Part shown: one piece after another, positions 1 to 64,000 of the stretch
How positions within the stretch are numbered: position 1 is the first letter of the stretch
How the letters are laid out: each line of letters begins with the position of its first letter
Source of the DNA: a virus
Lineage: Duplodnaviria > Caudoviricetes
Length of the DNA: 64,000 nt
Virus record (IMG/VR): IMGVR_UViG_3300025889_000070
Reading direction: 5' to 3' (one strand)
Program-made: the position numbers and the translations under genes
Notes under the pieces: model-generated
What the model was told of the DNA's origin: nothing
Databases searched by the model: none
The model's input: the letters and a program-made list of their open reading frames with translations, nothing else

Positions 1-122
1 ACTGGTTATTTAGATCCAGACTTTGTACCTAAGTGCAAATGTAACAGTGTTTGCGTGTATAATGTGGTAGATAATTGTGAATGTGGCTCTAAAATACTAT
101 ACCATTATGGAGTTCAATATTA

Positions 123-452
123 ATGGATATTATTAAACTAACTGATTCTGCTAAGAAATATATTACCAGTGTAGCAAAAACACAGGAAAAACCCTATGTT
201 TGGTTTGGTGTTGACGGCGGCGGATGCAGTGGTTTTACCTATAAATGGGACTTCACAGATGCGGTAGATGAGGGTTTTGTTATAGAATGCGGAGATGGCA
301 TAAGCCTAATCGTTGATAAGGTAAGCGAAATGTATGTCTTAGGTAGCACAATAGACTACGTAACAGAACTAAGCGGCAGTTTCCTTAAAGTTATTAACCC
401 ACTTGCTGACAGCAGTTGTGGTTGCGGTGAAAGTTTTAATGTAAAATTCTAA
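123..452 (+). CDS. iscA: HesB/IscA-family Fe-S cluster assembly accessory protein
   Basis: GGGCSGF and C-terminal SCGCGESF motifs; 109 aa, typical size. Confidence 0.93.
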   Translation: MDIIKLTDSAKKYITSVAKTQEKPYVWFGVDGGGCSGFTYKWDFTDAVDEGFVIECGDGISLIVDKVSEMYVLGSTIDYVTELSGSFLKVINPLADSSCGCGESFNVKF

Positions 453-477
453 TAAATACCATAAACAAGGACGGTTT

Positions 478-2976
478 ATGGTAGCACCAGTTTGGGTCAC
501 TCCCCCAGGAACACTAGGCACTATAGTTGAAGAAGAATTTTATCAGATTCAACTGAATGCCAGTAACGCAGACACTTACGAACATCTAAGTGGCGAGCTA
601 CCTGCTGGCATACGCATCACTATCAACGGTAAGTGCGAAGGCTTCCCTAAAAATATTGATTATATCCAGGGTGTTCCCAAAGCAGTTAATCAAGATAAAA
701 CAAGTCAGTTTACTGTTAGAGCAACCAGTGATGATGGTTTTGTGGCGGACAGAGTTTTCAAACTTACTGTTACAGGTCCGGATGCTCCAGTAATAAACAA
801 ATTGCCAGCAAGCAATCTTGGTAGTTATTTTGATGGCGATCAAGTAAGTGTACAATTAACAGCCACGGATGCTGATACTGCTGATACACAAACCTGGAGA
901 GTTCTAGCAGGAGAATTTCCAGCAGGATTAACACTGAGCACCAATGGCTTAATAAGTGGATGGATAACACCACTGCCAACAGAAACTGGAGACAGTGGCT
1001 GGGATGTTAATAACTTTGATATAGGTAGTTTTGATTTTACTACAATAAGTAGGAGTGTTACTTACAAGTTTACTGTAGAAGTCAAAGACAACGGCGGGTT
1101 AACGCATACCAAAGAATACACCATGTTTGTTGCTAGCAGAAATACTCTAACAGCAGACACTAATTTGTATACAGCAGATTCTTATGCGTCAACTGTTAAT
1201 TCAACTTCAATTGAAAGTAAAATAACTGCTGATGCTGAAAATAAAAGGGTACCCTATTTGATTACCAAACCCACAGACTTTGGTGAAATTTTACATGATA
1301 ACTATTATAGTTTCCAGTTTGTAGGCAAAGATTTTGACGAAGATATAATTGAGTATACTATTACTACAGGCGCTGGACTTGGATTTGATGCACCTGGAGT
1401 TGGCTTTGACAGTGCAGGATTAGACAGAGGCGACTTAGAATTACCCCCTGGCATGGTGTTAAATACACAGTCAGGTTGGCTAAGTGGTTATGTTCCAGCA
1501 CAAGCAGCAACTAAAAAAGATTATAAGTTTGCCATTGCTGTAAGAAAGAAAAACTACCCTGAATATATAAGTGAATTAACCTTCTTTACGCTTACAATCA
1601 TAGGCAATGTAGCTGGTGTAGTTACTTGGCCCAGCGCCAATTTGGGAACAATAGATACAGGCGCTTTAAGTGAATTGGATGTTATTGCTAAAATCAACAA
1701 CAACAAAACAGTTAAGTATGAACTTAAAACTGGTTATGCTAACAGACTGCCACAGGGTTTACGCCTAGAACAAAATGGGTTAATTACAGGCAGAGTTAGT
1801 TTTGAACATTTTATGGTTGATACTGGAACAACTAGTTTTGATAAAAATAATACTCAGGTGAGTGAAACAACCTTTGAACGAAAGTACTCATTTACTGTCA
1901 GGGCCTACAGCGACGATCTTACCATAGATACCTTTACAACATTTAACATTACACTAAAACCCAGTAGCTTTAAGCCTTATGAAGCACTTTATGCAAAAGC
2001 TCTGGTTAACAGTGCACAAACAGACATCTTCAATACATTAATTAATAACACAGATGATATTGATCCAGATAATGTTTACAGACTTGGTGACTTAAATTTT
2101 GGCATCCAAAAAAATATTAGAGCCCTAGTAGCCAGTGGTTTAAAACCAGCCAAGTTAACAGATTATGTAGAAGCCATGGCTTATAATCATCATAATAATA
2201 CACTACGGTTTGGTGGTTTACGGGTAGCTACAGCTTACAAATCTGATGCGAAAACTAAACGATATGAAGTAGTTTATGTTACTCTAGTAGATAAGAGCAT
2301 GGGTACTGATCCTACAACTAAATTACCAAAAGCAGCTAAACAGCGAATTGACCTACAAAAACAGCAAAGCATTACTGCAATGACAGGTTTTAATAAACCA
2401 ATAACTGTAGATAGCTGGCAAATGAGTGTGGACAGCGGCGCATTTACTGCTGAAGAACACAATTATAGATATGCTTATCCTAATGCTATAGAAAATATGC
2501 GTGAACGTATTAAGACTGGTGTTGGGTATGCTGTGCTTGAAAGACTAACACTACCACAGTGGATGCAGGACAAACAACTAGATAATGCAGGAGAGATACT
2601 AGGTTATACACTTGCTGTTCCGCTTGTATACTGCAAACCCGGCACAGGTAAAAAAGTTGCTTTCCTAATAAATCAACGCATAACAAATAGTAGTATAGAT
2701 TTAAAGAAAATTAGTTTTGAAGTAGATAGATTTATACTTGATAATAATTTAAGTCAGCATTATAATAAAACAACAAATGCTTGGGCAGTATCAAATCAAA
2801 CTACATTTGATTTAGCAAAAATTGAAACTACACTGGATGGAGACGGCACAAGGTTCTTTGCCAGTGTAGACGTTTATGCTGATCCAGATCAAAATGATCA
2901 ATATTTAAAGTTCCCAAAACGAGATATCTTCCACTATGAACGTGCAAGTTCAGGATTTGAATATAATATTAGTTGA
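478..2976 (+). CDS. Virion structural protein, probable baseplate wedge/tail protein with repeated Ig-like (He_PIG-type) modules
   Basis: Repeated G.LP.GL.L...G.ISG modules each followed by Y.FTV.A; preceded by ATAAATA late-like motif. Confidence 0.7.
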   Translation: MVAPVWVTPPGTLGTIVEEEFYQIQLNASNADTYEHLSGELPAGIRITINGKCEGFPKNIDYIQGVPKAVNQDKTSQFTVRATSDDGFVADRVFKLTVTGPDAPVINKLPASNLGSYFDGDQVSVQLTATDADTADTQTWRVLAGEFPAGLTLSTNGLISGWITPLPTETGDSGWDVNNFDIGSFDFTTISRSVTYKFTVEVKDNGGLTHTKEYTMFVASRNTLTADTNLYTADSYASTVNSTSIESKITADAENKRVPYLITKPTDFGEILHDNYYSFQFVGKDFDEDIIEYTITTGAGLGFDAPGVGFDSAGLDRGDLELPPGMVLNTQSGWLSGYVPAQAATKKDYKFAIAVRKKNYPEYISELTFFTLTIIGNVAGVVTWPSANLGTIDTGALSELDVIAKINNNKTVKYELKTGYANRLPQGLRLEQNGLITGRVSFEHFMVDTGTTSFDKNNTQVSETTFERKYSFTVRAYSDDLTIDTFTTFNITLKPSSFKPYEALYAKALVNSAQTDIFNTLINNTDDIDPDNVYRLGDLNFGIQKNIRALVASGLKPAKLTDYVEAMAYNHHNNTLRFGGLRVATAYKSDAKTKRYEVVYVTLVDKSMGTDPTTKLPKAAKQRIDLQKQQSITAMTGFNKPITVDSWQMSVDSGAFTAEEHNYRYAYPNAIENMRERIKTGVGYAVLERLTLPQWMQDKQLDNAGEILGYTLAVPLVYCKPGTGKKVAFLINQRITNSSIDLKKISFEVDRFILDNNLSQHYNKTTNAWAVSNQTTFDLAKIETTLDGDGTRFFASVDVYADPDQNDQYLKFPKRDIFHYERASSGFEYNIS

Positions 2977-3009
2977 TAAATAATAATGTTCCCATGGAGT
3001 TAACAAAGT

Positions 3010-3741
3010 ATGGCTAGTAATATCAATGCAAATAACATAGACGGTACTTATCCTATCGCAGGCCAGGACAATGATAGTCAGGGTTTCCGGGATAACTTTA
3101 CTAATATCAAAACAAACTTTACAAATGCTAAGTCAGAGATTGAAGATCTCCAGAGCAAGGTAGTTCTAAAGAGCGCTTTGACAGGCACTAGTTTAAGCAA
3201 TGCTGGCGGCGGCTCTATTATGAGCGATTTCCGTTTCCAGGACATGAGCGAAACTAGAGTAGCAAAAGGAACAACGTCTGGTACAGTAACATTTGATTAC
3301 ACTGGCGGTGGTTATCAAACAGTAACAACCAGTGGCAGCATCAGTCTATCATTTAGTAATTTTAGTGCAAGTGGCACACTTAGCAGACTAAGAGTAGAAA
3401 TTACAGTAGCAAACGTTGCTCACACTGTTACACTACCTAGTAGTGTTACTATTGGTGCCAACACACTACAAGGCATCGTTCCAGCAACAAAAGTTATTAC
3501 ATTTGACGCTATCGGAACATATATTTTTGAATTTACAACAGATGATGCTGGTACAACAGTAGCAGTAAATGATCTTACTCGCAGTCGCGTAAAAGCAGAC
3601 GTTCGCACCCCAGCTAATATTGGACAGAGTGGCGACGTAGCAGGGCATGTAACAGTGGATAGCAGTTACATTTATGTTTGCACAGGCACATATGACGGTT
3701 CAACCGTTATTTGGAAACGTGTGGCAGTAAGTGCATATTAA
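3010..3741 (+). CDS. Virion structural protein (tail/baseplate-associated)
   Basis: T/S/G-rich beta-strand composition, N-terminal NDSQGFRDNF plus short coiled coil; late-like motif at 2976-2982. Confidence 0.6.
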   Translation: MASNINANNIDGTYPIAGQDNDSQGFRDNFTNIKTNFTNAKSEIEDLQSKVVLKSALTGTSLSNAGGGSIMSDFRFQDMSETRVAKGTTSGTVTFDYTGGGYQTVTTSGSISLSFSNFSASGTLSRLRVEITVANVAHTVTLPSSVTIGANTLQGIVPATKVITFDAIGTYIFEFTTDDAGTTVAVNDLTRSRVKADVRTPANIGQSGDVAGHVTVDSSYIYVCTGTYDGSTVIWKRVAVSAY

Positions 3742-3756
3742 ATTAAGGGTTAAACA

Positions 3757-4269
3757 ATGACTGAATATGGACCAAACTTTTTTAGAAAATACCTAGACAT
3801 TTTAGAAGCAACAACTGGTGCACAGGATGCAGAGGCAGCAGAAATACTCGCTCAGAAAATAGCAAAAGCTGGCAATACGGCTGCAGGTAAAAACATGCAA
3901 GATACTGCAATGGCAGATGTGATGCAGGGTGGACAGACCCTTAACCAAACACTAGGAAGCAAAGGTGCAGCTAATTTACCCGGAGTTACTCCTCAGGTTC
4001 AAGCAGATGCTCGAGCTGCTGCTGCCCAACTACAACAACAGCAACAAGCAGCCATGGCTACTCCAGGCGCAGGCGTTGGCGCCGTACTTCGTGGACGAAA
4101 AACTAGTGCAACAATGGGTAGTCAGCCTTACGGGTCTAAGGGCGAAATTGATATTGGCGCACAAACCGAATTAGATAAAGCTCAAGCACAAGCTAAGGCA
4201 AATCAACAGCGCAGAGCTGCCGCCGCATCCCAAAACCAACTTAATAATCAAGGCGGCGATTATAATTGA
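3757..4269 (+). CDS. Ala/Gln-rich protein, possible internal head protein
   Basis: N-terminus FRKYLDILE|A resembles N-termini of the 37-49 kb cluster; low complexity. Confidence 0.5.
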   Translation: MTEYGPNFFRKYLDILEATTGAQDAEAAEILAQKIAKAGNTAAGKNMQDTAMADVMQGGQTLNQTLGSKGAANLPGVTPQVQADARAAAAQLQQQQQAAMATPGAGVGAVLRGRKTSATMGSQPYGSKGEIDIGAQTELDKAQAQAKANQQRRAAAASQNQLNNQGGDYN

Positions 4270-4293
4270 CTTTAAAGACTCCTGTAGTATAAT
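4266..4293 (+). promoter_or_regulatory. Sigma70-type early promoter
   Basis: TTGACT (4266-4271), 16 nt, TATAAT (4288-4293). Confidence 0.7.
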
Positions 4294-4314
4294 AAGTGCT
4301 ACAGGAGTTTTTTT
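4278..4314 (+). terminator. Intrinsic terminator-like hairpin overlapping the promoter and the next RBS
   Basis: Perfect 10-bp stem ACTCCTGTAG (4278-4287)/CTACAGGAGT (4299-4308) followed by a T run to 4314. Confidence 0.75.
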
Positions 4315-4650
4315 ATGACAGATTTAAAAGAAATTAGACTATTCTTTGAACCAAAATTAGGCACTATCGTAAATCATAGCCAGATGTTCAACCACTACGC
4401 TAGCCATTGGTTAGATGGGTTTGACGCAGAGTGGGGTGGTAGTATCAGTATGGATGCTGGGCAAAAAGTACTAAAAATCTTTGAACCAGTGTACCAGTTT
4501 ATACTTCGCAATCCATCAGTGGCCTGTAAACTCTATTTAGAAGAGTACATCAGTAGAAATACTTTAATTGGATATTACGTTCACATGTACACAAGAGAAC
4601 TCAACAAAAACTTTCAACACTATAAGGTATTTGGAAATGAAGCAGATTGA
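4315..4650 (+). CDS. Hypothetical protein
   Basis: 111-aa ORF, AGGAG RBS, directly after early promoter. Confidence 0.65.
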   Translation: MTDLKEIRLFFEPKLGTIVNHSQMFNHYASHWLDGFDAEWGGSISMDAGQKVLKIFEPVYQFILRNPSVACKLYLEEYISRNTLIGYYVHMYTRELNKNFQHYKVFGNEAD

Positions 4651-5047
4651 TCTAAACAAATATTCAGAATTTGTAGATGCTGTTACCAGCAAAGAAAGCA
4701 AAGACAACAATAACTTTTCTTATCGTTGGACTACACTGGTTAATCAACGTGATGCCAACTTGCCACGATTGGTTACAGCCGCCCTAGGGCTCACAGCAGA
4801 AGGCGGAGAGTTTACAGAAATTGTTAAAAAGATTGTATTCCAGGGCAAGCCATTGGATGATGACAATATTTTTCACATGAAGCGTGAACTAGGAGACATC
4901 ATGTGGTATTGGGCAAATGCTTGTATGGCACTGGATTTAGATCCAAATGAAGTGATTGCTGAAAATATAAATAAATTAAAAGCACGTTATCCAGGTGGTG
5001 AGTTTGATGCTTACTACAGCGAAAACAGAAAAGATGGAGATCTATGA
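4637..5047 (+). CDS. mazG: MazG-like nucleoside triphosphate pyrophosphohydrolase
   Basis: LGLTAEGGEFTEIVKK...ELGDIMWY...NINKLKARYP all-alpha NTP-PPase pattern; start moved to ATG 4637. Confidence 0.85.
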   Translation: MKQIDLNKYSEFVDAVTSKESKDNNNFSYRWTTLVNQRDANLPRLVTAALGLTAEGGEFTEIVKKIVFQGKPLDDDNIFHMKRELGDIMWYWANACMALDLDPNEVIAENINKLKARYPGGEFDAYYSENRKDGDL

Positions 5048-5502
5048 AAGTATTAATATTTGGCTTACCAGGGAGCGGAAAAACTACCCTGGCACGGCCT
5101 TTTGCTGAACTAATTGGCGGCGTTCATATAAACGCAGATCAAACAAGAAAAAAATACAATGACTGGGATTTTACGCCAGAAGGACGTATTAGACAAGCAC
5201 AGAGAATGAGACATCTAGCAGACGGTGTTGTACTGGCTGGTAAGGTAGCAGTAGCAGACTTTGTTTGTCCTACTGAACACGCAAGACAGGAATTCGATCC
5301 AGATTTTACTGTATGGATGGATACTATTAAAAAATCTCAGAGTGTAAATGGACCAGCAGCGTCTGGAAGTACATTTGAGCAAACTGATAAGATGTTTGAA
5401 TCACCACCTAAATGTGATTACCATGTCAGCGAATGGTTTTTAGATACAAATGAACAACTATTACGAGTAGTAAAAACCTGGATGGAGCGAAACAATGTTT
5501 GA
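5044..5502 (+). CDS. Adenylylsulfate (APS) kinase-like P-loop kinase
   Basis: GLPGSGKTT Walker A; NAD.TR, DFTPEGRIRQ and ADFVCP resemble CysC. Confidence 0.75.
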   Translation: MKVLIFGLPGSGKTTLARPFAELIGGVHINADQTRKKYNDWDFTPEGRIRQAQRMRHLADGVVLAGKVAVADFVCPTEHARQEFDPDFTVWMDTIKKSQSVNGPAASGSTFEQTDKMFESPPKCDYHVSEWFLDTNEQLLRVVKTWMERNNV

Positions 5503-5905
5503 TTGGAAGAAGCCAACTACACAAATGCTGGGTCGCTGGCAACCCTGGCATGATGGACATACAGAACTGTTTAAAAGAGCCCTTGCTGAAACAGGACAAG
5601 TATGTATTATGGTACGCGATGTAGGTGGCATTATTGGAACCGACGCTGGAGATAATCGTACAACAGACCAAACAGACAATCCCTTTGACATGGTTACTGT
5701 AATACAGAATATCGAAGCTGGATTAAAAACTTCAGGCTTTACAAGAGGTGTAGAATATACTATAATACAAGTACCAAACATTGTAGATATTAGTTATGGC
5801 AGAGGTGTTGGTTATACATTCACTGAGCATGATCTAGGTAAAGAAATACATGATATTAGCGCAACCAAAATTCGTGCAAAGATGAGAAAACAAGGCAATC
5901 TTTGA
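5495..5905 (+). CDS. HxGH-type nucleotidyltransferase (cytidyltransferase-like)
   Basis: GRWQPWHDGH motif; C-terminal ISATKIR (KMSKS-like). Confidence 0.8.
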   Translation: MFDWKKPTTQMLGRWQPWHDGHTELFKRALAETGQVCIMVRDVGGIIGTDAGDNRTTDQTDNPFDMVTVIQNIEAGLKTSGFTRGVEYTIIQVPNIVDISYGRGVGYTFTEHDLGKEIHDISATKIRAKMRKQGNL

Positions 5906-6150
5906 TGCATCCCCTGGCACCAGATTTTTCAGACATGTCAGATGATGTCTTAAATGAAAATTTAAAAAAACTTCATACAAGATTAACTCAAGCATATAGA
6001 TCAGGCTCTCCTGTGGTTCCACAAATACAAATGCTTTTAGATGATTATACTGAGGAGCGGCGCCGCAGGGATAAAGAGTCCTTGGATAAAATCATGGAAA
6101 AAAGTAAAGAAAGTGGTAACGACTGGGACGACATTATTGATATTGGATAA
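5902..6150 (+). CDS. Hypothetical protein
   Basis: Coupled ORF with overlapping stop/start. Confidence 0.65.
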   Translation: MMHPLAPDFSDMSDDVLNENLKKLHTRLTQAYRSGSPVVPQIQMLLDDYTEERRRRDKESLDKIMEKSKESGNDWDDIIDIG

Positions 6151-6153
6151 ACG

Positions 6154-6783
6154 ATGATTACACTTAAACATAGATTTTTAGCAACTGTTATCATAGATGG
6201 ACAAATTTTACCTAATAGCTGGGAAATGTGCTTGAACATGATACCCAATCACAATGATCGAGCACAGGACATAAGCATTGTTACTGACAGGGTAAATGTT
6301 TGGATTGAAAGCATGCTGGATAATAGCATGTTAGTAGGTCCCAAGGATATGATTACACTCAGAGAAATGACCAGTCCATTCACTATAGGAGTTCATCCAC
6401 TACCGGATGAACCCTATGATAGAATACTTGCTATTTGCTTGTATACCAAGATTAGTAGTATAATGGAAAAGAAAATGTTTATTGACAGTATCTGGTTAGA
6501 AAGTTATCAGAGCGAAGGCATTAGTCACACATACACCAGTGAAGATGGTGATGTTGAACTATTGAGGCAACTAGTTGAACCTGGTGATGAAGAGTTTGCT
6601 GAATATTGGTATAGAAAAGACCCAGTGTTTTTTAGAGTGGATATTGAAGGTATACAACTCAAAGAACAAACCTGGCACGATCTAGGATTTGGGCTAGGTG
6701 AAAAATCAGATAGTAAGGTTGTTCCCTTTAACAAGTTCAAACCAAGAATTATTCCAGGTGACAAGGGAGATGATATTGGGTAG
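6154..6783 (+). CDS. Hypothetical protein
   Basis: 209-aa ORF in operon context. Confidence 0.7.
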   Translation: MITLKHRFLATVIIDGQILPNSWEMCLNMIPNHNDRAQDISIVTDRVNVWIESMLDNSMLVGPKDMITLREMTSPFTIGVHPLPDEPYDRILAICLYTKISSIMEKKMFIDSIWLESYQSEGISHTYTSEDGDVELLRQLVEPGDEEFAEYWYRKDPVFFRVDIEGIQLKEQTWHDLGFGLGEKSDSKVVPFNKFKPRIIPGDKGDDIG

Positions 6784-7288
6784 TTTAGACAGCTATGGCA
6801 GGCAGGTATATACTGAGAAAGATATTATAAACTTGTTATATACTAATCCTGGTGTTAATTTACGCAGTTTAAACATACAAGATGTAGATCAATTTAATCG
6901 TGCCAGTGAAATACTTTATACTGGCTATAAACTTGAAAAGACAAAGGATTTAGAGTGTACGCCCACAGAGTATCATAAACTTAATCAACAAAACTGGCAT
7001 ATGCCAGCAGAATACAAGGAACTAGATATAGCAAAATGGTGTTTAGACCGTTGCACACATACAGAACAATTACAGCGAGTTGGTGCAGAACTATTATTAT
7101 ATCAGGAACGTAACCTATTCCCACTGTTACAGTTCCTGCTTTATATGGTTGACATCATGCGTGAAAATAGTATAATATGGGGAGTAGGCCGTGGAAGTAG
7201 TGTAGCAAGCTATGTACTATACCTTATAGGGATACACAAAGTAGACAGTTTATACTATGATTTAGATATAACAGAATTTTTAAGATAA
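6770..7288 (+). CDS. Stand-alone fragment of DNA polymerase III alpha subunit (DnaE-like)
   Basis: ERNLFPLLQFLLYMVD...WGVGRGSSVASYVLYLIGI.KVD.LYYDL; GGAG RBS before ATG 6770. Confidence 0.8.
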   Translation: MILGSLDSYGRQVYTEKDIINLLYTNPGVNLRSLNIQDVDQFNRASEILYTGYKLEKTKDLECTPTEYHKLNQQNWHMPAEYKELDIAKWCLDRCTHTEQLQRVGAELLLYQERNLFPLLQFLLYMVDIMRENSIIWGVGRGSSVASYVLYLIGIHKVDSLYYDLDITEFLR

Positions 7289-7321
7289 ATATTATATGCG
7301 TATATTATAGGAGTTTAATCT

Positions 7322-7783
7322 ATGGCAAAAAGAACATATCGATCAGCACAGGGAAAACAGCTTGATTTGGGTGCTATATTAAGTCAAAACGAAAATGTGC
7401 CGGCACTGGGAAATATGAATGTAAATGCCCGCGGAGACGAAATTGCTCCTGACGGAACTATTACCAAAACACGTGAGCAGGTTATGCGTGAATATCATGA
7501 CATGAGTAATACTCAAATTCCCCAGGATGATCGTATTCCTGAAAGTGCTGAAGACACATGGCAGGACTGGGAACCAAGAATAGAACAAGAGCTTGTAAAA
7601 ACTAGCGAGCTAGCTACTGAAGATGTTGAAGAAGCGGCACCAATTGAAGATGTAGTAGAAAAACCAGTTGAGACTAAACCAAGTGCAGGACTAGCAAGTG
7701 CAGTTGCCGCAGCAAGAACAGTTAAATCAACTGTGATAAACAGGGAAGAGCCCAAAGAAGTATCAGGAGTAACCAGACTGTAA
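7322..7783 (+). CDS. Hypothetical protein, acidic C-terminal half
   Basis: AGGAG RBS; ATAAATA at 7285-7291. Confidence 0.7.
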   Translation: MAKRTYRSAQGKQLDLGAILSQNENVPALGNMNVNARGDEIAPDGTITKTREQVMREYHDMSNTQIPQDDRIPESAEDTWQDWEPRIEQELVKTSELATEDVEEAAPIEDVVEKPVETKPSAGLASAVAAARTVKSTVINREEPKEVSGVTRL

Positions 7784-7784
7784 A

Positions 7785-8147
7785 ATGCCAGTATCTATTA
7801 CAAACGTAACAGGAACTTTTAAGCCACTACATGCTGGCGTTCTTGTTAGACAGATGAAGTTCGATCAAATTACTACCAAGGGTGGTATTATTATTCCCGG
7901 AGACGACGGAGAACTACGAGGTATCCATCCGCGCTGGGCAGAGGTTATTGCTATTGGACCTGAGCAGGAAGACGTTACGGTTGGGCAGTGGGTTCTAGTA
8001 GCACATGGTCGCTGGAGTAGGGGATTCAATCTCAACGGAGAAACTTGTAGAACTGTGGATCCCAAAGACATCCTTATGGTCAGTGATGATCAACCTCAAG
8101 AAGATTTTACACCTCCAACAATGGGACACACTAACAATGCTAGTTGA
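7785..8147 (+). CDS. groES: Co-chaperonin GroES-like
   Basis: FKPL...VLV; TTKGGIIIPG mobile loop; AEVIAIGP; VTVGQWVL. Confidence 0.88.
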   Translation: MPVSITNVTGTFKPLHAGVLVRQMKFDQITTKGGIIIPGDDGELRGIHPRWAEVIAIGPEQEDVTVGQWVLVAHGRWSRGFNLNGETCRTVDPKDILMVSDDQPQEDFTPPTMGHTNNAS

Positions 8148-8322
8148 TATGCCACCTACTGCTGACGCAGGACTGCAAAATGAAATTCTAAAACGCAATG
8201 TTTATGAATTACAAAAGCAACTCACAGAGGCAAACAAGCGTATTAAAGAGTTACGAGAAGAACTTTATATTACAAGTCAAGAATTGACAGAAGCACAAAA
8301 TCTGTTAAACTATAATAGATAA
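8137..8322 (+). CDS. Small coiled-coil protein
   Basis: Heptad pattern; start moved to ATG 8137. Confidence 0.5.
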   Translation: MLVDMPPTADAGLQNEILKRNVYELQKQLTEANKRIKELREELYITSQELTEAQNLLNYNR

Positions 8323-8340
8323 CTTTTCTAAGAGGCAACA

Positions 8341-9258
8341 ATGAAAGAACTCTGGACTGAAAAGTACAGGCCGGACACACTTGATGGTTATGTGTTTCGT
8401 GATGATGCCCAAAAGCATCAGGTCGAAGGATGGATCGCCAGTGGTATGATCCCGCATTTGTTGTTTAGTGGGGCACCTGGTGTAGGCAAGACTACACTTG
8501 CAAAGATCCTTGTCAAGCAACTCGGAATAAACGATTTAGACGTGCTGGAGATCAATGCCAGTCGTGAGAACAGTGTAGACAATGTGCGTGAACGTATCAC
8601 TAACTTTGTAGCAACTATGCCTTTTGGTGAATTTAAAATAGTACTACTTGATGAAGCAGATTACATTTCGCCAAACGGACAGGCAGCATTGCGTGGTGTT
8701 ATGGAAACGTATAGCAGCACCGCACGTTTTATCCTAACTTGTAACTATCCTAATAAGGTTATTCCTGCGCTACACAGTAGATGTCAGGGCTTTCATATCG
8801 AGAAGATTGATACCACAGAGTTTACAGCACGTATTGCTACGGTGTTGGTAACAGAAGGCGTTGAGATTAATCTGGACACGCTGGACAGTTATGTAAAGGC
8901 TACATATCCTGATCTACGCAAGTGCATCAACCTAGTGCAGATGAACAGTGTAGATGGCAAACTAGTACGTCCACAGGAATCAGACAGCGCAATGGCTGAC
9001 TACAGGCTAGCAGTTGTTGACTTGTTTAAGGAAGGCAAACTGTTAGAAGCACGTAAACTACTGTGCAGTCAGGTACGTGCAGATGAAATGGATGAACTGT
9101 TTCGCTGGATGTATGACAATCTAGAACTGTGGAGCGACACACAGGAAGGCCAGGATCAAGCAGTGCTAATCATTGCTAAGGGCCTGCGTAACATTCCAAT
9201 GGTAGCGGATCAAGAGATCAATTTATCGGCTACGCTTATTGAGTTGACTCAGATATAA
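8341..9258 (+). CDS. Clamp loader AAA+ subunit (RFC small subunit / T4 gp44-like)
   Basis: WTEKYRP, GAPGVGKTT, LEINAS, LLDEAD, LHSRC. Confidence 0.93.
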   Translation: MKELWTEKYRPDTLDGYVFRDDAQKHQVEGWIASGMIPHLLFSGAPGVGKTTLAKILVKQLGINDLDVLEINASRENSVDNVRERITNFVATMPFGEFKIVLLDEADYISPNGQAALRGVMETYSSTARFILTCNYPNKVIPALHSRCQGFHIEKIDTTEFTARIATVLVTEGVEINLDTLDSYVKATYPDLRKCINLVQMNSVDGKLVRPQESDSAMADYRLAVVDLFKEGKLLEARKLLCSQVRADEMDELFRWMYDNLELWSDTQEGQDQAVLIIAKGLRNIPMVADQEINLSATLIELTQI

Positions 9259-9865
9259 ACTTATACATGTAACGTGTCATAATACTCTGACGTAAATTGC
9301 AGGGTATAGGATCACATCTATGCCATGCAAATTCATCCACACGCATTAGCCAACTCAAGTTTGGTGTAAATGGTAACCGTTTTATTTCCTGATCATTTTT
9401 GTCAGTAAGGCTTGTTCCCCAATGTTCTCCTCCATCACAGTACACATAAACTTGCCAAGCCAGATTCATAGTATAACCATCGTAGTGATTATGAACACCA
9501 TAGCCAGCATAGTCTTCCCAGAGGCTACTAGTAGTCCAACGATCACCAGCATACTCTAATCCTTGTAAACCATAAACTGCCTGTTGTATCTCTGTATGCT
9601 CCATAATGTTCAAGTAGTATTCCTGCCAAAAATCTATAGTGCCTTGCTCGGGTATGTAGATAGCACGATTTTGGTTAAATTCAGTGGGATTTTTACGAGT
9701 TTTATGGGTACCCATATCAGGCCAATTCTGCTTACAAAGTTCAAATAGCTCAGGATCTAGCGTATCTTCCAGGACAACATGCCAGTAGGGTTCCCATTCA
9801 ACAGTGGCTTGTTGTATTTTTGCAACAGTATATTTTCTATATTTTTCCCAGAAAATGGTAGACAA
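9236..9865 (-). CDS. 2OG-Fe(II) oxygenase-like protein
   Basis: HYD (HxD) followed by distal H (AWH) and R (LRQSI) of the DSBH fold. Confidence 0.65.
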   Translation of the reverse strand: MSTIFWEKYRKYTVAKIQQATVEWEPYWHVVLEDTLDPELFELCKQNWPDMGTHKTRKNPTEFNQNRAIYIPEQGTIDFWQEYYLNIMEHTEIQQAVYGLQGLEYAGDRWTTSSLWEDYAGYGVHNHYDGYTMNLAWQVYVYCDGGEHWGTSLTDKNDQEIKRLPFTPNLSWLMRVDEFAWHRCDPIPCNLRQSIMTRYMYKFISESTQ

Positions 9866-9924
9866 AAGTGTATCCTGTGCTATTATATAAGAGTAAGTTT
9901 AACAAGGACCAAAAGGATCAGTAC

Positions 9925-10662
9925 ATGGCCCGCTTCGATTACAATACTACTTATCCTCTCCGTGATGTAATGGCCGCGAGTGTGATGGCCTATCGCATTA
10001 ACGATGATCAGTATGTTACTCATACTATTCCGGACGATACTTGGAACAGTTCGGAACAATCCGATTTTCGTATCAAGTATCAGGCTAATAAGCACCTGAT
10101 GCTGTACAGCATTACAGACGCTACTCCGCCAGCAACACTGATGCATCCCAAAGTCAACTATTATTTTGACAACGTCGCTGACGACGAAGACTTTGCTGTG
10201 GCTGATGAAATTATCAGTTACTATACTGGGTTGATGTTCAAAGCTATTGGGGGCAAGATTAACGAGTTTGAAGAGCGAGTGCTTGCTCTTGTTAAGGCTG
10301 GCGAAGTTCGCGCCAGTGATTTTGGTATCGTTGCTAGCCTGCCCAAAAGTTACTACCGCAGTCTTGAACGTGACCGTGTTGAAGAGCAACAGCGTGAGCT
10401 CAGCGATTCCAGTGAGTATGTTGGCACTGTTGGACAGACTGTGGATCTAGACATTGAGATCATGCGGTTTAACTACATCCAGAAACTTAACTGCTATGTG
10501 GTCAATGCTCAGGCATCTGGAAATCTTGTTGTGTTCTTTACTAGCAATGAAGATTTTAACGGCCCAGATAAACTCAAGATTCGTGGTCGTGTTAAGCGGC
10601 ACCAAACCAGCAACTACCACGGCGGTAAGGAATCCGTTCTCAACTATGTTAAGAGGATCTAG
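9925..10662 (+). CDS. Hypothetical protein with probable C-terminal OB-fold
   Basis: YVGTVGQTVDLDIE...KIRGRVKRH...KESVLNYVK; start moved to ATG 9925. Confidence 0.6.
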   Translation: MARFDYNTTYPLRDVMAASVMAYRINDDQYVTHTIPDDTWNSSEQSDFRIKYQANKHLMLYSITDATPPATLMHPKVNYYFDNVADDEDFAVADEIISYYTGLMFKAIGGKINEFEERVLALVKAGEVRASDFGIVASLPKSYYRSLERDRVEEQQRELSDSSEYVGTVGQTVDLDIEIMRFNYIQKLNCYVVNAQASGNLVVFFTSNEDFNGPDKLKIRGRVKRHQTSNYHGGKESVLNYVKRI

Positions 10663-10664
10663 TT

Positions 10665-10958
10665 ATGGACAAAGTTTTTATGCTGCTATTCAGTTTTGTG
10701 CTCGCCACCCCAGACGGGCCCAGGGACGAAGTACTTCATGTCTACAGTGCTAAACACTTTGTTAGCAAAGAAGCATGTGAAGAAACATTAAGTAACTGGA
10801 GTTACCTGATCAAGAATGGAGCAGTTACCCAGTTAAATAACATGCTCAAAGAAGGATATGAGGTAAATCTTAAGGGTGTGGTTTGTGCTGAACAGCCTCC
10901 TAAAATTGAGGAAAAGTCAGCACCAGCCAAAAATGACGTGTCCGGTAACAGGGACTAG
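10665..10958 (+). CDS. Hypothetical protein with hydrophobic N-terminus
   Basis: 97-aa ORF; 3' end overlaps the structured element. Confidence 0.55.
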   Translation: MDKVFMLLFSFVLATPDGPRDEVLHVYSAKHFVSKEACEETLSNWSYLIKNGAVTQLNNMLKEGYEVNLKGVVCAEQPPKIEEKSAPAKNDVSGNRD

Positions 10959-11157
10959 TAGGGCATTGCGGCCCTATGACGAGAAGTGGCTGAGAACCAC
11001 AAAACTAACGCACGATGCCAAGTAGGCGAGGGGCCGGGGCTCCTCGGTGAACCAAAACATGGTTGTATGCTCGAAAGGCATAACCTATTGGGAAGAACGA
11101 GAGACGACCTCTGGTGGAGCCATCAATAAACAACGGCGCGGAAGCCAAGTTGTCCCC
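10951..11157 (+). ncRNA. Candidate structured non-coding RNA, family not recognised
   Basis: About 55% GC by hand count in an AT-rich genome; at least 8 short hairpins including GTGG-CTGAGAA-CCAC and a C-GAAA-G tetraloop; no ORF of 60 aa or more; strand assumed. Confidence 0.6.
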
Positions 11158-11169
11158 TAAATTTTTTGG

Positions 11170-11197
11170 TTGACACCACTTAAATCTGTGCTATCAT
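11170..11197 (+). promoter_or_regulatory. Sigma70-type early promoter
   Basis: TTGACA (11170-11175), 16 nt, TG-n-TATCAT (11192-11197). Confidence 0.65.
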
Positions 11198-11226
11198 AAT
11201 TAAGTTACAACAAACAAGGAGATATC

Positions 11227-11403
11227 ATGAAAAGAAATAGTAAAGATCAAGAAGAATATGATAAGGCAATCCAAGAGTATCTCCAAAACGGTGGTAAGAT
11301 TACCGTGTGTGCTAGGGGCGATACTGGGTTAGAAGAAGGAGATACTAATCCCTGGAACCGTGCTAAAAAACCAGGCCGCCCAAAATCGGTTGACACCAAG
11401 TAG
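11227..11403 (+). CDS. Small early protein (58 aa), not in the ORF track
   Basis: AAGGAG RBS; MKRNSKDQEEYDKAIQEYLQNGGKITVCARG...KSVDTK*. Confidence 0.75.
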   Translation: MKRNSKDQEEYDKAIQEYLQNGGKITVCARGDTGLEEGDTNPWNRAKKPGRPKSVDTK

Positions 11404-11417
11404 ATTCATGTTAGTAT
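11390..11417 (+). promoter_or_regulatory. Sigma70-type promoter embedded in the end of the small ORF
   Basis: TTGACA (11390-11395), 16 nt, TG-n-TAGTAT (11412-11417). Confidence 0.55.
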
Positions 11418-11422
11418 AAAGT

Positions 11423-12022
11423 ATGATAGAAAATAGCAAAAAACTAATACTCACCGATTGTGACGGCTGCTTGTTGAACTGGGAGTACGCCTTCAATATT
11501 TGGATGGAAGAGCACGGACACACCATGGTGCCCAACGGCAATTTCATCTATAACGTTGGCAAACGCTACGGCATTGAGAAATCAGAATCCAGTAAATTGG
11601 TGCGCTATTTTAATGAGAGTGCTACAATAGGCTTCCTGCCTGCTCTTCGAGATGCTGAGCACTATGTAAGGCTTCTGGGTAACCTAGGGTACCGTTTTCA
11701 TGTTATTACAAGTTTAAGCAAGGATCCTAACGCACAACGGTTGCGGACTAGGAACCTTGAAAAACTTTTTGGACCAGTGTTTGAAAAGTTTATTTACTTG
11801 GATACTGGTGAAGATAAAGACGCTGTACTAGCAGAGTACAAGGACAGTGGCCTGCTGTGGATTGAAGATAAACCTGATAATGCTGAAGTTGGTCTAAAAA
11901 TGGGATTGCGTAGCGTAATAATGGAACACGCCTTCAATTTACATTATGAAGGCGTGGCACCATTTGTTAAGAATTGGGCTGATGTTTATAGTTTGGTTAC
12001 TACAACAACAGTATCTGCTTGA
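11423..12022 (+). CDS. HAD-superfamily 5'(3')-nucleotidase-like phosphatase
   Basis: LTDCDGCL (DxDxxL), VITS, K and WIEDKPDN motifs. Confidence 0.8.
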   Translation: MIENSKKLILTDCDGCLLNWEYAFNIWMEEHGHTMVPNGNFIYNVGKRYGIEKSESSKLVRYFNESATIGFLPALRDAEHYVRLLGNLGYRFHVITSLSKDPNAQRLRTRNLEKLFGPVFEKFIYLDTGEDKDAVLAEYKDSGLLWIEDKPDNAEVGLKMGLRSVIMEHAFNLHYEGVAPFVKNWADVYSLVTTTTVSA

Positions 12023-12025
12023 ATT

Positions 12026-12661
12026 TTATGAAAAATTATCAGTTTTATATGGATCTCCGCAAGGCATATCATTAAACCCATTTATCACTTTGTCTTTCTC
12101 AAATGCAATTTCCCACTCGCAAAAACTTGTAGTAATCTCTTGAGCAATGTTTCTGCTTGTTACTTCAATACCAGGTGTTTCTCCCGAAAACTCATTGGTT
12201 GGCACGTCTGTAAATTTAAATTTTAAATCACGGGTATTAAAGTTTCTGATATTTGTCCAATCAGTGATGTTAGATTCAGGATGTTCTGCGTCTATAATCC
12301 AGAGGGGATCAGGTTCAGGATTAGGATTTTTAGACCATTCCTTCCAAGCAGCCTTTACATAGTGTCCAGTCACTGGATCTTGGTAAGCATAACCTACTCT
12401 ATGTAAGTAAATGTTCCTGTCATTATCAGCATCTAGGTAAAAATCGTTAACAAGTTCTACTCTAATAGTATGCCAAGCATCTGCTGCTGGAATTTTATCG
12501 CTAGTAACATCATATACAAAAAGATCTGGATTTTCTGGATCAACACTGGTAAGGTCTACATTATCAGCAACTGTTGCTCCATTAAATACAAATTTTACTT
12601 TAGCATTTTGATCTCCAGCTTGTTGCTGGTGAAGTTCAAAGACAATTTTATAGTTAGCCAT
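12026..12661 (-). CDS. Protein with CBM60-like Ca-dependent carbohydrate-binding module
   Basis: IRVELVNDFY..DNDRNIYLHRV resembles the F.ND...DRNL.V motif. Confidence 0.5.
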   Translation of the reverse strand: MANYKIVFELHQQQAGDQNAKVKFVFNGATVADNVDLTSVDPENPDLFVYDVTSDKIPAADAWHTIRVELVNDFYLDADNDRNIYLHRVGYAYQDPVTGHYVKAAWKEWSKNPNPEPDPLWIIDAEHPESNITDWTNIRNFNTRDLKFKFTDVPTNEFSGETPGIEVTSRNIAQEITTSFCEWEIAFEKDKVINGFNDMPCGDPYKTDNFS

Positions 12662-12691
12662 GTTTTGGGCTCCTCAAAACTAGTTTATATG

Positions 12692-13411
12692 TTATTTATC
12701 GCCATATATAGAAAGTATTTCACTTACAACTGGGTGTCTTTCTATATCTGTGTAATTAAATTTCACAAACTGAATATACTGACTATTAGCATAACAGTTA
12801 AACAAATTTCTAAAATCTATTAGTCCATTTTGCGCTTCTTTACGATCAGTTTGTTGAATATCACCGGTTACCGCCATGCGACTGCCTTCTCCTATACGGG
12901 TTAGCAACATTTTCATCTGATTAGGTGTAGCATTTTGCATTTCATCTGCAATAATAAATGAATTTTTAAAGGTACGACCTCGCATGAAAGCAAGTGGAGA
13001 TATTTCGATAACCATTTCATCAATCATCTCCTTGATTTGTTTGGGGGAATAATATTCTTGAATAACATCAAATATAGGACGAGTCCAGGGTTCCATTTTC
13101 CGATTTAAGTCTCCGGGTAAAAAACCATGTCGTTCATCATCTACACCCACTGCTGGTCTTGTAATGACTATACGTTCTACACTGCGCTCTTTGAGTTCTT
13201 TAAGGGCTGCCAATACAGCAAGCATTGTTTTACCAGTACCCGCAGGACCTACACCAAATACGATAACGTTATTTGGATGTAATAGTTTTGTTATGTAGTT
13301 TTCCTGATTTAAATTTCTGGGTATGAGTAGCACTTTGGTTTTGCGCTGAATGTATTCGTTAATGTTAACAATGTTTGTGTCCTTAGACTTGTGTTTTGTC
13401 CGTCGGCTCAT
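12692..13411 (-). CDS. phoH: PhoH family ATPase
   Basis: GPAGTGKT, ITRPAV, GFLPG, LAFMRGRTF, DEMQN, TGDIQQTD, IERHP. Confidence 0.96.
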   Translation of the reverse strand: MSRRTKHKSKDTNIVNINEYIQRKTKVLLIPRNLNQENYITKLLHPNNVIVFGVGPAGTGKTMLAVLAALKELKERSVERIVITRPAVGVDDERHGFLPGDLNRKMEPWTRPIFDVIQEYYSPKQIKEMIDEMVIEISPLAFMRGRTFKNSFIIADEMQNATPNQMKMLLTRIGEGSRMAVTGDIQQTDRKEAQNGLIDFRNLFNCYANSQYIQFVKFNYTDIERHPVVSEILSIYGDK

Positions 13412-13520
13412 TAATTAGTCCTCCTGTTAAAAAATGAGGACAGATGCTAAATTTTTGAGTTGAGAGCATATGCCCCCCTTTCAAAAATATTTAACAATGT
13501 TAATCTAGAGTTATAGTATA

Positions 13521-14297
13521 CTATTTGAACTTTTCATGAGCAAATTTGTATAAAAACTTATTTACAAAATCTGTGTGGGCGCTTTCACAAGGGTGTGTAG
13601 TGTAAAACGGATAACCACCATCTGCTGCCCATTTGAAAAAACCAGGAAAGTGATAAAAATTACTCTGGTCCAGGCTGTCAAATAGATTTTGAATACTAGC
13701 GTCCCAGGGCACATTTTTATTAAAAATACACTCATCTACGTAGGTAAAAATATATTTTTTGTTGCGCTGTTTTAACCAATCCTGTAAATAAACTATTTCT
13801 TTAAGAGTGCTGTATGTTTCCCAGTATTTGCTGTTGCCTACATGCTTATAATATACTTCACTGAAGTCTGCTAGTCCTGTGCTTTGCGCTATTAGTTGAC
13901 TTTTCTTGTAATGATTAAAGATATCATCTTTAAAATTTTGAAAGGCTTCTAGTATGACACTTTGATTTCGTTCGTGTGTCCAGGGACTAATACTATACCA
14001 GGGACTGTCTCGTTCCAGTGTATCATAGTTAAACCTAAACTCAAACCGTGTGGGGAAACTCCACATAACCACTACTACATGTTCTATTTTGCGCTGGTCT
14101 AGAGAACTAACAGTGTTAATAATGTTCCTAGCAATAGCAGGATTACTCCAACCTCCCTGAGCCACGCAAATATATTTCATTTCTAGTTTATGTGCTAGAA
14201 ATGCGCTCCAGGTCAGTTCACTAGGGGTCTGAGGCGTACAATCAGCAAGCTCATTACCGTAGGTAAAACTGTCGCCGCCTGCTACAAGTATTGTCAT
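13521..14297 (-). CDS. SGNH/GDSL hydrolase-like protein
   Basis: GGDSFTYG block I, G.SN block II, terminal THP. Confidence 0.65.
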   Translation of the reverse strand: MTILVAGGDSFTYGNELADCTPQTPSELTWSAFLAHKLEMKYICVAQGGWSNPAIARNIINTVSSLDQRKIEHVVVVMWSFPTRFEFRFNYDTLERDSPWYSISPWTHERNQSVILEAFQNFKDDIFNHYKKSQLIAQSTGLADFSEVYYKHVGNSKYWETYSTLKEIVYLQDWLKQRNKKYIFTYVDECIFNKNVPWDASIQNLFDSLDQSNFYHFPGFFKWAADGGYPFYTTHPCESAHTDFVNKFLYKFAHEKFK

Positions 14298-14303
14298 GCT
14301 GAA

Positions 14304-14346
14304 TATTTATGTATGTGCCAGAGGCTGTAAAATAAAACACTAAATA
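14304..14346. promoter_or_regulatory. Divergent pair of late-like TAAATA motifs
   Basis: ATAAATA on - strand (14304-14310) and CTAAATA on + strand (14340-14346) between divergent genes. Confidence 0.45.
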
Positions 14347-14371
14347 TATTAAACCCGGAAAGAACAATATT

Positions 14372-16321
14372 ATGCCTACATCAATTTCTAACTTATTTAA
14401 GAAAAACTATGATAGTAGAGTTAGCAAAACCTATACCATAGACGAATATCTAGATTTATGTAAAAAAGATCGCCTAGCATATGCTACCGCAGCAGAACGT
14501 ATGTTAGCTGCTATTGGGGAACCAGTTTTACTTGACACCAGTAAAGATCCCAGACTAAGTCGTATTTTTTATAACAGAACAGTTAGGGTATATGAAAATT
14601 TTCGCGAATTCTATGGCATGGAAGATGTGGTAGAACGCATTGTGGGTTATTTCCGTCATGCTGCTCAAGGCCTTGAAGAGCGCAAGCAGATACTTTACCT
14701 ACTAGGACCAGTGGGTGGTGGTAAGAGTAGCCTGGCTGAAAAGCTAAAAGAACTCATGGAAAAATTACCCATCTATGTACTAGCAACAGAAGATGGCGAG
14801 ATTAGTCCAGTATTTGAAAGTCCACTAGGACTATTTGCCAATGAAAATTACTATGACGTTATGCTGGACAAATATGGTATCGAATCCAGATATCTAACCA
14901 GTATCATTAGCCCATGGGCCATAAAGAGATTACGAGAATACGAAGGTGACATTGGACGTTTCCGTGTTACCAGTATTATACCCAGCAAACTGGAACAGAT
15001 TGCTGTAATGAAAACAGAGCCCGGTGACGAGAACAATCAGGATATTAGCACACTGGTAGGCAAGGTAGATATTCGTAAACTAGAACACTTTAGTCAGAAT
15101 GACACAGACGCCTACAGTTATAGTGGTGGGTTATGCCGTGCTAACCAAGGCATGCTAGAGTTCGTTGAAATGTTTAAGGCGCCTATTAAAGTTCTACACC
15201 CACTGCTAACTGCCACACAGGAAGGCAACTATGTGGGCACAGAGGCTATTAGTGCCATCCCTTTCCAGGGTATCATACTGGCACACAGCAACGAATCAGA
15301 GTGGCAGACATTTAAAAACAACAAAAACAATGAAGCATTCTTGGATCGTATTAGTATTGTTAAAGTTCCTTACTGCTTGAGGGTAGACGAGGAAAAAAGT
15401 ATATATGAAAAAATGATCCATGCTAGCGGATTACACAACGCAGCCTGCGCTCCACAAACAGTGGAAATGTTAGCGCAGTTCAGCGTACTAACCAGGCTCA
15501 AAGATCATGATAATAGCACACTGTTTAGCAAGCTAAGAGTTTATAACGGCGAGAACATCAGAGAGCAGGATCCCAAGGCCAAAACTATTCAGGAGTACAG
15601 GGATGTGGCTGGTGTTGACGAGGGCATGGAAGGCATCAGCACACGGTTTGCTTATAAAATACTAAGTCAGACGTTTAACTTTACCCCCGAAGAAATAGCT
15701 GCTGATCCTGTTCATATGATGTTTGTGTTAGAAAATGCTATTAAACGCGAGCAGTTTGGACAGGAACGAGAAGAACGTTATCTAGATTTTATTAAAAGTG
15801 AACTAGCTAACAGATACGCTGAATTTTTAGGTAATGAGATACAAAAAGCATATCTAGAAAGTTACAAGGAATACGGCCAAAACTTATTTGATCGTTATGT
15901 AGAATATGCTGATGCATGGATTCAAGATCAGGAGTTTAAAGATCCTGATACTGGATTATTAATGGACAGATCACAACTCAATGACGAACTAGAAAAAATT
16001 GAAAAACCTGCTGGTATTGCCAACCCCAAAGACTTTAGGAATGAGATTGTAAATTTCTGTTTACGGGCTCGAGCCAATCCTGAAAATGGTGGTAATAATC
16101 CAGTTTGGACAAGTTATGCTGTACTAAGAGACGTTATTGAAAAGAAAATGTTTAGTCAAGTGGAAGACTTACTCCCTGTAATAAGTTTTGAAGGAAAAAA
16201 AGATAAAGATCTCGAGAAAAAACACAATGACTTTATGGACCGCATGGAAGAACGTGGGTATACTCCCAGACAAATCCGTAGGTTAGTAGAATGGTATATG
16301 CGTATCCGAAAGTCTAACTAG
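14372..16321 (+). CDS. prkA: PrkA/YeaG family serine kinase / AAA+ ATPase
   Basis: LLGPVGGGKSS, ANQGMLEFVEMFKAPIK, NESEW, FLDRI; 649 aa. Confidence 0.96.
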   Translation: MPTSISNLFKKNYDSRVSKTYTIDEYLDLCKKDRLAYATAAERMLAAIGEPVLLDTSKDPRLSRIFYNRTVRVYENFREFYGMEDVVERIVGYFRHAAQGLEERKQILYLLGPVGGGKSSLAEKLKELMEKLPIYVLATEDGEISPVFESPLGLFANENYYDVMLDKYGIESRYLTSIISPWAIKRLREYEGDIGRFRVTSIIPSKLEQIAVMKTEPGDENNQDISTLVGKVDIRKLEHFSQNDTDAYSYSGGLCRANQGMLEFVEMFKAPIKVLHPLLTATQEGNYVGTEAISAIPFQGIILAHSNESEWQTFKNNKNNEAFLDRISIVKVPYCLRVDEEKSIYEKMIHASGLHNAACAPQTVEMLAQFSVLTRLKDHDNSTLFSKLRVYNGENIREQDPKAKTIQEYRDVAGVDEGMEGISTRFAYKILSQTFNFTPEEIAADPVHMMFVLENAIKREQFGQEREERYLDFIKSELANRYAEFLGNEIQKAYLESYKEYGQNLFDRYVEYADAWIQDQEFKDPDTGLLMDRSQLNDELEKIEKPAGIANPKDFRNEIVNFCLRARANPENGGNNPVWTSYAVLRDVIEKKMFSQVEDLLPVISFEGKKDKDLEKKHNDFMDRMEERGYTPRQIRRLVEWYMRIRKSN

Positions 16322-16330
16322 GTAGATACC

Positions 16331-17599
16331 ATGTCTAATATTATAGACAGACGCCTCAATCCTAGAGATAAGACCATTAAAAACAGACAAAAGTTTGTAC
16401 AGCGCAGCCGCGAACAAATAAAGCGAGCCGTAAAGGAAAGTATTGATACTGGTAACATTGCTGACATCGAAAATGACAAGGCAAGAATAAGAGTTGGCGG
16501 TATTAATGAACCAAGATTTACCATTGATCCAAAAACTGGGGATAAAAAATATGTATTACCAGGGAACAAAGAACATGTGGTGGGTGATAGACAGGATAAG
16601 CCTAACGAGGAGTCTGGTGGCGGGGGTAAAGATGGCGGACTGGGTAGAGGCGAAGACGATTTTGAATTTGTCTTAAACAAAGATGAATACCTTGATTTTA
16701 TTTTTCAGGACATGGAATTACCAGATCTAGTAAAAAAGAAAATCAAAGATGTTGTAAAGTTTAAACTACGCAGAGCAGGTTACACTAACCAGGGTTCCCC
16801 TAATCAATTAGATGTTATAAGAAGTTTAAAAAACAGTATAGGCAGACGAATAGGATTGCGTAGACCTAAGAATCAAGAAATAGATGAATTAGAAAAAGAA
16901 CTAACTACATGTAATGATCAGGATCGTAAACAAGAAATATTAGAGCTACTAACCTATCTAAGAAAGCGGCAAATAACAGTTCCCTGGTTAGATCCTGTTG
17001 ATGTAAGATACCGTGCTTTTGTCAATCATCCAGAACCTACAACAAAAGCAGTAATGTTCTGTTTGATGGATGTTAGTGCCAGCATGGGACAACGTGAAAA
17101 AGATTTGGCAAAACGTTTCTTTTTCCTACTACATATGTTTTTAATTCGCAAATATGAAAAGGTTGATATTATCTTTATTAGGCATCACGAAGAAGCCAAG
17201 GAAGTCGACGAAGAAGAATTTTTTACAAGCAGAGAAAGCGGAGGAACAGTTGTAAGCAGTGCCTTATGTTTAGCAAAGGAAATAATTAAAAAACGTTACA
17301 ATTTAGATGAGTGGAATATTTATGTAAGTCAAGCCAGTGATGGTGATAATTATAGCAATGATCAAGAAGCCTGTACTAATGAAATGAAATACCTACTGCC
17401 ACTTGTTCAATATTTTGCTTATATAGAAATAGGCGGAGGATATGATTATCTGGGGGTGATGCAAAATCATACACTAAGTCAGTTATGGTTTAACTATAAA
17501 GCATTAACTAAAGAATTTCCACACCTACGTATGAAAGAAATAGAAGAAGTTCCTGATATCTGGAAAGTGTTCAAAGAACTTTTCGGAAAGGAAGAATAA
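16331..17599 (+). CDS. yeaH: YeaH/YhbH family (DUF444) vWA-like protein
   Basis: IIDRRLNP, AVMFCLMDVSASM, FIRHH, SGGTVVSSAL, SDGDN. Confidence 0.95.
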   Translation: MSNIIDRRLNPRDKTIKNRQKFVQRSREQIKRAVKESIDTGNIADIENDKARIRVGGINEPRFTIDPKTGDKKYVLPGNKEHVVGDRQDKPNEESGGGGKDGGLGRGEDDFEFVLNKDEYLDFIFQDMELPDLVKKKIKDVVKFKLRRAGYTNQGSPNQLDVIRSLKNSIGRRIGLRRPKNQEIDELEKELTTCNDQDRKQEILELLTYLRKRQITVPWLDPVDVRYRAFVNHPEPTTKAVMFCLMDVSASMGQREKDLAKRFFFLLHMFLIRKYEKVDIIFIRHHEEAKEVDEEEFFTSRESGGTVVSSALCLAKEIIKKRYNLDEWNIYVSQASDGDNYSNDQEACTNEMKYLLPLVQYFAYIEIGGGYDYLGVMQNHTLSQLWFNYKALTKEFPHLRMKEIEEVPDIWKVFKELFGKEE

Positions 17600-19053
17600 T
17601 GACAAAACTTCTTTACACAGACAATGAATGGACTTTTGACAAAATACACAGAGCTGACGATGCTATTAGAGAAATTGCAGAACAAGAATTGCGTCTAGAC
17701 ACTTATCCTAATCAAATTGAAATTATTGGCAGTGATCAGATGCTGGATGCCTATAGCAGTCATGGGCTACCACTGATGTATAATCACTGGAGTTTTGGTA
17801 AACATTTTCTAAGTCAAGCATATAATTATAGAAAAGGGTATACTGGCCTGGCGTATGAAATTGTAATAAACAGCAATCCTTGTATTAGCTATCTCATGGA
17901 AGAAAATTCAATGACCATGCAGACACTTGTTATTGCTCATGCTGCCTATGGACACAATCACTTTTTCAAAAATAATTATCTGTTTCGTCAATGGACAGAC
18001 GCAGAAGGAATTATAGATTACCTAAACTTTGCTAAAAACTACATAAAGAAGTGCGAGGAAAAACACGGCACACAACTAGTAGAAGAAACACTGGATGCTT
18101 GTCATGCTATTATGGATTATGGTATTGACAAATATCAGAGACCTACAAAACTCAACAAGCAAAAAGAACTAGAGCAACAGATTGCTAGAGAAGAATATGT
18201 ACAACAACAAGCAAACCAGTTATGGTCAACTTTGCCTAAACGTAAAAGGAAAGTTGTAGAAGTTAAGGATGATAAGTTTCCTCAAGATCCGCAGGAAAAT
18301 ATCCTATACTTCTTAGAAAAAAACTCACCTAGTTTAAAGAGTTGGCAAAGAGAGATTATAAGAATTGTTCGCAAAATAAGCCAGTACTTCTACCCACAGC
18401 GGCAAACCAAACTAATGAACGAGGGCTGGGCTAGTTTTACACACTATTATATCATGAACCGGTTGTGGGAAAAGGGTTTAATAACTGATGGCAACTATAT
18501 CGAGTTTATACACAGCCACAGCGGTGTACTAAGGCAACTGGATCATGATCACAAATACTACAATGGTTTTAATCCCTATGCACTGGGCTTTGATATGTTT
18601 ACAGACATACGAAGAATATGTAGTGAACCCACAGCAGAAGACTGTGAATATTTTCCTCACTTAGCAAACACTGAATGGCTACCTGCTTGTTTGGATGCCG
18701 TTAAAAATTATCGTGACGAGAGTTTTATTACACAGTTTTTGAGTCCAGCCATCATGCGTAAATGGCGCTTGTTTGAAATAGATGACCAACAGAGCAACAA
18801 CTACTACGAGGTAAGTGGTATTCAGGATAGTCGCGGCTATGCCAGGATCAAAGAGTCACTAAGCCATCAGTATAGCGTAAGCAAATTTCAGCCTGACATC
18901 CAGGTTGTAGATGCTAACCTTAAGGGTGATAGAACATTAGTCCTAGAGTATACAAAATATAACCAGAGAGAACTTGACAAAAACAAGGATAAGGTATTAG
19001 AATATATAAAATACCTTTGGGGGTATAGTGTAGACCTAAGGACAGCTATTTAA
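17599..19053 (+). CDS. spoVR: SpoVR/YcgB family protein
   Basis: GLPLMYNHWSFGK, LAYEIVINSNPC, HAAYGHNHFFKNN, TKLMNEGWASF. Confidence 0.96.
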   Translation: MTKLLYTDNEWTFDKIHRADDAIREIAEQELRLDTYPNQIEIIGSDQMLDAYSSHGLPLMYNHWSFGKHFLSQAYNYRKGYTGLAYEIVINSNPCISYLMEENSMTMQTLVIAHAAYGHNHFFKNNYLFRQWTDAEGIIDYLNFAKNYIKKCEEKHGTQLVEETLDACHAIMDYGIDKYQRPTKLNKQKELEQQIAREEYVQQQANQLWSTLPKRKRKVVEVKDDKFPQDPQENILYFLEKNSPSLKSWQREIIRIVRKISQYFYPQRQTKLMNEGWASFTHYYIMNRLWEKGLITDGNYIEFIHSHSGVLRQLDHDHKYYNGFNPYALGFDMFTDIRRICSEPTAEDCEYFPHLANTEWLPACLDAVKNYRDESFITQFLSPAIMRKWRLFEIDDQQSNNYYEVSGIQDSRGYARIKESLSHQYSVSKFQPDIQVVDANLKGDRTLVLEYTKYNQRELDKNKDKVLEYIKYLWGYSVDLRTAI

Positions 19054-20009
19054 TGAATAATTATTTGGTATTGACCCCTGACGGTATGGGTAGTACATAC
19101 TTACAGCGTTTACTTACAACATATCTTAACTTAGCAGGTTATGATTACACTAATACCCATGAGTTACTAAATGGTTTAGAATTAGTTGATGCCGGTCTTA
19201 AAAAAAATTTTAGTTTTGCATATACCCAATCAGTTGAAGAGATAGTAAATTTATTAAAAGCAAATACATCAAATATTGTTAGTAGAGTGGCAGACTACCA
19301 TATTAGGCGTAGACAACAAGAGCGATCCGAAGACTATGTAAGTTTCTATAAACAGTGTAATGAAGTCTTTCCAGTTCAGATCATGTGTATGCGTGATCCT
19401 TTTGAGTATTCTCTTAGTTGGGGAATACGAAACATTACTGGAAAGCAAAATGTTTATAGCATAAGAGAGCGCATTGATACCCACCCAGAGAACATTAACT
19501 ACACTGTAGACCGCCATTTTTTTACACAGAAGTTGAAAAATTATAGTGATTATACATATTGGTGCAAAGACAATTTTAATATTACTAATATTGTAAACTA
19601 CAATAACTTACAGTCTAAGGCAGATGAGGTCTTAAGGAATATTACGGGATTAGACTGTAATTTCAGTGAACTAGCAGGTATCAGTATAGAAGATTATAAC
19701 AAAGTTTTTTATAACGCTAGCTTGTCCTTTCAAACAGGAAATAAAGATCTAATACCAGATAAAAATTTAATAATGAAAGTTTTAAAATTACGTTCCTACC
19801 AAAATAAATTAATTAACGCTCGGCGATTAATAAGTGTCATTCCACATAAAATGAATACACTAGCCGATAAAAGTAAAAAAGTACAAAATTTTAATACGCT
19901 TATAGAAGTATATAATAATTGGGCTGAAAACAGGAACGACGTTGAGACTATTAGTCTGGAACAAATAAAAAAACAAATACATACGGAAAACCAAATTTAT
20001 GAATCTTAA
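19053..20009 (+). CDS. Sulfotransferase-like P-loop protein
   Basis: TPDGMGSTYL (5'-PSB-like) and CMRDPFEYSLS (3'-PB-like). Confidence 0.45.
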   Translation: MNNYLVLTPDGMGSTYLQRLLTTYLNLAGYDYTNTHELLNGLELVDAGLKKNFSFAYTQSVEEIVNLLKANTSNIVSRVADYHIRRRQQERSEDYVSFYKQCNEVFPVQIMCMRDPFEYSLSWGIRNITGKQNVYSIRERIDTHPENINYTVDRHFFTQKLKNYSDYTYWCKDNFNITNIVNYNNLQSKADEVLRNITGLDCNFSELAGISIEDYNKVFYNASLSFQTGNKDLIPDKNLIMKVLKLRSYQNKLINARRLISVIPHKMNTLADKSKKVQNFNTLIEVYNNWAENRNDVETISLEQIKKQIHTENQIYES

Positions 20010-20685
20010 AATTTTAAATGAAGTAGAACATATGTTACAAACAAGCCCACAGGCTGTTCGCAATCAGTCTAAACTTAAACAACTTGTACGTGGCATATTT
20101 GACGTTGAGTTAGGTAGTACTATGTTTACATCAGTATATGATCTCACAGAAGAAATTGACAGACTAGTATTACACAAGTACTTTGGCGAAGTTTGGCAAC
20201 CCGAAACTAAAAAGTTCAAGTACAGCGGGCTCAAAGTCATTGAAGAAGTTAATGCGCTAAACCCTAGAGCAGTACTAGATATTGGCTGCGGCTATAATGA
20301 GTTTAAAGGTAAGATTCCCAATCTCATAGGCATTGATCCATATAATACTAATGCTGACTTTCAAGTTGATTTGCTAAGTTATCATACAGAAGTAAAATTT
20401 GATGTTGTCATTGCGCTAGGTAGTATTAACTTTGGCAGCACAGATAAAATTTTTGCTGAACTTGAAAAAGCAGTAAGTCTTTGTGGGCCAGGCGCATTAA
20501 TGTTTTTCCGTGTAAATCCTGGTCATCAACATGACAAACCAGAAGCACGTTGGATTACATTCTATCCCTGGAATTCAAACTTCATTATTAATTGTGCTGA
20601 TCATTTTAATGTAGATGTGCTAGACCTACGTAACGATTCAAATAAACGAATGTACTTTGTTTGGCGTACAAAAAATGTTAATTAA
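19999..20685 (+). CDS. Class I SAM-dependent methyltransferase
   Basis: VLDIGCG motif I, GIDP, FDVVIAL. Confidence 0.8.
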   Translation: MNLKILNEVEHMLQTSPQAVRNQSKLKQLVRGIFDVELGSTMFTSVYDLTEEIDRLVLHKYFGEVWQPETKKFKYSGLKVIEEVNALNPRAVLDIGCGYNEFKGKIPNLIGIDPYNTNADFQVDLLSYHTEVKFDVVIALGSINFGSTDKIFAELEKAVSLCGPGALMFFRVNPGHQHDKPEARWITFYPWNSNFIINCADHFNVDVLDLRNDSNKRMYFVWRTKNVN

Positions 20686-21490
20686 TGATTTAGGTTATTT
20701 TAAACGATCAGCAAATTATTCAGACAAGTATAGTGGAATGGATTGTTTAGAAAAATGTACGGATAAGGAATGGTTTAAGAATTATCCTATACAGGACTTT
20801 GATTATAAATTTAATAGTTGGGGTTTTAGAGGACCAGAATACAATCAATATATTAGCAAACCGGTTAATATATGTCTGGGAGACAGTTTTACTGTTAATG
20901 TAGGCGGTCCTATAGAACACAGTTGGCCTAGTTTGTTACAAGAAAAGTTTGATATTCCATGTTTGAATTTAGGAATGGACGGGGCTGGTAACGATAGCAT
21001 TAGATTAGTTTATGATCGTGCCTGCAAATTATTTGATGTTCAAAAAACTTTTGTAGTATATTCTTTTTTTCATAGACGCTTAGAAAATGGCAGGTTTATG
21101 AGTGAACCACATGAACATATAGATAACATAATTTATTTTGAAAAAAACTTTATAAATGACACATATTTTAATTTTATTCCGCCATGGTGTTGGACAGATG
21201 AAGAATTAGATTATATTAGTAGCCGATCTAAATTTTATATAAATTTAAATTATAAATCTTGGAACGATACTTTAGATAGGCAATATTGTTACAGAGAACA
21301 ATATAACCAGCTAAAGGGCGCTGATTGGCCTACATATGATGAATTCTTAGCGGGCGCAGATCCACATCCAGATGTTTATACTCAAGAATTTAGATTACGA
21401 ACTAACTTATATAGTAACAGGGACGGGTTTCACCTTAGTTTAGAGGGAAACCAAAAATTAGCCGACAACTTATACGAACAAACTAAATAA
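20675..21490 (+). CDS. SGNH hydrolase-like protein
   Basis: CLGDSFT, NLGMDGAGND, DGFH; start moved to ATG 20675. Confidence 0.65.
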   Translation: MLINDLGYFKRSANYSDKYSGMDCLEKCTDKEWFKNYPIQDFDYKFNSWGFRGPEYNQYISKPVNICLGDSFTVNVGGPIEHSWPSLLQEKFDIPCLNLGMDGAGNDSIRLVYDRACKLFDVQKTFVVYSFFHRRLENGRFMSEPHEHIDNIIYFEKNFINDTYFNFIPPWCWTDEELDYISSRSKFYINLNYKSWNDTLDRQYCYREQYNQLKGADWPTYDEFLAGADPHPDVYTQEFRLRTNLYSNRDGFHLSLEGNQKLADNLYEQTK

Positions 21491-21547
21491 AGACGGTAAC
21501 GCAGACTGCGGTCTAGTTCACCGACTATCTCAAAAAAGGAAAACATC

Positions 21548-22078
21548 ATGTTACCCCGTAGACATTTCTTTACGGGTGTGCCTGGTAGTCGCTGGAGTGG
21601 CGTTAGCCAAGACATAGAGTCAAGCAAACTCTACGACACATCAGACCGCACCCCCCAAAGAACATACACTCATAACCAATATTCCGGACATGTGGGTGCC
21701 TATTTTGGCGCCGGCATGGAATTCCCTGCTAGTTTGGATCCAGCTATCCTAGATGCTCCATATACAGGTTCGGGATGTCGTTTACATAAAAGTCACGAGT
21801 GGGCTTATATGTTGGATGACATCACCAACACATATCCGGACTGTTGGATAACTTTAATTTACAGACCTGATGCTGCCAGTTTTGAATGGTGGAAGCAGGC
21901 TGGTGGTTGGAATATAAGTTATCCTAATTATGACTTTTATGTGGATGATGCTGGTATGCAACACCATATAAAGCTAATGAACGAAGCTATATTAGAGTTT
22001 TCTCATAGCCACAATTTAGTATGGCACCATATAGCAAAACACGCAGATATATTAAAAACAACATGGAAACAATCCTAG
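21548..22078 (+). CDS. Hypothetical protein, weakly sulfotransferase/P-loop-like
   Basis: FFTGVPGSRWSG; AAGG RBS. Confidence 0.55.
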   Translation: MLPRRHFFTGVPGSRWSGVSQDIESSKLYDTSDRTPQRTYTHNQYSGHVGAYFGAGMEFPASLDPAILDAPYTGSGCRLHKSHEWAYMLDDITNTYPDCWITLIYRPDAASFEWWKQAGGWNISYPNYDFYVDDAGMQHHIKLMNEAILEFSHSHNLVWHHIAKHADILKTTWKQS

Positions 22079-23487
22079 CACTACTAGTAGGAACTCTTTA
22101 CGGACTTGTGATTGGTATAATACCAAGCGCGGGCGCGACTACTGGTTTGGTTGCACTTTTTGGTGTGATACATTACTTTGTTAGTGAGCCATATTTAGGA
22201 GTAGTTTTTCTAATGGCAGTGGTTGCAGCAAGTACAACAGGTGATAGTTTTACAGGTATACTACTAGGCATTCCAGGTGCTAACAGCGCAGCCGCTACAA
22301 TGGTAGATGGCTTTCCACTAGCACAGCAGGGCCGTGCAAGTTATGCTATCAGTGCAGCAGTTACTACAAGTACAGTTAATGGATTGCTTTGGGGATGTTT
22401 AGTTTTCATGTTGCTTCCCTGGTATAGCAATTTGTTAATGATATTGGGTATACCTGAACTGTGGGCGTTTATAGTTCTCGCTCTTGCTACGGTTGGTTTT
22501 GTAAGTAACAGTTATTGGATTAGAAGTTTAGTTGCTATTTGCGCAGGAATATTTCTAGGACTAGTGGGCGTAGATCCTACAAATAACGAACCTAGGTTTA
22601 CACTGGGTTGGTTCTATTTGCAAGATGGACTACAATTGATGCCAGTAGTTGCTGGTTTGTTTGCAGTACCAGAATTAGTAGCAGGATTAAAGCGTACAAG
22701 TACAGCACGTATTGTTCGTAATGAACTTTGGCAAGGAGTACGTGCAACCTGGCAGCATCGTTGGCTAGCATTGCGTGGTGGTTTTATAGGTGCATTTATT
22801 GGATTGTTACCTGGACTTGGTGGCGCAATGGCGGACTGGATGGCATATGGTAGTGCTGTGGCAGCAAATCCAAAAGAACAGTTTGGTAATGGTAACATCA
22901 AAGGCGTCATAGGACCAGAAGGTGCTAACAATGCACAAAAGGCAACGTCAATGATTCCTACTGTGTTGTTTGGTATTCCAGGTGCTCCGTTTGCCGCAGT
23001 GTTAATGGCATTGTTCATGTACCTAAACTTTGAACTGGGCACGCCAGATATAGCAGCAGACACAGAATTTTTCTTTAGTCTTGCGTTTGGTTTTCTATCA
23101 GCAACAGTACTAGTAGCAATCCTGTGTTTAGTTTTTATACGAACTATCACACGTATTTGTACAGTACCTTACAAGTATTATTTCCCAGTACTATTGTTAG
23201 TAATAATTTGGGCAAGTATGCAGTACACGGGCGGATGGGAAGATTTTGCAGTATTGGCAGCATTTAGTTTATTAGGCATACTATGCAAAAACTATAAGTT
23301 TAGCAGACCAGCACTTCTAATGGCGTTTATACTCGCTAACAAGATTGAGAGTTTTACCCTACAACTCACAAGTCTTTACACAGTAGGGGATTTAATAACG
23401 AGACCTATATTTATGGCAGTGATGCTGTTTACTGTAGGTATCTTCGCATATAGTTTAAAGAGGAAAGGATCTATAGATTATGCGTAA
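22063..23487 (+). CDS. tctA: Tripartite tricarboxylate transporter large membrane subunit TctA
   Basis: G.IPG, ILLGIPG..SAAAT.VDGFPLAQQGRA, GLLPGLGG, GPEGANNA; multiple TM helices; start ATG 22063. Confidence 0.92.
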   Translation: METILALLVGTLYGLVIGIIPSAGATTGLVALFGVIHYFVSEPYLGVVFLMAVVAASTTGDSFTGILLGIPGANSAAATMVDGFPLAQQGRASYAISAAVTTSTVNGLLWGCLVFMLLPWYSNLLMILGIPELWAFIVLALATVGFVSNSYWIRSLVAICAGIFLGLVGVDPTNNEPRFTLGWFYLQDGLQLMPVVAGLFAVPELVAGLKRTSTARIVRNELWQGVRATWQHRWLALRGGFIGAFIGLLPGLGGAMADWMAYGSAVAANPKEQFGNGNIKGVIGPEGANNAQKATSMIPTVLFGIPGAPFAAVLMALFMYLNFELGTPDIAADTEFFFSLAFGFLSATVLVAILCLVFIRTITRICTVPYKYYFPVLLLVIIWASMQYTGGWEDFAVLAAFSLLGILCKNYKFSRPALLMAFILANKIESFTLQLTSLYTVGDLITRPIFMAVMLFTVGIFAYSLKRKGSIDYA

Positions 23488-24529
23488 AATATTTTTAGCA
23501 CTCGCAGTTATGCTATTTGCAACACCAGCACTAGCAGACTACACACTTATTGTACCACAGAAGCCAGGCGGCGGTACAAGTGTTTGGGCACAGATTGTTG
23601 CCACAGAATGGGAAAAGCACCTAGGTGAAAAGATTGTTATCCGGCACATTCCAGGTGCTCGTGACATACCAGGATTCAATGCTTTTCATAATGAACTACA
23701 AAAAGACCCAAAGATCATTATGGTATCACATGGAGGCAACGGAGTAAGTTTTCTACAGGAAAAAGTAGACTACAATTATGCTGAATATGATAGCGTAGGA
23801 CTAATGAACTTGGATATTATTTCCGGTATTCGTAAAGACTACAAGGCTGGCGATAAAATTAAGTTTGCAGCAGGATCAGGCATGGTACCAGAAGGACTTG
23901 CTATCGCACAGTTGCTATGTGGCAACCTTAAGAGTATTGATGAATATGCAGCATGCTTTAAGGATAAGGTTACATGGGTACCTGGCATGAGCGGTGGGCA
24001 GCGTAGACTGGCATTCAAGCGTGGCGAGCTCAATGGCACTAGAGAGAATCCAGCAGCATACAAAAAGCACGTTGAATCAAATCCTGATGCGACGTTGTGG
24101 TTTACACACGGCATTCTACAAAAGGATGGATCACATGCTGACGATCCAAACTATCCCGGCTACCAGTTCGAGATCTTATTTGAGAAGCGTTGGGGTGAGA
24201 AGCCCGACAATGTGCTCTATCCTGCTTATAAGCTAGTAAAGAGTTTCCGTGACGGATTACAAAAAGCACTATGGGTAAGCAAAGGTAATCCTAACCGTGA
24301 TCATCTAGTCAAAACACTTACAGCAATGACCCGTGATCTAGATAGCATATCAGCTATTCAGAAAAAGGTAGGCGAGTATGACTGGGTAATTGGCAATGCT
24401 GGCAATGCTCATCGCGATACATTAATGAGTTTTGTAACTGAATCTGCGCTAAAAACACTAGTAGATTTTAATACCCAGGCATTTGGTTTAAAGAGTGTTT
24501 ATAAACCTGAACTTATTCATGGAAAGTAA
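23480..24529 (+). CDS. tctC: TctC/Bug-like periplasmic substrate-binding protein
   Basis: Signal peptide ending ALA|D; LIVPQKPGGGTSVWAQ; adjacent to tctA. Confidence 0.75.
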   Translation: MRKIFLALAVMLFATPALADYTLIVPQKPGGGTSVWAQIVATEWEKHLGEKIVIRHIPGARDIPGFNAFHNELQKDPKIIMVSHGGNGVSFLQEKVDYNYAEYDSVGLMNLDIISGIRKDYKAGDKIKFAAGSGMVPEGLAIAQLLCGNLKSIDEYAACFKDKVTWVPGMSGGQRRLAFKRGELNGTRENPAAYKKHVESNPDATLWFTHGILQKDGSHADDPNYPGYQFEILFEKRWGEKPDNVLYPAYKLVKSFRDGLQKALWVSKGNPNRDHLVKTLTAMTRDLDSISAIQKKVGEYDWVIGNAGNAHRDTLMSFVTESALKTLVDFNTQAFGLKSVYKPELIHGK

Positions 24530-24537
24530 TATAAATA
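24530..24537 (+). promoter_or_regulatory. T4-type late promoter consensus
   Basis: Exact TATAAATA 25 nt upstream of ORF 24562. Confidence 0.65.
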
Positions 24538-24561
24538 CACTTATATAACAGGTGTACCACT

Positions 24562-25092
24562 ATGGATATTAAAGAAATTGTTGAAAACACTAAAAAAGTT
24601 TACATGAGTGACTCCAGTTTGGAGTTGCTCATGGACTTTGAACGTGTACTTGATGAGGTAGATTTATACGCTTTTAAAAACTGGAAGCGGGGCGAACTTG
24701 TAGAAGGACCAATCAAACACAAACACTGGGTAGAGTGTACATTTATGTACCCAAGTAAACTAATGCCAGACCCAGATGGCGGCAAGCGACTTTTGGGGTA
24801 TAACGCTATTATTGAGTACAAGAAAGACAAGCTCAAGACTCCAGTTAAAGTAGAAGATTATAGTGATTTTAGACCTGGTACAAAGAAACCAAAACTAAAA
24901 GAAGATCCAGTATGGTTAGTAAAAGTAAAACTGCCAGTTGAACTAGTTAAAGATACACAAGAAGGTTTTGTGGAACTTGAAGGCAAAGATATAGACTTAT
25001 CAGATCTGGACCAAGCATATGACCAGGGCTTAGAAGGCGGCGGTGACATCATGAACCAACAGCAAGTAGCAATGCCCGGAGCAACACAATGA
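24562..25092 (+). CDS. Hypothetical protein
   Basis: 176-aa ORF after late motif. Confidence 0.75.
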   Translation: MDIKEIVENTKKVYMSDSSLELLMDFERVLDEVDLYAFKNWKRGELVEGPIKHKHWVECTFMYPSKLMPDPDGGKRLLGYNAIIEYKKDKLKTPVKVEDYSDFRPGTKKPKLKEDPVWLVKVKLPVELVKDTQEGFVELEGKDIDLSDLDQAYDQGLEGGGDIMNQQQVAMPGATQ

Positions 25093-25637
25093 CCCAGCTA
25101 GCTGAAGGTTTGGAAAGAGACGATTTACAGGACAGAGTTGAACCCAAGGTTCACTTTGATGAGTTTGCTCCTAAAATGGGAACTGATGATCAAATTATCG
25201 TTAGTAGCTTTATGGTAATGGGTCAACAGGTAGCGTATGATTTGGAAAACTTTTTAGAAAAAGGTTACCCCTGGATACTGGATGCTGAAACCAGTGCTGG
25301 CGAGAAAGAGCCCGGGTATTACATTGTGTTTGTTGAAGCAGAACGCAGAACCAGTTTTCCAGAAAAGTTTATGAGCTTAATCAGTGACTTGGAAAATATC
25401 ACTGGCATTAAACCCAGTGACTGGATTATGAAATATTATCAGGGCACACGGCGCGATCCTAAATACAAACTTACGACACAGAACATTAGCACACATGTTC
25501 CACTGAGTCCTAGAAAATATAGACAAAATAAACAAAGTGAAAATATGTTAGAAAGCATGTTAAACATAGCAAGAGTTCCACGAAGAAAAGGTGACACACA
25601 TGAATTTAGACAATCTAAGAAAACAGCTAGAAATTGA
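25089..25637 (+). CDS. Hypothetical protein
   Basis: Coupled ORF, 182 aa. Confidence 0.7.
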   Translation: MTQLAEGLERDDLQDRVEPKVHFDEFAPKMGTDDQIIVSSFMVMGQQVAYDLENFLEKGYPWILDAETSAGEKEPGYYIVFVEAERRTSFPEKFMSLISDLENITGIKPSDWIMKYYQGTRRDPKYKLTTQNISTHVPLSPRKYRQNKQSENMLESMLNIARVPRRKGDTHEFRQSKKTARN

Positions 25638-26040
25638 CGAGGGTGTTGTATACGAAGTTTATCTTGACCATCTTGGGTACCCTACTTTTGGTATCGGTCA
25701 TCTGGTTACGGAATCAGACCCAGAGAATGGACTTGCAGTGGGGACCCCCGTTGATGCTGACAGAGTCGCTGAAGCCTTCGAGTCAGATATCCAATCAGTC
25801 TTGTCAGATTGCGACAAACTTTACTCAGACTTCGCCGATCTGCCAGAAGAAGCTCAAGAAATAATTGCTAACATGATGTTTAATCTTGGGTATCCTCGAT
25901 TATCAAAGTTTGTTGGAATGAAAAGAGAAGTAGATGCCAGGAACTGGAATGAAGCTGCCAATGAAATGGTGGATAGTCAGTGGTATCGTCAAGTAGGTGC
26001 AAGAGCTGAAAGACTTGTAGAGAGAATGAGAGCTATTTAG
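25600..26040 (+). CDS. Endolysin, T4-lysozyme-like muramidase (GH24)
   Basis: LEIDEG (catalytic E), YLDHLGYPTFGIGHL, NMMFNLG, S.WYRQV..RA.R; start ATG 25600. Confidence 0.9.
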   Translation: MNLDNLRKQLEIDEGVVYEVYLDHLGYPTFGIGHLVTESDPENGLAVGTPVDADRVAEAFESDIQSVLSDCDKLYSDFADLPEEAQEIIANMMFNLGYPRLSKFVGMKREVDARNWNEAANEMVDSQWYRQVGARAERLVERMRAI

Positions 26041-26049
26041 AGAGCATTA

Positions 26050-26511
26050 ATGGGATTAAAACTCGCTGGTATAATGTTAGTACTAATTCTGGCTATGTCT
26101 GGCATAGGCTATTGGTACTACAACGACACGCAGGAAAAAATGCGTATTCTTGTTGCTAATGAAGCAAAGGCTACAATAGCTGCTCAAACAGCAGAAGCAG
26201 CAACTAAAGCACTACAAGAAAGTTATCAGCGCATGAGCAAGGAGTTAAATCGTGTTAATGACGAGTTTGCAGAGGCAAGAGCAAATAATAAAGTTCTTAC
26301 TAGCAAACTTGCTAAACACGATCTAGCTGTACTGGCAGAGAAAAAACCAGATTCTGTACAACGCATTATTAATAGTGCTAGTGCTAAAGTATTAAGATGC
26401 TTTGAGATTGAGAGTGGTTCAAAATTAACGGAGGCAGAAAAAAATGCTAAGTCAGGCAAAGCGTTCAATTCGGAATGTCCTTGGCTTTGGCCTGGTGCTA
26501 GCAAGCCTTAG
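26050..26511 (+). CDS. Inner-membrane spanin (Rz-like)
   Basis: N-terminal TM helix, long coiled coil, C-terminal Cys residues; follows endolysin. Confidence 0.75.
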   Translation: MGLKLAGIMLVLILAMSGIGYWYYNDTQEKMRILVANEAKATIAAQTAEAATKALQESYQRMSKELNRVNDEFAEARANNKVLTSKLAKHDLAVLAEKKPDSVQRIINSASAKVLRCFEIESGSKLTEAEKNAKSGKAFNSECPWLWPGASKP

Positions 26512-26914
26512 TGCTTGCAGTAGTCCTAGAGTACTAGAGGTAAGTGCCAAGCCAGTTGAAATACCCAAACTTACTCTGCCCAAAGCAGACGTTCTTAATT
26601 TTGCTAGTAAAGAAGTAGAATGGCATGTAATTACGCTGGAAAATTATCAAGCAGTTTTTGATGAGATAAAAAAGTCCGGCAGACCTATGACACTGTTTGC
26701 ACTCACAGATAAGGGCTATGCTAACCTTGGCGAAAATTTAAGTAGTATAAGAGCATTTATAGAACAGCAAAAAGCTATTATTATTGCCTATGAAAACTAC
26801 TATAAAGAAAGTGATAAAGCAATCAAAGATGCTAATAAAGAAATAGAAAAAAGCAAGGAAGATCTTAAAAAAAGTGCTGAGCCCAGCTTTAGCTTAAAAG
26901 GATTGTTCAAATGA
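26444..26914 (+). CDS. Outer-membrane lipoprotein spanin (Rz1-like), overlapping the i-spanin
   Basis: Lipobox LSAC|SS; overlaps 3' end of the i-spanin in another frame; start uncertain. Confidence 0.7.
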   Translation: MLSQAKRSIRNVLGFGLVLASLSACSSPRVLEVSAKPVEIPKLTLPKADVLNFASKEVEWHVITLENYQAVFDEIKKSGRPMTLFALTDKGYANLGENLSSIRAFIEQQKAIIIAYENYYKESDKAIKDANKEIEKSKEDLKKSAEPSFSLKGLFK

Positions 26915-27099
26915 CTATAGACGGCGGGACATATGTTGGTACATCAGGAGCAAACTCACACTGTAATAACTGTGGTCATCCCAGTCACTGTGGTGTGCCA
27001 CTCTATGAAGATTCCTGGTCAGCCTACGGAAAGAGACTGGGCAGAATAGAAATCTGTAAAAATTGTACATGCTCTGAGTGCTCTAATGAAACAAGTTAA
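26911..27099 (+). CDS. Small Cys/His-rich putative Zn-binding protein
   Basis: CNNCGHPSHCG...CKNCTCSEC. Confidence 0.6.
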   Translation: MTIDGGTYVGTSGANSHCNNCGHPSHCGVPLYEDSWSAYGKRLGRIEICKNCTCSECSNETS

Positions 27100-27282
27100 A
27101 TGTGGGAACAATATAGTATATCTTATAGTAGAGGGCTAAGTTATTATACTTACTTAGCGATGCGTGATAGCGTTTATAGAATTCATGAGTTATTTAATAA
27201 AAAGATAGAGATGTACGATTCTCTCTACATGATTAAAATAATAAGCTATAGAGAATTGCAAAATTATTACAAAATAGGATAG
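27100..27282 (+). CDS. Possible small hypothetical protein
   Basis: 60-aa ORF filling the gap; very AT-rich, no clear RBS. Confidence 0.3.
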   Translation: MWEQYSISYSRGLSYYTYLAMRDSVYRIHELFNKKIEMYDSLYMIKIISYRELQNYYKIG

Positions 27283-27286
27283 TAAA

Positions 27287-27682
27287 ATGAAAAAGTTTTT
27301 ATCAACAAGTTTAGTTTTAGTATTTTTATCGGGATGTGCTCTAACTGATGTAATACCCAGTTTTTGGGACGACAACCAAAGTTCACGTATAGTGGATGTT
27401 TATGTTAAAGCAACAAACATGGATTGTAAACAACCACACCTATCTCAGGTAACCAGCATTAGAGACGACTTACAGTGGTTCAAGCTATACAGTGAAAGCA
27501 AGGGCTGGCTACAGCGAGATGTTCTAAAACTTATTAAACCCATGCAGGACACTGTAGAGGATTTTTATAAGCGCAGTAAAGAAAAGCAGGGCAGCGAAGC
27601 CTATTGTGAAATTAAAAAGAAACTATTGATCAAACAGAGCAAAGACAGTGCTCAGGCAGTACTAGGAAGGTATGACTTATAA
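27287..27682 (+). CDS. Putative lipoprotein
   Basis: Signal peptide with lipobox LSGC. Confidence 0.7.
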   Translation: MKKFLSTSLVLVFLSGCALTDVIPSFWDDNQSSRIVDVYVKATNMDCKQPHLSQVTSIRDDLQWFKLYSESKGWLQRDVLKLIKPMQDTVEDFYKRSKEKQGSEAYCEIKKKLLIKQSKDSAQAVLGRYDL

Positions 27683-27942
27683 TGGAAAAACTAAATGAAG
27701 CAGTAAATGATTTAAAGGCTTTAATTGACAATGGTCCAGATTGGGCTAGCGAACGGGCGAAGATTGCGCTAGATTTATTTGAACAAGTAAAAACAGGTAG
27801 CATAAGCCAAAGCGAGTACGATGAATTATTAGAAGATTTAGTTCGTACAGATAAGCTAGATGAACTAGCCGACGATCTAAATACAAAAAATAATCTAGTA
27901 GCAACTGTAATGGTGCTAAAGAACTTTGCTAGTCTAGTTTAA
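27682..27942 (+). CDS. Hypothetical protein
   Basis: TAATG-coupled ORF; GGAAGG RBS. Confidence 0.7.
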   Translation: MEKLNEAVNDLKALIDNGPDWASERAKIALDLFEQVKTGSISQSEYDELLEDLVRTDKLDELADDLNTKNNLVATVMVLKNFASLV

Positions 27943-27954
27943 TAAAAAAAATTT

Positions 27955-27972
27955 TTGTAACTTTTTTGTAAC
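27955..27972 (+). promoter_or_regulatory. Candidate Pho box (PhoB/OmpR-type direct repeat)
   Basis: TTGTAAC-tttt-TTGTAAC, 11-bp period, upstream of a PiT-like transporter. Confidence 0.5.
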
Positions 27973-28019
27973 ACTCTATAAGTTAAATAACTAGGAACAA
28001 CAGATGGAGTTTTTTAAAT

Positions 28020-28979
28020 ATGGAACTAGTTACAATATGGATGGCCGTGGGATTTCTCATGGCAGCATACAGTGTTATCGCTAACGACAGTGTACAAACA
28101 CTGGGCACTTGGATAGCCAGCAATCACGAGCGTTTTTCTTGGAAAATACTTTGGGCCGCCGCTAGTGCGGTTTTATTATGGGCATTATGGTATGGGTGGT
28201 ATACCTCAGGAGGAGATATTAGTTATGGACGTTTAACTAAGATCCCATTTCAAGAGATATACTGGTACCATGCTGTAGCACCGGGAATATTGCTTTTATT
28301 AACACGAGTAGGCGTACCAGTAAGTACGTCCTTTTTAGTTTTAAGTGCATTTGCAACTAGCTTTGTGCTTGAAAAAATGCTGATGAAGTCAATAATGGGT
28401 TATGCATTAGCGGCTGTTAGTGCTTATGCTCTATGGCATATTATTAGCAGAATAATTAATGAAAATCGATCAATGGGAGATCATTGGAGTCGTCCTTATT
28501 GGCGAACCGCGCAATGGGCCACAACTGCTCTATTATGGTGGACTTGGCTGAGCCATGACATGGCTAATATTGCGGTGTTTCTACCTAGGCAGATCCCATG
28601 GGACCTAATGATTGTTATTAGCATAGTATTTGTAGCATTGCTAGGCTTTATGTTCCGCGAAGGCGGTGGTAAAATCCAGGACATTGTTTTGGAAAAACAA
28701 ACCACACGTTACATTAGATCAGCAACACTAATTGACTTAGTATACTTGGTTATACTATACTTCTTCAAAGAATTAAATTCAATACCAATGTCAACAACAT
28801 GGGTATTCGTAGGCTTGTTAACAGGGCGTGAACTTGCTATTGCTCACGTTAGGAACACTAAAATGAAACAGGTGTTCCCAATGGTAACAAAGGACTTTAT
28901 CAAGATGATGATTGGACTTGGTGCTAGTGTTGGCATTGTATTATTCATCCATTACCTGGTAGTGCCCAACGGCTGGTAA
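28020..28979 (+). CDS. PiT/PHO4-like inorganic phosphate transporter
   Basis: Two signature-like repeats IANDSVQTLGT and SHDMANIA, plus PVSTS and MSTT; about 9-10 TM helices. Confidence 0.65.
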   Translation: MELVTIWMAVGFLMAAYSVIANDSVQTLGTWIASNHERFSWKILWAAASAVLLWALWYGWYTSGGDISYGRLTKIPFQEIYWYHAVAPGILLLLTRVGVPVSTSFLVLSAFATSFVLEKMLMKSIMGYALAAVSAYALWHIISRIINENRSMGDHWSRPYWRTAQWATTALLWWTWLSHDMANIAVFLPRQIPWDLMIVISIVFVALLGFMFREGGGKIQDIVLEKQTTRYIRSATLIDLVYLVILYFFKELNSIPMSTTWVFVGLLTGRELAIAHVRNTKMKQVFPMVTKDFIKMMIGLGASVGIVLFIHYLVVPNGW

Positions 28980-29041
28980 TAAAATAACAGTGTAACTAAT
29001 TATGTTATTGTTCTGACTAAATATTGTTGAGGAGCAATTCA

Positions 29042-29479
29042 ATGTTAACACCAGACCAAGCAGCACAACAAATCACAGAATTTTTAATGCCGTTTATAGG
29101 CATGTTAGTGATGATTATTATAGCCATGATGATTAAAGACTGGGCTATGAAAGTAGCCAAGGGAATGGCTTTTGCCTTTAACAAAAGTTTTAGCGAAGGT
29201 GATAAAGTTATACTGGATGGAGAACGTGCCCTAATAGTTAAAATAGGCATGACTCAAACAGTGTTTGGAATTACTAAAAAAGGCGGAGAGTGGGATGGTG
29301 ACTATGTTTGGCGATATGTTCCTAATGAAAAAATCAGCGGATTGAAACTAGAAAAGGTTATTTTCGATCCTAGACCTATTCACAATGAACAACATATAGC
29401 AGTTAATAATGAGCTTATTAATAAAAATAGAGAAACTATCGAGGAGTTAAAAAATGGAAGAGCAACCAGTAAAACATAA
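29042..29479 (+). CDS. Short MscS-like mechanosensitive channel protein
   Basis: TM region then FSEGDKVILDGERALIVKIGMTQTVF, matching the MscS beta-domain pattern; GAGGAG RBS. Confidence 0.6.
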   Translation: MLTPDQAAQQITEFLMPFIGMLVMIIIAMMIKDWAMKVAKGMAFAFNKSFSEGDKVILDGERALIVKIGMTQTVFGITKKGGEWDGDYVWRYVPNEKISGLKLEKVIFDPRPIHNEQHIAVNNELINKNRETIEELKNGRATSKT

Positions 29480-29789
29480 GATTGAACTAGAAGTAGATGT
29501 GTCTGCTACTGAAAACATAGTTGAACCAAACAAATATCAGGGTATAATTGATCTGGCAAAAGCAGTAGATAGCTGGAGAATATTTCCTAGAATCTTTATT
29601 ACAACTTACATTTATTTACTCTACAAGGTTGTGATCTGGTTTATGGCACTACCGGATCCGAACATGAACCAAGCAGGACTAGTAAGTGTGGTAGTTGGTG
29701 CTGGAGCAGCCTGGTTTGGTTTGTATACAAATAGTAGCAAAAAGTTTGATACTCCGTCAGCAAGTATGCCCACGGTCGCAAAAAAGTAA
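29454..29789 (+). CDS. Two-TM membrane protein, putative holin
   Basis: WRIFPRIFITTYIYLLYKVVIWF and AGLVSVVVGAGAAWFGLY; charged C-terminus. Confidence 0.5.
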   Translation: MEEQPVKHKIELEVDVSATENIVEPNKYQGIIDLAKAVDSWRIFPRIFITTYIYLLYKVVIWFMALPDPNMNQAGLVSVVVGAGAAWFGLYTNSSKKFDTPSASMPTVAKK

Positions 29790-29795
29790 TAACAG

Positions 29796-29823
29796 TTGAC
29801 AACTAGGTTTTTAGTTGTATAAT
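29796..29823 (+). promoter_or_regulatory. Sigma70-type promoter with internal inverted repeat
   Basis: TTGACA (29796-29801), 16 nt, TATAAT (29818-29823); ACAACTA/TAGTTGT inverted repeat links the boxes. Confidence 0.75.
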
Positions 29824-29830
29824 TATATAT

Positions 29831-30682
29831 ATGAACTACTACGACCTCCTTGGTATAGAGAAAAATGCATCTGCTGATCAGATTAAAAGTGCCTTTAGAA
29901 CAAAAGCAAGGCACACCCATCCTGATGCTGGTGGAGATCCTGAAGATTTTAAAAAACTTAATGAAGCCTACGAAACACTAAAAGATCCTAGCAAAAGAGC
30001 TGAATATGATCATGTTAGTAGCGGTGCTGGTAGAATACATGTTAATATAAACGGCAATCCACACAATATATTCAGTAACATATTTCAAGACATACACAAT
30101 GTTTTTGGTGAAGAAACAGGGCCATTTGCTAGTAATAGAACCTATCATAGACAAAATAAAAATCGCGATTTAAGTATAGAATATACATGCAGGCTAGAAG
30201 ATACATTACAATCTCAGGAAAAACAAGTAAGCGTAAAGCATCTAAGTGGTGAAAGAAAACTTGTCCAGATTAGTATTCCAGTGGGTGCCAAGGACGGACA
30301 AAGAATAAAATATACAGGGTTGGGTGATACAACTATGACGCAGTTGACACCTGGCGATTTGTATGTTACAATAAAGATCGTTAAGAGTAATAAATTTGAA
30401 GTACAGGGAAATCATTTATACACTGACGTAACTATAGATTGTTTTGACGCAATACTTGGATCTACTATACAAATTCAAAATTTGCAGGGAAAAACTTTAA
30501 ACCTTATTATTCCAGCTGGCACACAAACAGGAACTCAGTTTAGTTTAAAACAGCAGGGTTTATATGAGATAAACAATGATAAACTAAGAGGAAATTTGGT
30601 GGCAAAAGTACATGTAAAGATTCCGCAAAATCTTACACCTGACCAGTTAAATATGTTAAGAAGTATCAGAGAGAATAGATGA
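29831..30682 (+). CDS. dnaJ: DnaJ/CbpA-like J-domain co-chaperone without zinc finger
   Basis: NYYDLLG..., HPD motif, R.EYD; DnaJ C-terminal domain GDLYV, IIPAGTQ.G. Confidence 0.92.
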   Translation: MNYYDLLGIEKNASADQIKSAFRTKARHTHPDAGGDPEDFKKLNEAYETLKDPSKRAEYDHVSSGAGRIHVNINGNPHNIFSNIFQDIHNVFGEETGPFASNRTYHRQNKNRDLSIEYTCRLEDTLQSQEKQVSVKHLSGERKLVQISIPVGAKDGQRIKYTGLGDTTMTQLTPGDLYVTIKIVKSNKFEVQGNHLYTDVTIDCFDAILGSTIQIQNLQGKTLNLIIPAGTQTGTQFSLKQQGLYEINNDKLRGNLVAKVHVKIPQNLTPDQLNMLRSIRENR

Positions 30683-32946
30683 AAACTAGTAAAAATTTGG
30701 ACAAATTAATACAAGACGCTAAAAAGATAGCAGCCACCAACAAAAACAGGTATATTACTAGTGAGCACGTCTTATATATTATATTACAAGAAAATGATAT
30801 CAATAAACTCCTGGCGGACTATGGCACAAATCTTAATAGTTTATTACAAGAATTAAATGAATTTATAGACAGTAAACTACCCAAGGACCTAAAAAGCGAT
30901 CAACAACCAGTAAAAACTCATAGTTTGGACCGCATATTTAATAGAGCATATACGCAGGTATTGTTTAGTGGTAGAGAAGAACTTATTATACTTGACATCC
31001 TAATAAGTATGCTCAATGAAAACAATACAATGAGTGGATATTTTTTGTTAAAATATGGACTACAAAAAGACGAGTTTAGTGAGTACGTAACAAAATATTA
31101 TAATAGTAACATAATGGTTAAGGAAGCCAAAAAATACTATGCTAAACTGTTGAATGAATACTGTACAGATTTTACTGAACTTGCAAATCAAGGAAAAATA
31201 GATCCTGCTATTGGTAGAGATACCATACTAGATGATATCTGTCAGACCATGGCAAGACGCAACAAAAGCAACGTGCTCATGGTCGGTGATCCTGGTGTGG
31301 GCAAGACTGCTATTGCTGAAGGATTGGCAATTAAAATAACAAACGACGATGTTCCGGGTTACCTCAAAGAACATAAGGTATATAACCTTGATGTGGGTGT
31401 ACTGCTTGCTGGCACACAGTATAGAGGCCAATTTGAAGAACGTGTCAAGGAAGTAATGGAAGCACTTATTAATGAGGGCAACTGTATCCTGTTTATCGAC
31501 GAAGCACATACCATGAAGGGTGCAGGATCCGGTGGCAATGGCGGCACAGACTTTGCTAACATGTTAAAACCCTATCTGGGCCGTAATAAACTAAAAGTTA
31601 TTGCCAGCACAACCTGGGAAGAATACACAGAAAGTTTTGAAAAAGACCGTGCCCTAATGCGGCGCTTTTATCGCATTACAGTGGATGAGCCTAGTCCAAA
31701 ATTAGCAAAACAGATCCTAAACGGTTCAGTAAAGTACTATGAAGAATTTCACAGTGTGCTAATTGCTCCTGATAGTATCGATAGTGCAGTGGACTTGAGT
31801 GTTAGGTTCATGACAGACAAGAGGCTGCCTGATAAGGCGTTTGATCTTATTGACAGTGCTTGTGCTAGACAGCGACTACTAGAAGTTGAATATCCCAGTA
31901 TTACCAAAGAACTTATTGAACTTGAATGTAGCAAGATTACCGGTATACCCCTGGATCAAATAAGTGACACAGTGAACAAAACAGTAAACTTACGGAAAGT
32001 AGAAACAAAAATTAAAAATCAAGTATACGGGCAAGATGAAACCATAGAAAAAGTAATGGAAAAGGTCTATGTTAGCAAGGCTGGACTTGCTCCCAAAGAT
32101 AAACCAGTGGGTGTATTTTTATTCTTGGGACCCACTGGTACCGGTAAAACAGAACTTGCTAAACAACTTAGTAAGAGGCTTACCATGGAACTGCTACGTT
32201 ACGATATGAGTGAATATCAAGAACGTCACAGTGTAGCGAGGTTTATTGGTGCGCCTCCAGGATATGTGGGATATGATGACAGTAATCTGGGCGGTGGTTT
32301 GCTTATCAGAGACATTGAACGTAATCCAAACAGCGTAATACTTTTTGACGAAATAGAAAAAGCCCATCCTGACGTTACCAATGTTCTCCTACAACTCATG
32401 GATGAAGGCTTTATTACTGCTACCAACGGCAAACGTGTAGATTGCCGCAACACCATTGTTATTATGACCAGTAACCTGGGCGCACAAGAAATGGAGCGTG
32501 AGCCTATAGGTTTTGGTAGAGAGTCACGTGAAGGCGAGGACGACAAGGCTATGAAGGATTTTTTCAGGCCCGAGTTTCGTAATCGTATTGATGCTGTATG
32601 TAAGTTTAATAAACTTGATGAACTTACCAAACGTAAGATTGTTATTAAGTTTGTACAAGAATTTTCAGATCAGTTAACTGAAAAGGGCATAAACCTACAC
32701 ATTGATGAACAAAGTGTAGACTACATTCTCAAGCATGGCTTTGATGAAAAAATGGGAGCCAGGCCAGTTGCCAGAACTGTGGATAAACTGCTCAGAGTTC
32801 CAGTTAGTAAAGAACTGGTGGTTGACCCAGCTATCAAAGGCTGTAAAATTAAAGTAAGGGTCAATAAAAATGGCCTGCTGCTCAAAATAATAAGGAATAA
32901 TAACAATGAGCCTCTATCAATTAAAGAAATTAACGTCAAAGTATAA
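30679..32946 (+). CDS. clpA: ClpA-type AAA+ unfoldase
   Basis: Clp-N domain, GDPGVGKT and GPTGTGKT, FIDEAH, DMSEYQE, GAPPGYVG, GARP; no ClpB M-domain; 755 aa. Confidence 0.93.
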   Translation: MKTSKNLDKLIQDAKKIAATNKNRYITSEHVLYIILQENDINKLLADYGTNLNSLLQELNEFIDSKLPKDLKSDQQPVKTHSLDRIFNRAYTQVLFSGREELIILDILISMLNENNTMSGYFLLKYGLQKDEFSEYVTKYYNSNIMVKEAKKYYAKLLNEYCTDFTELANQGKIDPAIGRDTILDDICQTMARRNKSNVLMVGDPGVGKTAIAEGLAIKITNDDVPGYLKEHKVYNLDVGVLLAGTQYRGQFEERVKEVMEALINEGNCILFIDEAHTMKGAGSGGNGGTDFANMLKPYLGRNKLKVIASTTWEEYTESFEKDRALMRRFYRITVDEPSPKLAKQILNGSVKYYEEFHSVLIAPDSIDSAVDLSVRFMTDKRLPDKAFDLIDSACARQRLLEVEYPSITKELIELECSKITGIPLDQISDTVNKTVNLRKVETKIKNQVYGQDETIEKVMEKVYVSKAGLAPKDKPVGVFLFLGPTGTGKTELAKQLSKRLTMELLRYDMSEYQERHSVARFIGAPPGYVGYDDSNLGGGLLIRDIERNPNSVILFDEIEKAHPDVTNVLLQLMDEGFITATNGKRVDCRNTIVIMTSNLGAQEMEREPIGFGRESREGEDDKAMKDFFRPEFRNRIDAVCKFNKLDELTKRKIVIKFVQEFSDQLTEKGINLHIDEQSVDYILKHGFDEKMGARPVARTVDKLLRVPVSKELVVDPAIKGCKIKVRVNKNGLLLKIIRNNNNEPLSIKEINVKV

Positions 32947-33538
32947 TTTAAAATTTACTAAGAACGATAGAAAATTTTATAAAAAGTATAATTATAAACT
33001 AGGCTATTATATGTTTGGCGAGGGGTTGAGCAGTGAAGAATACCTAGATAAGATAGAGGAACAGCGAGTATATGTTAGTCTGAATAACATGTACTTAAGA
33101 CGTGAACGTAATAGAATAAACGTTTATGCTAGTAGCCTGTCTAGCATTAAAAAATATATTGAAATTAATCCAAACTTTGACTTTGTAGAAATAGGATATT
33201 TTCCTGAAGGCATTCCACACAGTATTAAATTACGCAAGTCTGAACCTGAATACCCCTGGGAAGTTAAACTACGTAGACATGTTAAAAAAGAAACACTTAA
33301 AACATTCTGGGAAACACACCAGAAAACCATGTGGATTAACAGTGACAGTAAGTATGAACTGGATGTAGAAAAACATAAAAGTTATATAAGAAACTGGATA
33401 CCGCCGATACGACCTACAACCTGGGCAGTCACTACATGGCGATTCAATGACCAAGATGTTAAGAACCTGTTTGTATTCACATTCTGTGAATATTTACAAG
33501 AAGAAACCCTGTTTAAAAAAGAGGAAATTCATGAATAA
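32906..33538 (+). CDS. Hypothetical protein
   Basis: 210-aa ORF in operon. Confidence 0.65.
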   Translation: MSLYQLKKLTSKYNLKFTKNDRKFYKKYNYKLGYYMFGEGLSSEEYLDKIEEQRVYVSLNNMYLRRERNRINVYASSLSSIKKYIEINPNFDFVEIGYFPEGIPHSIKLRKSEPEYPWEVKLRRHVKKETLKTFWETHQKTMWINSDSKYELDVEKHKSYIRNWIPPIRPTTWAVTTWRFNDQDVKNLFVFTFCEYLQEETLFKKEEIHE

Positions 33539-33803
33539 TAATCTGTTAAAAACACTGGTAGAGCGTAAACTAGTTACAACTGAAACTGTGGTAAGAGCAA
33601 AAATTCCCACGCAAGGATTTCATAATGCTACGTTTTTGGCTGAAAAAGATGTGCACTGGCACACAGGTATTAGTGCAGAAAATATTTTAAATGTAGAAGG
33701 AATGGATCCTGACAGATTCGCTAAAAGCTATGACATCAAACCTGATGGAACTGTAAAGGTATATAAAAAGCGTGGCAGAAAACCAAAATTAGAAAAGGTA
33801 TAA
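33531..33803 (+). CDS. Hypothetical protein with basic C-terminal KKRGRKPK tail
   Basis: GAGG RBS before MNNNLL. Confidence 0.65.
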   Translation: MNNNLLKTLVERKLVTTETVVRAKIPTQGFHNATFLAEKDVHWHTGISAENILNVEGMDPDRFAKSYDIKPDGTVKVYKKRGRKPKLEKV

Positions 33804-33806
33804 GAT

Positions 33807-34355
33807 ATGTCAGACGAGAACACAGGCAACTTAATGGCAGATAAAGGGATGTATCTAATGATGAGTTCCTTTTCCCCGGAAACTGTTAAACCAATTGTTG
33901 AGTGGATTATAAATGAAAATTTAGAAAAAAAGAAAAAGCCATTTTTAACCCTAATTATTTGTAGTCCAGGTGGAGATGTAAATGCATGTTTTGCTCTTAT
34001 TGATACCATGAAAGGATCCAGCATACCAGTTAAAACAGTTGGTGTTGGCATGATTGCTAGTTGTGGATTACTTACGTTTATCGCCGGAGAAAAGGGCCAC
34101 CGTGTTCTTACACCAAACACAAGTATCCTGTCTCATCAATACAGTTGGGGGTCTCATGGCAAAGAACACGAACTATATGGGGTCGTCAAGGAATTTGAAC
34201 TCACCAGTAAACGTATGGTTAATCACTATAAAAAATGTACTGGGCTCAATGAAAAGCAGATTCGTGAAAAACTACTGCCAGCGACTGATGTATGGCTGGA
34301 TGCACAGGAAGCGAAAAAGTTGGGCATTTGTGACACTATCAAGGAAACTTATTAG
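33807..34355 (+). CDS. clpP: ClpP-type serine protease
   Basis: ICSPGGDV, GMIASCG (Ser), SHQ (His), TDVWLDA.EA...G (Asp). Confidence 0.9.
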   Translation: MSDENTGNLMADKGMYLMMSSFSPETVKPIVEWIINENLEKKKKPFLTLIICSPGGDVNACFALIDTMKGSSIPVKTVGVGMIASCGLLTFIAGEKGHRVLTPNTSILSHQYSWGSHGKEHELYGVVKEFELTSKRMVNHYKKCTGLNEKQIREKLLPATDVWLDAQEAKKLGICDTIKETY

Positions 34356-34384
34356 CATAAATACTGCTAGTAAGGAGTACAAGC

Positions 34385-34549
34385 ATGGCTAAACTCAACG
34401 AAGAAATGGTTGTTATCAAGATTAGTAAACTTCTTAGAGACAGCGAAACACCTGAGTCTATGTTAGATGATGAAATGACTGCCAGTCTAGAAGCAGTAAT
34501 TCAAGAACTAGCAGGACCAGACAAACTAGTAGAATTGATTAAAGAATAA
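34385..34549 (+). CDS. Small hypothetical protein (54 aa), not in the ORF track
   Basis: AAGGAG RBS; MAKLNEEMVVIKISKLLRD...LVELIKE*; late motif 34357-34363. Confidence 0.75.
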   Translation: MAKLNEEMVVIKISKLLRDSETPESMLDDEMTASLEAVIQELAGPDKLVELIKE

Positions 34550-34923
34550 TGTCAGCAACAACCACAGTTACACTATTGCCAACAACAACATTTGGTACTG
34601 CAACAGGCAATTATAATGGCAGTGCCAGTTCCTTTAATAGTGACAAGGTTAAGGGAGACGGTTACTATGGTTTTGCTGATGGTGTTCATACTGTGCAAAC
34701 AAGAATCACAAATCTTGTTGCTACAATAAAAATACAAGGCACACTAGCAACAGATCCAACTAGCAGTGACTGGGTAGATATCAGCAGCGTGGTTACTAGT
34801 GATGGAAGCACCACTGTTACAAACAGTTATTTTACAAACTTCACTGGAAACTATACCTGGATTAGAGTTTCTGTAAGTTCCTTTACGGCCGGAACTATTA
34901 ACAGCATTTACCTAGCTCACTAA
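34549..34923 (+). CDS. Thr/Ser-rich beta-strand protein, probably virion structural
   Basis: Composition; coupled to a late-motif ORF. Confidence 0.6.
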   Translation: MSATTTVTLLPTTTFGTATGNYNGSASSFNSDKVKGDGYYGFADGVHTVQTRITNLVATIKIQGTLATDPTSSDWVDISSVVTSDGSTTVTNSYFTNFTGNYTWIRVSVSSFTAGTINSIYLAH

Positions 34924-34931
34924 GTAATACT

Positions 34932-36143
34932 ATGATCACCTGGTTATTTGATAACCGTAACCAGTATGGCTACTTGCCTAATCTTATAAAAGACATGACA
35001 CTACAGCCCGGCACTGATGCCTGGCATGATTTATGTATAAAGCAGCCCTACAGTTACGAGTTTAGATTTTTAAAATATTGTATACTGGACAAAGTGCCCT
35101 TCAAATGTGCCATGGCCAACAGTGACATCTATGAAGCACCTGCTTATTATCCAGTAAACCTAAACTTCTTTGACACAAACATTGACTATTTTAGTTTAAT
35201 GGCGCCTGACAGTTTAACAAAACTTAAACAGGGAAGATTTAAGTTTTTGTTTTATTACAGCGAAGGTGATGACATTAGTATAAGTGGCATTGATTACACC
35301 CTAGCAAACTTGATGAATAAACATGGAATAAGTCCTGAAAATGTTGTGTTTATTACAGCAAATGCTAAAATAGACGGCAAATATCCCTACTTCTTTTTTC
35401 CTGACGATGAGCTATACTATAGATTACTACATTTAAGACAAAAGGACTGGGTTAAAACAGTGGGCCTAGGTCCTAGACCCTACAAACTAACATATCTAAA
35501 TCGTGCTGATAAAATATGGAGACGTATACTAGCAAGTAGATTATACCATTTAGGTTGTTTAAAAGATGCACAATTTAGTTATTCAAACTACAAATACCAA
35601 ACTAGTAGTATAGAAGAAGATAAAATAGAGAACTATGACGATGGGTATCTAGATAATCTTGAAAACATTTATGACAGTTTTAGTATGCAAATGCCTTTCA
35701 GTTGTGATGAAATGACCATTGATCAACACAACAATCATAAAATAATACACTTACCACACTTTACTGACAGCTATTGGCAGCTCATAGCAGAAACCCACTT
35801 CAGGCAAGATACTATATTCTTGACAGAAAAGACATTTAAATGTATATTAAACTTACAACCTTTTGTTATTGCTGGTAGTCCTTACAGTTTAAAGTTATTA
35901 AAACATCTTGGTTACAAAACTTTCAAAAATGTAATAAAAGAAACATATGATAACATAGATGACTCAGCAAAAAGAATGCATGAAATTTTAAATGTGGTAT
36001 ATAGTTTAAATAACAGACCTGATGCTGATCATCAACAAATAATGGGTATGTTAAAAGAAACTCTAGAGTATAATCAAAAAACATTTCTTGCCCCCAAAGT
36101 AGGAAGATTACAAGGACTTTTACAGAGATTGGATTACAAATGA
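34932..36143 (+). CDS. Hypothetical protein, possible glycosyltransferase-like
   Basis: LIAETHF...FLTEKTFK...QPF; adjacent to a GT-A gene. Confidence 0.55.
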   Translation: MITWLFDNRNQYGYLPNLIKDMTLQPGTDAWHDLCIKQPYSYEFRFLKYCILDKVPFKCAMANSDIYEAPAYYPVNLNFFDTNIDYFSLMAPDSLTKLKQGRFKFLFYYSEGDDISISGIDYTLANLMNKHGISPENVVFITANAKIDGKYPYFFFPDDELYYRLLHLRQKDWVKTVGLGPRPYKLTYLNRADKIWRRILASRLYHLGCLKDAQFSYSNYKYQTSSIEEDKIENYDDGYLDNLENIYDSFSMQMPFSCDEMTIDQHNNHKIIHLPHFTDSYWQLIAETHFRQDTIFLTEKTFKCILNLQPFVIAGSPYSLKLLKHLGYKTFKNVIKETYDNIDDSAKRMHEILNVVYSLNNRPDADHQQIMGMLKETLEYNQKTFLAPKVGRLQGLLQRLDYK

Positions 36144-36811
36144 TACATTTTTGCACACCCTGTTATGGCGGACAAATAAGTGAAGTAACTTTCCAGGGAT
36201 ATTTACGCTGGACTATTTTAGCATGTGATCCTAAGTCTAGAATTCCATTTACAGTTGATACGCTGAGTAACGAAAGTAATATCAATCGAGGCAGAAACAG
36301 TTTAGTAGCAAAGTTTTTAGCTGGGGCTGGTACGCATCTTATGTTTGTTGATGCTGACATTATGTGGTTTCCACAACAAGTTTTAAAACTATTAAGTGCG
36401 GACAAAGACGTTGTAGGTGGCATCTATCCACAAAAAACTATTCCTCCGAAAATGGTTGTAAATACAATAGACAATGGAGGCAAGGAAGGCGACTTACTTG
36501 AAGTAGGTACCATTGGCACTGGATTTCTACTAATTAAACGCACTGTTTTTGAACAAATGATTGAAATGGGTGCTAAAAAATACACTGACGATATCGGACT
36601 AGACGAATTCAACGATTATCAGTATGATTTTTTTAATTGTACAATAGATTCGGAAGGAAGATATTTAACTGAGGACTGGAGTTTTTGTAGGCGCTGGCGG
36701 CAATTAGGCGGCAAGATCTGGGCCGATACTAGTATAGAACTGGGACATGTTGGGTATCACAGATTTATGCCAGACGTACAAAGTTTAAGGAAAGAACATG
36801 GAATCAGTTGA
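36140..36811 (+). CDS. GT-A fold glycosyltransferase
   Basis: RGRN, LMFVDADI (DxD), GGIYP.K, GTGFLLI.R, TEDWSFCRRW, GHVG. Confidence 0.85.
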   Translation: MIHFCTPCYGGQISEVTFQGYLRWTILACDPKSRIPFTVDTLSNESNINRGRNSLVAKFLAGAGTHLMFVDADIMWFPQQVLKLLSADKDVVGGIYPQKTIPPKMVVNTIDNGGKEGDLLEVGTIGTGFLLIKRTVFEQMIEMGAKKYTDDIGLDEFNDYQYDFFNCTIDSEGRYLTEDWSFCRRWRQLGGKIWADTSIELGHVGYHRFMPDVQSLRKEHGIS

Positions 36812-37256
36812 ATTTAAACTAAGTTTATATGGCCATGGATTTGATGATAGATGGCCAAAGTGTAGAGTACTAGTTAACGATACAGAATTTTTCGATGGTG
36901 TTGTTAATGGTGATTTAGACGTAAACTTTACTGTTGATCTAGAAGATGATACTAAAAATAAGCTAATAATCGATTATTATAACAGAGATTTTAAGAAAGA
37001 TGTTGTGCTAGGTTCTGATGGCATGCCAGTCAAATACACTGCTATCTATGTTAATAACTTGGAGGTGGATGGAATAAACCTAGCCCACACACCATATACA
37101 AATTCTTATCAGGAAATATACGAGCCCTGGTATTTAGAACAAAACAGAGATGATTTTCCTAATCCAAGACGCGAAGACATGCAAATAAGCTGGAACGGAC
37201 AATGGATTTTAGAATTTACAAGTCCAATTTATATTTGGTTACTAGAAAACCTATAA
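36798..37256 (+). CDS. Hypothetical protein
   Basis: Coupled 152-aa ORF. Confidence 0.65.
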   Translation: MESVEFKLSLYGHGFDDRWPKCRVLVNDTEFFDGVVNGDLDVNFTVDLEDDTKNKLIIDYYNRDFKKDVVLGSDGMPVKYTAIYVNNLEVDGINLAHTPYTNSYQEIYEPWYLEQNRDDFPNPRREDMQISWNGQWILEFTSPIYIWLLENL

Positions 37257-37271
37257 CAAATAAATACATGT

Positions 37272-40200
37272 ATGCGTATACATGAAGCAATCCAGCAAGT
37301 TGTAGCTATATATCCTGGCAGATTTCACCCTTTCCACAAAGGTCACGCCAGTGTTTATACCTATCTACGCAATAAATTTGACACTGTCTTTATTGCTACC
37401 AGCGACAAGGTAGACCCCCCTAAAAGTCCTTTTAGTTTTGCTGAAAAGCGACAAATGATGATCGCGGCCGGAGTACCAGCGTCAGCTATTGTCCAAACTA
37501 AAAATCCCTATCAAGCACAGGAAATATTACAAGCCTATGATCCTGCTACAACAGCGGTTGTGTTTGCTGTAAGTGAAAAGGACATGGCTGAAGATCCGCG
37601 GTTTGCTTTTAAACCTAAAAAAGATGGGTCACCCAGTTATTTCCAACCCATGGCACCAAACGCAAAACAGTTACAAACCTTTGACAAGCATGGGTATATT
37701 ACAACCGTTCCCACACTAGACTTTACAGTACTAGGCGAACCCATGCGTAGCGCCACAGAACTACGTAGTAATTTTGCCGCGGCAGATGAAGAAACAAAAA
37801 AGAAAATAATTACTGATCTCTACGGCAAATATGACGACAATGTCTACAAAATTATGAGTACTAAGATCACTGAAGCAGAAGAAGATGATTCGTTTAAATA
37901 CCTGTCAAAAGCAGGCGATCCAGTTTATGGACATTCAGTGTTTGGCGGAAACAAAGGTGTAGCAGTTAAAGCATATAAAAACTTAAATCATATTATTAAC
38001 GATCTTAAAGAACTTGACCTAGAACAAAAATTGGACAAGGAAACAAAACGTAGAATATTACAACAGATAGAAGATATCAAGAACATTATATTAAGAATAC
38101 AAACAGAAAGCCAGATGCTGGAAGATTATGATAGACTGGGCGGTATTATTAAACGTATCTGGACACTAGACTTACAACGCCCTCTCAGTGAAGATGTAAA
38201 AAAGAATGTAATAAAGAATATTAGACTGGCAACAGAGGCATGGAGCGCAAAGTACAAGCGTAGCATAGACTGTGATAATCCACGAGGATTTAGTCAACGT
38301 GCTCACTGCCAAGGTCGTAAGAAAACAGAAAGTTTCCCTGATTTAGATATTGAAGATCTAGAAAAAGAAGAAAAGAGACAAAAAAAATTAAGAAGGCAGC
38401 GTGATTTAGACAAAATCCTTAGAGACATGGAGGGTATACAGCAGCAACTAGATCCTAGAGAATATCCAGGTATAGATGTGGACGTCTATAGACAAAGAAG
38501 GAAAAAATTCCGGAAGGACAATAAACCTTATTTGATCACTGGTTTGGATCAAGAAGAATTAGATGAAGGCGACTTAATACCCTTTCCAGATGATACAATA
38601 GTAATTGATAACGAAAGCGATCAGGACTGGTACGAACTTGGCAAAGACATTAGTGACCTTAGTAAGGCGAACAAACGGCACTATGGACATGCTAATTCAG
38701 ATACTATTATGAGTTTTATGGGTCCTGAAGAAATGAAGTTTGTTAGAGATAGAATTTCCAAGTTTACCGGCCTAAAAAATGCTATTACAAAACATACTCC
38801 TTACTATGAACTTACAAGGGAACAACAGGAAAGTTTATTAGGGAAAGTAAAAGATCTTACAGAGACAATTCGTAATATCCACAGTAAGTTAGCGGAAGGA
38901 TTTTCTCAACCACGATTTGATGTAGAATGGGAAGAAGCAAATCGTTATCCAGAGTTTCGAAAGATTGGCAAAGAAGCATGGATTGAACTTGCTAAAACTG
39001 GTCGGGCAGTAACCATTACAGATGCAAGTGATATTGAGAATACAGATGCAGCAGACCCAGATAGTTTCAAATCATTAGATCCAAACAAACAAAAACGTGC
39101 TCTGGCACAACTGGAAAAAGACAACGTTGAGATGCCAATCGTTGCTGTATATAGCGATGGCTACAAAGAACTAATTGGCGGCAATACAAGACTTACTGCT
39201 ATGATGGCTAAAAATGGTCAGGCAACTATATGGCAGTTTGAGGTTCCGGATTCTGTTGCAGAACTAGCGCAAGGTGTGGCGGAGTCAATTCGTAAGACTG
39301 GTAGTCAGTATACTGTTTACAGTAAAAAGGGTAAGCGCATGGGCACTTATCCCAGTAAAAAGCAGGCTAAGAAAAGACTACAGCAGATTGAATATTTTAA
39401 GCATGTTGGCGAGAGTAAGGACAACAATACAAGTCAAGGTTTTTTAGATAAAATTAAAATTGTAATTGACAAATTCATAGACAACAAAAACAGTGGAAAC
39501 ATGGATAGACTCGCCATGGATAAAAAAGAGCTTAACCAGGCAATTACCGCAGCAGCAAACAAGTATGGCGTGGATCCTGAAATTGCTATTAAAGTAGCAC
39601 AAGCAGAAGGTGGCACAATTTATCAAAGTAATATTATAAAAGGAAACAAACGAGAACGCAGTTACGGACCATTCCAACTTTACAAAGATGGTGGACTTGG
39701 CAATGAATATGAAAAAGAATATAATACTGATTTAAGTAAAGAAAATAGTCCTGAACTAATAAAAAGACAAATCGATTTTGCAATGAGAAAAGCAAAAGAG
39801 TTAGGCTGGAAACCCTGGTACGGCGCCGCTCGTGTAGGCATCGGAGATCGAGAAGGATTAGATACTCAAAAAATTTCAATAGGCGTTAATACTGCTCAAG
39901 CAGCCCAACCACCTAAGACAGATGTTACAGATTTTGAAAAAGCACTTCAAAGAGTGCAAAGTAAATTAAAAGAAGACGTTGCCAAAGACGTCAAAGATTT
40001 AGAAGCAGAGTTTCCCGGATTATACTTAGACTTATATAAAACAAAAGCAGGTTACATACTTGGCAAAATAGAACTACCTAAACAAGAACGTGGTTCGGGC
40101 ATTGGTACACGAGTTATGCAACGAATCGTTGACATAGCAGACAGTGAAGGTGAAGTTGTTGCACTAACGCCCGATACAGCATTTGGTGCTAGCAGTAAAG

Positions 40201-41852
40201 GCAGACTCGAAAAGTTCTACAAGCGTTTTGGTTTCGTATTCAACAAAGGACGCAACAAACATTATAGTTTTAGAGAAACAATGATTCGCTATCCTCAGGG
40301 CCCTGAAGCACGAGCAACAGTAAAAGATATAGCAGGCGAATCTCAACTAAATGAACGTGCTACTGATATAGTCTATCACTATACCACAATTGGCCCAGCA
40401 TTAAACATTTTAAAATCCGGTGAGTTTCAGTTAAGCAGCGTAGTAGGTGTCGATTCCGAGCAGGCTATTAATCCCCAGGGTTATAACTTTTTTCTAAGCA
40501 CTGCCCGCAGCAAAGGTGGCGAATACCACAGTAGAGTTGGCAATTCAGCAGTAATGTTTGTATTGAATGGACGTTGGATTAGTGATCGTTATCCAGTTAA
40601 ACCAGTGGATTATTGGGCTGGGTTCTCTATTGCTGGGCGTAACAAAGAAGCAGAGGATCGTATATTCAGCAAAGATCCTACTATGCCCATAGACCCTGTT
40701 ACAAGTATACATGTTTTACTAAAAGAAAAGCATCCATTTGCTAGTGCTAAGACCAGACAATTCATAATACAGGCAAAAATACTGGGTATACCAACTTACT
40801 TGTATAAAGATGAATCTGCGTGGAAATTACAGAATACTGCCAAAGCAGCCAGTGTAGAGCAAATGAAAAGTGAACTAAGTGGCCCAGAAACGTTTCGCAG
40901 TGGTGGTAGCGGATCGCGCTGGTTAAAACCCTGGCTTGAAGTTATATTTGGCAAAACCGACGCCGATCTAGGTAAAAAAGCTAAAGACTTGGTAAGAGGT
41001 TTCCGCTATTATCATAACGATGGCGATGACCACGGACTAGGAAATGAACTTAGCAATGCTAGAAAGCCAGGCAATTTAGACCGAGAAGATGCGGTTAAGA
41101 TTCTAAAGTTTATGCGACAGAATCGTATGGCCACACACAAAGATCTAGTAAACTATCTAGTAGACAAGTGGAAAGTAAAAGACGAATCCATAAACGAAGC
41201 AGGTGTTGGGCGTATTACTAAACAGAACGCAACCAAAGACGCACCAATTGGTAGCGAGTATGCAAACGTTAAGAAGCTAGGTTTGGGTAGTGGTAAGCCC
41301 AAAGAGCTACATGTTAAAGCAAGAAAGAATTCAGATCCCAATACACTATTCAATCTTGGACTTGCAGAAGACAAACATCGTGACGTTATAGTTCACTTTG
41401 TTGGATTTTGCCAGGATAAACTTAACCTGCCCAGTTTGCCAAAAATAACTGTAGCAGATAAAATTGATGACACAACCTTTGGTCAATATGATACAGAAAA
41501 TAAAGACATATGTGTAAGAACCGGTGACAGGCATATAATGGATGTGCTGAGAACACTAGCACACGAACTTGTACATCACAAACAGAGAACAATAACACCT
41601 GATTTAGATGGTAGCGATGGCAGTGATCATGAAAATCAAGCCAATGCTGTTGCTGGAGTACTACTAAGAAAGTATGGACAAAAGCATCCAAAACTATACG
41701 AACATCTACAGGAGAGAGCCAGCATAGGAATACCATTAAGCAGTGGACTTACAGTTACCCTAGCACCACATAGAGCTCTAAAGATTAAAAAATCCACGAA
41801 GGGGAGGCACAGCTATGAAAACCCTAAAACTAAACGAAAAAATTCTAAATGA
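37272..41852 (+). CDS. 1526-aa multidomain protein: HxGH nucleotidyltransferase, ParB/Srx-like, lysozyme/SLT-like, GNAT, ART-like and HExxH zincin modules
   Basis: YPGRFHPFHKGH; ELIGGNTRL; KYGVDPEIAIKVAQAEGG..SYGPFQL; RGSGIGTRVM..LEKFYKRFGF; VYHYT..NIL.SG; AHELVH. Confidence 0.8.
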   Translation: MRIHEAIQQVVAIYPGRFHPFHKGHASVYTYLRNKFDTVFIATSDKVDPPKSPFSFAEKRQMMIAAGVPASAIVQTKNPYQAQEILQAYDPATTAVVFAVSEKDMAEDPRFAFKPKKDGSPSYFQPMAPNAKQLQTFDKHGYITTVPTLDFTVLGEPMRSATELRSNFAAADEETKKKIITDLYGKYDDNVYKIMSTKITEAEEDDSFKYLSKAGDPVYGHSVFGGNKGVAVKAYKNLNHIINDLKELDLEQKLDKETKRRILQQIEDIKNIILRIQTESQMLEDYDRLGGIIKRIWTLDLQRPLSEDVKKNVIKNIRLATEAWSAKYKRSIDCDNPRGFSQRAHCQGRKKTESFPDLDIEDLEKEEKRQKKLRRQRDLDKILRDMEGIQQQLDPREYPGIDVDVYRQRRKKFRKDNKPYLITGLDQEELDEGDLIPFPDDTIVIDNESDQDWYELGKDISDLSKANKRHYGHANSDTIMSFMGPEEMKFVRDRISKFTGLKNAITKHTPYYELTREQQESLLGKVKDLTETIRNIHSKLAEGFSQPRFDVEWEEANRYPEFRKIGKEAWIELAKTGRAVTITDASDIENTDAADPDSFKSLDPNKQKRALAQLEKDNVEMPIVAVYSDGYKELIGGNTRLTAMMAKNGQATIWQFEVPDSVAELAQGVAESIRKTGSQYTVYSKKGKRMGTYPSKKQAKKRLQQIEYFKHVGESKDNNTSQGFLDKIKIVIDKFIDNKNSGNMDRLAMDKKELNQAITAAANKYGVDPEIAIKVAQAEGGTIYQSNIIKGNKRERSYGPFQLYKDGGLGNEYEKEYNTDLSKENSPELIKRQIDFAMRKAKELGWKPWYGAARVGIGDREGLDTQKISIGVNTAQAAQPPKTDVTDFEKALQRVQSKLKEDVAKDVKDLEAEFPGLYLDLYKTKAGYILGKIELPKQERGSGIGTRVMQRIVDIADSEGEVVALTPDTAFGASSKGRLEKFYKRFGFVFNKGRNKHYSFRETMIRYPQGPEARATVKDIAGESQLNERATDIVYHYTTIGPALNILKSGEFQLSSVVGVDSEQAINPQGYNFFLSTARSKGGEYHSRVGNSAVMFVLNGRWISDRYPVKPVDYWAGFSIAGRNKEAEDRIFSKDPTMPIDPVTSIHVLLKEKHPFASAKTRQFIIQAKILGIPTYLYKDESAWKLQNTAKAASVEQMKSELSGPETFRSGGSGSRWLKPWLEVIFGKTDADLGKKAKDLVRGFRYYHNDGDDHGLGNELSNARKPGNLDREDAVKILKFMRQNRMATHKDLVNYLVDKWKVKDESINEAGVGRITKQNATKDAPIGSEYANVKKLGLGSGKPKELHVKARKNSDPNTLFNLGLAEDKHRDVIVHFVGFCQDKLNLPSLPKITVADKIDDTTFGQYDTENKDICVRTGDRHIMDVLRTLAHELVHHKQRTITPDLDGSDGSDHENQANAVAGVLLRKYGQKHPKLYEHLQERASIGIPLSSGLTVTLAPHRALKIKKSTKGRHSYENPKTKRKNSK

Positions 41853-42138
41853 GGAGAAACTATATGATGAACAATTACAACAATGCCTGGAAGAACTTGA
41901 ACAACTCATTGAAGATTTTAAAGGTCGTGCCAAACCTGGTAGTAGGCCAGGAAGTCTAAAGAGAAAAGCAAGTCAGTATTTAGGCAAAGGCGTAGGAGAT
42001 AAGTTAAGTAAAAGTGAACTAAGACGACTTAGAGCTAAGGCAAACAAAATGAAAACTTCTGATAAAAAAGAAGAGCGTGATCGTGGCATACAACTGGGTC
42101 GTCAAGTAAGTTTTGCTTTTAACATGCGGAAAGAATAA
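41815..42138 (+). CDS. Basic hypothetical protein, internal-protein-like N-terminus
   Basis: MKTLKLNEKILNE|E; K/R-rich C-terminal part. Confidence 0.65.
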   Translation: MKTLKLNEKILNEEKLYDEQLQQCLEELEQLIEDFKGRAKPGSRPGSLKRKASQYLGKGVGDKLSKSELRRLRAKANKMKTSDKKEERDRGIQLGRQVSFAFNMRKE

Positions 42139-42401
42139 TGAAACTAGTATGTGAAATACACACAAAAGACAGTTCTAATACTCCCAGTTATAGAGTTTAT
42201 GTTAACGGCGAGTTAATGACGGAACGTGATTATGTTGTTCCAGAAACAGAGCAGGGACACTATAACTTTGTGTGTGATCTAGATTTACCAGCCGGCGAAA
42301 ATAAACTGGAAGTTGTAGGTATAAATCATGAGTTCGGACTGGGTAAAATGTGGCTGGATAGACGAAAGATTATTCACAACCAGGGAGTATTTACGTTATG
42401 A
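42138..42401 (+). CDS. Hypothetical protein
   Basis: TAATG-coupled ORF. Confidence 0.65.
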   Translation: MKLVCEIHTKDSSNTPSYRVYVNGELMTERDYVVPETEQGHYNFVCDLDLPAGENKLEVVGINHEFGLGKMWLDRRKIIHNQGVFTL

Positions 42402-42589
42402 AAATTCATGAACTATTGGAAACAGCAAGTACCGGCGCTACAACAAGTGGTAATATTGCCACTGTAGCTAATCCCAGTGTAGCCCGGTCAAACGGCAAGC
42501 CAAAAATGCAAAAACCCACTGACAATGCCCTAGACAATGATGTCAACTTGTTTAGTGGTGGTGCTATCAAACGTAATAAGCAGCGTTAG
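42398..42589 (+). CDS. Small internal-protein-like ORF
   Basis: MKIHELLE|T N-terminus; GGGAG RBS. Confidence 0.7.
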   Translation: MKIHELLETASTGATTSGNIATVANPSVARSNGKPKMQKPTDNALDNDVNLFSGGAIKRNKQR

Positions 42590-42621
42590 CATAAATACAC
42601 ATATAACTTGCAGGGATTCAT

Positions 42622-43170
42622 ATGGATAACTTTAGACATTTAATTGATTTAATTGACACTAACTCCAGCAATACTTTGACTGAGTCTCAAACCCAGCTAG
42701 TTCATGAATGGATAGTTGATTTTTTACATGATCATATTACCAAAGAGGAACTGCTTATAAAGATAGATGAATCTGGTTTAGATAGAGAACAAGTTAAGGA
42801 AGCCTTTTGGGCACCATTCACTGCGTTAGCGGGTGCGGGCATCGGCGCCGCGGCCGTTGCAGCTGATAAAGGTCTCAATCCATTAAAATGGAGCAAAGGT
42901 GACTGGGCTAGCATAGGCACAGATGCCGCATTAGGTGCTACTGGTGCAGGATTAGCTGGAGTAGCAGGTCGTGCTCTAGCAAAAACAGGAGCCAAAAAGG
43001 GCGGGCAGTGGCTTGCTAAAAAACTTACTGGCACCAATGCAACTAAAGCAGCAGCAAATGTAACAAACAAACAAATAGCTAAAAATGCGGCCAAGACTGG
43101 AGGAAAATGGGGTGCTACTACCGCAGCTATAGATAGTGGCATTAATCTTATGGGCGCCGGCAGCGCATAA
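42622..43170 (+). CDS. Gly/Ala-rich protein with glycine-zipper-like hydrophobic segments
   Basis: LTE|S and VKE|A sites; GAGIGAAAVA, GATGAGLAGVAG; late motif 42591-42597. Confidence 0.65.
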   Translation: MDNFRHLIDLIDTNSSNTLTESQTQLVHEWIVDFLHDHITKEELLIKIDESGLDREQVKEAFWAPFTALAGAGIGAAAVAADKGLNPLKWSKGDWASIGTDAALGATGAGLAGVAGRALAKTGAKKGGQWLAKKLTGTNATKAAANVTNKQIAKNAAKTGGKWGATTAAIDSGINLMGAGSA

Positions 43171-43191
43171 TGTATATACAGGGAAATAGTA

Positions 43192-44400
43192 ATGAGATTT
43201 AATGAATTTAATAATACATTAACAGAACAAGAAAAACATGTTAATCACCAGCTAAAACTCTTTTTGGAAGGTTCTATCACAAAACAAGATTTTATAGAAA
43301 CTTTGCAAAAAAGCAAACTTGATGAAATCGACTTCACGAAATTGGCTAAGTTAGGCAGTGCAGGTTGGGGAAAGGTCCAGGACTTTTTTTCAGGTGCAGG
43401 AAAAGGTTTTGGTGGTGCATCGGGTCAAGCACGGGACCAGGCTGGGCGATACGTTAGTAAAGGCAGCGCAATGCAGAGAGGGCAAAATGTTGGCGGAGCT
43501 GTTCGAAACAATCCCGGTAAGGTTGCCGCCGGCGCCGCGGCCGCCGGCGCGGTCGCCGGATCAGCATTAGGAAACAATGATATCGTTGACGCAAACACAG
43601 CCATGGCTGCTCCAACAACTGCTCCAGCTAACATGGATGATAGTAGTTTTGGCAAAGCATTTGCAGCAGCACGTAAACAACACGGCGGCCCTGGTGGTAA
43701 ATTTACATGGCGTGGTAAAGAATATCAAACAAATGTCAAAGGCGAAAAGTACGTAAAAAATCCAACAGCAGTTAGCTTTGGCGGTTCAGCGAATCCTCCA
43801 AGAAAACCAGCTACAGGACCAGGTGGGGGACAAGGTGAGACACCTGTTCAATCTGGTGGCGCAGCCGGCGAGTTTGGTGGAACTCCAACAACTACTCAAA
43901 CACCTGTTCAATCTGGTGGTGCAGCCGGCGAGTTTGGTGGAACTCAAACAACTACTCCAACACCTGTTCAATCTGGTGGTGCAGCCGGCGAGTTTGGTGG
44001 AACTCAAACAACTACTCCAACACCCGCTCAACCAGCTACAGGACCAACTGATAATCAAATAGCAACAAGAATACTAGCAAGAACCGCTGCTAAAGACTTA
44101 ACAGGTAAAGATTTATCAAATCAAGAACTTCTAAGAGGATTAAAAGCAGACATAAAAAAGGGTGGAGTAGGCACGGCAGGATTGATGCAAAAAATGCGTA
44201 ATATTGAGAGAGGTGACATGGGCGATGATAGTGAATTTGCTGATACTGGTGCAATGACTAGAAAAACTGAAAAAATGCCTAAAGCGTTTGGCATTGGACC
44301 GCGTGTTGATGATACAAAAGGTGGTGAAACAGTTAAAACTCCGTTTGGATTTAGTTATAAAACTCTACCAAAAGCCAATGATCTTAGCGATAGAAATTAA
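43192..44400 (+). CDS. Gly/Ala/Thr-rich protein with tandem repeats
   Basis: MRFNEF..LTE; FGKAFAAARK..FTWRGKEYQT module; 3 x 20-aa repeats. Confidence 0.7.
   Translation: MRFNEFNNTLTEQEKHVNHQLKLFLEGSITKQDFIETLQKSKLDEIDFTKLAKLGSAGWGKVQDFFSGAGKGFGGASGQARDQAGRYVSKGSAMQRGQNVGGAVRNNPGKVAAGAAAAGAVAGSALGNNDIVDANTAMAAPTTAPANMDDSSFGKAFAAARKQHGGPGGKFTWRGKEYQTNVKGEKYVKNPTAVSFGGSANPPRKPATGPGGGQGETPVQSGGAAGEFGGTPTTTQTPVQSGGAAGEFGGTQTTTPTPVQSGGAAGEFGGTQTTTPTPAQPATGPTDNQIATRILARTAAKDLTGKDLSNQELLRGLKADIKKGGVGTAGLMQKMRNIERGDMGDDSEFADTGAMTRKTEKMPKAFGIGPRVDDTKGGETVKTPFGFSYKTLPKANDLSDRN
43840..44025 (+). repeat. Coding tandem repeat, 3 x 60 bp (TPVQSGGAAGEFGGTxTTTx)
   Basis: ACACCTGTTCAATCTGGTGG at 43840, 43900 and 43960; flanked by CCAGCTACAGGACCA at 43807 and 44032. 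Confidence 0.95.
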
Positions 44401-44414
44401 TAGGATTTTATACG

Positions 44415-45446
44415 ATGAAAGACATACTAGACAAACTTGATAATATTATAAACGAAGGCATGCTGGGTGATATGGCTCATGCCTGTGAAGCAGATCATGA
44501 AGTTCAAATGGCCCGAGCAGACCTTTACAAAATTGCCAAGTATGCTATTAAACTACACGACATAATGAAGAGTGTTAGTGAAATTCAGGGTATCCAGGGC
44601 TGGCAACAGGCAAAGATTACCAAAGCTGCTGATTATTTGAGCAGTGTATATCACAACATGGACTATGAAATGAGTCCACTTAATCAGCCTGAAGTAGAAC
44701 CTGATGAGGCAATGCAGCGGATGGCTTTTGATCTTGCTAGTGAAAGCAAAGAGACAGTTAAAGAAAGTAGAATGAGCTACAGTGATGCAGAAAAATTAGG
44801 CAGCGCCGGCGCAAGTAAAATTGATAATGTTCTTCGTAGAAAAATTTATGACATGGGCAAAGACATCAGAGACATTGAGCCTGGCACTTTAGATAGGATG
44901 AGATATCAGGTGGCAAAAGAACTAGGACTTGTTGAATCTATAGAAATTGATGAGGGTTCGAAAACATTTGGTTCTGCTAGGAAAAAGGCAGAGGCTAGCA
45001 GACAACGAGCAATAGAAAAAGCAAAGAGATGGATGAAGTCTACTGGGAAATCCGCCGAGGACGCAGTAAAAGAATTTGATTTGTTTCCTAGTGATATTAG
45101 AAAACTCAAAGAAGAAGCAGGGTATACCGACGAAGAACGTAAAGCTATGGACGATTTAGTTAATTCACTTGGAGCACTTGGAGGTCATAGGGATATGAAG
45201 AAGCCTAGATATGACCCAGATATGGTGAAGAAGCCTGGATATGACCCAGATATAATCGTGCAGCAGCCTAGATATGACCCAGATATGGTGAAGAAGCCTG
45301 GATATGACCCACGGGTCTATGACCCGGGTATGGAACGTGATCGTACACAAGGTTTAGATCAAGATTTTAGCAAGCGTGTGCAACAACAAAATCAAAAGAA
45401 TATGAAGTTAAACAATAGTAAATTCAGCGATTGGGGTAAAAAATAA
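44415..45446 (+). CDS. Modular hypothetical protein with YDP repeats
   Basis: INE|G, VKE|S, IDE|G, LKE|E sites; DHEVQMARADLYK module. Confidence 0.7.
   Translation: MKDILDKLDNIINEGMLGDMAHACEADHEVQMARADLYKIAKYAIKLHDIMKSVSEIQGIQGWQQAKITKAADYLSSVYHNMDYEMSPLNQPEVEPDEAMQRMAFDLASESKETVKESRMSYSDAEKLGSAGASKIDNVLRRKIYDMGKDIRDIEPGTLDRMRYQVAKELGLVESIEIDEGSKTFGSARKKAEASRQRAIEKAKRWMKSTGKSAEDAVKEFDLFPSDIRKLKEEAGYTDEERKAMDDLVNSLGALGGHRDMKKPRYDPDMVKKPGYDPDIIVQQPRYDPDMVKKPGYDPRVYDPGMERDRTQGLDQDFSKRVQQQNQKNMKLNNSKFSDWGKK
45196..45325 (+). repeat. Coding short repeats (KPRYDPDMVKKPGYDP)
   Basis: TATGACCC recurs five times; GCCTAGATATGACCCAGATATGGTGAAGAAGCCTGGATATGACCC is duplicated. Confidence 0.85.
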
Positions 45447-45967
45447 TGAGCGATTTTGCAAGTTTAGTAGCAAAGCTAAATGAAATTAGTGCCAATGAGG
45501 ACACGCTAACAGAAAGTGAAGTCTCCGGAGTAAACCTTTATCAGCCTGTGGAAACCATTAAGGGCACAAAATCTACTGCTAATATCCTACGCAAGTTTAG
45601 TGAAATACAGGATGAGATTATTGCTGAAGAACGTCAAATGGAAGAAGATGTTGTAAGTGATATCCGTACACGTTACAGCGACTTTATGAAAAGCGAAACA
45701 GCCCAAGGCAACGATCTAAACACAATCAATGTTGCAGTTAAAGAAGCAACGAGTTCTGCAATGGCTATTGATGATAGTTTTAACAAAATGTTTAATATGA
45801 TGGACCGCTTGTTGAAAGTAACAGGAGAAGATGCTGTTCTCAGTAGAATGGTAGAGCGTGAAGGCGGTGATCCTTCATGGATTGCAGACGCACATCAAAA
45901 ACTCGTTGAAGCTATGGAAGCTCTAGAAGAAGCTCATATGTATGCTGTTAGAGAATTAGAGAAATAA
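45446..45967 (+). CDS. Acidic helical hypothetical protein
   Basis: KLNEI..LTE|S, VKE|A. Confidence 0.7.
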   Translation: MSDFASLVAKLNEISANEDTLTESEVSGVNLYQPVETIKGTKSTANILRKFSEIQDEIIAEERQMEEDVVSDIRTRYSDFMKSETAQGNDLNTINVAVKEATSSAMAIDDSFNKMFNMMDRLLKVTGEDAVLSRMVEREGGDPSWIADAHQKLVEAMEALEEAHMYAVRELEK

Positions 45968-45970
45968 AAA

Positions 45971-47728
45971 ATGACCAATCCTACACAAATTCGTAAATAT
46001 ATAAATATTTTACTAGAAGCTACTCAGTCTTCTAACTTAAAACAAAATTATGAAAAGTTGCTAGCAACCCTAGAATTAACACCAGGCAGCGATGAAGGAT
46101 TCTTTGGCAGAAATTTTCGTAACAATCGTAACAATGAAAAACTAGCTCAGTTTGCAAGAGATAATAATTTACCTGGCATGTTTAATCCTGAAACTGGTCG
46201 TTTTGTCAAGTTCGGTGAAGACCCCGAAGGCGCCGGGCCCACTGATACAGTTGATGATGCTGCACTCGCTAGTATGGATGATCTAGAACAACTAGCGGCT
46301 ATTGGAGCTCTCCCTGCTAATGTAGTAGACGAGCTTAATCAGGAAGTAGAATATTATGATACTGGAGAAAGAAGTTTATCCAGAAGAGATATTTTAGGTA
46401 ATATTTTTGGTGATCCAAATCCCGAGTATAGAGACAGACTTTTAGGCATTCTTAAGAAAAATCAAGGAGGTGCTAAGAAAGACGTCCAACCTAAAAGTAA
46501 ATCCCAACCTAACAAAGAACTAGACATAGGCGCTGATAAAGATATGCCCAAGGGTGGAACTGCTCCGGTTAGCCCTGTACAAGGACCTGAGGAACTACCT
46601 GACCTTCCACCTAACCCCCTGGATGCACCTGAGGCACCATCAAGCGCAGGAAGTAAACCAGATGATATTCCAGCTAGCCCCCTGGATGCACCTGAGGCAC
46701 CATCAAGCGCAGGAAGTAAACCAGATGATATTCCAGCTAGCCCCATGGATGCACCAGATGCAGCATCAAGCGCAAGAAGTAAACCCGATCCTAATGTAAA
46801 TCCTTTAGCAAATAAACCAGGCGATTATACTGGTGCAGATGGTATAGAAGATATGGGCACAGGAATGTTTGTTAAGCCTGAGCCTTCTAATAAAGAACTA
46901 GACATAGACGCTGATAAGGCTATTAAACCTAAAAAAGCATCATTATCCTCTGAACCAGACCCATCAAGTAAATATTTCGGAAAGAGCGGACATATGGGCC
47001 AAAAGAGCAAGGCAGAAATAAAGGCTCTTCAAACACAACTTAAAAACGCAGGGTATAATCCTGGCGACGCAGATGGTATTATAGGCAAGAATACAACGGC
47101 TGCGATCAAAAAATTACAAAGGGATTCCGGAATAGCAGTTGATGGATTATTTGGTAAAGATTCCCTGAATGCATTAGCACAAAAATTGCGTAATGATTCT
47201 ACAATTAAAGAACAAATGGAAACATTTCTTAATGAAGGACCAGAGGAGAAAAAAGCTGTAGTAGACGCAATTAGAAAATTAGGCACTACTGATGAAGTAA
47301 GACAGTGGATGGGTCAACAAGGACATAATCTAGATAATATGTCAGATGATGAAGTTGTTAGCAATATTATTAGACCTTACTATAAAGCAGCAATGATGGG
47401 CGGTATTCAAGCAAAAAGAATGGGAATAGATCCTAAAAAAATTGATTCTCTTGTAAGTCAAGCTAAGAACATGCTTCCATTAGCTGGTTTAGCTCAGCTG
47501 GTCGGATACAAGCCCAGTGTTGGTTTGCGTGGTAAAGTGACTACGCCTGGTTTGGACAAAGTTAGACCTGCTGTGATTGACGTTGATCCAAGTGCTAGTG
47601 ATGTTCAAACAGCGGTTGATGTTTATGATAAATTGCGTGGAAATTTTCCAAAAGCAGCAGATATGTTTGACCAGGGAGAATATAAAAACGCCATCTATCA
47701 AATATATAAACGCATGGCAGACAAGTAA
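45971..47728 (+). CDS. Modular protein with Pro-rich repeats and a peptidoglycan-binding (PG_binding_1) domain
   Basis: IKALQTQLKNAGY.PG.ADGIIGKNTTAAIKKLQ...GIAVDGLFG; LLE|A and LNE|G sites. Confidence 0.75.
   Translation: MTNPTQIRKYINILLEATQSSNLKQNYEKLLATLELTPGSDEGFFGRNFRNNRNNEKLAQFARDNNLPGMFNPETGRFVKFGEDPEGAGPTDTVDDAALASMDDLEQLAAIGALPANVVDELNQEVEYYDTGERSLSRRDILGNIFGDPNPEYRDRLLGILKKNQGGAKKDVQPKSKSQPNKELDIGADKDMPKGGTAPVSPVQGPEELPDLPPNPLDAPEAPSSAGSKPDDIPASPLDAPEAPSSAGSKPDDIPASPMDAPDAASSARSKPDPNVNPLANKPGDYTGADGIEDMGTGMFVKPEPSNKELDIDADKAIKPKKASLSSEPDPSSKYFGKSGHMGQKSKAEIKALQTQLKNAGYNPGDADGIIGKNTTAAIKKLQRDSGIAVDGLFGKDSLNALAQKLRNDSTIKEQMETFLNEGPEEKKAVVDAIRKLGTTDEVRQWMGQQGHNLDNMSDDEVVSNIIRPYYKAAMMGGIQAKRMGIDPKKIDSLVSQAKNMLPLAGLAQLVGYKPSVGLRGKVTTPGLDKVRPAVIDVDPSASDVQTAVDVYDKLRGNFPKAADMFDQGEYKNAIYQIYKRMADK
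46615..46786 (+). repeat. Coding tandem repeat, about 2.7 x 63 bp (PLDAPEAPSSAGSKPDDIPAS)
   Basis: Units start at 46615, 46678 and 46741. Confidence 0.93.
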
Positions 47729-47739
47729 TAAGAGTTATT

Positions 47740-48132
47740 ATGCGTTTTACAGAAATTATAGAGGGCAAAAAAGATGCTTGCTATCGCAAAGTAAAATCAC
47801 GCTACAAAGTATGGCCCAGTGCATATGCTAGCGGTGCTCTTGTAAAGTGTCGCAAGGTTGGTGCTAAAAACTGGGGAAATAAGACCCAGGAAGATGTACA
47901 AGAAGATTTACAGAAGTGGTTTAAAGAAAAGTGGGTACGTTTTGGACCTGATGGTAAGATCCGTGGAGACTGTGCTAGAGATAATGACAGTGAAGGTAAA
48001 CCCAAGTGTTTACCACAGAAAAAAGCACATGCACTAGGTAAAAAGGGACGTAAGAAAGCAGCCAGTAGAAAGCGCAGAGAAGATCCTAAAAAGAACAGAC
48101 GCGGCAAGGCAAAGAATGTGAAAACAAAATGA
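47740..48132 (+). CDS. Highly basic two-module protein with Cys pairs
   Basis: MRFTEIIE|G; KKDACYRKVK..WPSAYASGALVKCRK; VQE|D; KWFKEKW..C..PKCLP. Confidence 0.75.
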   Translation: MRFTEIIEGKKDACYRKVKSRYKVWPSAYASGALVKCRKVGAKNWGNKTQEDVQEDLQKWFKEKWVRFGPDGKIRGDCARDNDSEGKPKCLPQKKAHALGKKGRKKAASRKRREDPKKNRRGKAKNVKTK

Positions 48133-48686
48133 GATTTTCAGAAATTATACACAAACCCTCACCAGTTGAACTAGCAATTAAAGAACATATTGCTCAGTGC
48201 GTTCCTTTTAGTGAATGCATGTTCCGTCCGGGTAGTCGAGCATTTACAGAGTTTTATACTCGTGTGCGTGAGATGCGTGAAAGCCTTGACCTAGATTGGC
48301 AGGATCAAGAACTACTTGATACAGACATTGGTGAATGCATTGTGGTAGAGGGTGAGCGTGTTCCTCTTGATGTTCCTATTGCCGAAGAAGTTGAACTTGA
48401 TGAAGCAGAGTATCAAGGACGCAAAGTTAAACTAAATTCACCCAAGCGTGGCGGTTCTAAGAAGTATTACGTATACGTAAAGAATCCCAAAACTGGCAAA
48501 GTTAAAAAAGTTAGCTGGGGTGACACAACTGGTTTAAGTACCAAGGCTAAAAACCGTGGCGCAGTTCGTAGTTTTGTAGCCAGACATAAATGTAAACAAA
48601 AAAACGATAAAACTAAAGCAGGATACTGGGCATGTCGTACACCACGTTATAAAGCACTTGGTGTCAAAGGCGGACAGTGGTGGTGA
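48129..48686 (+). CDS. Two-module protein with basic C-terminal domain
   Basis: MRFSEII; LDE|AEYQGRKVKLN..KKVSWGD..ARHKC..GYWAC. Confidence 0.75.
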   Translation: MRFSEIIHKPSPVELAIKEHIAQCVPFSECMFRPGSRAFTEFYTRVREMRESLDLDWQDQELLDTDIGECIVVEGERVPLDVPIAEEVELDEAEYQGRKVKLNSPKRGGSKKYYVYVKNPKTGKVKKVSWGDTTGLSTKAKNRGAVRSFVARHKCKQKNDKTKAGYWACRTPRYKALGVKGGQWW

Positions 48687-48946
48687 AACCTTACACTGAA
48701 CAAGTAAGGCACAACACAAGAACCCGTAAATTTTCTACACTTACAGAAAGCGATGAACTTGTCTGGCACAGAGATGCTACTGATAGAGAGGTTCACGTGC
48801 TTGAAGGCCTGGGGTGGCATTTTCAGATGGATAATGAATTGCCCGTACCACTAAATCCTGGCGACGTAATACATATACCCAGAGAAACTTATCATCGTAT
48901 TATAAAAGGCAAAACAGATCTTACTGTAAAAATTATAGATAAATAA
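48677..48946 (+). CDS. Cupin-fold protein
   Basis: WHRD...EVHV..G; GDVIHIP..TYHR. Confidence 0.75.
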   Translation: MVVKPYTEQVRHNTRTRKFSTLTESDELVWHRDATDREVHVLEGLGWHFQMDNELPVPLNPGDVIHIPRETYHRIIKGKTDLTVKIIDK

Positions 48947-48968
48947 GGATAAAGACGGGAATTTTGCT

Positions 48969-49295
48969 ATGACTACTTCTTTAGATATTCGTAAAACTAT
49001 AACAATGCTAGAAAAAACTGGCATGGAATATGTAGCCAATAGAGATTTTATAAAAGTTCTCCAAACAATCAAAGATGGAATAACTTACACTCTGGGCAAT
49101 GTAGAGCACGATGATGGCGATGTTAAGAAAAATAGTTATAGTATATATAAAAAAGTAAGAGATGGTGGATTTGAATATAATGATAAGTTTTTTCCTCAGG
49201 AATTCTATGTTGAGGTAGAACCATTACGTGTAAGTGGCTATGCTAAAATGCCAGAAGTGCAACAAGCGTTTTCAAAATGGGTAGAAGAAAATTAA
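48969..49295 (+). CDS. Hypothetical protein
   Basis: Late motif 48939-48945; IRKTITMLE N-terminus. Confidence 0.65.
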   Translation: MTTSLDIRKTITMLEKTGMEYVANRDFIKVLQTIKDGITYTLGNVEHDDGDVKKNSYSIYKKVRDGGFEYNDKFFPQEFYVEVEPLRVSGYAKMPEVQQAFSKWVEEN

Positions 49296-49313
49296 AAATA
49301 TTAGGAAATCTAC

Positions 49314-49793
49314 ATGGAGAATTTAAACAAACCATTTCTAAAATGGTGGATCCAGTTTGTGTGTATTAGTTTTGGTGTTGTTGTAGCATTTGAACTAGGC
49401 TGGTGGCATGCCCTTTACCAATCAGATATTACCAAAATTAGTTTAGCCATTCTTGCTATTTTTTGTTTAACAACTTTACTTACTGGTTATATAAGTAAAA
49501 ATTTCCAAAAACAAAAAATAAAACGCCTAGGCAACTACGCATGGTTTTCCAGCGAAGCTATGATAACACTGGGAATGATTGGAACGGTTGCTGGATTTTT
49601 AATAATGCTAGGCGGTGCTTTCTCTAGTATTAACGTAAATGATGTAGTTAGTGTTCAAAACGCTATTAGTAAAATGGCTGTGGGTATGAGTACAGCTCTT
49701 AGTACAACTCTTGTAGGACTAATTTGTAGTGTATTAACCAAAGTACAAATGGTTATCCTAGAAAATAGCTGGGAAGATGGCGGAGAGAAGTAG
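49314..49793 (+). CDS. MotA/TolQ/ExbB proton-channel family protein
   Basis: TLGMIGTVAGF and GMSTALSTTLVGL TM motifs. Confidence 0.85.
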   Translation: MENLNKPFLKWWIQFVCISFGVVVAFELGWWHALYQSDITKISLAILAIFCLTTLLTGYISKNFQKQKIKRLGNYAWFSSEAMITLGMIGTVAGFLIMLGGAFSSINVNDVVSVQNAISKMAVGMSTALSTTLVGLICSVLTKVQMVILENSWEDGGEK

Positions 49794-50403
49794 ATACAGG
49801 ACTAACTTTGCTTTTATAGACTTACTGTTTAATTTATTGGTAGGTATCACACTACTATTCTTTTTAGCATTTATACTTATAAATCCAGTAGCAAAAAAGA
49901 AAGATATAGAAGCTAAAGCAGAATATCTAATAACCATGACCTGGCCGGAACGCAATGAGGACGATATTGATATATGGGTAATGGATAACCAAAAACATAT
50001 AGTGAGTTTCCGGAACAAAGACAATGCTTTAATATCACTGGATAGAGATGATTTGGGCACAAGGAATGACGAGTTTATAGAACACAGTACCAAAAAAGTT
50101 ATAAGGATATATCAGAATAGAGAAGTTATTAGCATACGATCCAAGGACCCTAGAAGATATCTTGTCACAGTTCACAAATACATGAATACTAGCAAGGAGC
50201 CTACTCATATAACTATTGAACTTACAGAAATAAATCCATATAAAATACACATTGTAAAAAAGCTAGTACTAGATCATATGGGAGACGAAAAACAAGCCTT
50301 TGAATTTGAAGTAATGCCTGATGGCAGTACCATTGTTGAAGAAACTGAGAGACTAGTAATTAATGACCCAAAATTAGGAATTTTAAATCAGGTTGGTAGA
50401 TAA
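49777..50403 (+). CDS. ExbD/TolR/MotB-like single-pass partner with a different periplasmic domain
   Basis: N-terminal TM FAFIDLLFNLL with the conserved Asp; overlaps the MotA-like gene. Confidence 0.65.
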   Translation: MAERSRYRTNFAFIDLLFNLLVGITLLFFLAFILINPVAKKKDIEAKAEYLITMTWPERNEDDIDIWVMDNQKHIVSFRNKDNALISLDRDDLGTRNDEFIEHSTKKVIRIYQNREVISIRSKDPRRYLVTVHKYMNTSKEPTHITIELTEINPYKIHIVKKLVLDHMGDEKQAFEFEVMPDGSTIVEETERLVINDPKLGILNQVGR

Positions 50404-50885
50404 TGTTTGACTTTAGTTTTAATTCTACGATATTACTTTTTATATGGACAGCAGCAGGTATTGTCTGCTTAATACCTATGTTACTCAAGGAGACATGGAA
50501 AAAGTATTTGATTGTACCTACTGTATTCTTTGCCGTGTATGCTAGCTTTATTACAAACAAAGAATTTTTAGGCACACCACTGTACCAACTTCCAGAAGGA
50601 GAATTTGTTTACCTAGGTCATAGAATAACTACAGAAAATAAAAAGAAATACATTACACTATGGGCTATTGTTGATAACAAGGAAAGACTATATTACTTTG
50701 CTAGTAACAATCAACAACAAAAAGAATTATCCAAAAGTAGAACACGTAGCAGTAATGGTCTAGTTCAGCTAGGCAAATTTAAACCTAAAAAACCTATTAA
50801 TAATGTGGAAGATACAAAATTTGCTGAACTACAAACCTATGACTTTCCGTTTCAGGAAAAATTTCCTAAAAATCCAGTTGACTAA
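50403..50885 (+). CDS. Two-TM membrane protein, third gene of the MotA-like cluster
   Basis: Two N-terminal hydrophobic helices; TAATG coupling. Confidence 0.65.
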   Translation: MFDFSFNSTILLFIWTAAGIVCLIPMLLKETWKKYLIVPTVFFAVYASFITNKEFLGTPLYQLPEGEFVYLGHRITTENKKKYITLWAIVDNKERLYYFASNNQQQKELSKSRTRSSNGLVQLGKFKPKKPINNVEDTKFAELQTYDFPFQEKFPKNPVD

Positions 50886-50906
50886 ACTAACACTGTGTAA
50901 TATAAT
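50878..50906 (+). promoter_or_regulatory. Sigma70-type early promoter
   Basis: TTGACT (50878-50883), 17 nt, TATAAT (50901-50906). Confidence 0.8.
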
Positions 50907-50928
50907 ACATTATCATAAGGAGTTATCA

Positions 50929-51195
50929 ATGAGCGATAGTGATAGAGTTTTTAGCCAAGAAGAGAAATCAAAACTAACACAACTAATTAACGAGGGTCTT
51001 ACTGTTTTACAGGAAGTTGATGATTTAAACGAAGGTCTCAACGACACAGTAAAAGCTATTGCTGAGGAGATGCAGATCAAGCCAGCAGTGCTAAAAAAAG
51101 CAGTAAAGACCGCATACAAAGCAGACTTTGCCAAGCATAGTGAAGATCTAGCAGCCCTGGAAAATATCTTAGCCACAGTTGGCAAACTTCAGTGA
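50929..51195 (+). CDS. Small dsDNA-binding protein (T4 DsbA/GapR-like)
   Basis: AAGGAG RBS; helical 88 aa with IKPAVLKKAVK; start ATG 50929. Confidence 0.6.
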   Translation: MSDSDRVFSQEEKSKLTQLINEGLTVLQEVDDLNEGLNDTVKAIAEEMQIKPAVLKKAVKTAYKADFAKHSEDLAALENILATVGKLQ

Positions 51196-51416
51196 CACAA
51201 CAGAAGCCCTACCAGCTACTTGCATGGTTAGGTACAGCTACTATTTTAATTGGATCAGTTCTTGCGGCCTTTAACATTTATCCTGTATACTTGTATGTGT
51301 TCCTGGTTGCTAATGGCATCTGGGCAACAGTAGGCTGGTTATGGCGAGAGCAGAGCTTGGTTATTTTAAACGCGGGAATAACAGTAGTTTATCTTCTCGG
51401 GCTGTACTTTAAATAA
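51192..51416 (+). CDS. Small membrane protein (GTG start)
   Basis: Three short hydrophobic segments. Confidence 0.6.
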   Translation: MTQQKPYQLLAWLGTATILIGSVLAAFNIYPVYLYVFLVANGIWATVGWLWREQSLVILNAGITVVYLLGLYFK

Positions 51417-51437
51417 TTGTGGGAAATATATATATAA

Positions 51438-54089
51438 ATGTATGTCGACGCTCATTTTGATCGAGACCATGATAGAATTAACATAGTAGAGCGTGTAGGG
51501 GGTAGAAGAGAGTATCGCGAATTCCCTGTTAACTACATATTCTACTACAATGATCCGCGTGGTAAACACAGGACAATCTATGGCAATCCTGTAAGTAGGT
51601 TTAGCACCAGAAATGGAAAAGAGTTCCAAAAAGAACTTAAGATTCATGGCAAGCATGGACTCTGGGAAAGTGATATTAATCCAGTATTCAGATGTTTAGC
51701 GGAAAACTATCTAGGTTCAGATGCTCCAAAACTAAACGTAGCATTTTTTGACATTGAAGTGGACTTTGACCCTGAGCGTGGATATAGCACGCCTGATGAT
51801 CCTTTTAATACTATTACAGCAATTACAGTATACATGGATTGGCTTAACCGACTTGTAACGCTGGCTATTCCACCCAAGAGTATGAGTATACAAACTGCCC
51901 AGGAAACTGTTGCTGACTTTGATAATACATTCTTATTTGAACGTGAAGATAATTTACTAGAAGCATTCTTGGACTTGATTGAAGATGCAGATATCCTCAG
52001 TGGTTGGAACAGTGAGGGTTATGATATTCCCTACACAGTTAACAGGATTACCAGAGTACTCAGCAAGGATGATACCAGACGTTTCTGCTTATGGGGACAG
52101 TATCCAAAGCAGCGGACGTTTGAAAGATTTGGCGCAGAAAATATTACCTTTGATTTAATTGGCAGGCAGCATTTAGATTACATGCAACTGTACCGCAAAT
52201 ACACATATCATGAGATGCACAGTTACAGTTTAGATGCTATCGGTGAATATGAACTCAATGAACGTAAGGTTACCTACGAAGGTACATTGGATCAACTATA
52301 TAATCAAGACTTTTATACATTCATTGACTATAACAGACAAGACACAATGCTGTTACATAAGTTGGATACTAAACTAAAATTTATTGATTTGGCAAACGAA
52401 CTTGCTCATGCTAACACTGTGTTATTACCAACTACCATGGGCGCGGTAGCTGTTACAGAACAGGCTATTATTAACCATGCACACGAACAAGGATTGGTTG
52501 TCCCTAACAAGAAAAAGCCGGACGAAAATCATAATAAAGCAGCAGGTGCTTATGTAGCCAAGCCCAAGGTCGGACTACATGACTGGATTGGCAGTATTGA
52601 CTTAAACAGTCTGTATCCCAGTGTTATCAGAGCACTAAACATGGCTCCTGAAACTATTGTAGGGCAACTACGTCCAGTTATAACTGATAAATCTATCCAA
52701 GCAGTGCTAGCACAAAAAGGCACATTTAGTGATGCCTGGGATGGCGAGTTTGGTAGTAAAGAATATCAAGCAGTCATGAACATGGAAGTGGGCACTGAGA
52801 TCACTATTGACTGGGAGAGTGGCGATAGTGATATATTAAGCGCAGCAGATACATGGCGGTTAATCTTTGACAGCAACAATCCCTGGATACTAAGTGCTAA
52901 CGGTACAATACTAACCTATGAAAAGAAGGGCATTGTTCCCGGGTTGCTGGAACGCTGGTATGCTGAACGTAAAGAACTACAGGCAAAGATGCGTGAAGCA
53001 ACTGGGGAGGAACGTGCTTTCTGGGACAAGCGACAGCTGGTAAAGAAAATTAACTTGAACAGTTTGTATGGCGCCATCCTAAATCCATACTGCCGCTTCT
53101 TTGATCATCGTATTGGCCAAAGCACTACACTGACTGGTAGATGTATTGCTAAACACATGAGCGCACAGGTTAACAAATTACTTACTGACAAATATGATCA
53201 TCAGGGAGATTGTATTATCTATGGTGACACAGACAGTGTGTACTTTAGTGCCTGGCCGGTGATACAAGAACAAGTAGAATCTGGCAAAATGAAATGGGGC
53301 AAAGACGAATGCATTCAACTTTATGACCAACTTGGTGAAGCAGTTAACGAAACATTCGCAGCGTTTATGGAACGTGCTTTTCATTGTCCAAGAAGCTATG
53401 GTGAAATTATTGCTGCGGCTAGAGAAATTGTAGCAACCAAGGGCTTGTATATTACCAAGAAACGCTATGCTGCTCTGGTTATTGACACAGAGGGTTTCCG
53501 CAGTGACATGGACGGCAAGCCAGGCAAAGTTAAAGCCATGGGACTTGATCTCAAGCGCAGTGATACACCCAAGTATATGCAGGACTTTCTCATGGAATTG
53601 CTGATTGATGTGCTTACTGGCAAGCAAGAAGATCATATTGTAGAACGTATTAAAGATTTTAAATACCAATTCAAGGACAAACCAGGCTGGGAAAAAGGCA
53701 CACCCAAGCGTGTTAACAACCTAACAATGTATAGTGCTAGAGAACGTGCAGAAGGTAAAACAAACATGCCGGGACATGTAAGGGCAGCAATGAACTGGAA
53801 CTATCTACGCAAACTTCATGGCGACAACTACAGCCAGCAAATAGTAGATGGCATGAAAACCATTGTGTGTAAACTTAAAGATAATCCACTGGGATATACA
53901 AGTGTAGGCTATCCAACAGATGAGACTACACTTCCTAAATGGTTCAAAGACCTGCCTTTCGATGAGAGTGCCATGGAAGATGCTATCGTAGATCAAAAGA
54001 TAGACAACTTGCTCAGCGAGCTAAACTGGAATCTTAAAGAAAAAACACAGACCAAGAATACATTTGACGATTTGTTTACGTTTGGATAA
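51438..54089 (+). CDS. Family B DNA polymerase (T4 gp43-like)
   Basis: FFDIEVD and WNSEGYD exonuclease motifs; SIDLNSLYPS, KKINLNSLYG, YGDTDS polymerase motifs. Confidence 0.97.
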   Translation: MYVDAHFDRDHDRINIVERVGGRREYREFPVNYIFYYNDPRGKHRTIYGNPVSRFSTRNGKEFQKELKIHGKHGLWESDINPVFRCLAENYLGSDAPKLNVAFFDIEVDFDPERGYSTPDDPFNTITAITVYMDWLNRLVTLAIPPKSMSIQTAQETVADFDNTFLFEREDNLLEAFLDLIEDADILSGWNSEGYDIPYTVNRITRVLSKDDTRRFCLWGQYPKQRTFERFGAENITFDLIGRQHLDYMQLYRKYTYHEMHSYSLDAIGEYELNERKVTYEGTLDQLYNQDFYTFIDYNRQDTMLLHKLDTKLKFIDLANELAHANTVLLPTTMGAVAVTEQAIINHAHEQGLVVPNKKKPDENHNKAAGAYVAKPKVGLHDWIGSIDLNSLYPSVIRALNMAPETIVGQLRPVITDKSIQAVLAQKGTFSDAWDGEFGSKEYQAVMNMEVGTEITIDWESGDSDILSAADTWRLIFDSNNPWILSANGTILTYEKKGIVPGLLERWYAERKELQAKMREATGEERAFWDKRQLVKKINLNSLYGAILNPYCRFFDHRIGQSTTLTGRCIAKHMSAQVNKLLTDKYDHQGDCIIYGDTDSVYFSAWPVIQEQVESGKMKWGKDECIQLYDQLGEAVNETFAAFMERAFHCPRSYGEIIAAAREIVATKGLYITKKRYAALVIDTEGFRSDMDGKPGKVKAMGLDLKRSDTPKYMQDFLMELLIDVLTGKQEDHIVERIKDFKYQFKDKPGWEKGTPKRVNNLTMYSARERAEGKTNMPGHVRAAMNWNYLRKLHGDNYSQQIVDGMKTIVCKLKDNPLGYTSVGYPTDETTLPKWFKDLPFDESAMEDAIVDQKIDNLLSELNWNLKEKTQTKNTFDDLFTFG

Positions 54090-54099
54090 TATATGCGTA

Positions 54100-54107
54100 T
54101 ATAAATA
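54100..54107 (+). promoter_or_regulatory. T4-type late promoter consensus
   Basis: Exact TATAAATA just upstream of ORF 54113. Confidence 0.5.
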
Positions 54108-54112
54108 TATGC

Positions 54113-55198
54113 ATGAGCAGACTTCATAAAAAGCATAGTTTACTAGATCTTTTTAAAAGAAGACTGAAAAATTTACCAATTAACTTGGACGATCATTTAT
54201 CCCTGGCGAAAAAAACCGTATCAGATCAAGTTGCTGTATGGAAAGATAATACAAAATATCAAGTTCTTTCTCAACGAATTAGTGAATTAGAGATTGCAAA
54301 AAATAACTATAATTTAGCAGTACAAGAGCTTGATGATGACATAAACAAATTACTACAAGAAAAAGAAAAAAGAATAATACAACGCGACTATAACAGAGTA
54401 AACACCTATGAAGCTGAAAATACAGTACTCAGGAATAGCTGGTTAAGCGCAAAAATAAAAGATGTATGTTCAGGAGTTATACAGGCAAACACATTTTGGC
54501 AGTATGCTAGTTTAGAGATTAATCCCGGAGATGGATGTCTTAGTCAGCTTATGAACGCGGCTGATCCACAGTACTGTATTGTAGCAGATAGCAGTGTTGA
54601 AAAACAGGTTAAGAGTAAATTCAACGAATTTTACAGTACTAGGAGATTAAGGTGTTATTCTAGTTTGGATAAGATACCTGATGCTACAGTAGGTTTTGCT
54701 AGTTGTATTAACTTATATGAATATCTACCCTTGGAAAATATCAAAGAAATTAGCACAACAACTTTTACAAAATTAAAGCCTGGTGGAAAGTTTTTAATAA
54801 CATATAATGACTGTGAGCAAAGATACAGTTTAGAGTTGTTAGATAATGAATTTAGGTGTTTGGCTACCAAAACTCTAATATCCAGTTTACATTTTGGTTT
54901 AGGATATGACGTGTTAGACTCTGGTAACACAGATAACGGTACCTGGAGTTATATGGTGCTACAAAAACCTGGAGAACTTACCAGCCAAAAACTAGCCAGT
55001 CCACAAGTTGAATTTGTTCCTAAATTTGTTCCTTATGCGGTTTGGCCCAGCGAACTACGGGAACTAGTGGAGGCAAAGAAAAGTAGGTCATCGGTTCAAT
55101 GGAGGGGTGATGTTATGGCATATTATCAACCTGCGTGGAACAATCTTAAAACCAGTGTACACAAATATATTGATACTTTTTATCACACAAATAGTTGA
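54113..55198 (+). CDS. Coiled-coil plus SAM methyltransferase-like protein
   Basis: SLEINPGDG motif-I variant; KLKPGGKFLI. Confidence 0.55.
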   Translation: MSRLHKKHSLLDLFKRRLKNLPINLDDHLSLAKKTVSDQVAVWKDNTKYQVLSQRISELEIAKNNYNLAVQELDDDINKLLQEKEKRIIQRDYNRVNTYEAENTVLRNSWLSAKIKDVCSGVIQANTFWQYASLEINPGDGCLSQLMNAADPQYCIVADSSVEKQVKSKFNEFYSTRRLRCYSSLDKIPDATVGFASCINLYEYLPLENIKEISTTTFTKLKPGGKFLITYNDCEQRYSLELLDNEFRCLATKTLISSLHFGLGYDVLDSGNTDNGTWSYMVLQKPGELTSQKLASPQVEFVPKFVPYAVWPSELRELVEAKKSRSSVQWRGDVMAYYQPAWNNLKTSVHKYIDTFYHTNS

Positions 55199-55223
55199 CA
55201 CTATAACCACAAACAAGTATAAT
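55195..55223 (+). promoter_or_regulatory. Sigma70-type promoter
   Basis: TTGACA (55195-55200), 17 nt, TATAAT (55218-55223): full consensus. Confidence 0.85.
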
Positions 55224-55252
55224 TAATTAATCATAAAGCAAAGGATTTTTTA

Positions 55253-55984
55253 ATGAAAGATTATCTGTTAGACATTGTTAAGCATACACACAGCCTAGGT
55301 ATTATTGATCTGGTAAAAATTAACGGAGATGATTCCCAGACAAATATTGAAGGCTTGGCAGAAGATCGCAGTGTCATCCTACAAGGTAAATTCCACAACC
55401 CAGTAGCAGAGTTCATGGGCACGTTTGGTATGCCTAATCTAGACAAGCTGGGTGTTATCCTGCGTATTCCCGAATATGCAGAAAATGCTAAGATTACTAT
55501 TAACACACAGGAACGCAATGGCGAAACAGTTCCAGTTGGTGTACACTTTGAAAATGCTGCTGGCGATTTCCAGAACACATACAGATTTATGAGCAGCGAC
55601 ATTGTCAATGATAAACTTAAAAGTGTTACCATGAAAGCAGTTAACTGGGGTGTAGACTTTGAACCCAGCATTGCTGGTATCCAGCGTCTCAAGATGATGA
55701 TCAGTGCTAACAGCGAACAAAGTGTGTTTACTGCTAGAACAACTGGTAAGGATTTAACTTTTGCTTTTGGTGATGCTAGTTCGCATGCCGGTGAGTTTGT
55801 ATTTCAACCAGATGTTGGTGGTAGTCTCAGCAAAGCCTGGAGTTGGCCAGTTGATAGCATTAGCAAGATCCTAAGTCTAAGCGGCGACATTAGTTACAAG
55901 ATTAGTGATGATGGCGTTAGCCAGATTACAGTTGACAGCGGACTTGGTGTTTACAACTATCTACTTCCTGCACAAACAAAGTAA
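55253..55984 (+). CDS. Sliding clamp (T4 gp45-like)
   Basis: 243 aa, near polymerase, C-terminal Y.LPA; clamp loader present in window; similarity not motif-proven. Confidence 0.7.
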   Translation: MKDYLLDIVKHTHSLGIIDLVKINGDDSQTNIEGLAEDRSVILQGKFHNPVAEFMGTFGMPNLDKLGVILRIPEYAENAKITINTQERNGETVPVGVHFENAAGDFQNTYRFMSSDIVNDKLKSVTMKAVNWGVDFEPSIAGIQRLKMMISANSEQSVFTARTTGKDLTFAFGDASSHAGEFVFQPDVGGSLSKAWSWPVDSISKILSLSGDISYKISDDGVSQITVDSGLGVYNYLLPAQTK

Positions 55985-55992
55985 TAAAAAAC

Positions 55993-56835
55993 GTGTATCT
56001 TGACTACTGTGAATTTTATATAACTAATGTTTGTAATTTAACATGCTCTAACTGTAATAGGTTCAACAACTATAATGTAAAAGGTAGAGTAGATTTTAAC
56101 TATGATCTATACAAGCCCTGGGCAGATAAGCTAAATTTTGGTTATATCGGCATCATAGGCGGAGAGCCGTTGCTGCATCCAAACTTAAAAGATTGGATTA
56201 TAGGTATACACAGTCTTTGGCCTAATACTGCCATACAAATAACTACAAATGGAACGAGAATAAATTACGTAAGAGATTTATTCAATACATTTGTAGAGTG
56301 TAATGTAATCATAGAAATTACACTCCATGATACCATTATTGATAAGTTTGTATTTGAAGAGCTGGAAAAGTTTAAAGAAAAAGGCACAAACTGGCAGAAA
56401 AAAGTTATAGATAATACCCAGCTGGACAGGGACAATAAAGAAATGACCATCACTAATGAATATTTAACATGTGATCAAGGGCTAATGATTAAATTTAACC
56501 CTGGCTACTATTTTCAGTCAGTGCAAATTACAGAGAAGCAACATCAATCTAATAGGGTTAAACCTATTATAGGAGATCCAGAACGTGCCCATTATGTTTG
56601 TGGTATAAAAAACTCTCATACGTTTTACGAAGGTAAATTGTATAAATGCGGGTTTATTCCCAGTATAAAAGAATACTTTAAAACATATAATCATAACGAT
56701 GGTTGGGATCCTGTTTACAAATATGAAGCACATGAATTTGATTCTGACTTAACTAGATTGACAAAACCAGAGAATGTTTGCAGTTTATGTCCTAATAGAA
56801 TAAAAACTAGTAAAGTTATAACATCATTTAAATGA
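55993..56835 (+). CDS. Radical SAM protein (GTG start)
   Basis: CNLTCSNC, GGEPLLHP, TNG, C-terminal Cys. Confidence 0.9.
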   Translation: MYLDYCEFYITNVCNLTCSNCNRFNNYNVKGRVDFNYDLYKPWADKLNFGYIGIIGGEPLLHPNLKDWIIGIHSLWPNTAIQITTNGTRINYVRDLFNTFVECNVIIEITLHDTIIDKFVFEELEKFKEKGTNWQKKVIDNTQLDRDNKEMTITNEYLTCDQGLMIKFNPGYYFQSVQITEKQHQSNRVKPIIGDPERAHYVCGIKNSHTFYEGKLYKCGFIPSIKEYFKTYNHNDGWDPVYKYEAHEFDSDLTRLTKPENVCSLCPNRIKTSKVITSFK

Positions 56836-57719
56836 AAATATCGATTCCAAATTTAGATCTGTTCATAGCGCAAACTTGTAATTTGAGTTGTAGTGGTTGT
56901 ATTACTTTCAGTGACAGTAAACTAGTAAAGGGGATTACAAGATACAATCCGGATCATCTAGAATTCTGGAGTCAACACATACAACCAGCATACATTAATA
57001 TGTTTGGTGGTGAACCCTTACTTAATCCTGATCTGGAATTATGGATCGCTGGTTGTAGTGGATACTGGCCTGCTAGCAACCTAACCATACAAACAAATGG
57101 TGTAAAACTTACAGTCGATCATCTAGATTTAATAGACAAATATGGAGTAAGTTTTCGTATTAGCCAACACATAGCAGATTACAAGAGCACTATAACAGAG
57201 TTTATAGATGCTGCTCTAGCAACTGGCAAGTTTCAGCCCTGGACAAATGAAAATGGACCAGTACAAAATGGTTATGGTGAACAACGTGGCTGGATAAATG
57301 AAAGCGGTGCTAGTATACAATGGACAGAAAGTTATAGTGAAACAGTTTGGTGGCCATTTTATCAGGGAACTGCTGAAGATAGTAACCCTAGTTTCAGTTA
57401 TTTTAGCAATGATTTTGCTAGTAGTTGGAATACCTGTGTAGCCAAAACGTTTGTTAACATGTTTGAAGGTAATCTCTATAAATGTCCAGCAGTTGCTGGT
57501 TTGTTAATAAATGGGCATAGCCTAGGCCTAGATAAAAAAAATTACTGGTCGGACTGGTTTAATAACTATAAAAGGTTGAATATAGGCAGTGATAGTGCTA
57601 CAATAACTGAGTGGTTTAATGAACAGCAAGGACCACAAAGTTGTTGTAATATGTGCTCTAGAAATGTAAGCACAAACGTAGAAGTACAAACAGGAGTAAA
57701 TTCAAAGGTTAAACTATGA
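56832..57719 (+). CDS. Radical SAM protein
   Basis: CNLSCSGC, GGEPLLNP, QTNG, C-terminal C..CP..CCNMC. Confidence 0.9.
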   Translation: MKISIPNLDLFIAQTCNLSCSGCITFSDSKLVKGITRYNPDHLEFWSQHIQPAYINMFGGEPLLNPDLELWIAGCSGYWPASNLTIQTNGVKLTVDHLDLIDKYGVSFRISQHIADYKSTITEFIDAALATGKFQPWTNENGPVQNGYGEQRGWINESGASIQWTESYSETVWWPFYQGTAEDSNPSFSYFSNDFASSWNTCVAKTFVNMFEGNLYKCPAVAGLLINGHSLGLDKKNYWSDWFNNYKRLNIGSDSATITEWFNEQQGPQSCCNMCSRNVSTNVEVQTGVNSKVKL

Positions 57720-57943
57720 AAAACAGAGATAAAATTAGAATTTTAGAAGATCAACATCGTAGACTAGATAGTGCTTGTTATGAACTTGAGCGCCTGAGAG
57801 AACTGGATCGTAGTGAGGATATGAAATTTAAACTACAGGACCTTAAGAAGAAAAAACTTGCTGTAAAAGACGAAATTGCTTTCTTAATGAAAAGCGAATT
57901 GGCTGAACAAGAAGCATTTGATTTTGAAAATTATGAAAGATAG
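57716..57943 (+). CDS. DUF465/YdcH-like small coiled-coil protein
   Basis: LEDQHRRLD...LKKKKLAVKDEI. Confidence 0.7.
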   Translation: MKNRDKIRILEDQHRRLDSACYELERLRELDRSEDMKFKLQDLKKKKLAVKDEIAFLMKSELAEQEAFDFENYER

Positions 57944-57948
57944 TTTTC

Positions 57949-58578
57949 ATGACTGAAAGATATTATAAAGTATACTTGTTGGGATATGGAGGCGAACATG
58001 TTATTGGCACTCTTACAAAAGAACAATATGATTTTTGGAAAGATCTAGAAGAAGAAGACATTATTAACCATGCGTTCTGGGATCCATGGGACGAAAGTGA
58101 TGAGAATCCTGTGTTTGACGATACTGATCCAAGATTTTTGGGAAACTGGTATGATCTAGATGACTTAATGCATGAAAATGGCGTATCTGCCGAAAATGCT
58201 CTAATAACTATAGAAGAAGTTGATAGTTCTGATTATGATGCTAAAATATTAGAGACACTAATAGAAAATGTATCCTGGGAAGAGTTTGTAGAAAAATACA
58301 ATATAAGCCTGGGTAAAGATCAGGTTATAGATTTAGAAGAAACCATGGATTATACAGAATATACCTTTCACGGGTTCGCTGCGGAAAAGGGTTGTTTAGG
58401 CGTGTATGTTATTAAAACAGACAGTGAGTTAGACATTAATAAATTAAACTTTTGCTTGACACATGTGCCAAATACGGATACAATATTAGAACTAATCGAT
58501 TATGCTGGTCAGGACGTGGATCGCGAAGGTGGCGATACAATAGGCAAAGGGTACTACGCAAGTGTCCAACAAAATTAG
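57949..58578 (+). CDS. Acidic hypothetical protein
   Basis: 209-aa D/E-rich ORF. Confidence 0.7.
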   Translation: MTERYYKVYLLGYGGEHVIGTLTKEQYDFWKDLEEEDIINHAFWDPWDESDENPVFDDTDPRFLGNWYDLDDLMHENGVSAENALITIEEVDSSDYDAKILETLIENVSWEEFVEKYNISLGKDQVIDLEETMDYTEYTFHGFAAEKGCLGVYVIKTDSELDINKLNFCLTHVPNTDTILELIDYAGQDVDREGGDTIGKGYYASVQQN

Positions 58579-58816
58579 TGACAGTGAGATGCAAGAAGTT
58601 TATGACAGATTTTTTACTCTAGCTATGACTATAGCAGAAGAAAAAGACGATATTTCACTTGTTGCTGGTATCATGCTAGCACAGGCAATGCGTTTATACA
58701 AGACCATGCTTGGTGAACAAGACTTTCTTGATCTATGTGAAACAGTGTATGAAACATCTAAAGAAATAAAACCTTTAGACCTAGAAACCTACGATTTATC
58801 TAAAACTTTTCACTGA
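58562..58816 (+). CDS. Hypothetical protein (GTG start)
   Basis: Overlapping ORF in operon. Confidence 0.6.
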   Translation: MSNKISDSEMQEVYDRFFTLAMTIAEEKDDISLVAGIMLAQAMRLYKTMLGEQDFLDLCETVYETSKEIKPLDLETYDLSKTFH

Positions 58817-58834
58817 AAGGAAAAAATCAAAACT

Positions 58835-59005
58835 ATGTTTGCTGTTAAGGTATTAGTTGATGATACTTGGTTGTACGTTACTAAAACGGATCAGCCTGAT
58901 CCAATATTATTTGATACTGAAGATGAAGCCGAAGATTTTGCTAGTGCGTGGCGGCTATCCGGTGCAGAAGGAAATGTAAAGGTGGTGAACTATGACGGGC
59001 TTTAA
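58835..59005 (+). CDS. Small hypothetical protein (56 aa), not in the ORF track
   Basis: AAAGG RBS; MFAVKVLVDDTWLYV...VVNYDGL*. Confidence 0.65.
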   Translation: MFAVKVLVDDTWLYVTKTDQPDPILFDTEDEAEDFASAWRLSGAEGNVKVVNYDGL

Positions 59006-59165
59006 AAACAAACAAGACTACACTGACTGGGCTTACTATCAGATGAAAAAGTACGGTATTCGTATGCCAGAAACATATTCAGCTGATGAATTGGAATATC
59101 TTAATCCCAGTGTTCCCAGAGATTTTATTGATAACCTTGTAAAGCAGAGAGACAACAATGGCTGA
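58992..59165 (+). CDS. Small hypothetical protein (57 aa), not in the ORF track
   Basis: GGTG RBS; MTGFKNKQDYTDWAYYQMKKYG...DNNG*. Confidence 0.6.
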   Translation: MTGFKNKQDYTDWAYYQMKKYGIRMPETYSADELEYLNPSVPRDFIDNLVKQRDNNG

Positions 59166-59616
59166 AACCAGAGAAAGTCATGACGAATATATCCTACGTA
59201 AGATGCGTGAAGAAAGTCTAAAAGATCGCTTACGCAGAGCGGACAAAATGATCTGGGTAACCTTCCAGAAAGAAGGTATCCACAAGTATCCTGCTGCTCT
59301 CAACGATCCTAAACTAGCAACTGGCGATGAATATGATGTAAGTTTCCTGGGATATCCGCACAGGCACATATTTCATTTCCGTGTATGGATCGAAGTATTC
59401 CATGATGATCGCGATATTGAATTTATACAATTCAAGCGTTGGTTGGAAAACTTATATAAAGACGGAACATTAGAATTAGATTTTAAATCTTGCGAAATGA
59501 TCAGCGATGATTTGTACTTACAAATCCTGGAACGCTATCCAGGTCGTAATGTTCAAATTGAGGTAAGCGAAGACGGTGAGAACGGTTCACAAACTTTTTA
59601 TAACAAGGATATTTAA
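59158..59616 (+). CDS. queD: QueD/6-pyruvoyl-tetrahydropterin synthase-like T-fold protein
   Basis: HRH metal-binding pair, D..EF..FK, SCEM.., V.EDGEN; tgt/dpdA-like gene 3.8 kb downstream. Confidence 0.65.
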   Translation: MAETRESHDEYILRKMREESLKDRLRRADKMIWVTFQKEGIHKYPAALNDPKLATGDEYDVSFLGYPHRHIFHFRVWIEVFHDDRDIEFIQFKRWLENLYKDGTLELDFKSCEMISDDLYLQILERYPGRNVQIEVSEDGENGSQTFYNKDI

Positions 59617-59617
59617 A

Positions 59618-59830
59618 ATGAAACAAGAAGTAACACGAGTATTTGACGACCTAGACGATTTCCTACGTTTTTGTGCAACGTTTGGTCACCCCTATAACGA
59701 GGCTGATCTATATAACGACGAAAGCGAAGTATATCAGCAGTATCGCATGCTAAAAGATGGCAAGCGTATCAGCAACAACTGGATGCGAGATGCTAAAATT
59801 CATGGACACCGAATTTTTGGAAACAGATAA
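59618..59830 (+). CDS. Hypothetical protein
   Basis: AAGGA RBS; start ATG 59618. Confidence 0.7.
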   Translation: MKQEVTRVFDDLDDFLRFCATFGHPYNEADLYNDESEVYQQYRMLKDGKRISNNWMRDAKIHGHRIFGNR

Positions 59831-60171
59831 TGTCTCCGGAACAAGCAAAATTTCCCTATAGTGTTGTTGTTAAAAGCGAACATTATACACAACGAGCAAA
59901 TCATCTACCTGTTCAAGGGGGAGCATTAAACGCTGGTTACACCGTCGCGCCGGCGCGACGGCCGGCACCAGTGGATGCCCTTTGTATGATCAGTAATTTA
60001 CTTGGCAAACACGGTCTACAGTACAATGTAGACTGGTGGTGGGAAGGTTTTGGTAGTGGAGATTATAATCCAAACACTGGGCATACTAGTAGGATACAAT
60101 TAAGGTTTAAAAAAGAAGAACACAAATTACTTCTCCATCTTAGCCCAGACATGGATCACAGGTTATGTTAA
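59830..60171 (+). CDS. Hypothetical protein
   Basis: TAATG-coupled ORF. Confidence 0.6.
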   Translation: MSPEQAKFPYSVVVKSEHYTQRANHLPVQGGALNAGYTVAPARRPAPVDALCMISNLLGKHGLQYNVDWWWEGFGSGDYNPNTGHTSRIQLRFKKEEHKLLLHLSPDMDHRLC

Positions 60172-60992
60172 CAAATGTATTACTAATAGGTGGTGCTGGA
60201 TTTATAGGCGGGCATCTTAAAAATAAACTAGAGTCTAATGGTACCACTGTTGATGTCATTGACAAAAAACATGGAAAAAATATACTGGACGAATATGCTC
60301 TAGTAGCAGACAGAGAATATAGTCATGTAGTATTTTTAGCAGCAGAAGCAAATCTTAGAGCAGTAAAACGAAATCCTGTTGATGCTATCAAAACAATGAC
60401 TGTAGGTTTAATGAACTGTTTGAAATATTATTCAGACAGTCATTTTACATATATTAGTAGTAGTATGGTTTATGGCAACTGGGCTGGAGACAGTGTAAGT
60501 GAAAATGATGCTCGAGCTCCTATAGACTTGTATGGCCAACTTAAACTGGCTGGAGAAGGCATTGTTAAAGAATTACACAGCAACTATACCATTATAAGGC
60601 CCACGGCAGTTTATGGTCCTGGTGATGATCCTACTAGAGTACTTCCACACTTTATAAACCTAGCAAGACAAAATCAAATACTTACAGTAAAAGGGTCTAA
60701 CAACATGCTAGATTTTACGCATGTTGACGATATTATACAAGGAATTATACTGGGTATGAATAGACCTAAATACAGTACAGGCGTTTACAACATAAGTTAC
60801 GGTAACGCAGTACCCTTAGAAACTGTAGCTAAATACATTACAAAGTGCTTGGGCACCGGATCAGTTAAAGTAGATCCGCTGGACTTAGAATACCCAAAAC
60901 GTGGCAGCATGAATATCACAAAAGCAAGAACTGAACTGGGATACAAGCCTACAACGCACGTATTTGATGGTATAAATGAACTATTATCATAA
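60165..60992 (+). CDS. NAD-dependent NDP-sugar epimerase/dehydratase (extended SDR)
   Basis: GGAGFIG, SSSMVYG, YGQLK (YxxxK), R...VYGPG, DFTHVDD. Confidence 0.92.
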   Translation: MLTNVLLIGGAGFIGGHLKNKLESNGTTVDVIDKKHGKNILDEYALVADREYSHVVFLAAEANLRAVKRNPVDAIKTMTVGLMNCLKYYSDSHFTYISSSMVYGNWAGDSVSENDARAPIDLYGQLKLAGEGIVKELHSNYTIIRPTAVYGPGDDPTRVLPHFINLARQNQILTVKGSNNMLDFTHVDDIIQGIILGMNRPKYSTGVYNISYGNAVPLETVAKYITKCLGTGSVKVDPLDLEYPKRGSMNITKARTELGYKPTTHVFDGINELLS

Positions 60993-61001
60993 GGATATTT
61001 A

Positions 61002-62225
61002 ATGTATATTGGTTTTATAGGGTTAGGTAAACTTGGCATGCCCTGTGCTGAAGCAATGGCACAAAAATACGACGTAACAGGATACGATATACAGCCAAAA
61101 ACCAGCAACTTAGTAGACATAGTATCTAACTTAGAGCAAGCAGTTACAAACAAAGACCTAGTATTTGTTGCTATTCAAACACCACATCAGCAGGAATACG
61201 ATGGTAGCCAACCGTGCATGGACCTTGAACCCAAGGACTTTGATTACAGTCAAGTAAAGCAGTGCTTACAAGAAATAAACAAATATGCAAATAAGCACAC
61301 GTTAGTAGTTCTTATTAGCACAGTGTTGCCGGGTACGGTTCGCAGAGAACTAGCACCACTAATCACCCAGGCTCGTTTTATATACAACCCATACCTAATA
61401 GCAATGGGTAGTGTTAGTTGGGACATGATTAATCCAGAAATGGTTATCGTTGGTACAAAAAACGGCAGTTATACAGACGATGCTACATTAATTATTGACT
61501 TTTACAAGGAGTTAATGGAGAACAATCCACGTTATGTTGTAGGAACCTGGGAAGAAGCAGAAAGCATTAAGATTTTTTATAATACATTTATTAGTGCTAA
61601 ACTAAGTCTTGTAAACATGATCCAGGATGTTAGTATGAAATTGGGTAATATGAATGTTGATGTTGTAACGGATGCACTATCAAGAAGCACACAACGTATC
61701 ATGGGTCCACAATATATGAAAGCTGGCATGGGAGATGGCGGTCCTTGTCATCCCAGAGACAATATTGCTCTACGTTTTATGGTACAAGAACTTGGGTTAG
61801 GCTATGACTTGTTTGATGCTATTATGCAAGCCAGAGAAATACAAGCTGAAAACGTTGCTTTTAAACTAGTAGATTTAGCTAATGAATATAATATGCAGAT
61901 TGTCATACACGGTAAAGCATACAAGCCACAAGTTCCATATTTAGAAGGCAGCTATAGTTTGCTAATTGGACACTACTGTAAAAAACTAGGGTTTGATCCT
62001 GTATATGTTGATCCAGAAACCGGTGATGCATTTGAACCTACAGAGCCTTGTGTTTTTTTACTAGCGCACAGCGCCAACACTACTTATAAGTATACTAACA
62101 ATCAACCAGTTGATACTAATACAATGTACTGTTTAGTGCCTGACGGAAGTGTTGTTGTTGACATGTGGAGAAACTATACCAATAACAAGTGTACAGTTAT
62201 TCATTATGGAAATACACGTGACTAA
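61002..62225 (+). CDS. ugd: UDP-glucose/GDP-mannose dehydrogenase family
   Basis: GLGKLG, STV.PGT, YNP, E..KIFYN, GGPCHPRD, G.AYKP. Confidence 0.9.
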   Translation: MYIGFIGLGKLGMPCAEAMAQKYDVTGYDIQPKTSNLVDIVSNLEQAVTNKDLVFVAIQTPHQQEYDGSQPCMDLEPKDFDYSQVKQCLQEINKYANKHTLVVLISTVLPGTVRRELAPLITQARFIYNPYLIAMGSVSWDMINPEMVIVGTKNGSYTDDATLIIDFYKELMENNPRYVVGTWEEAESIKIFYNTFISAKLSLVNMIQDVSMKLGNMNVDVVTDALSRSTQRIMGPQYMKAGMGDGGPCHPRDNIALRFMVQELGLGYDLFDAIMQAREIQAENVAFKLVDLANEYNMQIVIHGKAYKPQVPYLEGSYSLLIGHYCKKLGFDPVYVDPETGDAFEPTEPCVFLLAHSANTTYKYTNNQPVDTNTMYCLVPDGSVVVDMWRNYTNNKCTVIHYGNTRD

Positions 62226-62733
62226 TTGGCACATAGACAAAATAGAATCTTTTTGGGACAATGATCATCAATTCCTAAACTACGAATCAGAAAATTTTAA
62301 CAATCCCGACGATATTTTAAATTGGCAAGGAAAAGGATATAAACCACCATTTGTTGGTGAACTCTGCGACATGCGTAAACCACAGGCTTGGTACACAGAT
62401 AATGTCGTGGAATACTTTAAAAACAAGTATAGCATAGAAAACGTTGGTACAAGTTTTTACAGAATGTCCACAGGCATTATACTTCCTAAACACCGAGACA
62501 CATACAAAAAATACAGAGAATTGTTTGGGGTTAGTGTACACCAAATCCAACGTATTATAGTTTTTTTAGAAAACTGGCGCAGCGGACATTATTTTGAAAT
62601 TGAAGGCACACCAATTGTAGATTGGCAAGCCGGAGATTATGTTTGGTGGAGAGGCGATGCAGAACACATGGCAGCTAACCTAGGAACGGAATATAGATAT
62701 ACGCTACAGATAACAGGACATGATGGATTATAA
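62206..62733 (+). CDS. Asp/Asn beta-hydroxylase-like 2OG-Fe(II) oxygenase
   Basis: PKHRD (HxD), W..G...EH..AN, R..LQ; start ATG 62206. Confidence 0.7.
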   Translation: MEIHVTNWHIDKIESFWDNDHQFLNYESENFNNPDDILNWQGKGYKPPFVGELCDMRKPQAWYTDNVVEYFKNKYSIENVGTSFYRMSTGIILPKHRDTYKKYRELFGVSVHQIQRIIVFLENWRSGHYFEIEGTPIVDWQAGDYVWWRGDAEHMAANLGTEYRYTLQITGHDGL

Positions 62734-63325
62734 GGTTCTTGAAGATTTTGAAAACTTATTAAGTAAGTATACTGGTGCTCCTTATGTTGTTCTTACTGAC
62801 AGTTGTACTCATGCTGTAGAACTTTGCATACGTCAGCAAAAGTGGCAGGGCCCGGTTATACTTCCTCCAAAAACATATATTAGCATACCCATGACCATGC
62901 ATAAACTTGGTTTACAAGTTTACTGGGATCACGAATATAACTGGAAACACCAGTATAGAATTGCGCCCACAAATATCTGGGATAGTGCTCGAGCATTTGA
63001 TAAAAATATGTACAAGCCAGGTGCTTGGCAGTGTTTAAGTTTCGGCTGGGACAAAAGGTTAGCCATTGGCCATGGTGGGGCTATATTGTTAGACAAAAAA
63101 AGCGATTACATTTCGCTTAAATGTATGGCATATGACGGCAGATTTCTAGATATAAAACCCTGGCAAGAACAATCTAATTGGCAGTTAGGTTTTCATTATA
63201 ATATGAGACTGGAAGACGCTGCTAAAGGTATAGAACTATTATCTCAACCTGATAAATTGCCAATGATGTATACGCAGGTAAAAGAGTATCCTGACGTGAG
63301 CAAAATTAAAATTAAACTTGACTAA
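62720..63325 (+). CDS. Short DegT/DnrJ/EryC1/StrS-like PLP-dependent aminotransferase
   Basis: DSCTHA, DSA, SFGWDKRL..G.GG (PLP Lys), G..YNM. Confidence 0.8.
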   Translation: MMDYKVLEDFENLLSKYTGAPYVVLTDSCTHAVELCIRQQKWQGPVILPPKTYISIPMTMHKLGLQVYWDHEYNWKHQYRIAPTNIWDSARAFDKNMYKPGAWQCLSFGWDKRLAIGHGGAILLDKKSDYISLKCMAYDGRFLDIKPWQEQSNWQLGFHYNMRLEDAAKGIELLSQPDKLPMMYTQVKEYPDVSKIKIKLD

Positions 63326-63346
63326 TCGTCTAAATAATCTTATCAT
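63318..63346 (+). promoter_or_regulatory. Sigma70-type promoter
   Basis: TTGACT (63318-63323), 17 nt, TATCAT (63341-63346). Confidence 0.6.
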
Positions 63347-63371
63347 TAATAATAAAAAAAGGTACAACTAT

Positions 63372-64000
63372 ATGGCAGTTAGAATAAATCTAAGTGAAAA
63401 AAATCATGACTATGCAGTGTTCACACCTGCGCTTAGTGGCTTTTATCAGAGTTATGTAAGCAAGCAACAGCAAGATCCCAATCATGTAGAACAATCACGT
63501 ATACCAGCAAAGTTTGAAAATGGTATTGAAGGCTTGAACTTCTTAAATCCTGAGCAGGGATACTTTACCTACAATCATGTTCTTTACAGTGCTGGACATG
63601 CTGAACTAGACATGGCTAAAGCAGTGGATCGTGAAAGTATGATCCATAAGCGTGATAGAAACAATACTGTGCTTATTGGTGACAGTGGCGGGTTCCAGAT
63701 TAGTAAAGGTGTGTGGCAGGGTAACTGGCTAGAGCCTGAAGGGCAATGTGCTGACACAGACAAAAAGCGTGGTGTAGTTCTCAACTGGTTAGAAAATACA
63801 GCAGACTACAGCATGGTACTGGATATCCCCACAAACGGTTTGAACTTCATAGACGAAACAACAGGCAAACCTAGATGTGGTTTGAATGACTATGCTGAGT
63901 TCCGTGATGCTACTCGAGCCAACAATAACTATTTCTTTAAACATAGACAGGGCAAAACAAAGTTCCTAAACGTGCTACAGGGCAGTACATATGAACAAGC
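63372..64000 (+). CDS. tRNA-guanine transglycosylase/DpdA-like protein, partial (runs off window; not in ORF track)
   Basis: Open from ATG 63372 (MAVRINLSEKNHD...) to the end; IGDSGGFQI TGT signature, MVLDIP, FLNVLQG. Confidence 0.85.
   Translation, partial: MAVRINLSEKNHDYAVFTPALSGFYQSYVSKQQQDPNHVEQSRIPAKFENGIEGLNFLNPEQGYFTYNHVLYSAGHAELDMAKAVDRESMIHKRDRNNTVLIGDSGGFQISKGVWQGNWLEPEGQCADTDKKRGVVLNWLENTADYSMVLDIPTNGLNFIDETTGKPRCGLNDYAEFRDATRANNNYFFKHRQGKTKFLNVLQGSTYEQ

Follow-up and report, generated by a model that had tools for sequence, protein, structure and literature searches.

What fills the GC-rich stretch behind a small early operon of a large phage, and what could it do there? The stretch lies at 10951-11157 of the window, by which we mean the whole 64,000-nt piece of viral DNA that was analyzed (IMGVR_UViG_3300025889_000070), and its G+C content is 55.1% as compared to 38.5% window-wide, in line with the roughly 55% counted by hand in a preliminary description. 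From this one sequence, that description had proposed a structured phage non-coding RNA unlike known classes, built from consecutive helices, and had named covariation among homologues as its own test. The test proved positive, a check against Rfam matched no known family, and the proposal of an RNA unlike known classes stood, with no match in Rfam or ARAGORN.

A non-coding stretch at the end of a probable early operon

The stretch had been described as free of ORFs. Four ORFs of 35-49 codons each do cross it, but their frames are not kept in homologues. The longest in the forward direction (10986-11129, a 47-aa frame) carries many stops in homologues of the L038 group, and RNA homologues are separated by 1- and 2-nt indels, which makes the stretch non-coding. 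Single-sequence folding of the island does not go beyond chance (MFE -67.8 kcal/mol, z = -1.05, equaled by 30 of 200 shuffles; z = -0.78 for the minus strand), and with a z of only -1.05 folding energy was dropped as evidence for an RNA. On the comparative evidence presented below, the GC-rich stretch is a real, folded, non-coding RNA of the phage. The presence of G-U pairs in helices P3 and P6 and in the non-canonical (NC) stem of a kink-turn places the RNA on the plus strand. The boundaries in Table 1 were derived from homologues in tRNA arrays, which fill inter-tRNA gaps of ~200 nt; the 5′ end can be placed only roughly (10932-10937), the 3′ end falls on the U-run or just before it, and the start, stop, and stability of the transcript are likewise those predicted from sequence.

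The source of the window is a large phage whose replication module is of the T4 type, and the genes of the window include those for a clamp loader (8341-9258), PhoH, a PrkA/DUF444/SpoVR triad, MazG, DnaJ, and TctA. The closest cultured relative by clamp loader is the Pseudomonas jumbo phage PA5oct (56% identity), in which a covariance model gave no copy of the RNA, a weak negative as the first-look filter passed 0 candidates. Among the other genes, the complete triad of PrkA, DUF444 (YeaH), and SpoVR (YcgB) at 14372-19053 (+; E-values of 1e-170, 2e-150, and 1e-164) would be an auxiliary stress or starvation-signaling module, and TctA is a full-length tricarboxylate-transporter membrane subunit (22021-23487, +; PF01970, E = 9e-95).

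The RNA closes a unit that runs from a 243-aa gene through a 97-aa ORF to the RNA itself (Table 1). Sigma-70-like sites are no more numerous in this region than in shuffles. The U-run begins 7 nt past P6, and a simple terminator scan made no call there. With no Pfam, PDB, or Atlas family and with a sole other match that is distant, in Streptomyces phage Zuko, the 243-aa protein was dropped as a functional clue; it is a putative partner of the RNA. Behind the RNA, a 58-aa ORF has its own strong promoter and is 72-76% identical in L004 and L005. A likeness to the RNA-polymerase-binding domain of SutA (PF20661) spans its residues 12-35, with E = 1.8e-5 and a score of 24.4 bits, under the cut-off of 29.3, and the product may serve the phage to modulate the RNA polymerase of its host. 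The 9-mer TTGACACCA is shared by 11170-11178 and 11390-11398 and opens two consecutive early promoters that lie 220 nt apart.

Table 1. Predicted features of the RNA and its operon, in window coordinates
Feature	Position	Strand	Remarks
Sigma-70-like promoter, probable operon start	9859-9886	+	TAGACA-16-TATTAT with TG; 10/12 matches
243-aa gene	9868-10662	+	upstream of the RNA; phrog_2319
97-aa ORF	10665-10958	+	last codons overlap P1; stop is the UAG of CUAGU
Whole RNA	10932-11161	+	~225-230 nt; R1/R2 match at 10932-11010, 3′ modules placed via alignment A3
Leader	10934-10939	+	GACGUG (consensus ACGYG); last G opens P1; columns C7 and G10 at least 90% conserved in 53 sequences
P1 hairpin	10940-10955	+	GUCC/GGAC, loop GGUAACAG; overlaps end of the 97-aa ORF
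Junction P1-P2	10955-10959	+	CUAGU; invariant in 53 sequences, as fixed by the search pattern
P2 hairpin	10959-10976	+	UAGGGC/GCCCUA
Junction P2-P3	10977-10985	+	UGACGAGAA (consensus A-UGAY-N0-2-GAAG); G48, A49, G53, A54, A55, and G56 of A4 invariant, partly by construction
P3 hairpin	10986-11000	+	GUGG/CCAC, loop CUGAGAA
A-rich linker	11001-11016	+	consensus AAMAAAAG-; A4 columns 86-95
P4 hairpin	11017-11027	+	GCC-AAGUA-GGC; invariant in the window lineage
P5 hairpin	11028-11045	+	GAGGGGC/GCUCCUC, loop CGGG (11035-11038)
Lineage-specific insert	11046-11102	+	57 nt; two hairpins, 11050-11064 and 11066-11082, the latter with a GAAA loop
P6	11103-11154	+	GACGAC (11103-11108)/GUUGUC (11149-11154); encloses the kink-turn hairpin
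Kink-turn	11113-11146	+	NC stem GGU (11113-11115)/GCC (11144-11146)
Kink-turn core		+	G16-G17-A18 opposite G41-A42-A43; 3-nt bulge GCG (11138-11140)
Kink-turn C stem, P7		+	GCC (11119-11121)/GGC (11135-11137); 13-nt loop
3′ tail	11155-11158	+	CCCU; pairs with P5-loop GGG(G) (11036-11039) as a pseudoknot
U-run, probable transcript end	11162-11167	+	read from the sequence
Sigma-70-like promoter, strong	11170-11197		between the RNA and the next ORF
58-aa ORF	11227-11403	+	next ORF
Sigma-70-like promoter	11390-11417		

Homologues in phage and metagenome contigs

The first homologues were reached via proteins adjoining the RNA on viral contigs, and a search pattern was derived from the 5′ part that they have in common. 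This pattern matched in 13 viral contigs and at 84 metagenome loci, where the cores came to 65 distinct sequences, and a wider one added 7 viral contigs for a total of 20; altogether, ~70 distinct homologues of the RNA were gathered from viral and metagenome contigs. Across L001-L003 the RNA is 83% identical as compared to ~70% for the DNA of flanking ORFs, and further contigs bear shorter versions in this position. The genomes of 185,579 prokaryote species (596 Gb) contained no match to either pattern, and BLAST searches with the window element and G+C-rich members against 50,697 GenBank phage records gave either nothing or chance matches within genes.

Model R1 finds a single copy in the window, at 55.5 bits. 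Model R2 was built from other lineages, with many tRNA-array copies and zero sequences from the window lineage, and has a single match in the 64 kb, at 10932-11010 (43.2 bits; E ~1e-10, a value that, like all from R1 and R2, is rough owing to a shortened calibration). Each homologous locus holds one R1 copy, with the exception of L101, a contig whose two diverged copies (3257-3440 and 3918-4160) are separated by ~660 nt; P2 of the second copy reads GAGG/CCUC, its 3′ domain contains a large insert, and its pseudoknot spans 6 bp (UAGUGA/UCACUA). A weak 5′-domain match of 26 bits at 4499-4587 of L023 falls within an 838-aa ORF and is doubtful, being either chance or an embedded relic.

Known RNA classes were searched for in the same sequences. 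At gathering scores, none of the 4227 models in Rfam 15 matched the window; with E up to 10, nothing fell over the element and two chance matches touched its 3′ flank. Over 36 homologous loci, Rfam 15 returned tRNAs and unrelated weak matches only. ARAGORN called 0 tRNA or tmRNA genes in the 64-kb window, and the Rfam models for tRNA and tmRNA were silent on the element. Judged from these sequences, the family is widespread in large uncultured phages and consists of 150-230-nt structured RNAs, so far only in phage and metagenome contigs. We found no description of it in the Rfam 15 catalogue or the searchable literature; it could be an anonymous entry among 8,495 anonymous phage RNA candidates from IMG/VR (PMC10690425).

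Three hairpins and conserved junctions form the 5′ domain

The 5′ domain, as represented by the 53 sequences of alignment A4, is laid out as a leader (ACGYG), P1 (5 bp), CUAGU, P2, A-UGAY-(N)-GAAG, P3, and an A-rich linker, and the window copy has every one of these parts. Helices P1-P3 are paired in 91-92% of cells as compared to 42-53% when the partner strand is slid (91.3% and 42-47%, respectively, in the 53 sequences), and the covariation score of the domain is 0.374 against 0.176 in shuffles, with 0 of 500 shuffles as high.

Each of the three helices varies in sequence while staying paired. Family-wide, four of the five P1 pairs vary on both sides with 92.7% of cells paired (100% in the window lineage), and the pair at columns 13/26 is seen as GC, CG, AU, UG, UA, and GU. 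In P2, pair 34/56 is GC in 25, AU in 20, and GU in 4 sequences. The P2 core GGG/CCC is set by the search pattern; the next pair changes from G-C to A-U in 6 of 33 sequences obtained with the wider pattern or a model, and is mismatched in none. In P3, pair 68/84 is CG in 30, UA in 16, and UG in 3 sequences.

The junctions are, by comparison with these helices, constant. The invariance of CUAGU is fixed by the search pattern, yet the motif is present in all extra R1 matches, and that of the UGACGAGAA junction is partly built in, most of its letters being fixed by the pattern. The possibility that CUAGU and AUGAUGA form a box C/D-like or sarcin-ricin motif was rejected, as it clashes with the Watson-Crick covariation at pair 34/56. 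By eye, the ACGYG leader has no pairing partner, and a role for it as one strand of a closing helix was rejected for want of a consistent partner.

A variable 3′ domain ends in a predicted kink-turn hairpin

The 3′ domain differs more between lineages. In the position of P4, L022 has GGCA-AGU-UGCC and GC-rich lineages have GACCNC-GNRN-GNGGUC (by eye). P5 is 95.6% paired, and its GG/CC becomes AA/UU in L006 and L097. Neither the medium form (L016) nor the short form (L009) has the insert that follows, and in alignment A3 the whole 11046-11102 block is deleted in L016 and L018; by eye, all long forms bear some hairpin at both positions, with varying sequence. P6 is 97.8% paired, with an outer pair that is AU in 10, GC in 4, and GU in 1 sequence, and is predicted independently by RNAalifold. 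Together with those in the 5′ domain, compensatory changes support P1, P2, P3, P5, and P6 as sequence-predicted helices of the family. For the window lineage, the fold model is 90% paired as compared to 35-48% when slid.

Inside P6, the window reads GGUGGAGCC ... GGCGCGGAAGCC, and the comparative data support a canonical kink-turn here. Pairing of the C stem P7 is complete (100%), with CG, UG, and UA pairs. With an alignment-free, strict kink-turn pattern, 38 of 54 family members match as compared to 8.5 expected and a maximum of 17 in shuffles.

In the short form (~150 nt; L009 3281-3470, L011, L012, and L019), P4, P5, and the pseudoknot are missing, while the 5′ domain and the kink-turn hairpin are retained, the latter also serving as terminator stem; in L019 and L039 the C stem itself is swapped for a loop made of a U-run. 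Short-form homologues have their U-run 4 nt past P6; a separate hairpin with a U-run is seen in L006 and L016, which are long forms.

This architecture allows the helices proposed in the preliminary description to be sorted. All are present in the window sequence where it had placed them, and the first four (TAGGGC/GCCCTA, GTGG/CCAC, GCC/GGC, and GAGGGGC/GCTCCTC) are conserved as P2, P3, P4, and P5, respectively; where the proposed fold did not hold was in its boundaries, its closing helix, and its helices on the 3′ side. AACCA/TGGTT and TATGC/GCATA belong to the lineage-specific insert, being 60% and 45% paired in 15 sequences. AGAG/CTCT is not conserved (40% paired), nor is the end pairing GGGAC/GTCCC (73% paired, 0 compensatory changes). 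The same applies to ACAAC-GGC/GCC-GTTGT, which is 87% paired with 0 compensatory changes, is missing in the short form (by eye), and competes with the better supported P6, kink-turn, and P7. As for tertiary motifs, the P3 loop had been called T-loop-like, and its sequence is not conserved; the GNRA argument has no support from conservation either, the GAAA loop being confined to the closest relatives. The proposed start at 10951 had missed P1 at 10940-10955, which moves the beginning of the RNA ~15-20 nt upstream, into the end of the 97-aa ORF.

Kissing loops and a pseudoknot are supported by complementarity

Two long-range contacts would fold this architecture further. In most lineages, the P1 loop can pair with the P3 loop (GACU/AGUC, UUGUC/GACAA, UGGUG/CACCA, and UGGUUA/UGACUA). 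Their longest match averages 4.05 nt as compared to 3.47 ± 0.14 when loops are re-dealt, a value reached by 0 of 10,000 permutations (p<1e-4), and a kiss of at least 4 bp is possible in 76% of the family as compared to 46% after permutation (p<1e-4). A P1-loop/P3-loop kiss is thus supported by sequence complementarity in most lineages; in the window itself, the complementarity covers 3 bp only (CAG/CUG).

The second contact, a pseudoknot that joins the 3′ tail to the loop of P5, is supported in the same manner. Loop and tail are complementary over at least 4 bp in 83% of 29 distinct members as compared to 45% with tails permuted (0 of 1000 permutations reach 83%), and the paired sequences differ by lineage (UAGG/CCUA, UCAGG/CCUGA, UCUGG/CCAGA, and UGGUGG/CCACCA). 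In the window, GGGG/CCCU amounts to 3-4 bp, including one G-U pair and one G taken from the P5 stem. Family-wide, the upstream loop partner of the tail is normally P5. An alternative partner, GGG at 11090-11092, is paired throughout alignment A3, and the tail was reassigned from it to the P5 loop, where loop and tail covary between lineages; within the window, either the P5 loop or this GGG is a possible partner.

The RNA lies behind one gene in marine loci and often within tRNA arrays elsewhere

In 28 marine loci, the RNA is downstream of the 243-aa gene every time, sometimes with small ORFs between, and no protein neighbor is common to the lineages. In other lineages it is often found among tRNA genes on the same strand (L022, L078, L050, L116, L119, and others). 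It occupies the 217-nt gap from tRNA-Thr to tRNA-Ser in L022 and 201 nt from tRNA-Ser to tRNA-Val in L116, a 161-kb contig, and in L119 (372 kb, with 22 tRNAs in 14 kb) it ends 5 nt ahead of tRNA-Pro. In these arrays a tRNA gene follows directly, without a terminator. Immediately upstream of the RNA in L063 is a tRNA-like element (3953-4032, minus strand) that ARAGORN calls as an odd tRNA with a 4-nt anticodon and that has a weak mascRNA-like Rfam match of 26 bits.

No constant gene lies downstream of the RNA, which is followed by the 58-aa ORF with its separate promoter, by genes on the reverse strand, or by tRNAs. The missing constant gene and the intervening promoter make this setting speak against a riboswitch, and the location inside tRNA arrays together with an elaborate conserved core makes it speak against a mere terminator.

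Possible functions

The reading that we prefer, and to which we give an even chance with its structural claims included, is that of a stable RNA that acts in trans by binding a partner. Anatomically, invariant junctions that a predicted kiss, pseudoknot, and kink-turn would keep in place put the RNA with the partner-binding or catalytic type. That it is a stand-alone gene is supported by its occurrence in inter-tRNA gaps, the lack of a common neighbor protein, the promoter at 11170-11197 downstream, and, L101 apart, the single copy at each locus. In the window, the RNA would be the last element of an early operon transcript, with the P6/kink-turn hairpin and the U-run of the RNA itself as its end. 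In giant phages, tRNA processing would excise it from between tRNA genes; the placement in arrays suggests that the ends of the RNA are set in this way there, with the mature form starting a few nucleotides ahead of P1. The RNA would then accumulate in a stable and compact form and act in trans, which is the weakest step of this mechanism.

Within this mechanism, the invariant junction nucleotides would bind one specific partner, most probably a protein of host or phage that has to do with translation or tRNA, and the RNA would serve as decoy or as scaffold of a ribonucleoprotein as opposed to a regulator of the neighboring gene. The connection with translation and tRNA is solely one of gene position, and the window lineage has no tRNA gene in its 64 kb. 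To our knowledge, bacteria do not generally have kink-turn-binding proteins of the L7Ae type, and the role of many kink-turns is one of architecture only.

There is an outside chance that the family is a new class of catalytic or ligand-capturing phage RNA: it could be a ribozyme with tRNA or early transcripts as its substrate, or else an aptamer that, in free form, captures a host metabolite or an immune signaling nucleotide. If true, such a class would be carried by jumbo and T4-like phages of marine, freshwater, groundwater, and soil habitats. Taken separately, we consider a ribozyme unlikely. A self-cleaving or RNA-processing activity would help to cut polycistronic tRNA or early transcripts, with the junction nucleotides as the active site and the kiss, pseudoknot, and kink-turn holding the fold together. 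Invariant junctions combined with a compact tertiary fold are typical ribozyme anatomy, and the RNA would have both, with ~20 invariant junction nucleotides (most letters fixed by the pattern) framed by variable helices and three tertiary devices that back a compact fold; it also sits in transcripts that need processing. However, ordinary tRNA-processing enzymes already account for excision in arrays, the RNA is bigger than small self-cleavers, no cleavage-site signature was recognized, and no Rfam ribozyme model matches with E up to 10.

It is rather unlikely that the RNA is a cis-acting 3′-end element, inactive in trans, that terminates the early operon and protects its mRNA against 3′ exonucleases. 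Its unvarying place behind the same 243-aa gene in the 28 marine loci fits such an element, as do the U-run or separate terminator hairpin that comes next and, in the short form, the P6 hairpin that itself precedes the U-run. Against this stand the tRNA-array copies, which run straight into a tRNA gene without a terminator, and the conservation of the RNA, which is better than that of adjoining coding DNA. A terminator, moreover, can do without invariant junctions, a kink-turn, a pseudoknot, or kissing loops.

Three consecutive hairpins, P1-P2-P3, with a predicted contact between loops 1 and 3, recall the D, anticodon, and T arms of a tRNA, and in giant phages the RNA is located in tRNA arrays. 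A tRNA-like decoy of this kind would divert host enzymes or defense nucleases that act on tRNA. We judge it quite improbable: the element is unseen by ARAGORN and the Rfam tRNA model and is without an acceptor stem or a T-loop or D-loop consensus, while the loop contact is Watson-Crick, variable in sequence, and almost lost in the window lineage (3 bp). Finally, a small-molecule aptamer, working as a riboswitch or as a free sponge for a metabolite or immune second messenger, is very improbable, since the pseudoknot, kink-turn, and conserved junction that recall SAM-I-like riboswitch aptamers come with no constant downstream gene, a promoter between the RNA and the next ORF, an occurrence between tRNA genes, and no match to a riboswitch model.

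Significance and comparison with known systems

Complex-fold orphan RNAs are rare, and several earlier ones became riboswitches, ribozymes, or RNA-only assemblies. The family described here would add to them an RNA with a well-determined architecture and three independent tertiary devices, carried by phages that range from marine T4-like phages of ~40% G+C to G+C-rich contigs, the largest of 372 kb. The role of tRNA arrays in infection and in evading tRNA-directed defenses is an active research topic, and the RNA offers a concrete, clonable target on how large phages use RNAs other than tRNA. Adding the family to the RNA catalogue would end the annotation of such gaps as empty.

Several known systems share part of this picture. 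The kink-turn has the signature of those in SAM-I P2 and rRNA Kt-7 (an NC stem with G-A by the C stem on one strand, and a 3-nt bulge and then G-A-A on the opposite strand), and this likeness is one of sequence signature and conservation, of motif as opposed to family. The GGUGGAG ... NNN-GAA wording is, we assume, also close to that of the SAM-I kink-turn, which likewise works beside a pseudoknot. The remainder of the RNA is unlike SAM-I, with no Rfam match at E up to 10 and a setting that is not that of a riboswitch.

The Y RNAs (YrlA, RF02553) are phage-borne, modular, protein-binding RNAs of ~100-200 nt that occur near tRNA genes. Unlike YrlA, the present RNA is without a tRNA-like T-arm module and has no Rfam match, and no Ro/Rsr gene was seen among its neighbors. 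GOLLD and ROOL RNAs are three to four times larger than the members of our family and form multimers. GOLLD (RF01998) and ROOL (RF03087) are ornate and linked to phages or prophages, often adjoining tRNA genes (PMC12286853). Their Rfam models match neither the window nor the homologous loci, and the present family, unlike them, was not found in the cellular genomes searched.

By setting, and judging from sequence not by relationship, the closest precedent is the pair of species 1 and 2 RNAs of T4 (rnaC and rnaD). With R1 and filters off, the best score over 66000-76000 of T4 was 4.1 bits at rnaD (E = 2.9), and rnaC shows a tRNA-like T arm in its sequence. According to the T4 annotation, these RNAs are small and stable and lie beside or inside the tRNA cluster of a large lytic phage. 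The window copy, unlike them, is near no tRNA; the copies in L022, L116, L119, and others resemble them in sitting in tRNA clusters.

Follow-up and report, generated by a model that had tools for sequence, protein, structure and literature searches.

Cellulophaga phage phiST carries FolE, QueD, and QueE without QueC, together with DpdL and a predicted inserter of the TGT superfamily (DpdA3), encoded beside its DNA polymerase, and the product has been shown to be plain 2'-deoxy-7-deazaguanosine (dDG) (Cui, Hutinet et al., NAR 2023; PMC10516641). DpdL and DpdA of Acidovorax phage ACP17 were reconstituted in E. coli and formed no dDG; no glycosyltransferase is named in the main text of that paper, where "glycosyl" has no occurrence (PMC10516641). 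The DNA of PA5oct, a Pseudomonas jumbo phage (Wroclawvirus), is reported as G-modified: it withstands several restriction enzymes whose sites include G, and nucleases that recognize modified G target it (PMC12191111).

Sugars on modified bases are known from other systems. For glucosyl-hydroxymethylcytosine of T4, base J, and glycosylated 5-hydroxycytosine (PMC13326640), a phage glycosyltransferase decorates an already modified base, with nuclease protection, and some glycosylated-pyrimidine phages bring their own sugar-nucleotide enzymes. There, however, the sugar sits on a hydroxyl of the pyrimidine substituent, whereas the base considered here would be a purine analog without a hydroxyl, and the glycosyltransferase described below belongs to a separate GT4-like family. 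In huimycin and dapiramicin biosynthesis, FolE, QueD, and QueE build the deazaguanine core and HuiG, a GT-B/GT4-type glycosyltransferase, forms an N-glycoside at the 2-amino group, so sugar-on-7-deazaguanine chemistry exists; that route is nevertheless an actinomycete small-molecule pathway that uses QueC (preQ0) and has no transglycosylase, DpdL, or DNA target (PMC7439116). Galactosyl- and mannosyl-queuosine of animal tRNA, the analogy drawn in the original prediction for this DNA, also arise by adding sugar to a 7-deazaguanine derivative already in nucleic acid (by QTGAL and QTMAN), but the acceptor is a hydroxyl of the queuosine cyclopentenediol, and a search of 15 members from the phage family described below gave no QTMAN_N match at E 0.1 or better.

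The locus described here resembles that of phiST in its QueC-less gene set, its DpdL, and its position beside a DNA polymerase gene, but has the glycosyltransferase and NDP-sugar genes that phiST lacks. We lean toward the view that the operon replaces guanine of the phage DNA by a glycosylated 7-deazaguanine.

The operon and its replication context

The window, a stretch of 64,000 nucleotides, comes from a large uncultured marine phage, a T4-related jumbo phage with the operon in its replication module, and the genes at 59158-64000 form the upstream half of an operon of ~15 kb. All genes named in the original prediction are present on the plus strand, tightly packed or overlapping. The replication module that contains the operon starts with a family B DNA polymerase gene (PolB; 51438-54089; Pfam DNA_pol_B, E 2e-35, plus an exonuclease domain), which in 79 of 83 related loci is found 5' of the transglycosylase gene. 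Between the two, in 80 of the 83, is a gp45/PCNA-like sliding clamp gene (243 aa; 55253-55984), identified from atlas clusters of PCNA and sliding clamps, some with gp45-slide_C; a perfect TTGACA-17-TATAAT match (55195-55223) lies near its start. PolB and clamp genes flank the deazaguanine module on one side and a 5'-3' exonuclease gene on the other. The methyltransferase-like gene predicted alongside them was also found (361 aa; 54113-55198), with a weak class-I SAM match (Methyltransf_23, E 6.6e-4, below cut-off); its closest atlas clusters are viral methyltransferase families, and homologs occur in 11 of the 83 loci.

A pair of radical SAM genes (280 and 295 aa; 55993-57719; Radical_SAM, E ~1e-7) is present where predicted, just upstream, but has no part in the pathway. 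Their best NCBIfam matches are HxsC, MoaA, viperin, and PapB, and identity with QueE was rejected, QueE models scoring E 1e-4 to 6e-3 and the real QueE being encoded elsewhere on the contig. With no homolog among the 83 related loci, the pair is a lineage-specific insertion.

Genes for 7-deazaguanine synthesis and the TGT-fold enzyme

The gene at 59158-59616 (152 aa) had been called queD-like, which was right in kind; it is however assigned to DpdL, the predicted 7-carboxy-7-deazaguanine decarboxylase, because it is homologous to named DpdL proteins (61% identity to that of ACP17; 32% to that of phiST, pairwise E 1e-16) and its L64-G-Y-P-H68-R-H70-I-F72 fits their LxxxHRHxF signature (Cui et al., 2023; PMC10516641). 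The motif is kept in 71 of 76 DpdL homologs; the protein matches phrog_17812 (E 3e-35) and has no Pfam PTPS match. Identity with QueD was rejected on the homology and the signature, and a real QueD is encoded downstream on the same contig. The 7-deazaguanine genes do bracket an NDP-sugar pathway, as predicted, but the bracket consists of DpdL and DpdA rather than QueD and DpdA.

Past the window end the same contig encodes a glycosyltransferase, then FolE (E 1.6e-39), a phosphomannomutase, a purine phosphoribosyltransferase, QueD (phrog_2389, 2e-40), and QueE (phrog_2076, 1e-50), the last two ~10 kb beyond the end. FolE, QueE, and a glycosyltransferase were accordingly located beyond 64000, where the original prediction had suggested looking for them, but QueC, sought with them, was found neither in 78 kb of this phage nor in about 90 related loci. 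FolE, QueD, and QueE would convert GTP to 7-carboxy-7-deazaguanine and DpdL would take off the carboxyl to give 7-deazaguanine; without QueC, no preQ0 would be made. The phosphoribosyltransferase (NCBIfam xanthine PRTase, E 3e-9) may salvage guanine released by exchange.

The TGT-superfamily transglycosylase gene (DpdA-like, 487 aa) starts at 63372, its first 209 codons reaching 64000, and ends at ~64835 on the contig; the full-length sequence was taken from L001:10653-12116. As predicted from its DSGGFQ, it encodes a TGT-like protein: GDSGGFQ occupies residues 103-109, and the model (pLDDT 86) has the TGT fold, with Z 20.3 to Thermotoga maritima TGT. A wide structure search gave Z 19.1 for archaeal TGT, 17.5 for bacterial TGT, and 16.1 for DpdA 7ui4, everything unrelated scoring 11 or less. 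D104, D151, and D294 are invariant across the family and presumably correspond to the Asp trio that TGT and DpdA keep unchanged; D294 falls on the FDC motif when aligned with E. coli Tgt. In DpdA, D95 and D256 are required for guanine exchange in DNA (PMC10164549). The enzyme would swap guanine in DNA for 7-deazaguanine.

The original prediction had called for placing the protein among DpdA types or tRNA TGT. By sequence it falls outside tRNA TGT: hhalign gives 64% with ACP17 DpdA, 47% with phiST DpdA3, 14% with E. coli Tgt, and 0.2% with CAjan DpdA1. All four scores are weak, which sets the transglycosylase in a clade of its own, and no curated TGT model scores it above its cut-off. These low scores, and the weak resemblance to the tested DpdA types (DpdA1, phiST DpdA3, ACP17 DpdA), count against the reading we favor. 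In Vibrio phage 2.275.O a member of this clade is encoded with QueC, QueF, and FolE, an independent deazaguanine context.

The cultured relatives differ in the inserter and in the sugar genes. PA5oct encodes homologs of the transglycosylase (gp316, 43% identity), glycosyltransferase (gp317, 36%), and DpdL (gp318, 53%) side by side, with QueE nearby, and ACP17 lines up QueD, FolE, DpdA, glycosyltransferase, DpdL, and QueE, but both modules are without NDP-sugar genes, and the DpdA of ACP17 belongs to a different subtype (26% identity over 167 aa). The phiST DpdA3 is marginally similar and shorter, at 259 aa.

The glycosyltransferase and the putative sugar-tailoring genes

The GT-B glycosyltransferase gene lies directly past the transglycosylase gene and overlaps each neighbor by 4 nt. 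The protein carries E259-x7-E267 as a motif, and Glycos_transf_1 is matched by 13 of 15 members of the family. DpdL and this glycosyltransferase occur together in each of the 42 related loci whose flank is long enough, and among 50,697 phage records all 17 full-length glycosyltransferase matches are in DpdL-bearing phages, 0-3 kb from DpdL; among cultured phages it is confined to DpdL carriers (PA5oct group, ACP17, Phosso, and others). The linkage holds across ~40% sequence divergence and several gene orders, and in Phosso the glycosyltransferase gene is still beside DpdL with the transglycosylase gene 170 kb off. The enzyme would place a sugar on the inserted base.

Between DpdL and the transglycosylase, the predicted epimerase/dehydratase, UDP-sugar dehydrogenase, hydroxylase, and short DegT genes are all there. 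The first encodes an extended-SDR NDP-sugar epimerase/dehydratase/reductase (275 aa; 60165-60992; Pfam Epimerase 4e-28, GDP_Man_Dehyd 2e-19, RmlD 1.5e-17; phrog_540 2e-47), with all NCBIfam equivalogs far under their cut-offs, and the second an NDP-sugar 6-dehydrogenase of the UDP-glucose/GDP-mannose dehydrogenase family (407 aa; 61002-62225; UDPG_MGDP_dh_N and central domains; phrog_9148 5e-100), scoring 144.6 bits with TIGR03026 against a cut-off of 189.8. The third is a probable 2OG-Fe(II) oxygenase (175 aa; 62206-62733), identified from a weak Asp_Arg_Hydrox match (E 0.0099) and an H96-x-D98...H154...R164 pattern invariant in 24 homologs; no sequence match was found in the PDB. Its gene also adjoins that of mini-DegT in loci L091, L036, and L087.

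Mini-DegT (201 aa; 62720-63325) is a PLP-domain-only relative of the sugar aminotransferases, with D88 and S107-F108-x3-K112 conserved. Its family profile matched perosamine synthetase, ArnB, and others in two blocks (E 1e-19), its model (pLDDT 96.9) fits the large domain of GDP-perosamine synthase (TMq ~0.7), and the family comprises 657 representative clusters, most of ~200 aa. Two small genes between DpdL and the SDR (70 and 113 aa; 59618-60171) have no match in Pfam, PHROGs, or NCBIfam; the first has homologs in 4 of the 83 loci and the second in none.

NDP-sugar genes vary among relatives, at least one being present in 16 of 42 loci, and their enrichment inside the module over outside (22 versus 13, p 0.06) is weak and not significant. 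The proposal that the interleaved sugar enzymes could hypermodify the base is supported in part, by the linkage of the glycosyltransferase to the pathway, while the NDP-sugar genes of the window are accessory. In closer relatives the genes at this site differ: L091 has a dehydrogenase, oxygenase-like, mini-DegT, and DAHP synthase-family (KdsA-like) gene, L092 a mannose-1-phosphate guanylyltransferase-like gene, and L093 a GDP-mannose dehydratase-type SDR. In the present lineage the dehydrogenase, SDR, oxygenase-like protein, and mini-DegT would tailor the donor sugar, possibly joined by the downstream phosphomannomutase.

Competing accounts of the product

7-Deazaguanine has no obvious hydroxyl as sugar acceptor, which counts against glycosylation. 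Since phiST has DpdL but no glycosyltransferase and makes plain dDG, the pathway is complete without glycosylation, full replacement being reached there with FolE, QueD, QueE, DpdL, and DpdA3 alone. Together with the variable, not significantly enriched NDP-sugar genes, this favors plain dDG here as well, the glycosyltransferase and sugar genes being merely co-expressed and serving some other modified base or a glycan of the virion or host surface. We regard this as unlikely, the glycosyltransferase family being confined to DpdL-bearing phages (17/17 cultured; 42/42 loci) through sequence divergence and gene rearrangement, including that in Phosso; no thymidylate synthase or dCMP hydroxymethylase homolog was found in the window or downstream.

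It is less probable that the glycosyltransferase acts on free 7-deazaguanine, the TGT-fold enzyme then inserting the sugared base or the product being a small molecule outside DNA. HuiG does put GlcNAc on the 2-amino group of the 7-deazaguanine base, within a FolE/QueD/QueE/QueC cluster (PMC7439116), and the glycosyltransferase gene of ACP17 sits between the DpdL and DpdA genes whose products yielded no dDG in E. coli. The guanine pocket of a TGT-type enzyme would, however, have to accommodate a bulky N2 substituent. Moreover, the known DNA glycosylations, those of T4 and base J, act on the polymer.

Entry at the nucleotide level, with a xanthine/guanine-type phosphoribosyltransferase making a nucleotide for the polymerase and the TGT-fold protein in another role, seems improbable. 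In tubercidin biosynthesis a phosphoribosyltransferase takes 7-carboxy-7-deazaguanine, and 27 of 83 loci encode the phage enzyme within the module, with a HIT-family gene as its neighbor in L092; but most loci lack it, guanine salvage explains it equally, the three catalytic or recognition Asp of the TGT-fold protein are invariant, and every virus known to have 7-deazaguanine in DNA encodes a DpdA-type enzyme. That the TGT-fold enzyme modifies phage or host tRNA is very doubtful: tRNA transglycosylases are its top structural matches (Z 17.5-20.3, above DpdA at 16.1) and large phages of this type carry tRNA genes, but the Z gaps are small with few DpdA entries in the PDB, profile comparison puts the family nearer phage DpdA types than E. 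coli Tgt, PA5oct DNA behaves as G-modified, and the genes lie in a DNA replication module.

Glycosylation of the inserted 7-deazaguanine, the account we prefer, predicts a sugar-bearing purine in DNA, of which the literature searched holds no report. We read the operon as a QueC-less 7-deazaguanine DNA pathway extended by glycosylation, in which the sugar would differ between phage lineages.

DpdL and the 7-deazaguanine genes

Between 51438 and 64000 every gene lies on the + strand, tightly packed against or overlapping its neighbors. First comes a family B DNA polymerase (51438-54089), and after it a protein with weak methyltransferase likeness (54113-55198), a sliding clamp (55253-55984), two radical SAM genes (55993-57719), several small genes of no assigned function and then a 152-aa product (59158-59616) identified by homology and motif as DpdL. 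The original prediction had described the next genes as a sugar pathway, and Pfam bears this out for an epimerase/dehydratase-type SDR (60165-60992), an NDP-sugar dehydrogenase (61002-62225) and a short DegT-like protein (mini-DegT; 62720-63325), while the hydroxylase match of the oxygenase-like protein encoded between the last two (62206-62733) is marginal. The transglycosylase gene, assigned by fold, starts at 63372 and runs past the window end, its full-length product comprising 487 aa. Megablast of 55000-64000 against phage records returned zero matches.

The full-length transglycosylase and the genes downstream of it were read from the same contig, recovered from public metagenomes. The transglycosylase gene is followed in order by a glycosyltransferase, FolE, a eukaryote-type phosphomannomutase, a large subtilase, a xanthine/guanine-type phosphoribosyltransferase, a second 2OG oxygenase-like gene, a real QueD, a real QueE and a 5'-3' exonuclease. 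Of the genes expected beyond 64000, a glycosyltransferase, FolE and QueE were thus found, together with QueD, but QueC was not: neither the SGGxDS motif nor a tblastn match with CAjan QueC was detected in ~78 kb of the ~220-kb genome or in ~90 related loci. The phosphoribosyltransferase (L006:9468-10001 on the continuing contig, ~9.5 kb past the window end), found in the module of 27 of 83 loci, could recycle guanine released by base exchange to GTP, the pathway precursor.

The gene at 59158 had been read as queD-like, and the kinship is right in kind; a true QueD sits downstream, which rules out that identity for this gene, and its product is instead DpdL, a predicted 7-carboxy-7-deazaguanine decarboxylase. 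In tblastn against phage records, of which 28 matched, it is 61% identical to ACP17 DpdL (E 7e-41) and 32% identical to the phiST protein, and pairwise BLASTP with phiST gp040 (CGPG_00067, the phiST DpdL) gave an E value of 1e-16. The phiST and ACP17 proteins were named DpdL, with this predicted activity, by Cui, Hutinet et al., who defined the family by the replacement of the QueD motif CxxxHGH with LxxxHRHxF (PMC10516641). The corresponding signature here is L64-G-Y-P-H-R-H-I-F72, and 71 of the 76 homologues in related loci keep LxxxHRHxF. The protein otherwise matches phrog_17812, a family without assigned function. It has no Pfam PTPS match, BLASTP against the phage's own QueD returned nothing, and hhalign against four QueD sequences gave 14%, which is no useful signal; its T-fold kinship therefore rests on the published HHpred match of phiST DpdL to the QueD-like T-fold at 99.9% (PMC10516641). 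Decarboxylase activity has to date not been reconstituted for any DpdL, those of phiST and ACP17 included (PMC10516641). With FolE, QueD, QueE and a DpdA-type gene on the same contig, the core of the module is a member of the known DpdL-type pathway to 2'-deoxy-7-deazaguanosine (dDG).

The two radical SAM genes singled out upstream are present but unrelated to this pathway; profile comparison rules them out as QueE, and none of 83 relatives carries them. The stretch from clamp to DpdL that contains them (55993-58578) also holds a DUF465 gene, likewise with homologues in 0 of 83 related loci, and a 209-aa gene found in 2 of 83, and the group has the look of an insertion particular to this lineage. 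A perfect sigma-70 consensus (TTGACA, 17 nt, TATAAT) lies at 55195-55223, 30 nt 5' of the clamp gene; in a promoter scan, promoter-like sites in the region showed no excess over shuffles.

A separate clade of TGT-fold transglycosylases

Neither of the genes that bracket the sugar genes, DpdL on the 5' side and the transglycosylase on the 3' side, matches a Pfam model, a PHROG with function or a PADLOC model, and both were therefore placed by other evidence. For the transglycosylase, nothing was found in Pfam (no match at E 1 or better), PHROGs or PADLOC, PDB sequence searches with the protein or the family profile were also empty, and TIGR00449 scored 18.9 bits against a cut-off of 47.6. Such a score shows divergence rather than exclusion, since the Pfam TGT model run over the PA5oct, ACP17 and phiST records misses even the published phiST DpdA3 and ACP17 DpdA. 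The family itself is large, with more than 7,400 matches on contigs of up to 338 kb, none carrying a Pfam domain.

Placement of the protein comes solely from its fold and the sub-threshold NCBIfam match. In a model built from 34 sequences (pLDDT 86), the top 50 Foldseek hits were all tRNA-guanine transglycosylases (E 3e-9), and VIA-align gave a Z of 20.3 over 304 residues with an rmsd of 4.3. A wide search independent of Foldseek ranked archaeal TGT (Z 19.1), QTRT2 (18.4) and bacterial TGT (17.5) ahead of the DNA preQ0 insertase DpdA 7ui4 (16.1) and Cap10 (14.0), with generic TIM barrels at 11 or below. D104 (in GDSGGFQ), D151 and D294 (in DCASP) are invariant in the 34 sequences and are taken to match the three aspartates conserved without exception in TGTs and DpdA; D294 lines up with the E. 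coli Tgt FDC motif, and D104 and D151 are matched by motif and order only. In TGT and DpdA enzymes these residues act as general acid/base, in base recognition and as nucleophile, and two of them are needed for guanine exchange in DNA (PMC10164549). Fold, motif and aspartates together uphold the TGT/DpdA-like assignment made for the gene from 63372.

Structure alone would not decide between DNA and tRNA as substrate. In profile comparisons the protein scored 64% with ACP17 DpdA (E 6.5e-5), 47% with phiST DpdA3, 14% with E. coli Tgt and 0.2% with CAjan DpdA1 (hhalign), the comparison covering these four references with one sequence for each. All of these scores are weak, and the protein is therefore treated as a separate subfamily. 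The comparison proposed at the outset, with DpdA on one side and tRNA-acting TGT on the other, thus leans toward phage DpdA but only weakly: judged from sequence, the transglycosylase would form a clade of its own, nearer to ACP17 DpdA and phiST DpdA3 than to E. coli Tgt or CAjan DpdA1.

An independent tie of this clade to deazaguanine comes from Vibrio phage 2.275.O (L096; record 330216-337242), in which a 596-aa member lies amid QueF, QueC and FolE. It is followed there by a weakly amidoligase-like gene, QueF, a YhhQ-like transporter, QueC, a glutamine amidotransferase-like gene and FolE, an arrangement that corresponds to a preQ-type pathway plus one further, unstudied enzyme. The weak amidoligase likeness of the gene next to the transglycosylase ruled it out as a glycosyltransferase.

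The glycosyltransferase and the sugar genes

The glycosyltransferase is a 358-aa GT-B protein whose gene overlaps its neighbor by 4 nt at both ends. Its own Glycos_transf_1 match is below the cut-off (E 0.0097), and 13 of 15 family members match this model, the best at 1.3e-6; the closest atlas clusters are GT1/GT4 families. In the E-x7-E motif, E259 is nearly invariant and E267, eight residues away, is invariant. None of the 15 members matches the QTMAN_N domain of the queuosine mannosyltransferase QTMAN/GTDC1 at E 0.1 or better, and no thymidylate synthase-type gene, as for a hydroxymethyl-pyrimidine target, was detected in the window or the downstream stretch.

The linkage comparison took in PA5oct, three closer metagenomic loci and 80 IMG/VR loci in which the transglycosylase is 40-49% identical. 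Most commonly the genes run in the order PolB, clamp, transglycosylase, DpdL, glycosyltransferase, FolE, (phosphoribosyltransferase), QueE and exonuclease; in the window phage DpdL has shifted to a position 5' of the transglycosylase gene, with six genes between the two. DpdL and one glycosyltransferase of the family are present in all 42 loci that extend at least 3 kb upstream and at least 5 kb downstream. A second, distinct glycosyltransferase family was considered in relatives and ruled out, both queries landing on one gene in 17 of 17 loci. Across 50,697 phage records, all 17 full-length glycosyltransferase matches lie in DpdL-bearing phages, 0-3 kb from DpdL, the phages concerned being the PA5oct group, ACP17, Phosso, BCSR5, X1 and BUDD. 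In Phosso the glycosyltransferase adjoins DpdL with the transglycosylase gene 170 kb away, and it is missing from 2.275.O, the one preQ-type relative examined, which together indicate that the glycosyltransferase follows DpdL and not the transglycosylase. Eleven DpdL-bearing records have no glycosyltransferase, among them phiST, whose DNA contains proven dDG (PMC10516641), so that glycosylation would be an add-on to a complete pathway.

In ACP17 (L089; record 83532-87028) the glycosyltransferase gene lies between DpdA and DpdL. A metagenomic relative with a transglycosylase 68% identical (L092) has an Acb1 (anti-CBASS) gene between DpdL and the transglycosylase gene (9277-9771) and a Gad2 gene after the exonuclease gene (18929-19654), indicating that counter-defence genes are mixed into the same module. 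In Phosso (L097:6011-6544; record 149815-150348), a 177-aa gene annotated as "glycosylase", with no Pfam match, sits between clamp and DpdL, at the site occupied by the transglycosylase in relatives.

Homologues of the sugar genes are uncommon among more distant relatives: they were found among 83 loci for the SDR in 4, the dehydrogenase in 2, the oxygenase-like gene in 3, mini-DegT in 10 and the phosphomannomutase in 5. Each of the three closer relatives has a sugar-nucleotide gene at the same site, different in each: a dehydrogenase, oxygenase-like gene, mini-DegT and DAHP synthase-family (KdsA-like) gene in L091 (transglycosylase 84% identical), a mannose-1-phosphate guanylyltransferase-like gene in L092 and a GDP-mannose dehydratase-type SDR in L093 (62%). 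At least one sugar-nucleotide gene is present in 16 of 42 loci, and sugar genes number 22 inside the module against 13 in the flanks (p 0.06), a weak enrichment among loci that are non-independent. Of the predicted tie between sugar genes and the deazaguanine pathway in relatives, the part concerning the glycosyltransferase stands in every one of the 42 loci, but the part concerning NDP-sugar genes does not extend beyond this minority. The pattern fits, short of proof, a variable donor-sugar cassette supplying a constant transferase. The proposal that sugar enzymes hypermodify the base accordingly fares unevenly, with a strong link for the glycosyltransferase and a moderate one for the window's own sugar genes.

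The genes present do not fix the sugar, since they are compatible with UDP-glucuronate-type as well as GDP-mannose-type routes. Pfam finds the N-terminal and central domains of the NDP-sugar dehydrogenase, with the C-terminal domain not reported, and its TIGR03026 score is below the cut-off; its substrate may be of either the UDP-glucose or the GDP-mannose type. The oxygenase-like protein has invariant H96, D98, H154 and R164, candidates for the HxD...H iron triad and the basic 2-oxoglutarate residue of 2OG-Fe(II) oxygenases, with a Pfam match below the cut-off and no PDB sequence match for its family. Mini-DegT is 201 aa long, compared with ~360-400 aa for two-domain DegT/DnrJ/EryC1 proteins, and matches chain residues 39-107 and 177-253 only. 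S107, F108, K112 and D88 are kept in at least 90% of 38 sequences. They comprise the PLP lysine K112 within SFxxxK, which lines up with the perosamine synthetase SF..K block, and the cofactor-binding aspartate D88, and the model is a confident fold corresponding to the large domain of sugar aminotransferases (TM-score 0.66-0.73 by query and 0.32-0.41 by target). Proteins of this short form, ~200 aa long, make up a genuine family in their own right, widespread and stand-alone, with 657 representative clusters and sometimes fused with further domains to reach up to 866 aa. Mini-DegT is without the C-terminal domain and internal segment of sugar aminotransferases, and its substrate may therefore differ from a standard NDP-keto-sugar. 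The oxygenase-like and mini-DegT genes, at 62206-62733 and 62720-63325 here, are paired in four phage lineages (the window phage, L091, and two further relatives, L036 and L087), which suggests a two-step oxidise-then-aminate cassette.

A proposed glycosylated deazaguanine in DNA

In the pathway we propose, FolE, QueD and QueE would convert GTP to 7-carboxy-7-deazaguanine, DpdL would decarboxylate it, the TGT-fold enzyme would swap the resulting base into DNA and glycosylation would be the final step. DNA is favored as the target because the genes sit in a replication module, because a DpdA-type gene is present in every virus known to carry deazaguanine in DNA, and because the DNA of PA5oct behaves as modified at G, resisting restriction enzymes whose sites contain G and being sensed by modified-G-specific nucleases (PMC12191111).

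The chief chemical obstacle is the lack of a hydroxyl on 7-deazaguanine, and the oxygenase-like genes are conserved in too few loci to be its general source. The sugar might be attached as an N-glycoside at the 2-amino group, for which HuiG of huimycin sets a precedent, acting on the free base (PMC7439116). A speculative option is a C-glycoside at the electron-rich pyrrole carbon, which would explain why the transferase accompanies only DpdL: the glycosyltransferase tracks the enzyme that frees C7 and is missing from the preQ-type 2.275.O, so that the sugar may even sit at this carbon. Glycosylated 7-deazaguanine would replace guanine in the DNA of a large, mostly uncultured jumbo-phage clade that includes PA5oct, ACP17 and Phosso, with the sugar differing by lineage, and no genome would have been shown before to contain a purine analogue with a sugar; we advance this tentatively, as a reading somewhat more apt to fail than to hold. 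In the window phage the interleaved genes may produce a uronic sugar or an amino sugar for this purpose.

Against the known pathway core, the transglycosylase would represent a new subfamily, and the built-in glycosyltransferase and sugar cassette are the new element. To our knowledge, eight 7-deazaguanine derivatives occur in viral DNA, none with a sugar, and sugars on DNA bases are known only from pyrimidines. A glycosylated deazaguanine in DNA is reported nowhere in the literature searched. The main text of Cui et al. mentions no glycosyltransferase (0 occurrences of "glycosyl"), though the ACP17 gene sits between the two genes that were expressed (PMC10516641). Co-expression of ACP17 DpdL and DpdA in E. 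coli yielded no dDG (PMC10516641), and the absent glycosyltransferase is one possible reason.

If the proposal is correct, glycosylated deazaguanine would constitute a new class of DNA hypermodification, could account for that failed expression, and could reveal how G is modified in PA5oct, a phage employed in therapy-related work. The thousands of transglycosylase family members in metagenomes would make the modification common in aquatic jumbo phages, with consequences for evasion of restriction and CRISPR, for modified-DNA-sensing defence nucleases and for the bias of sequencing against genomes of this kind.
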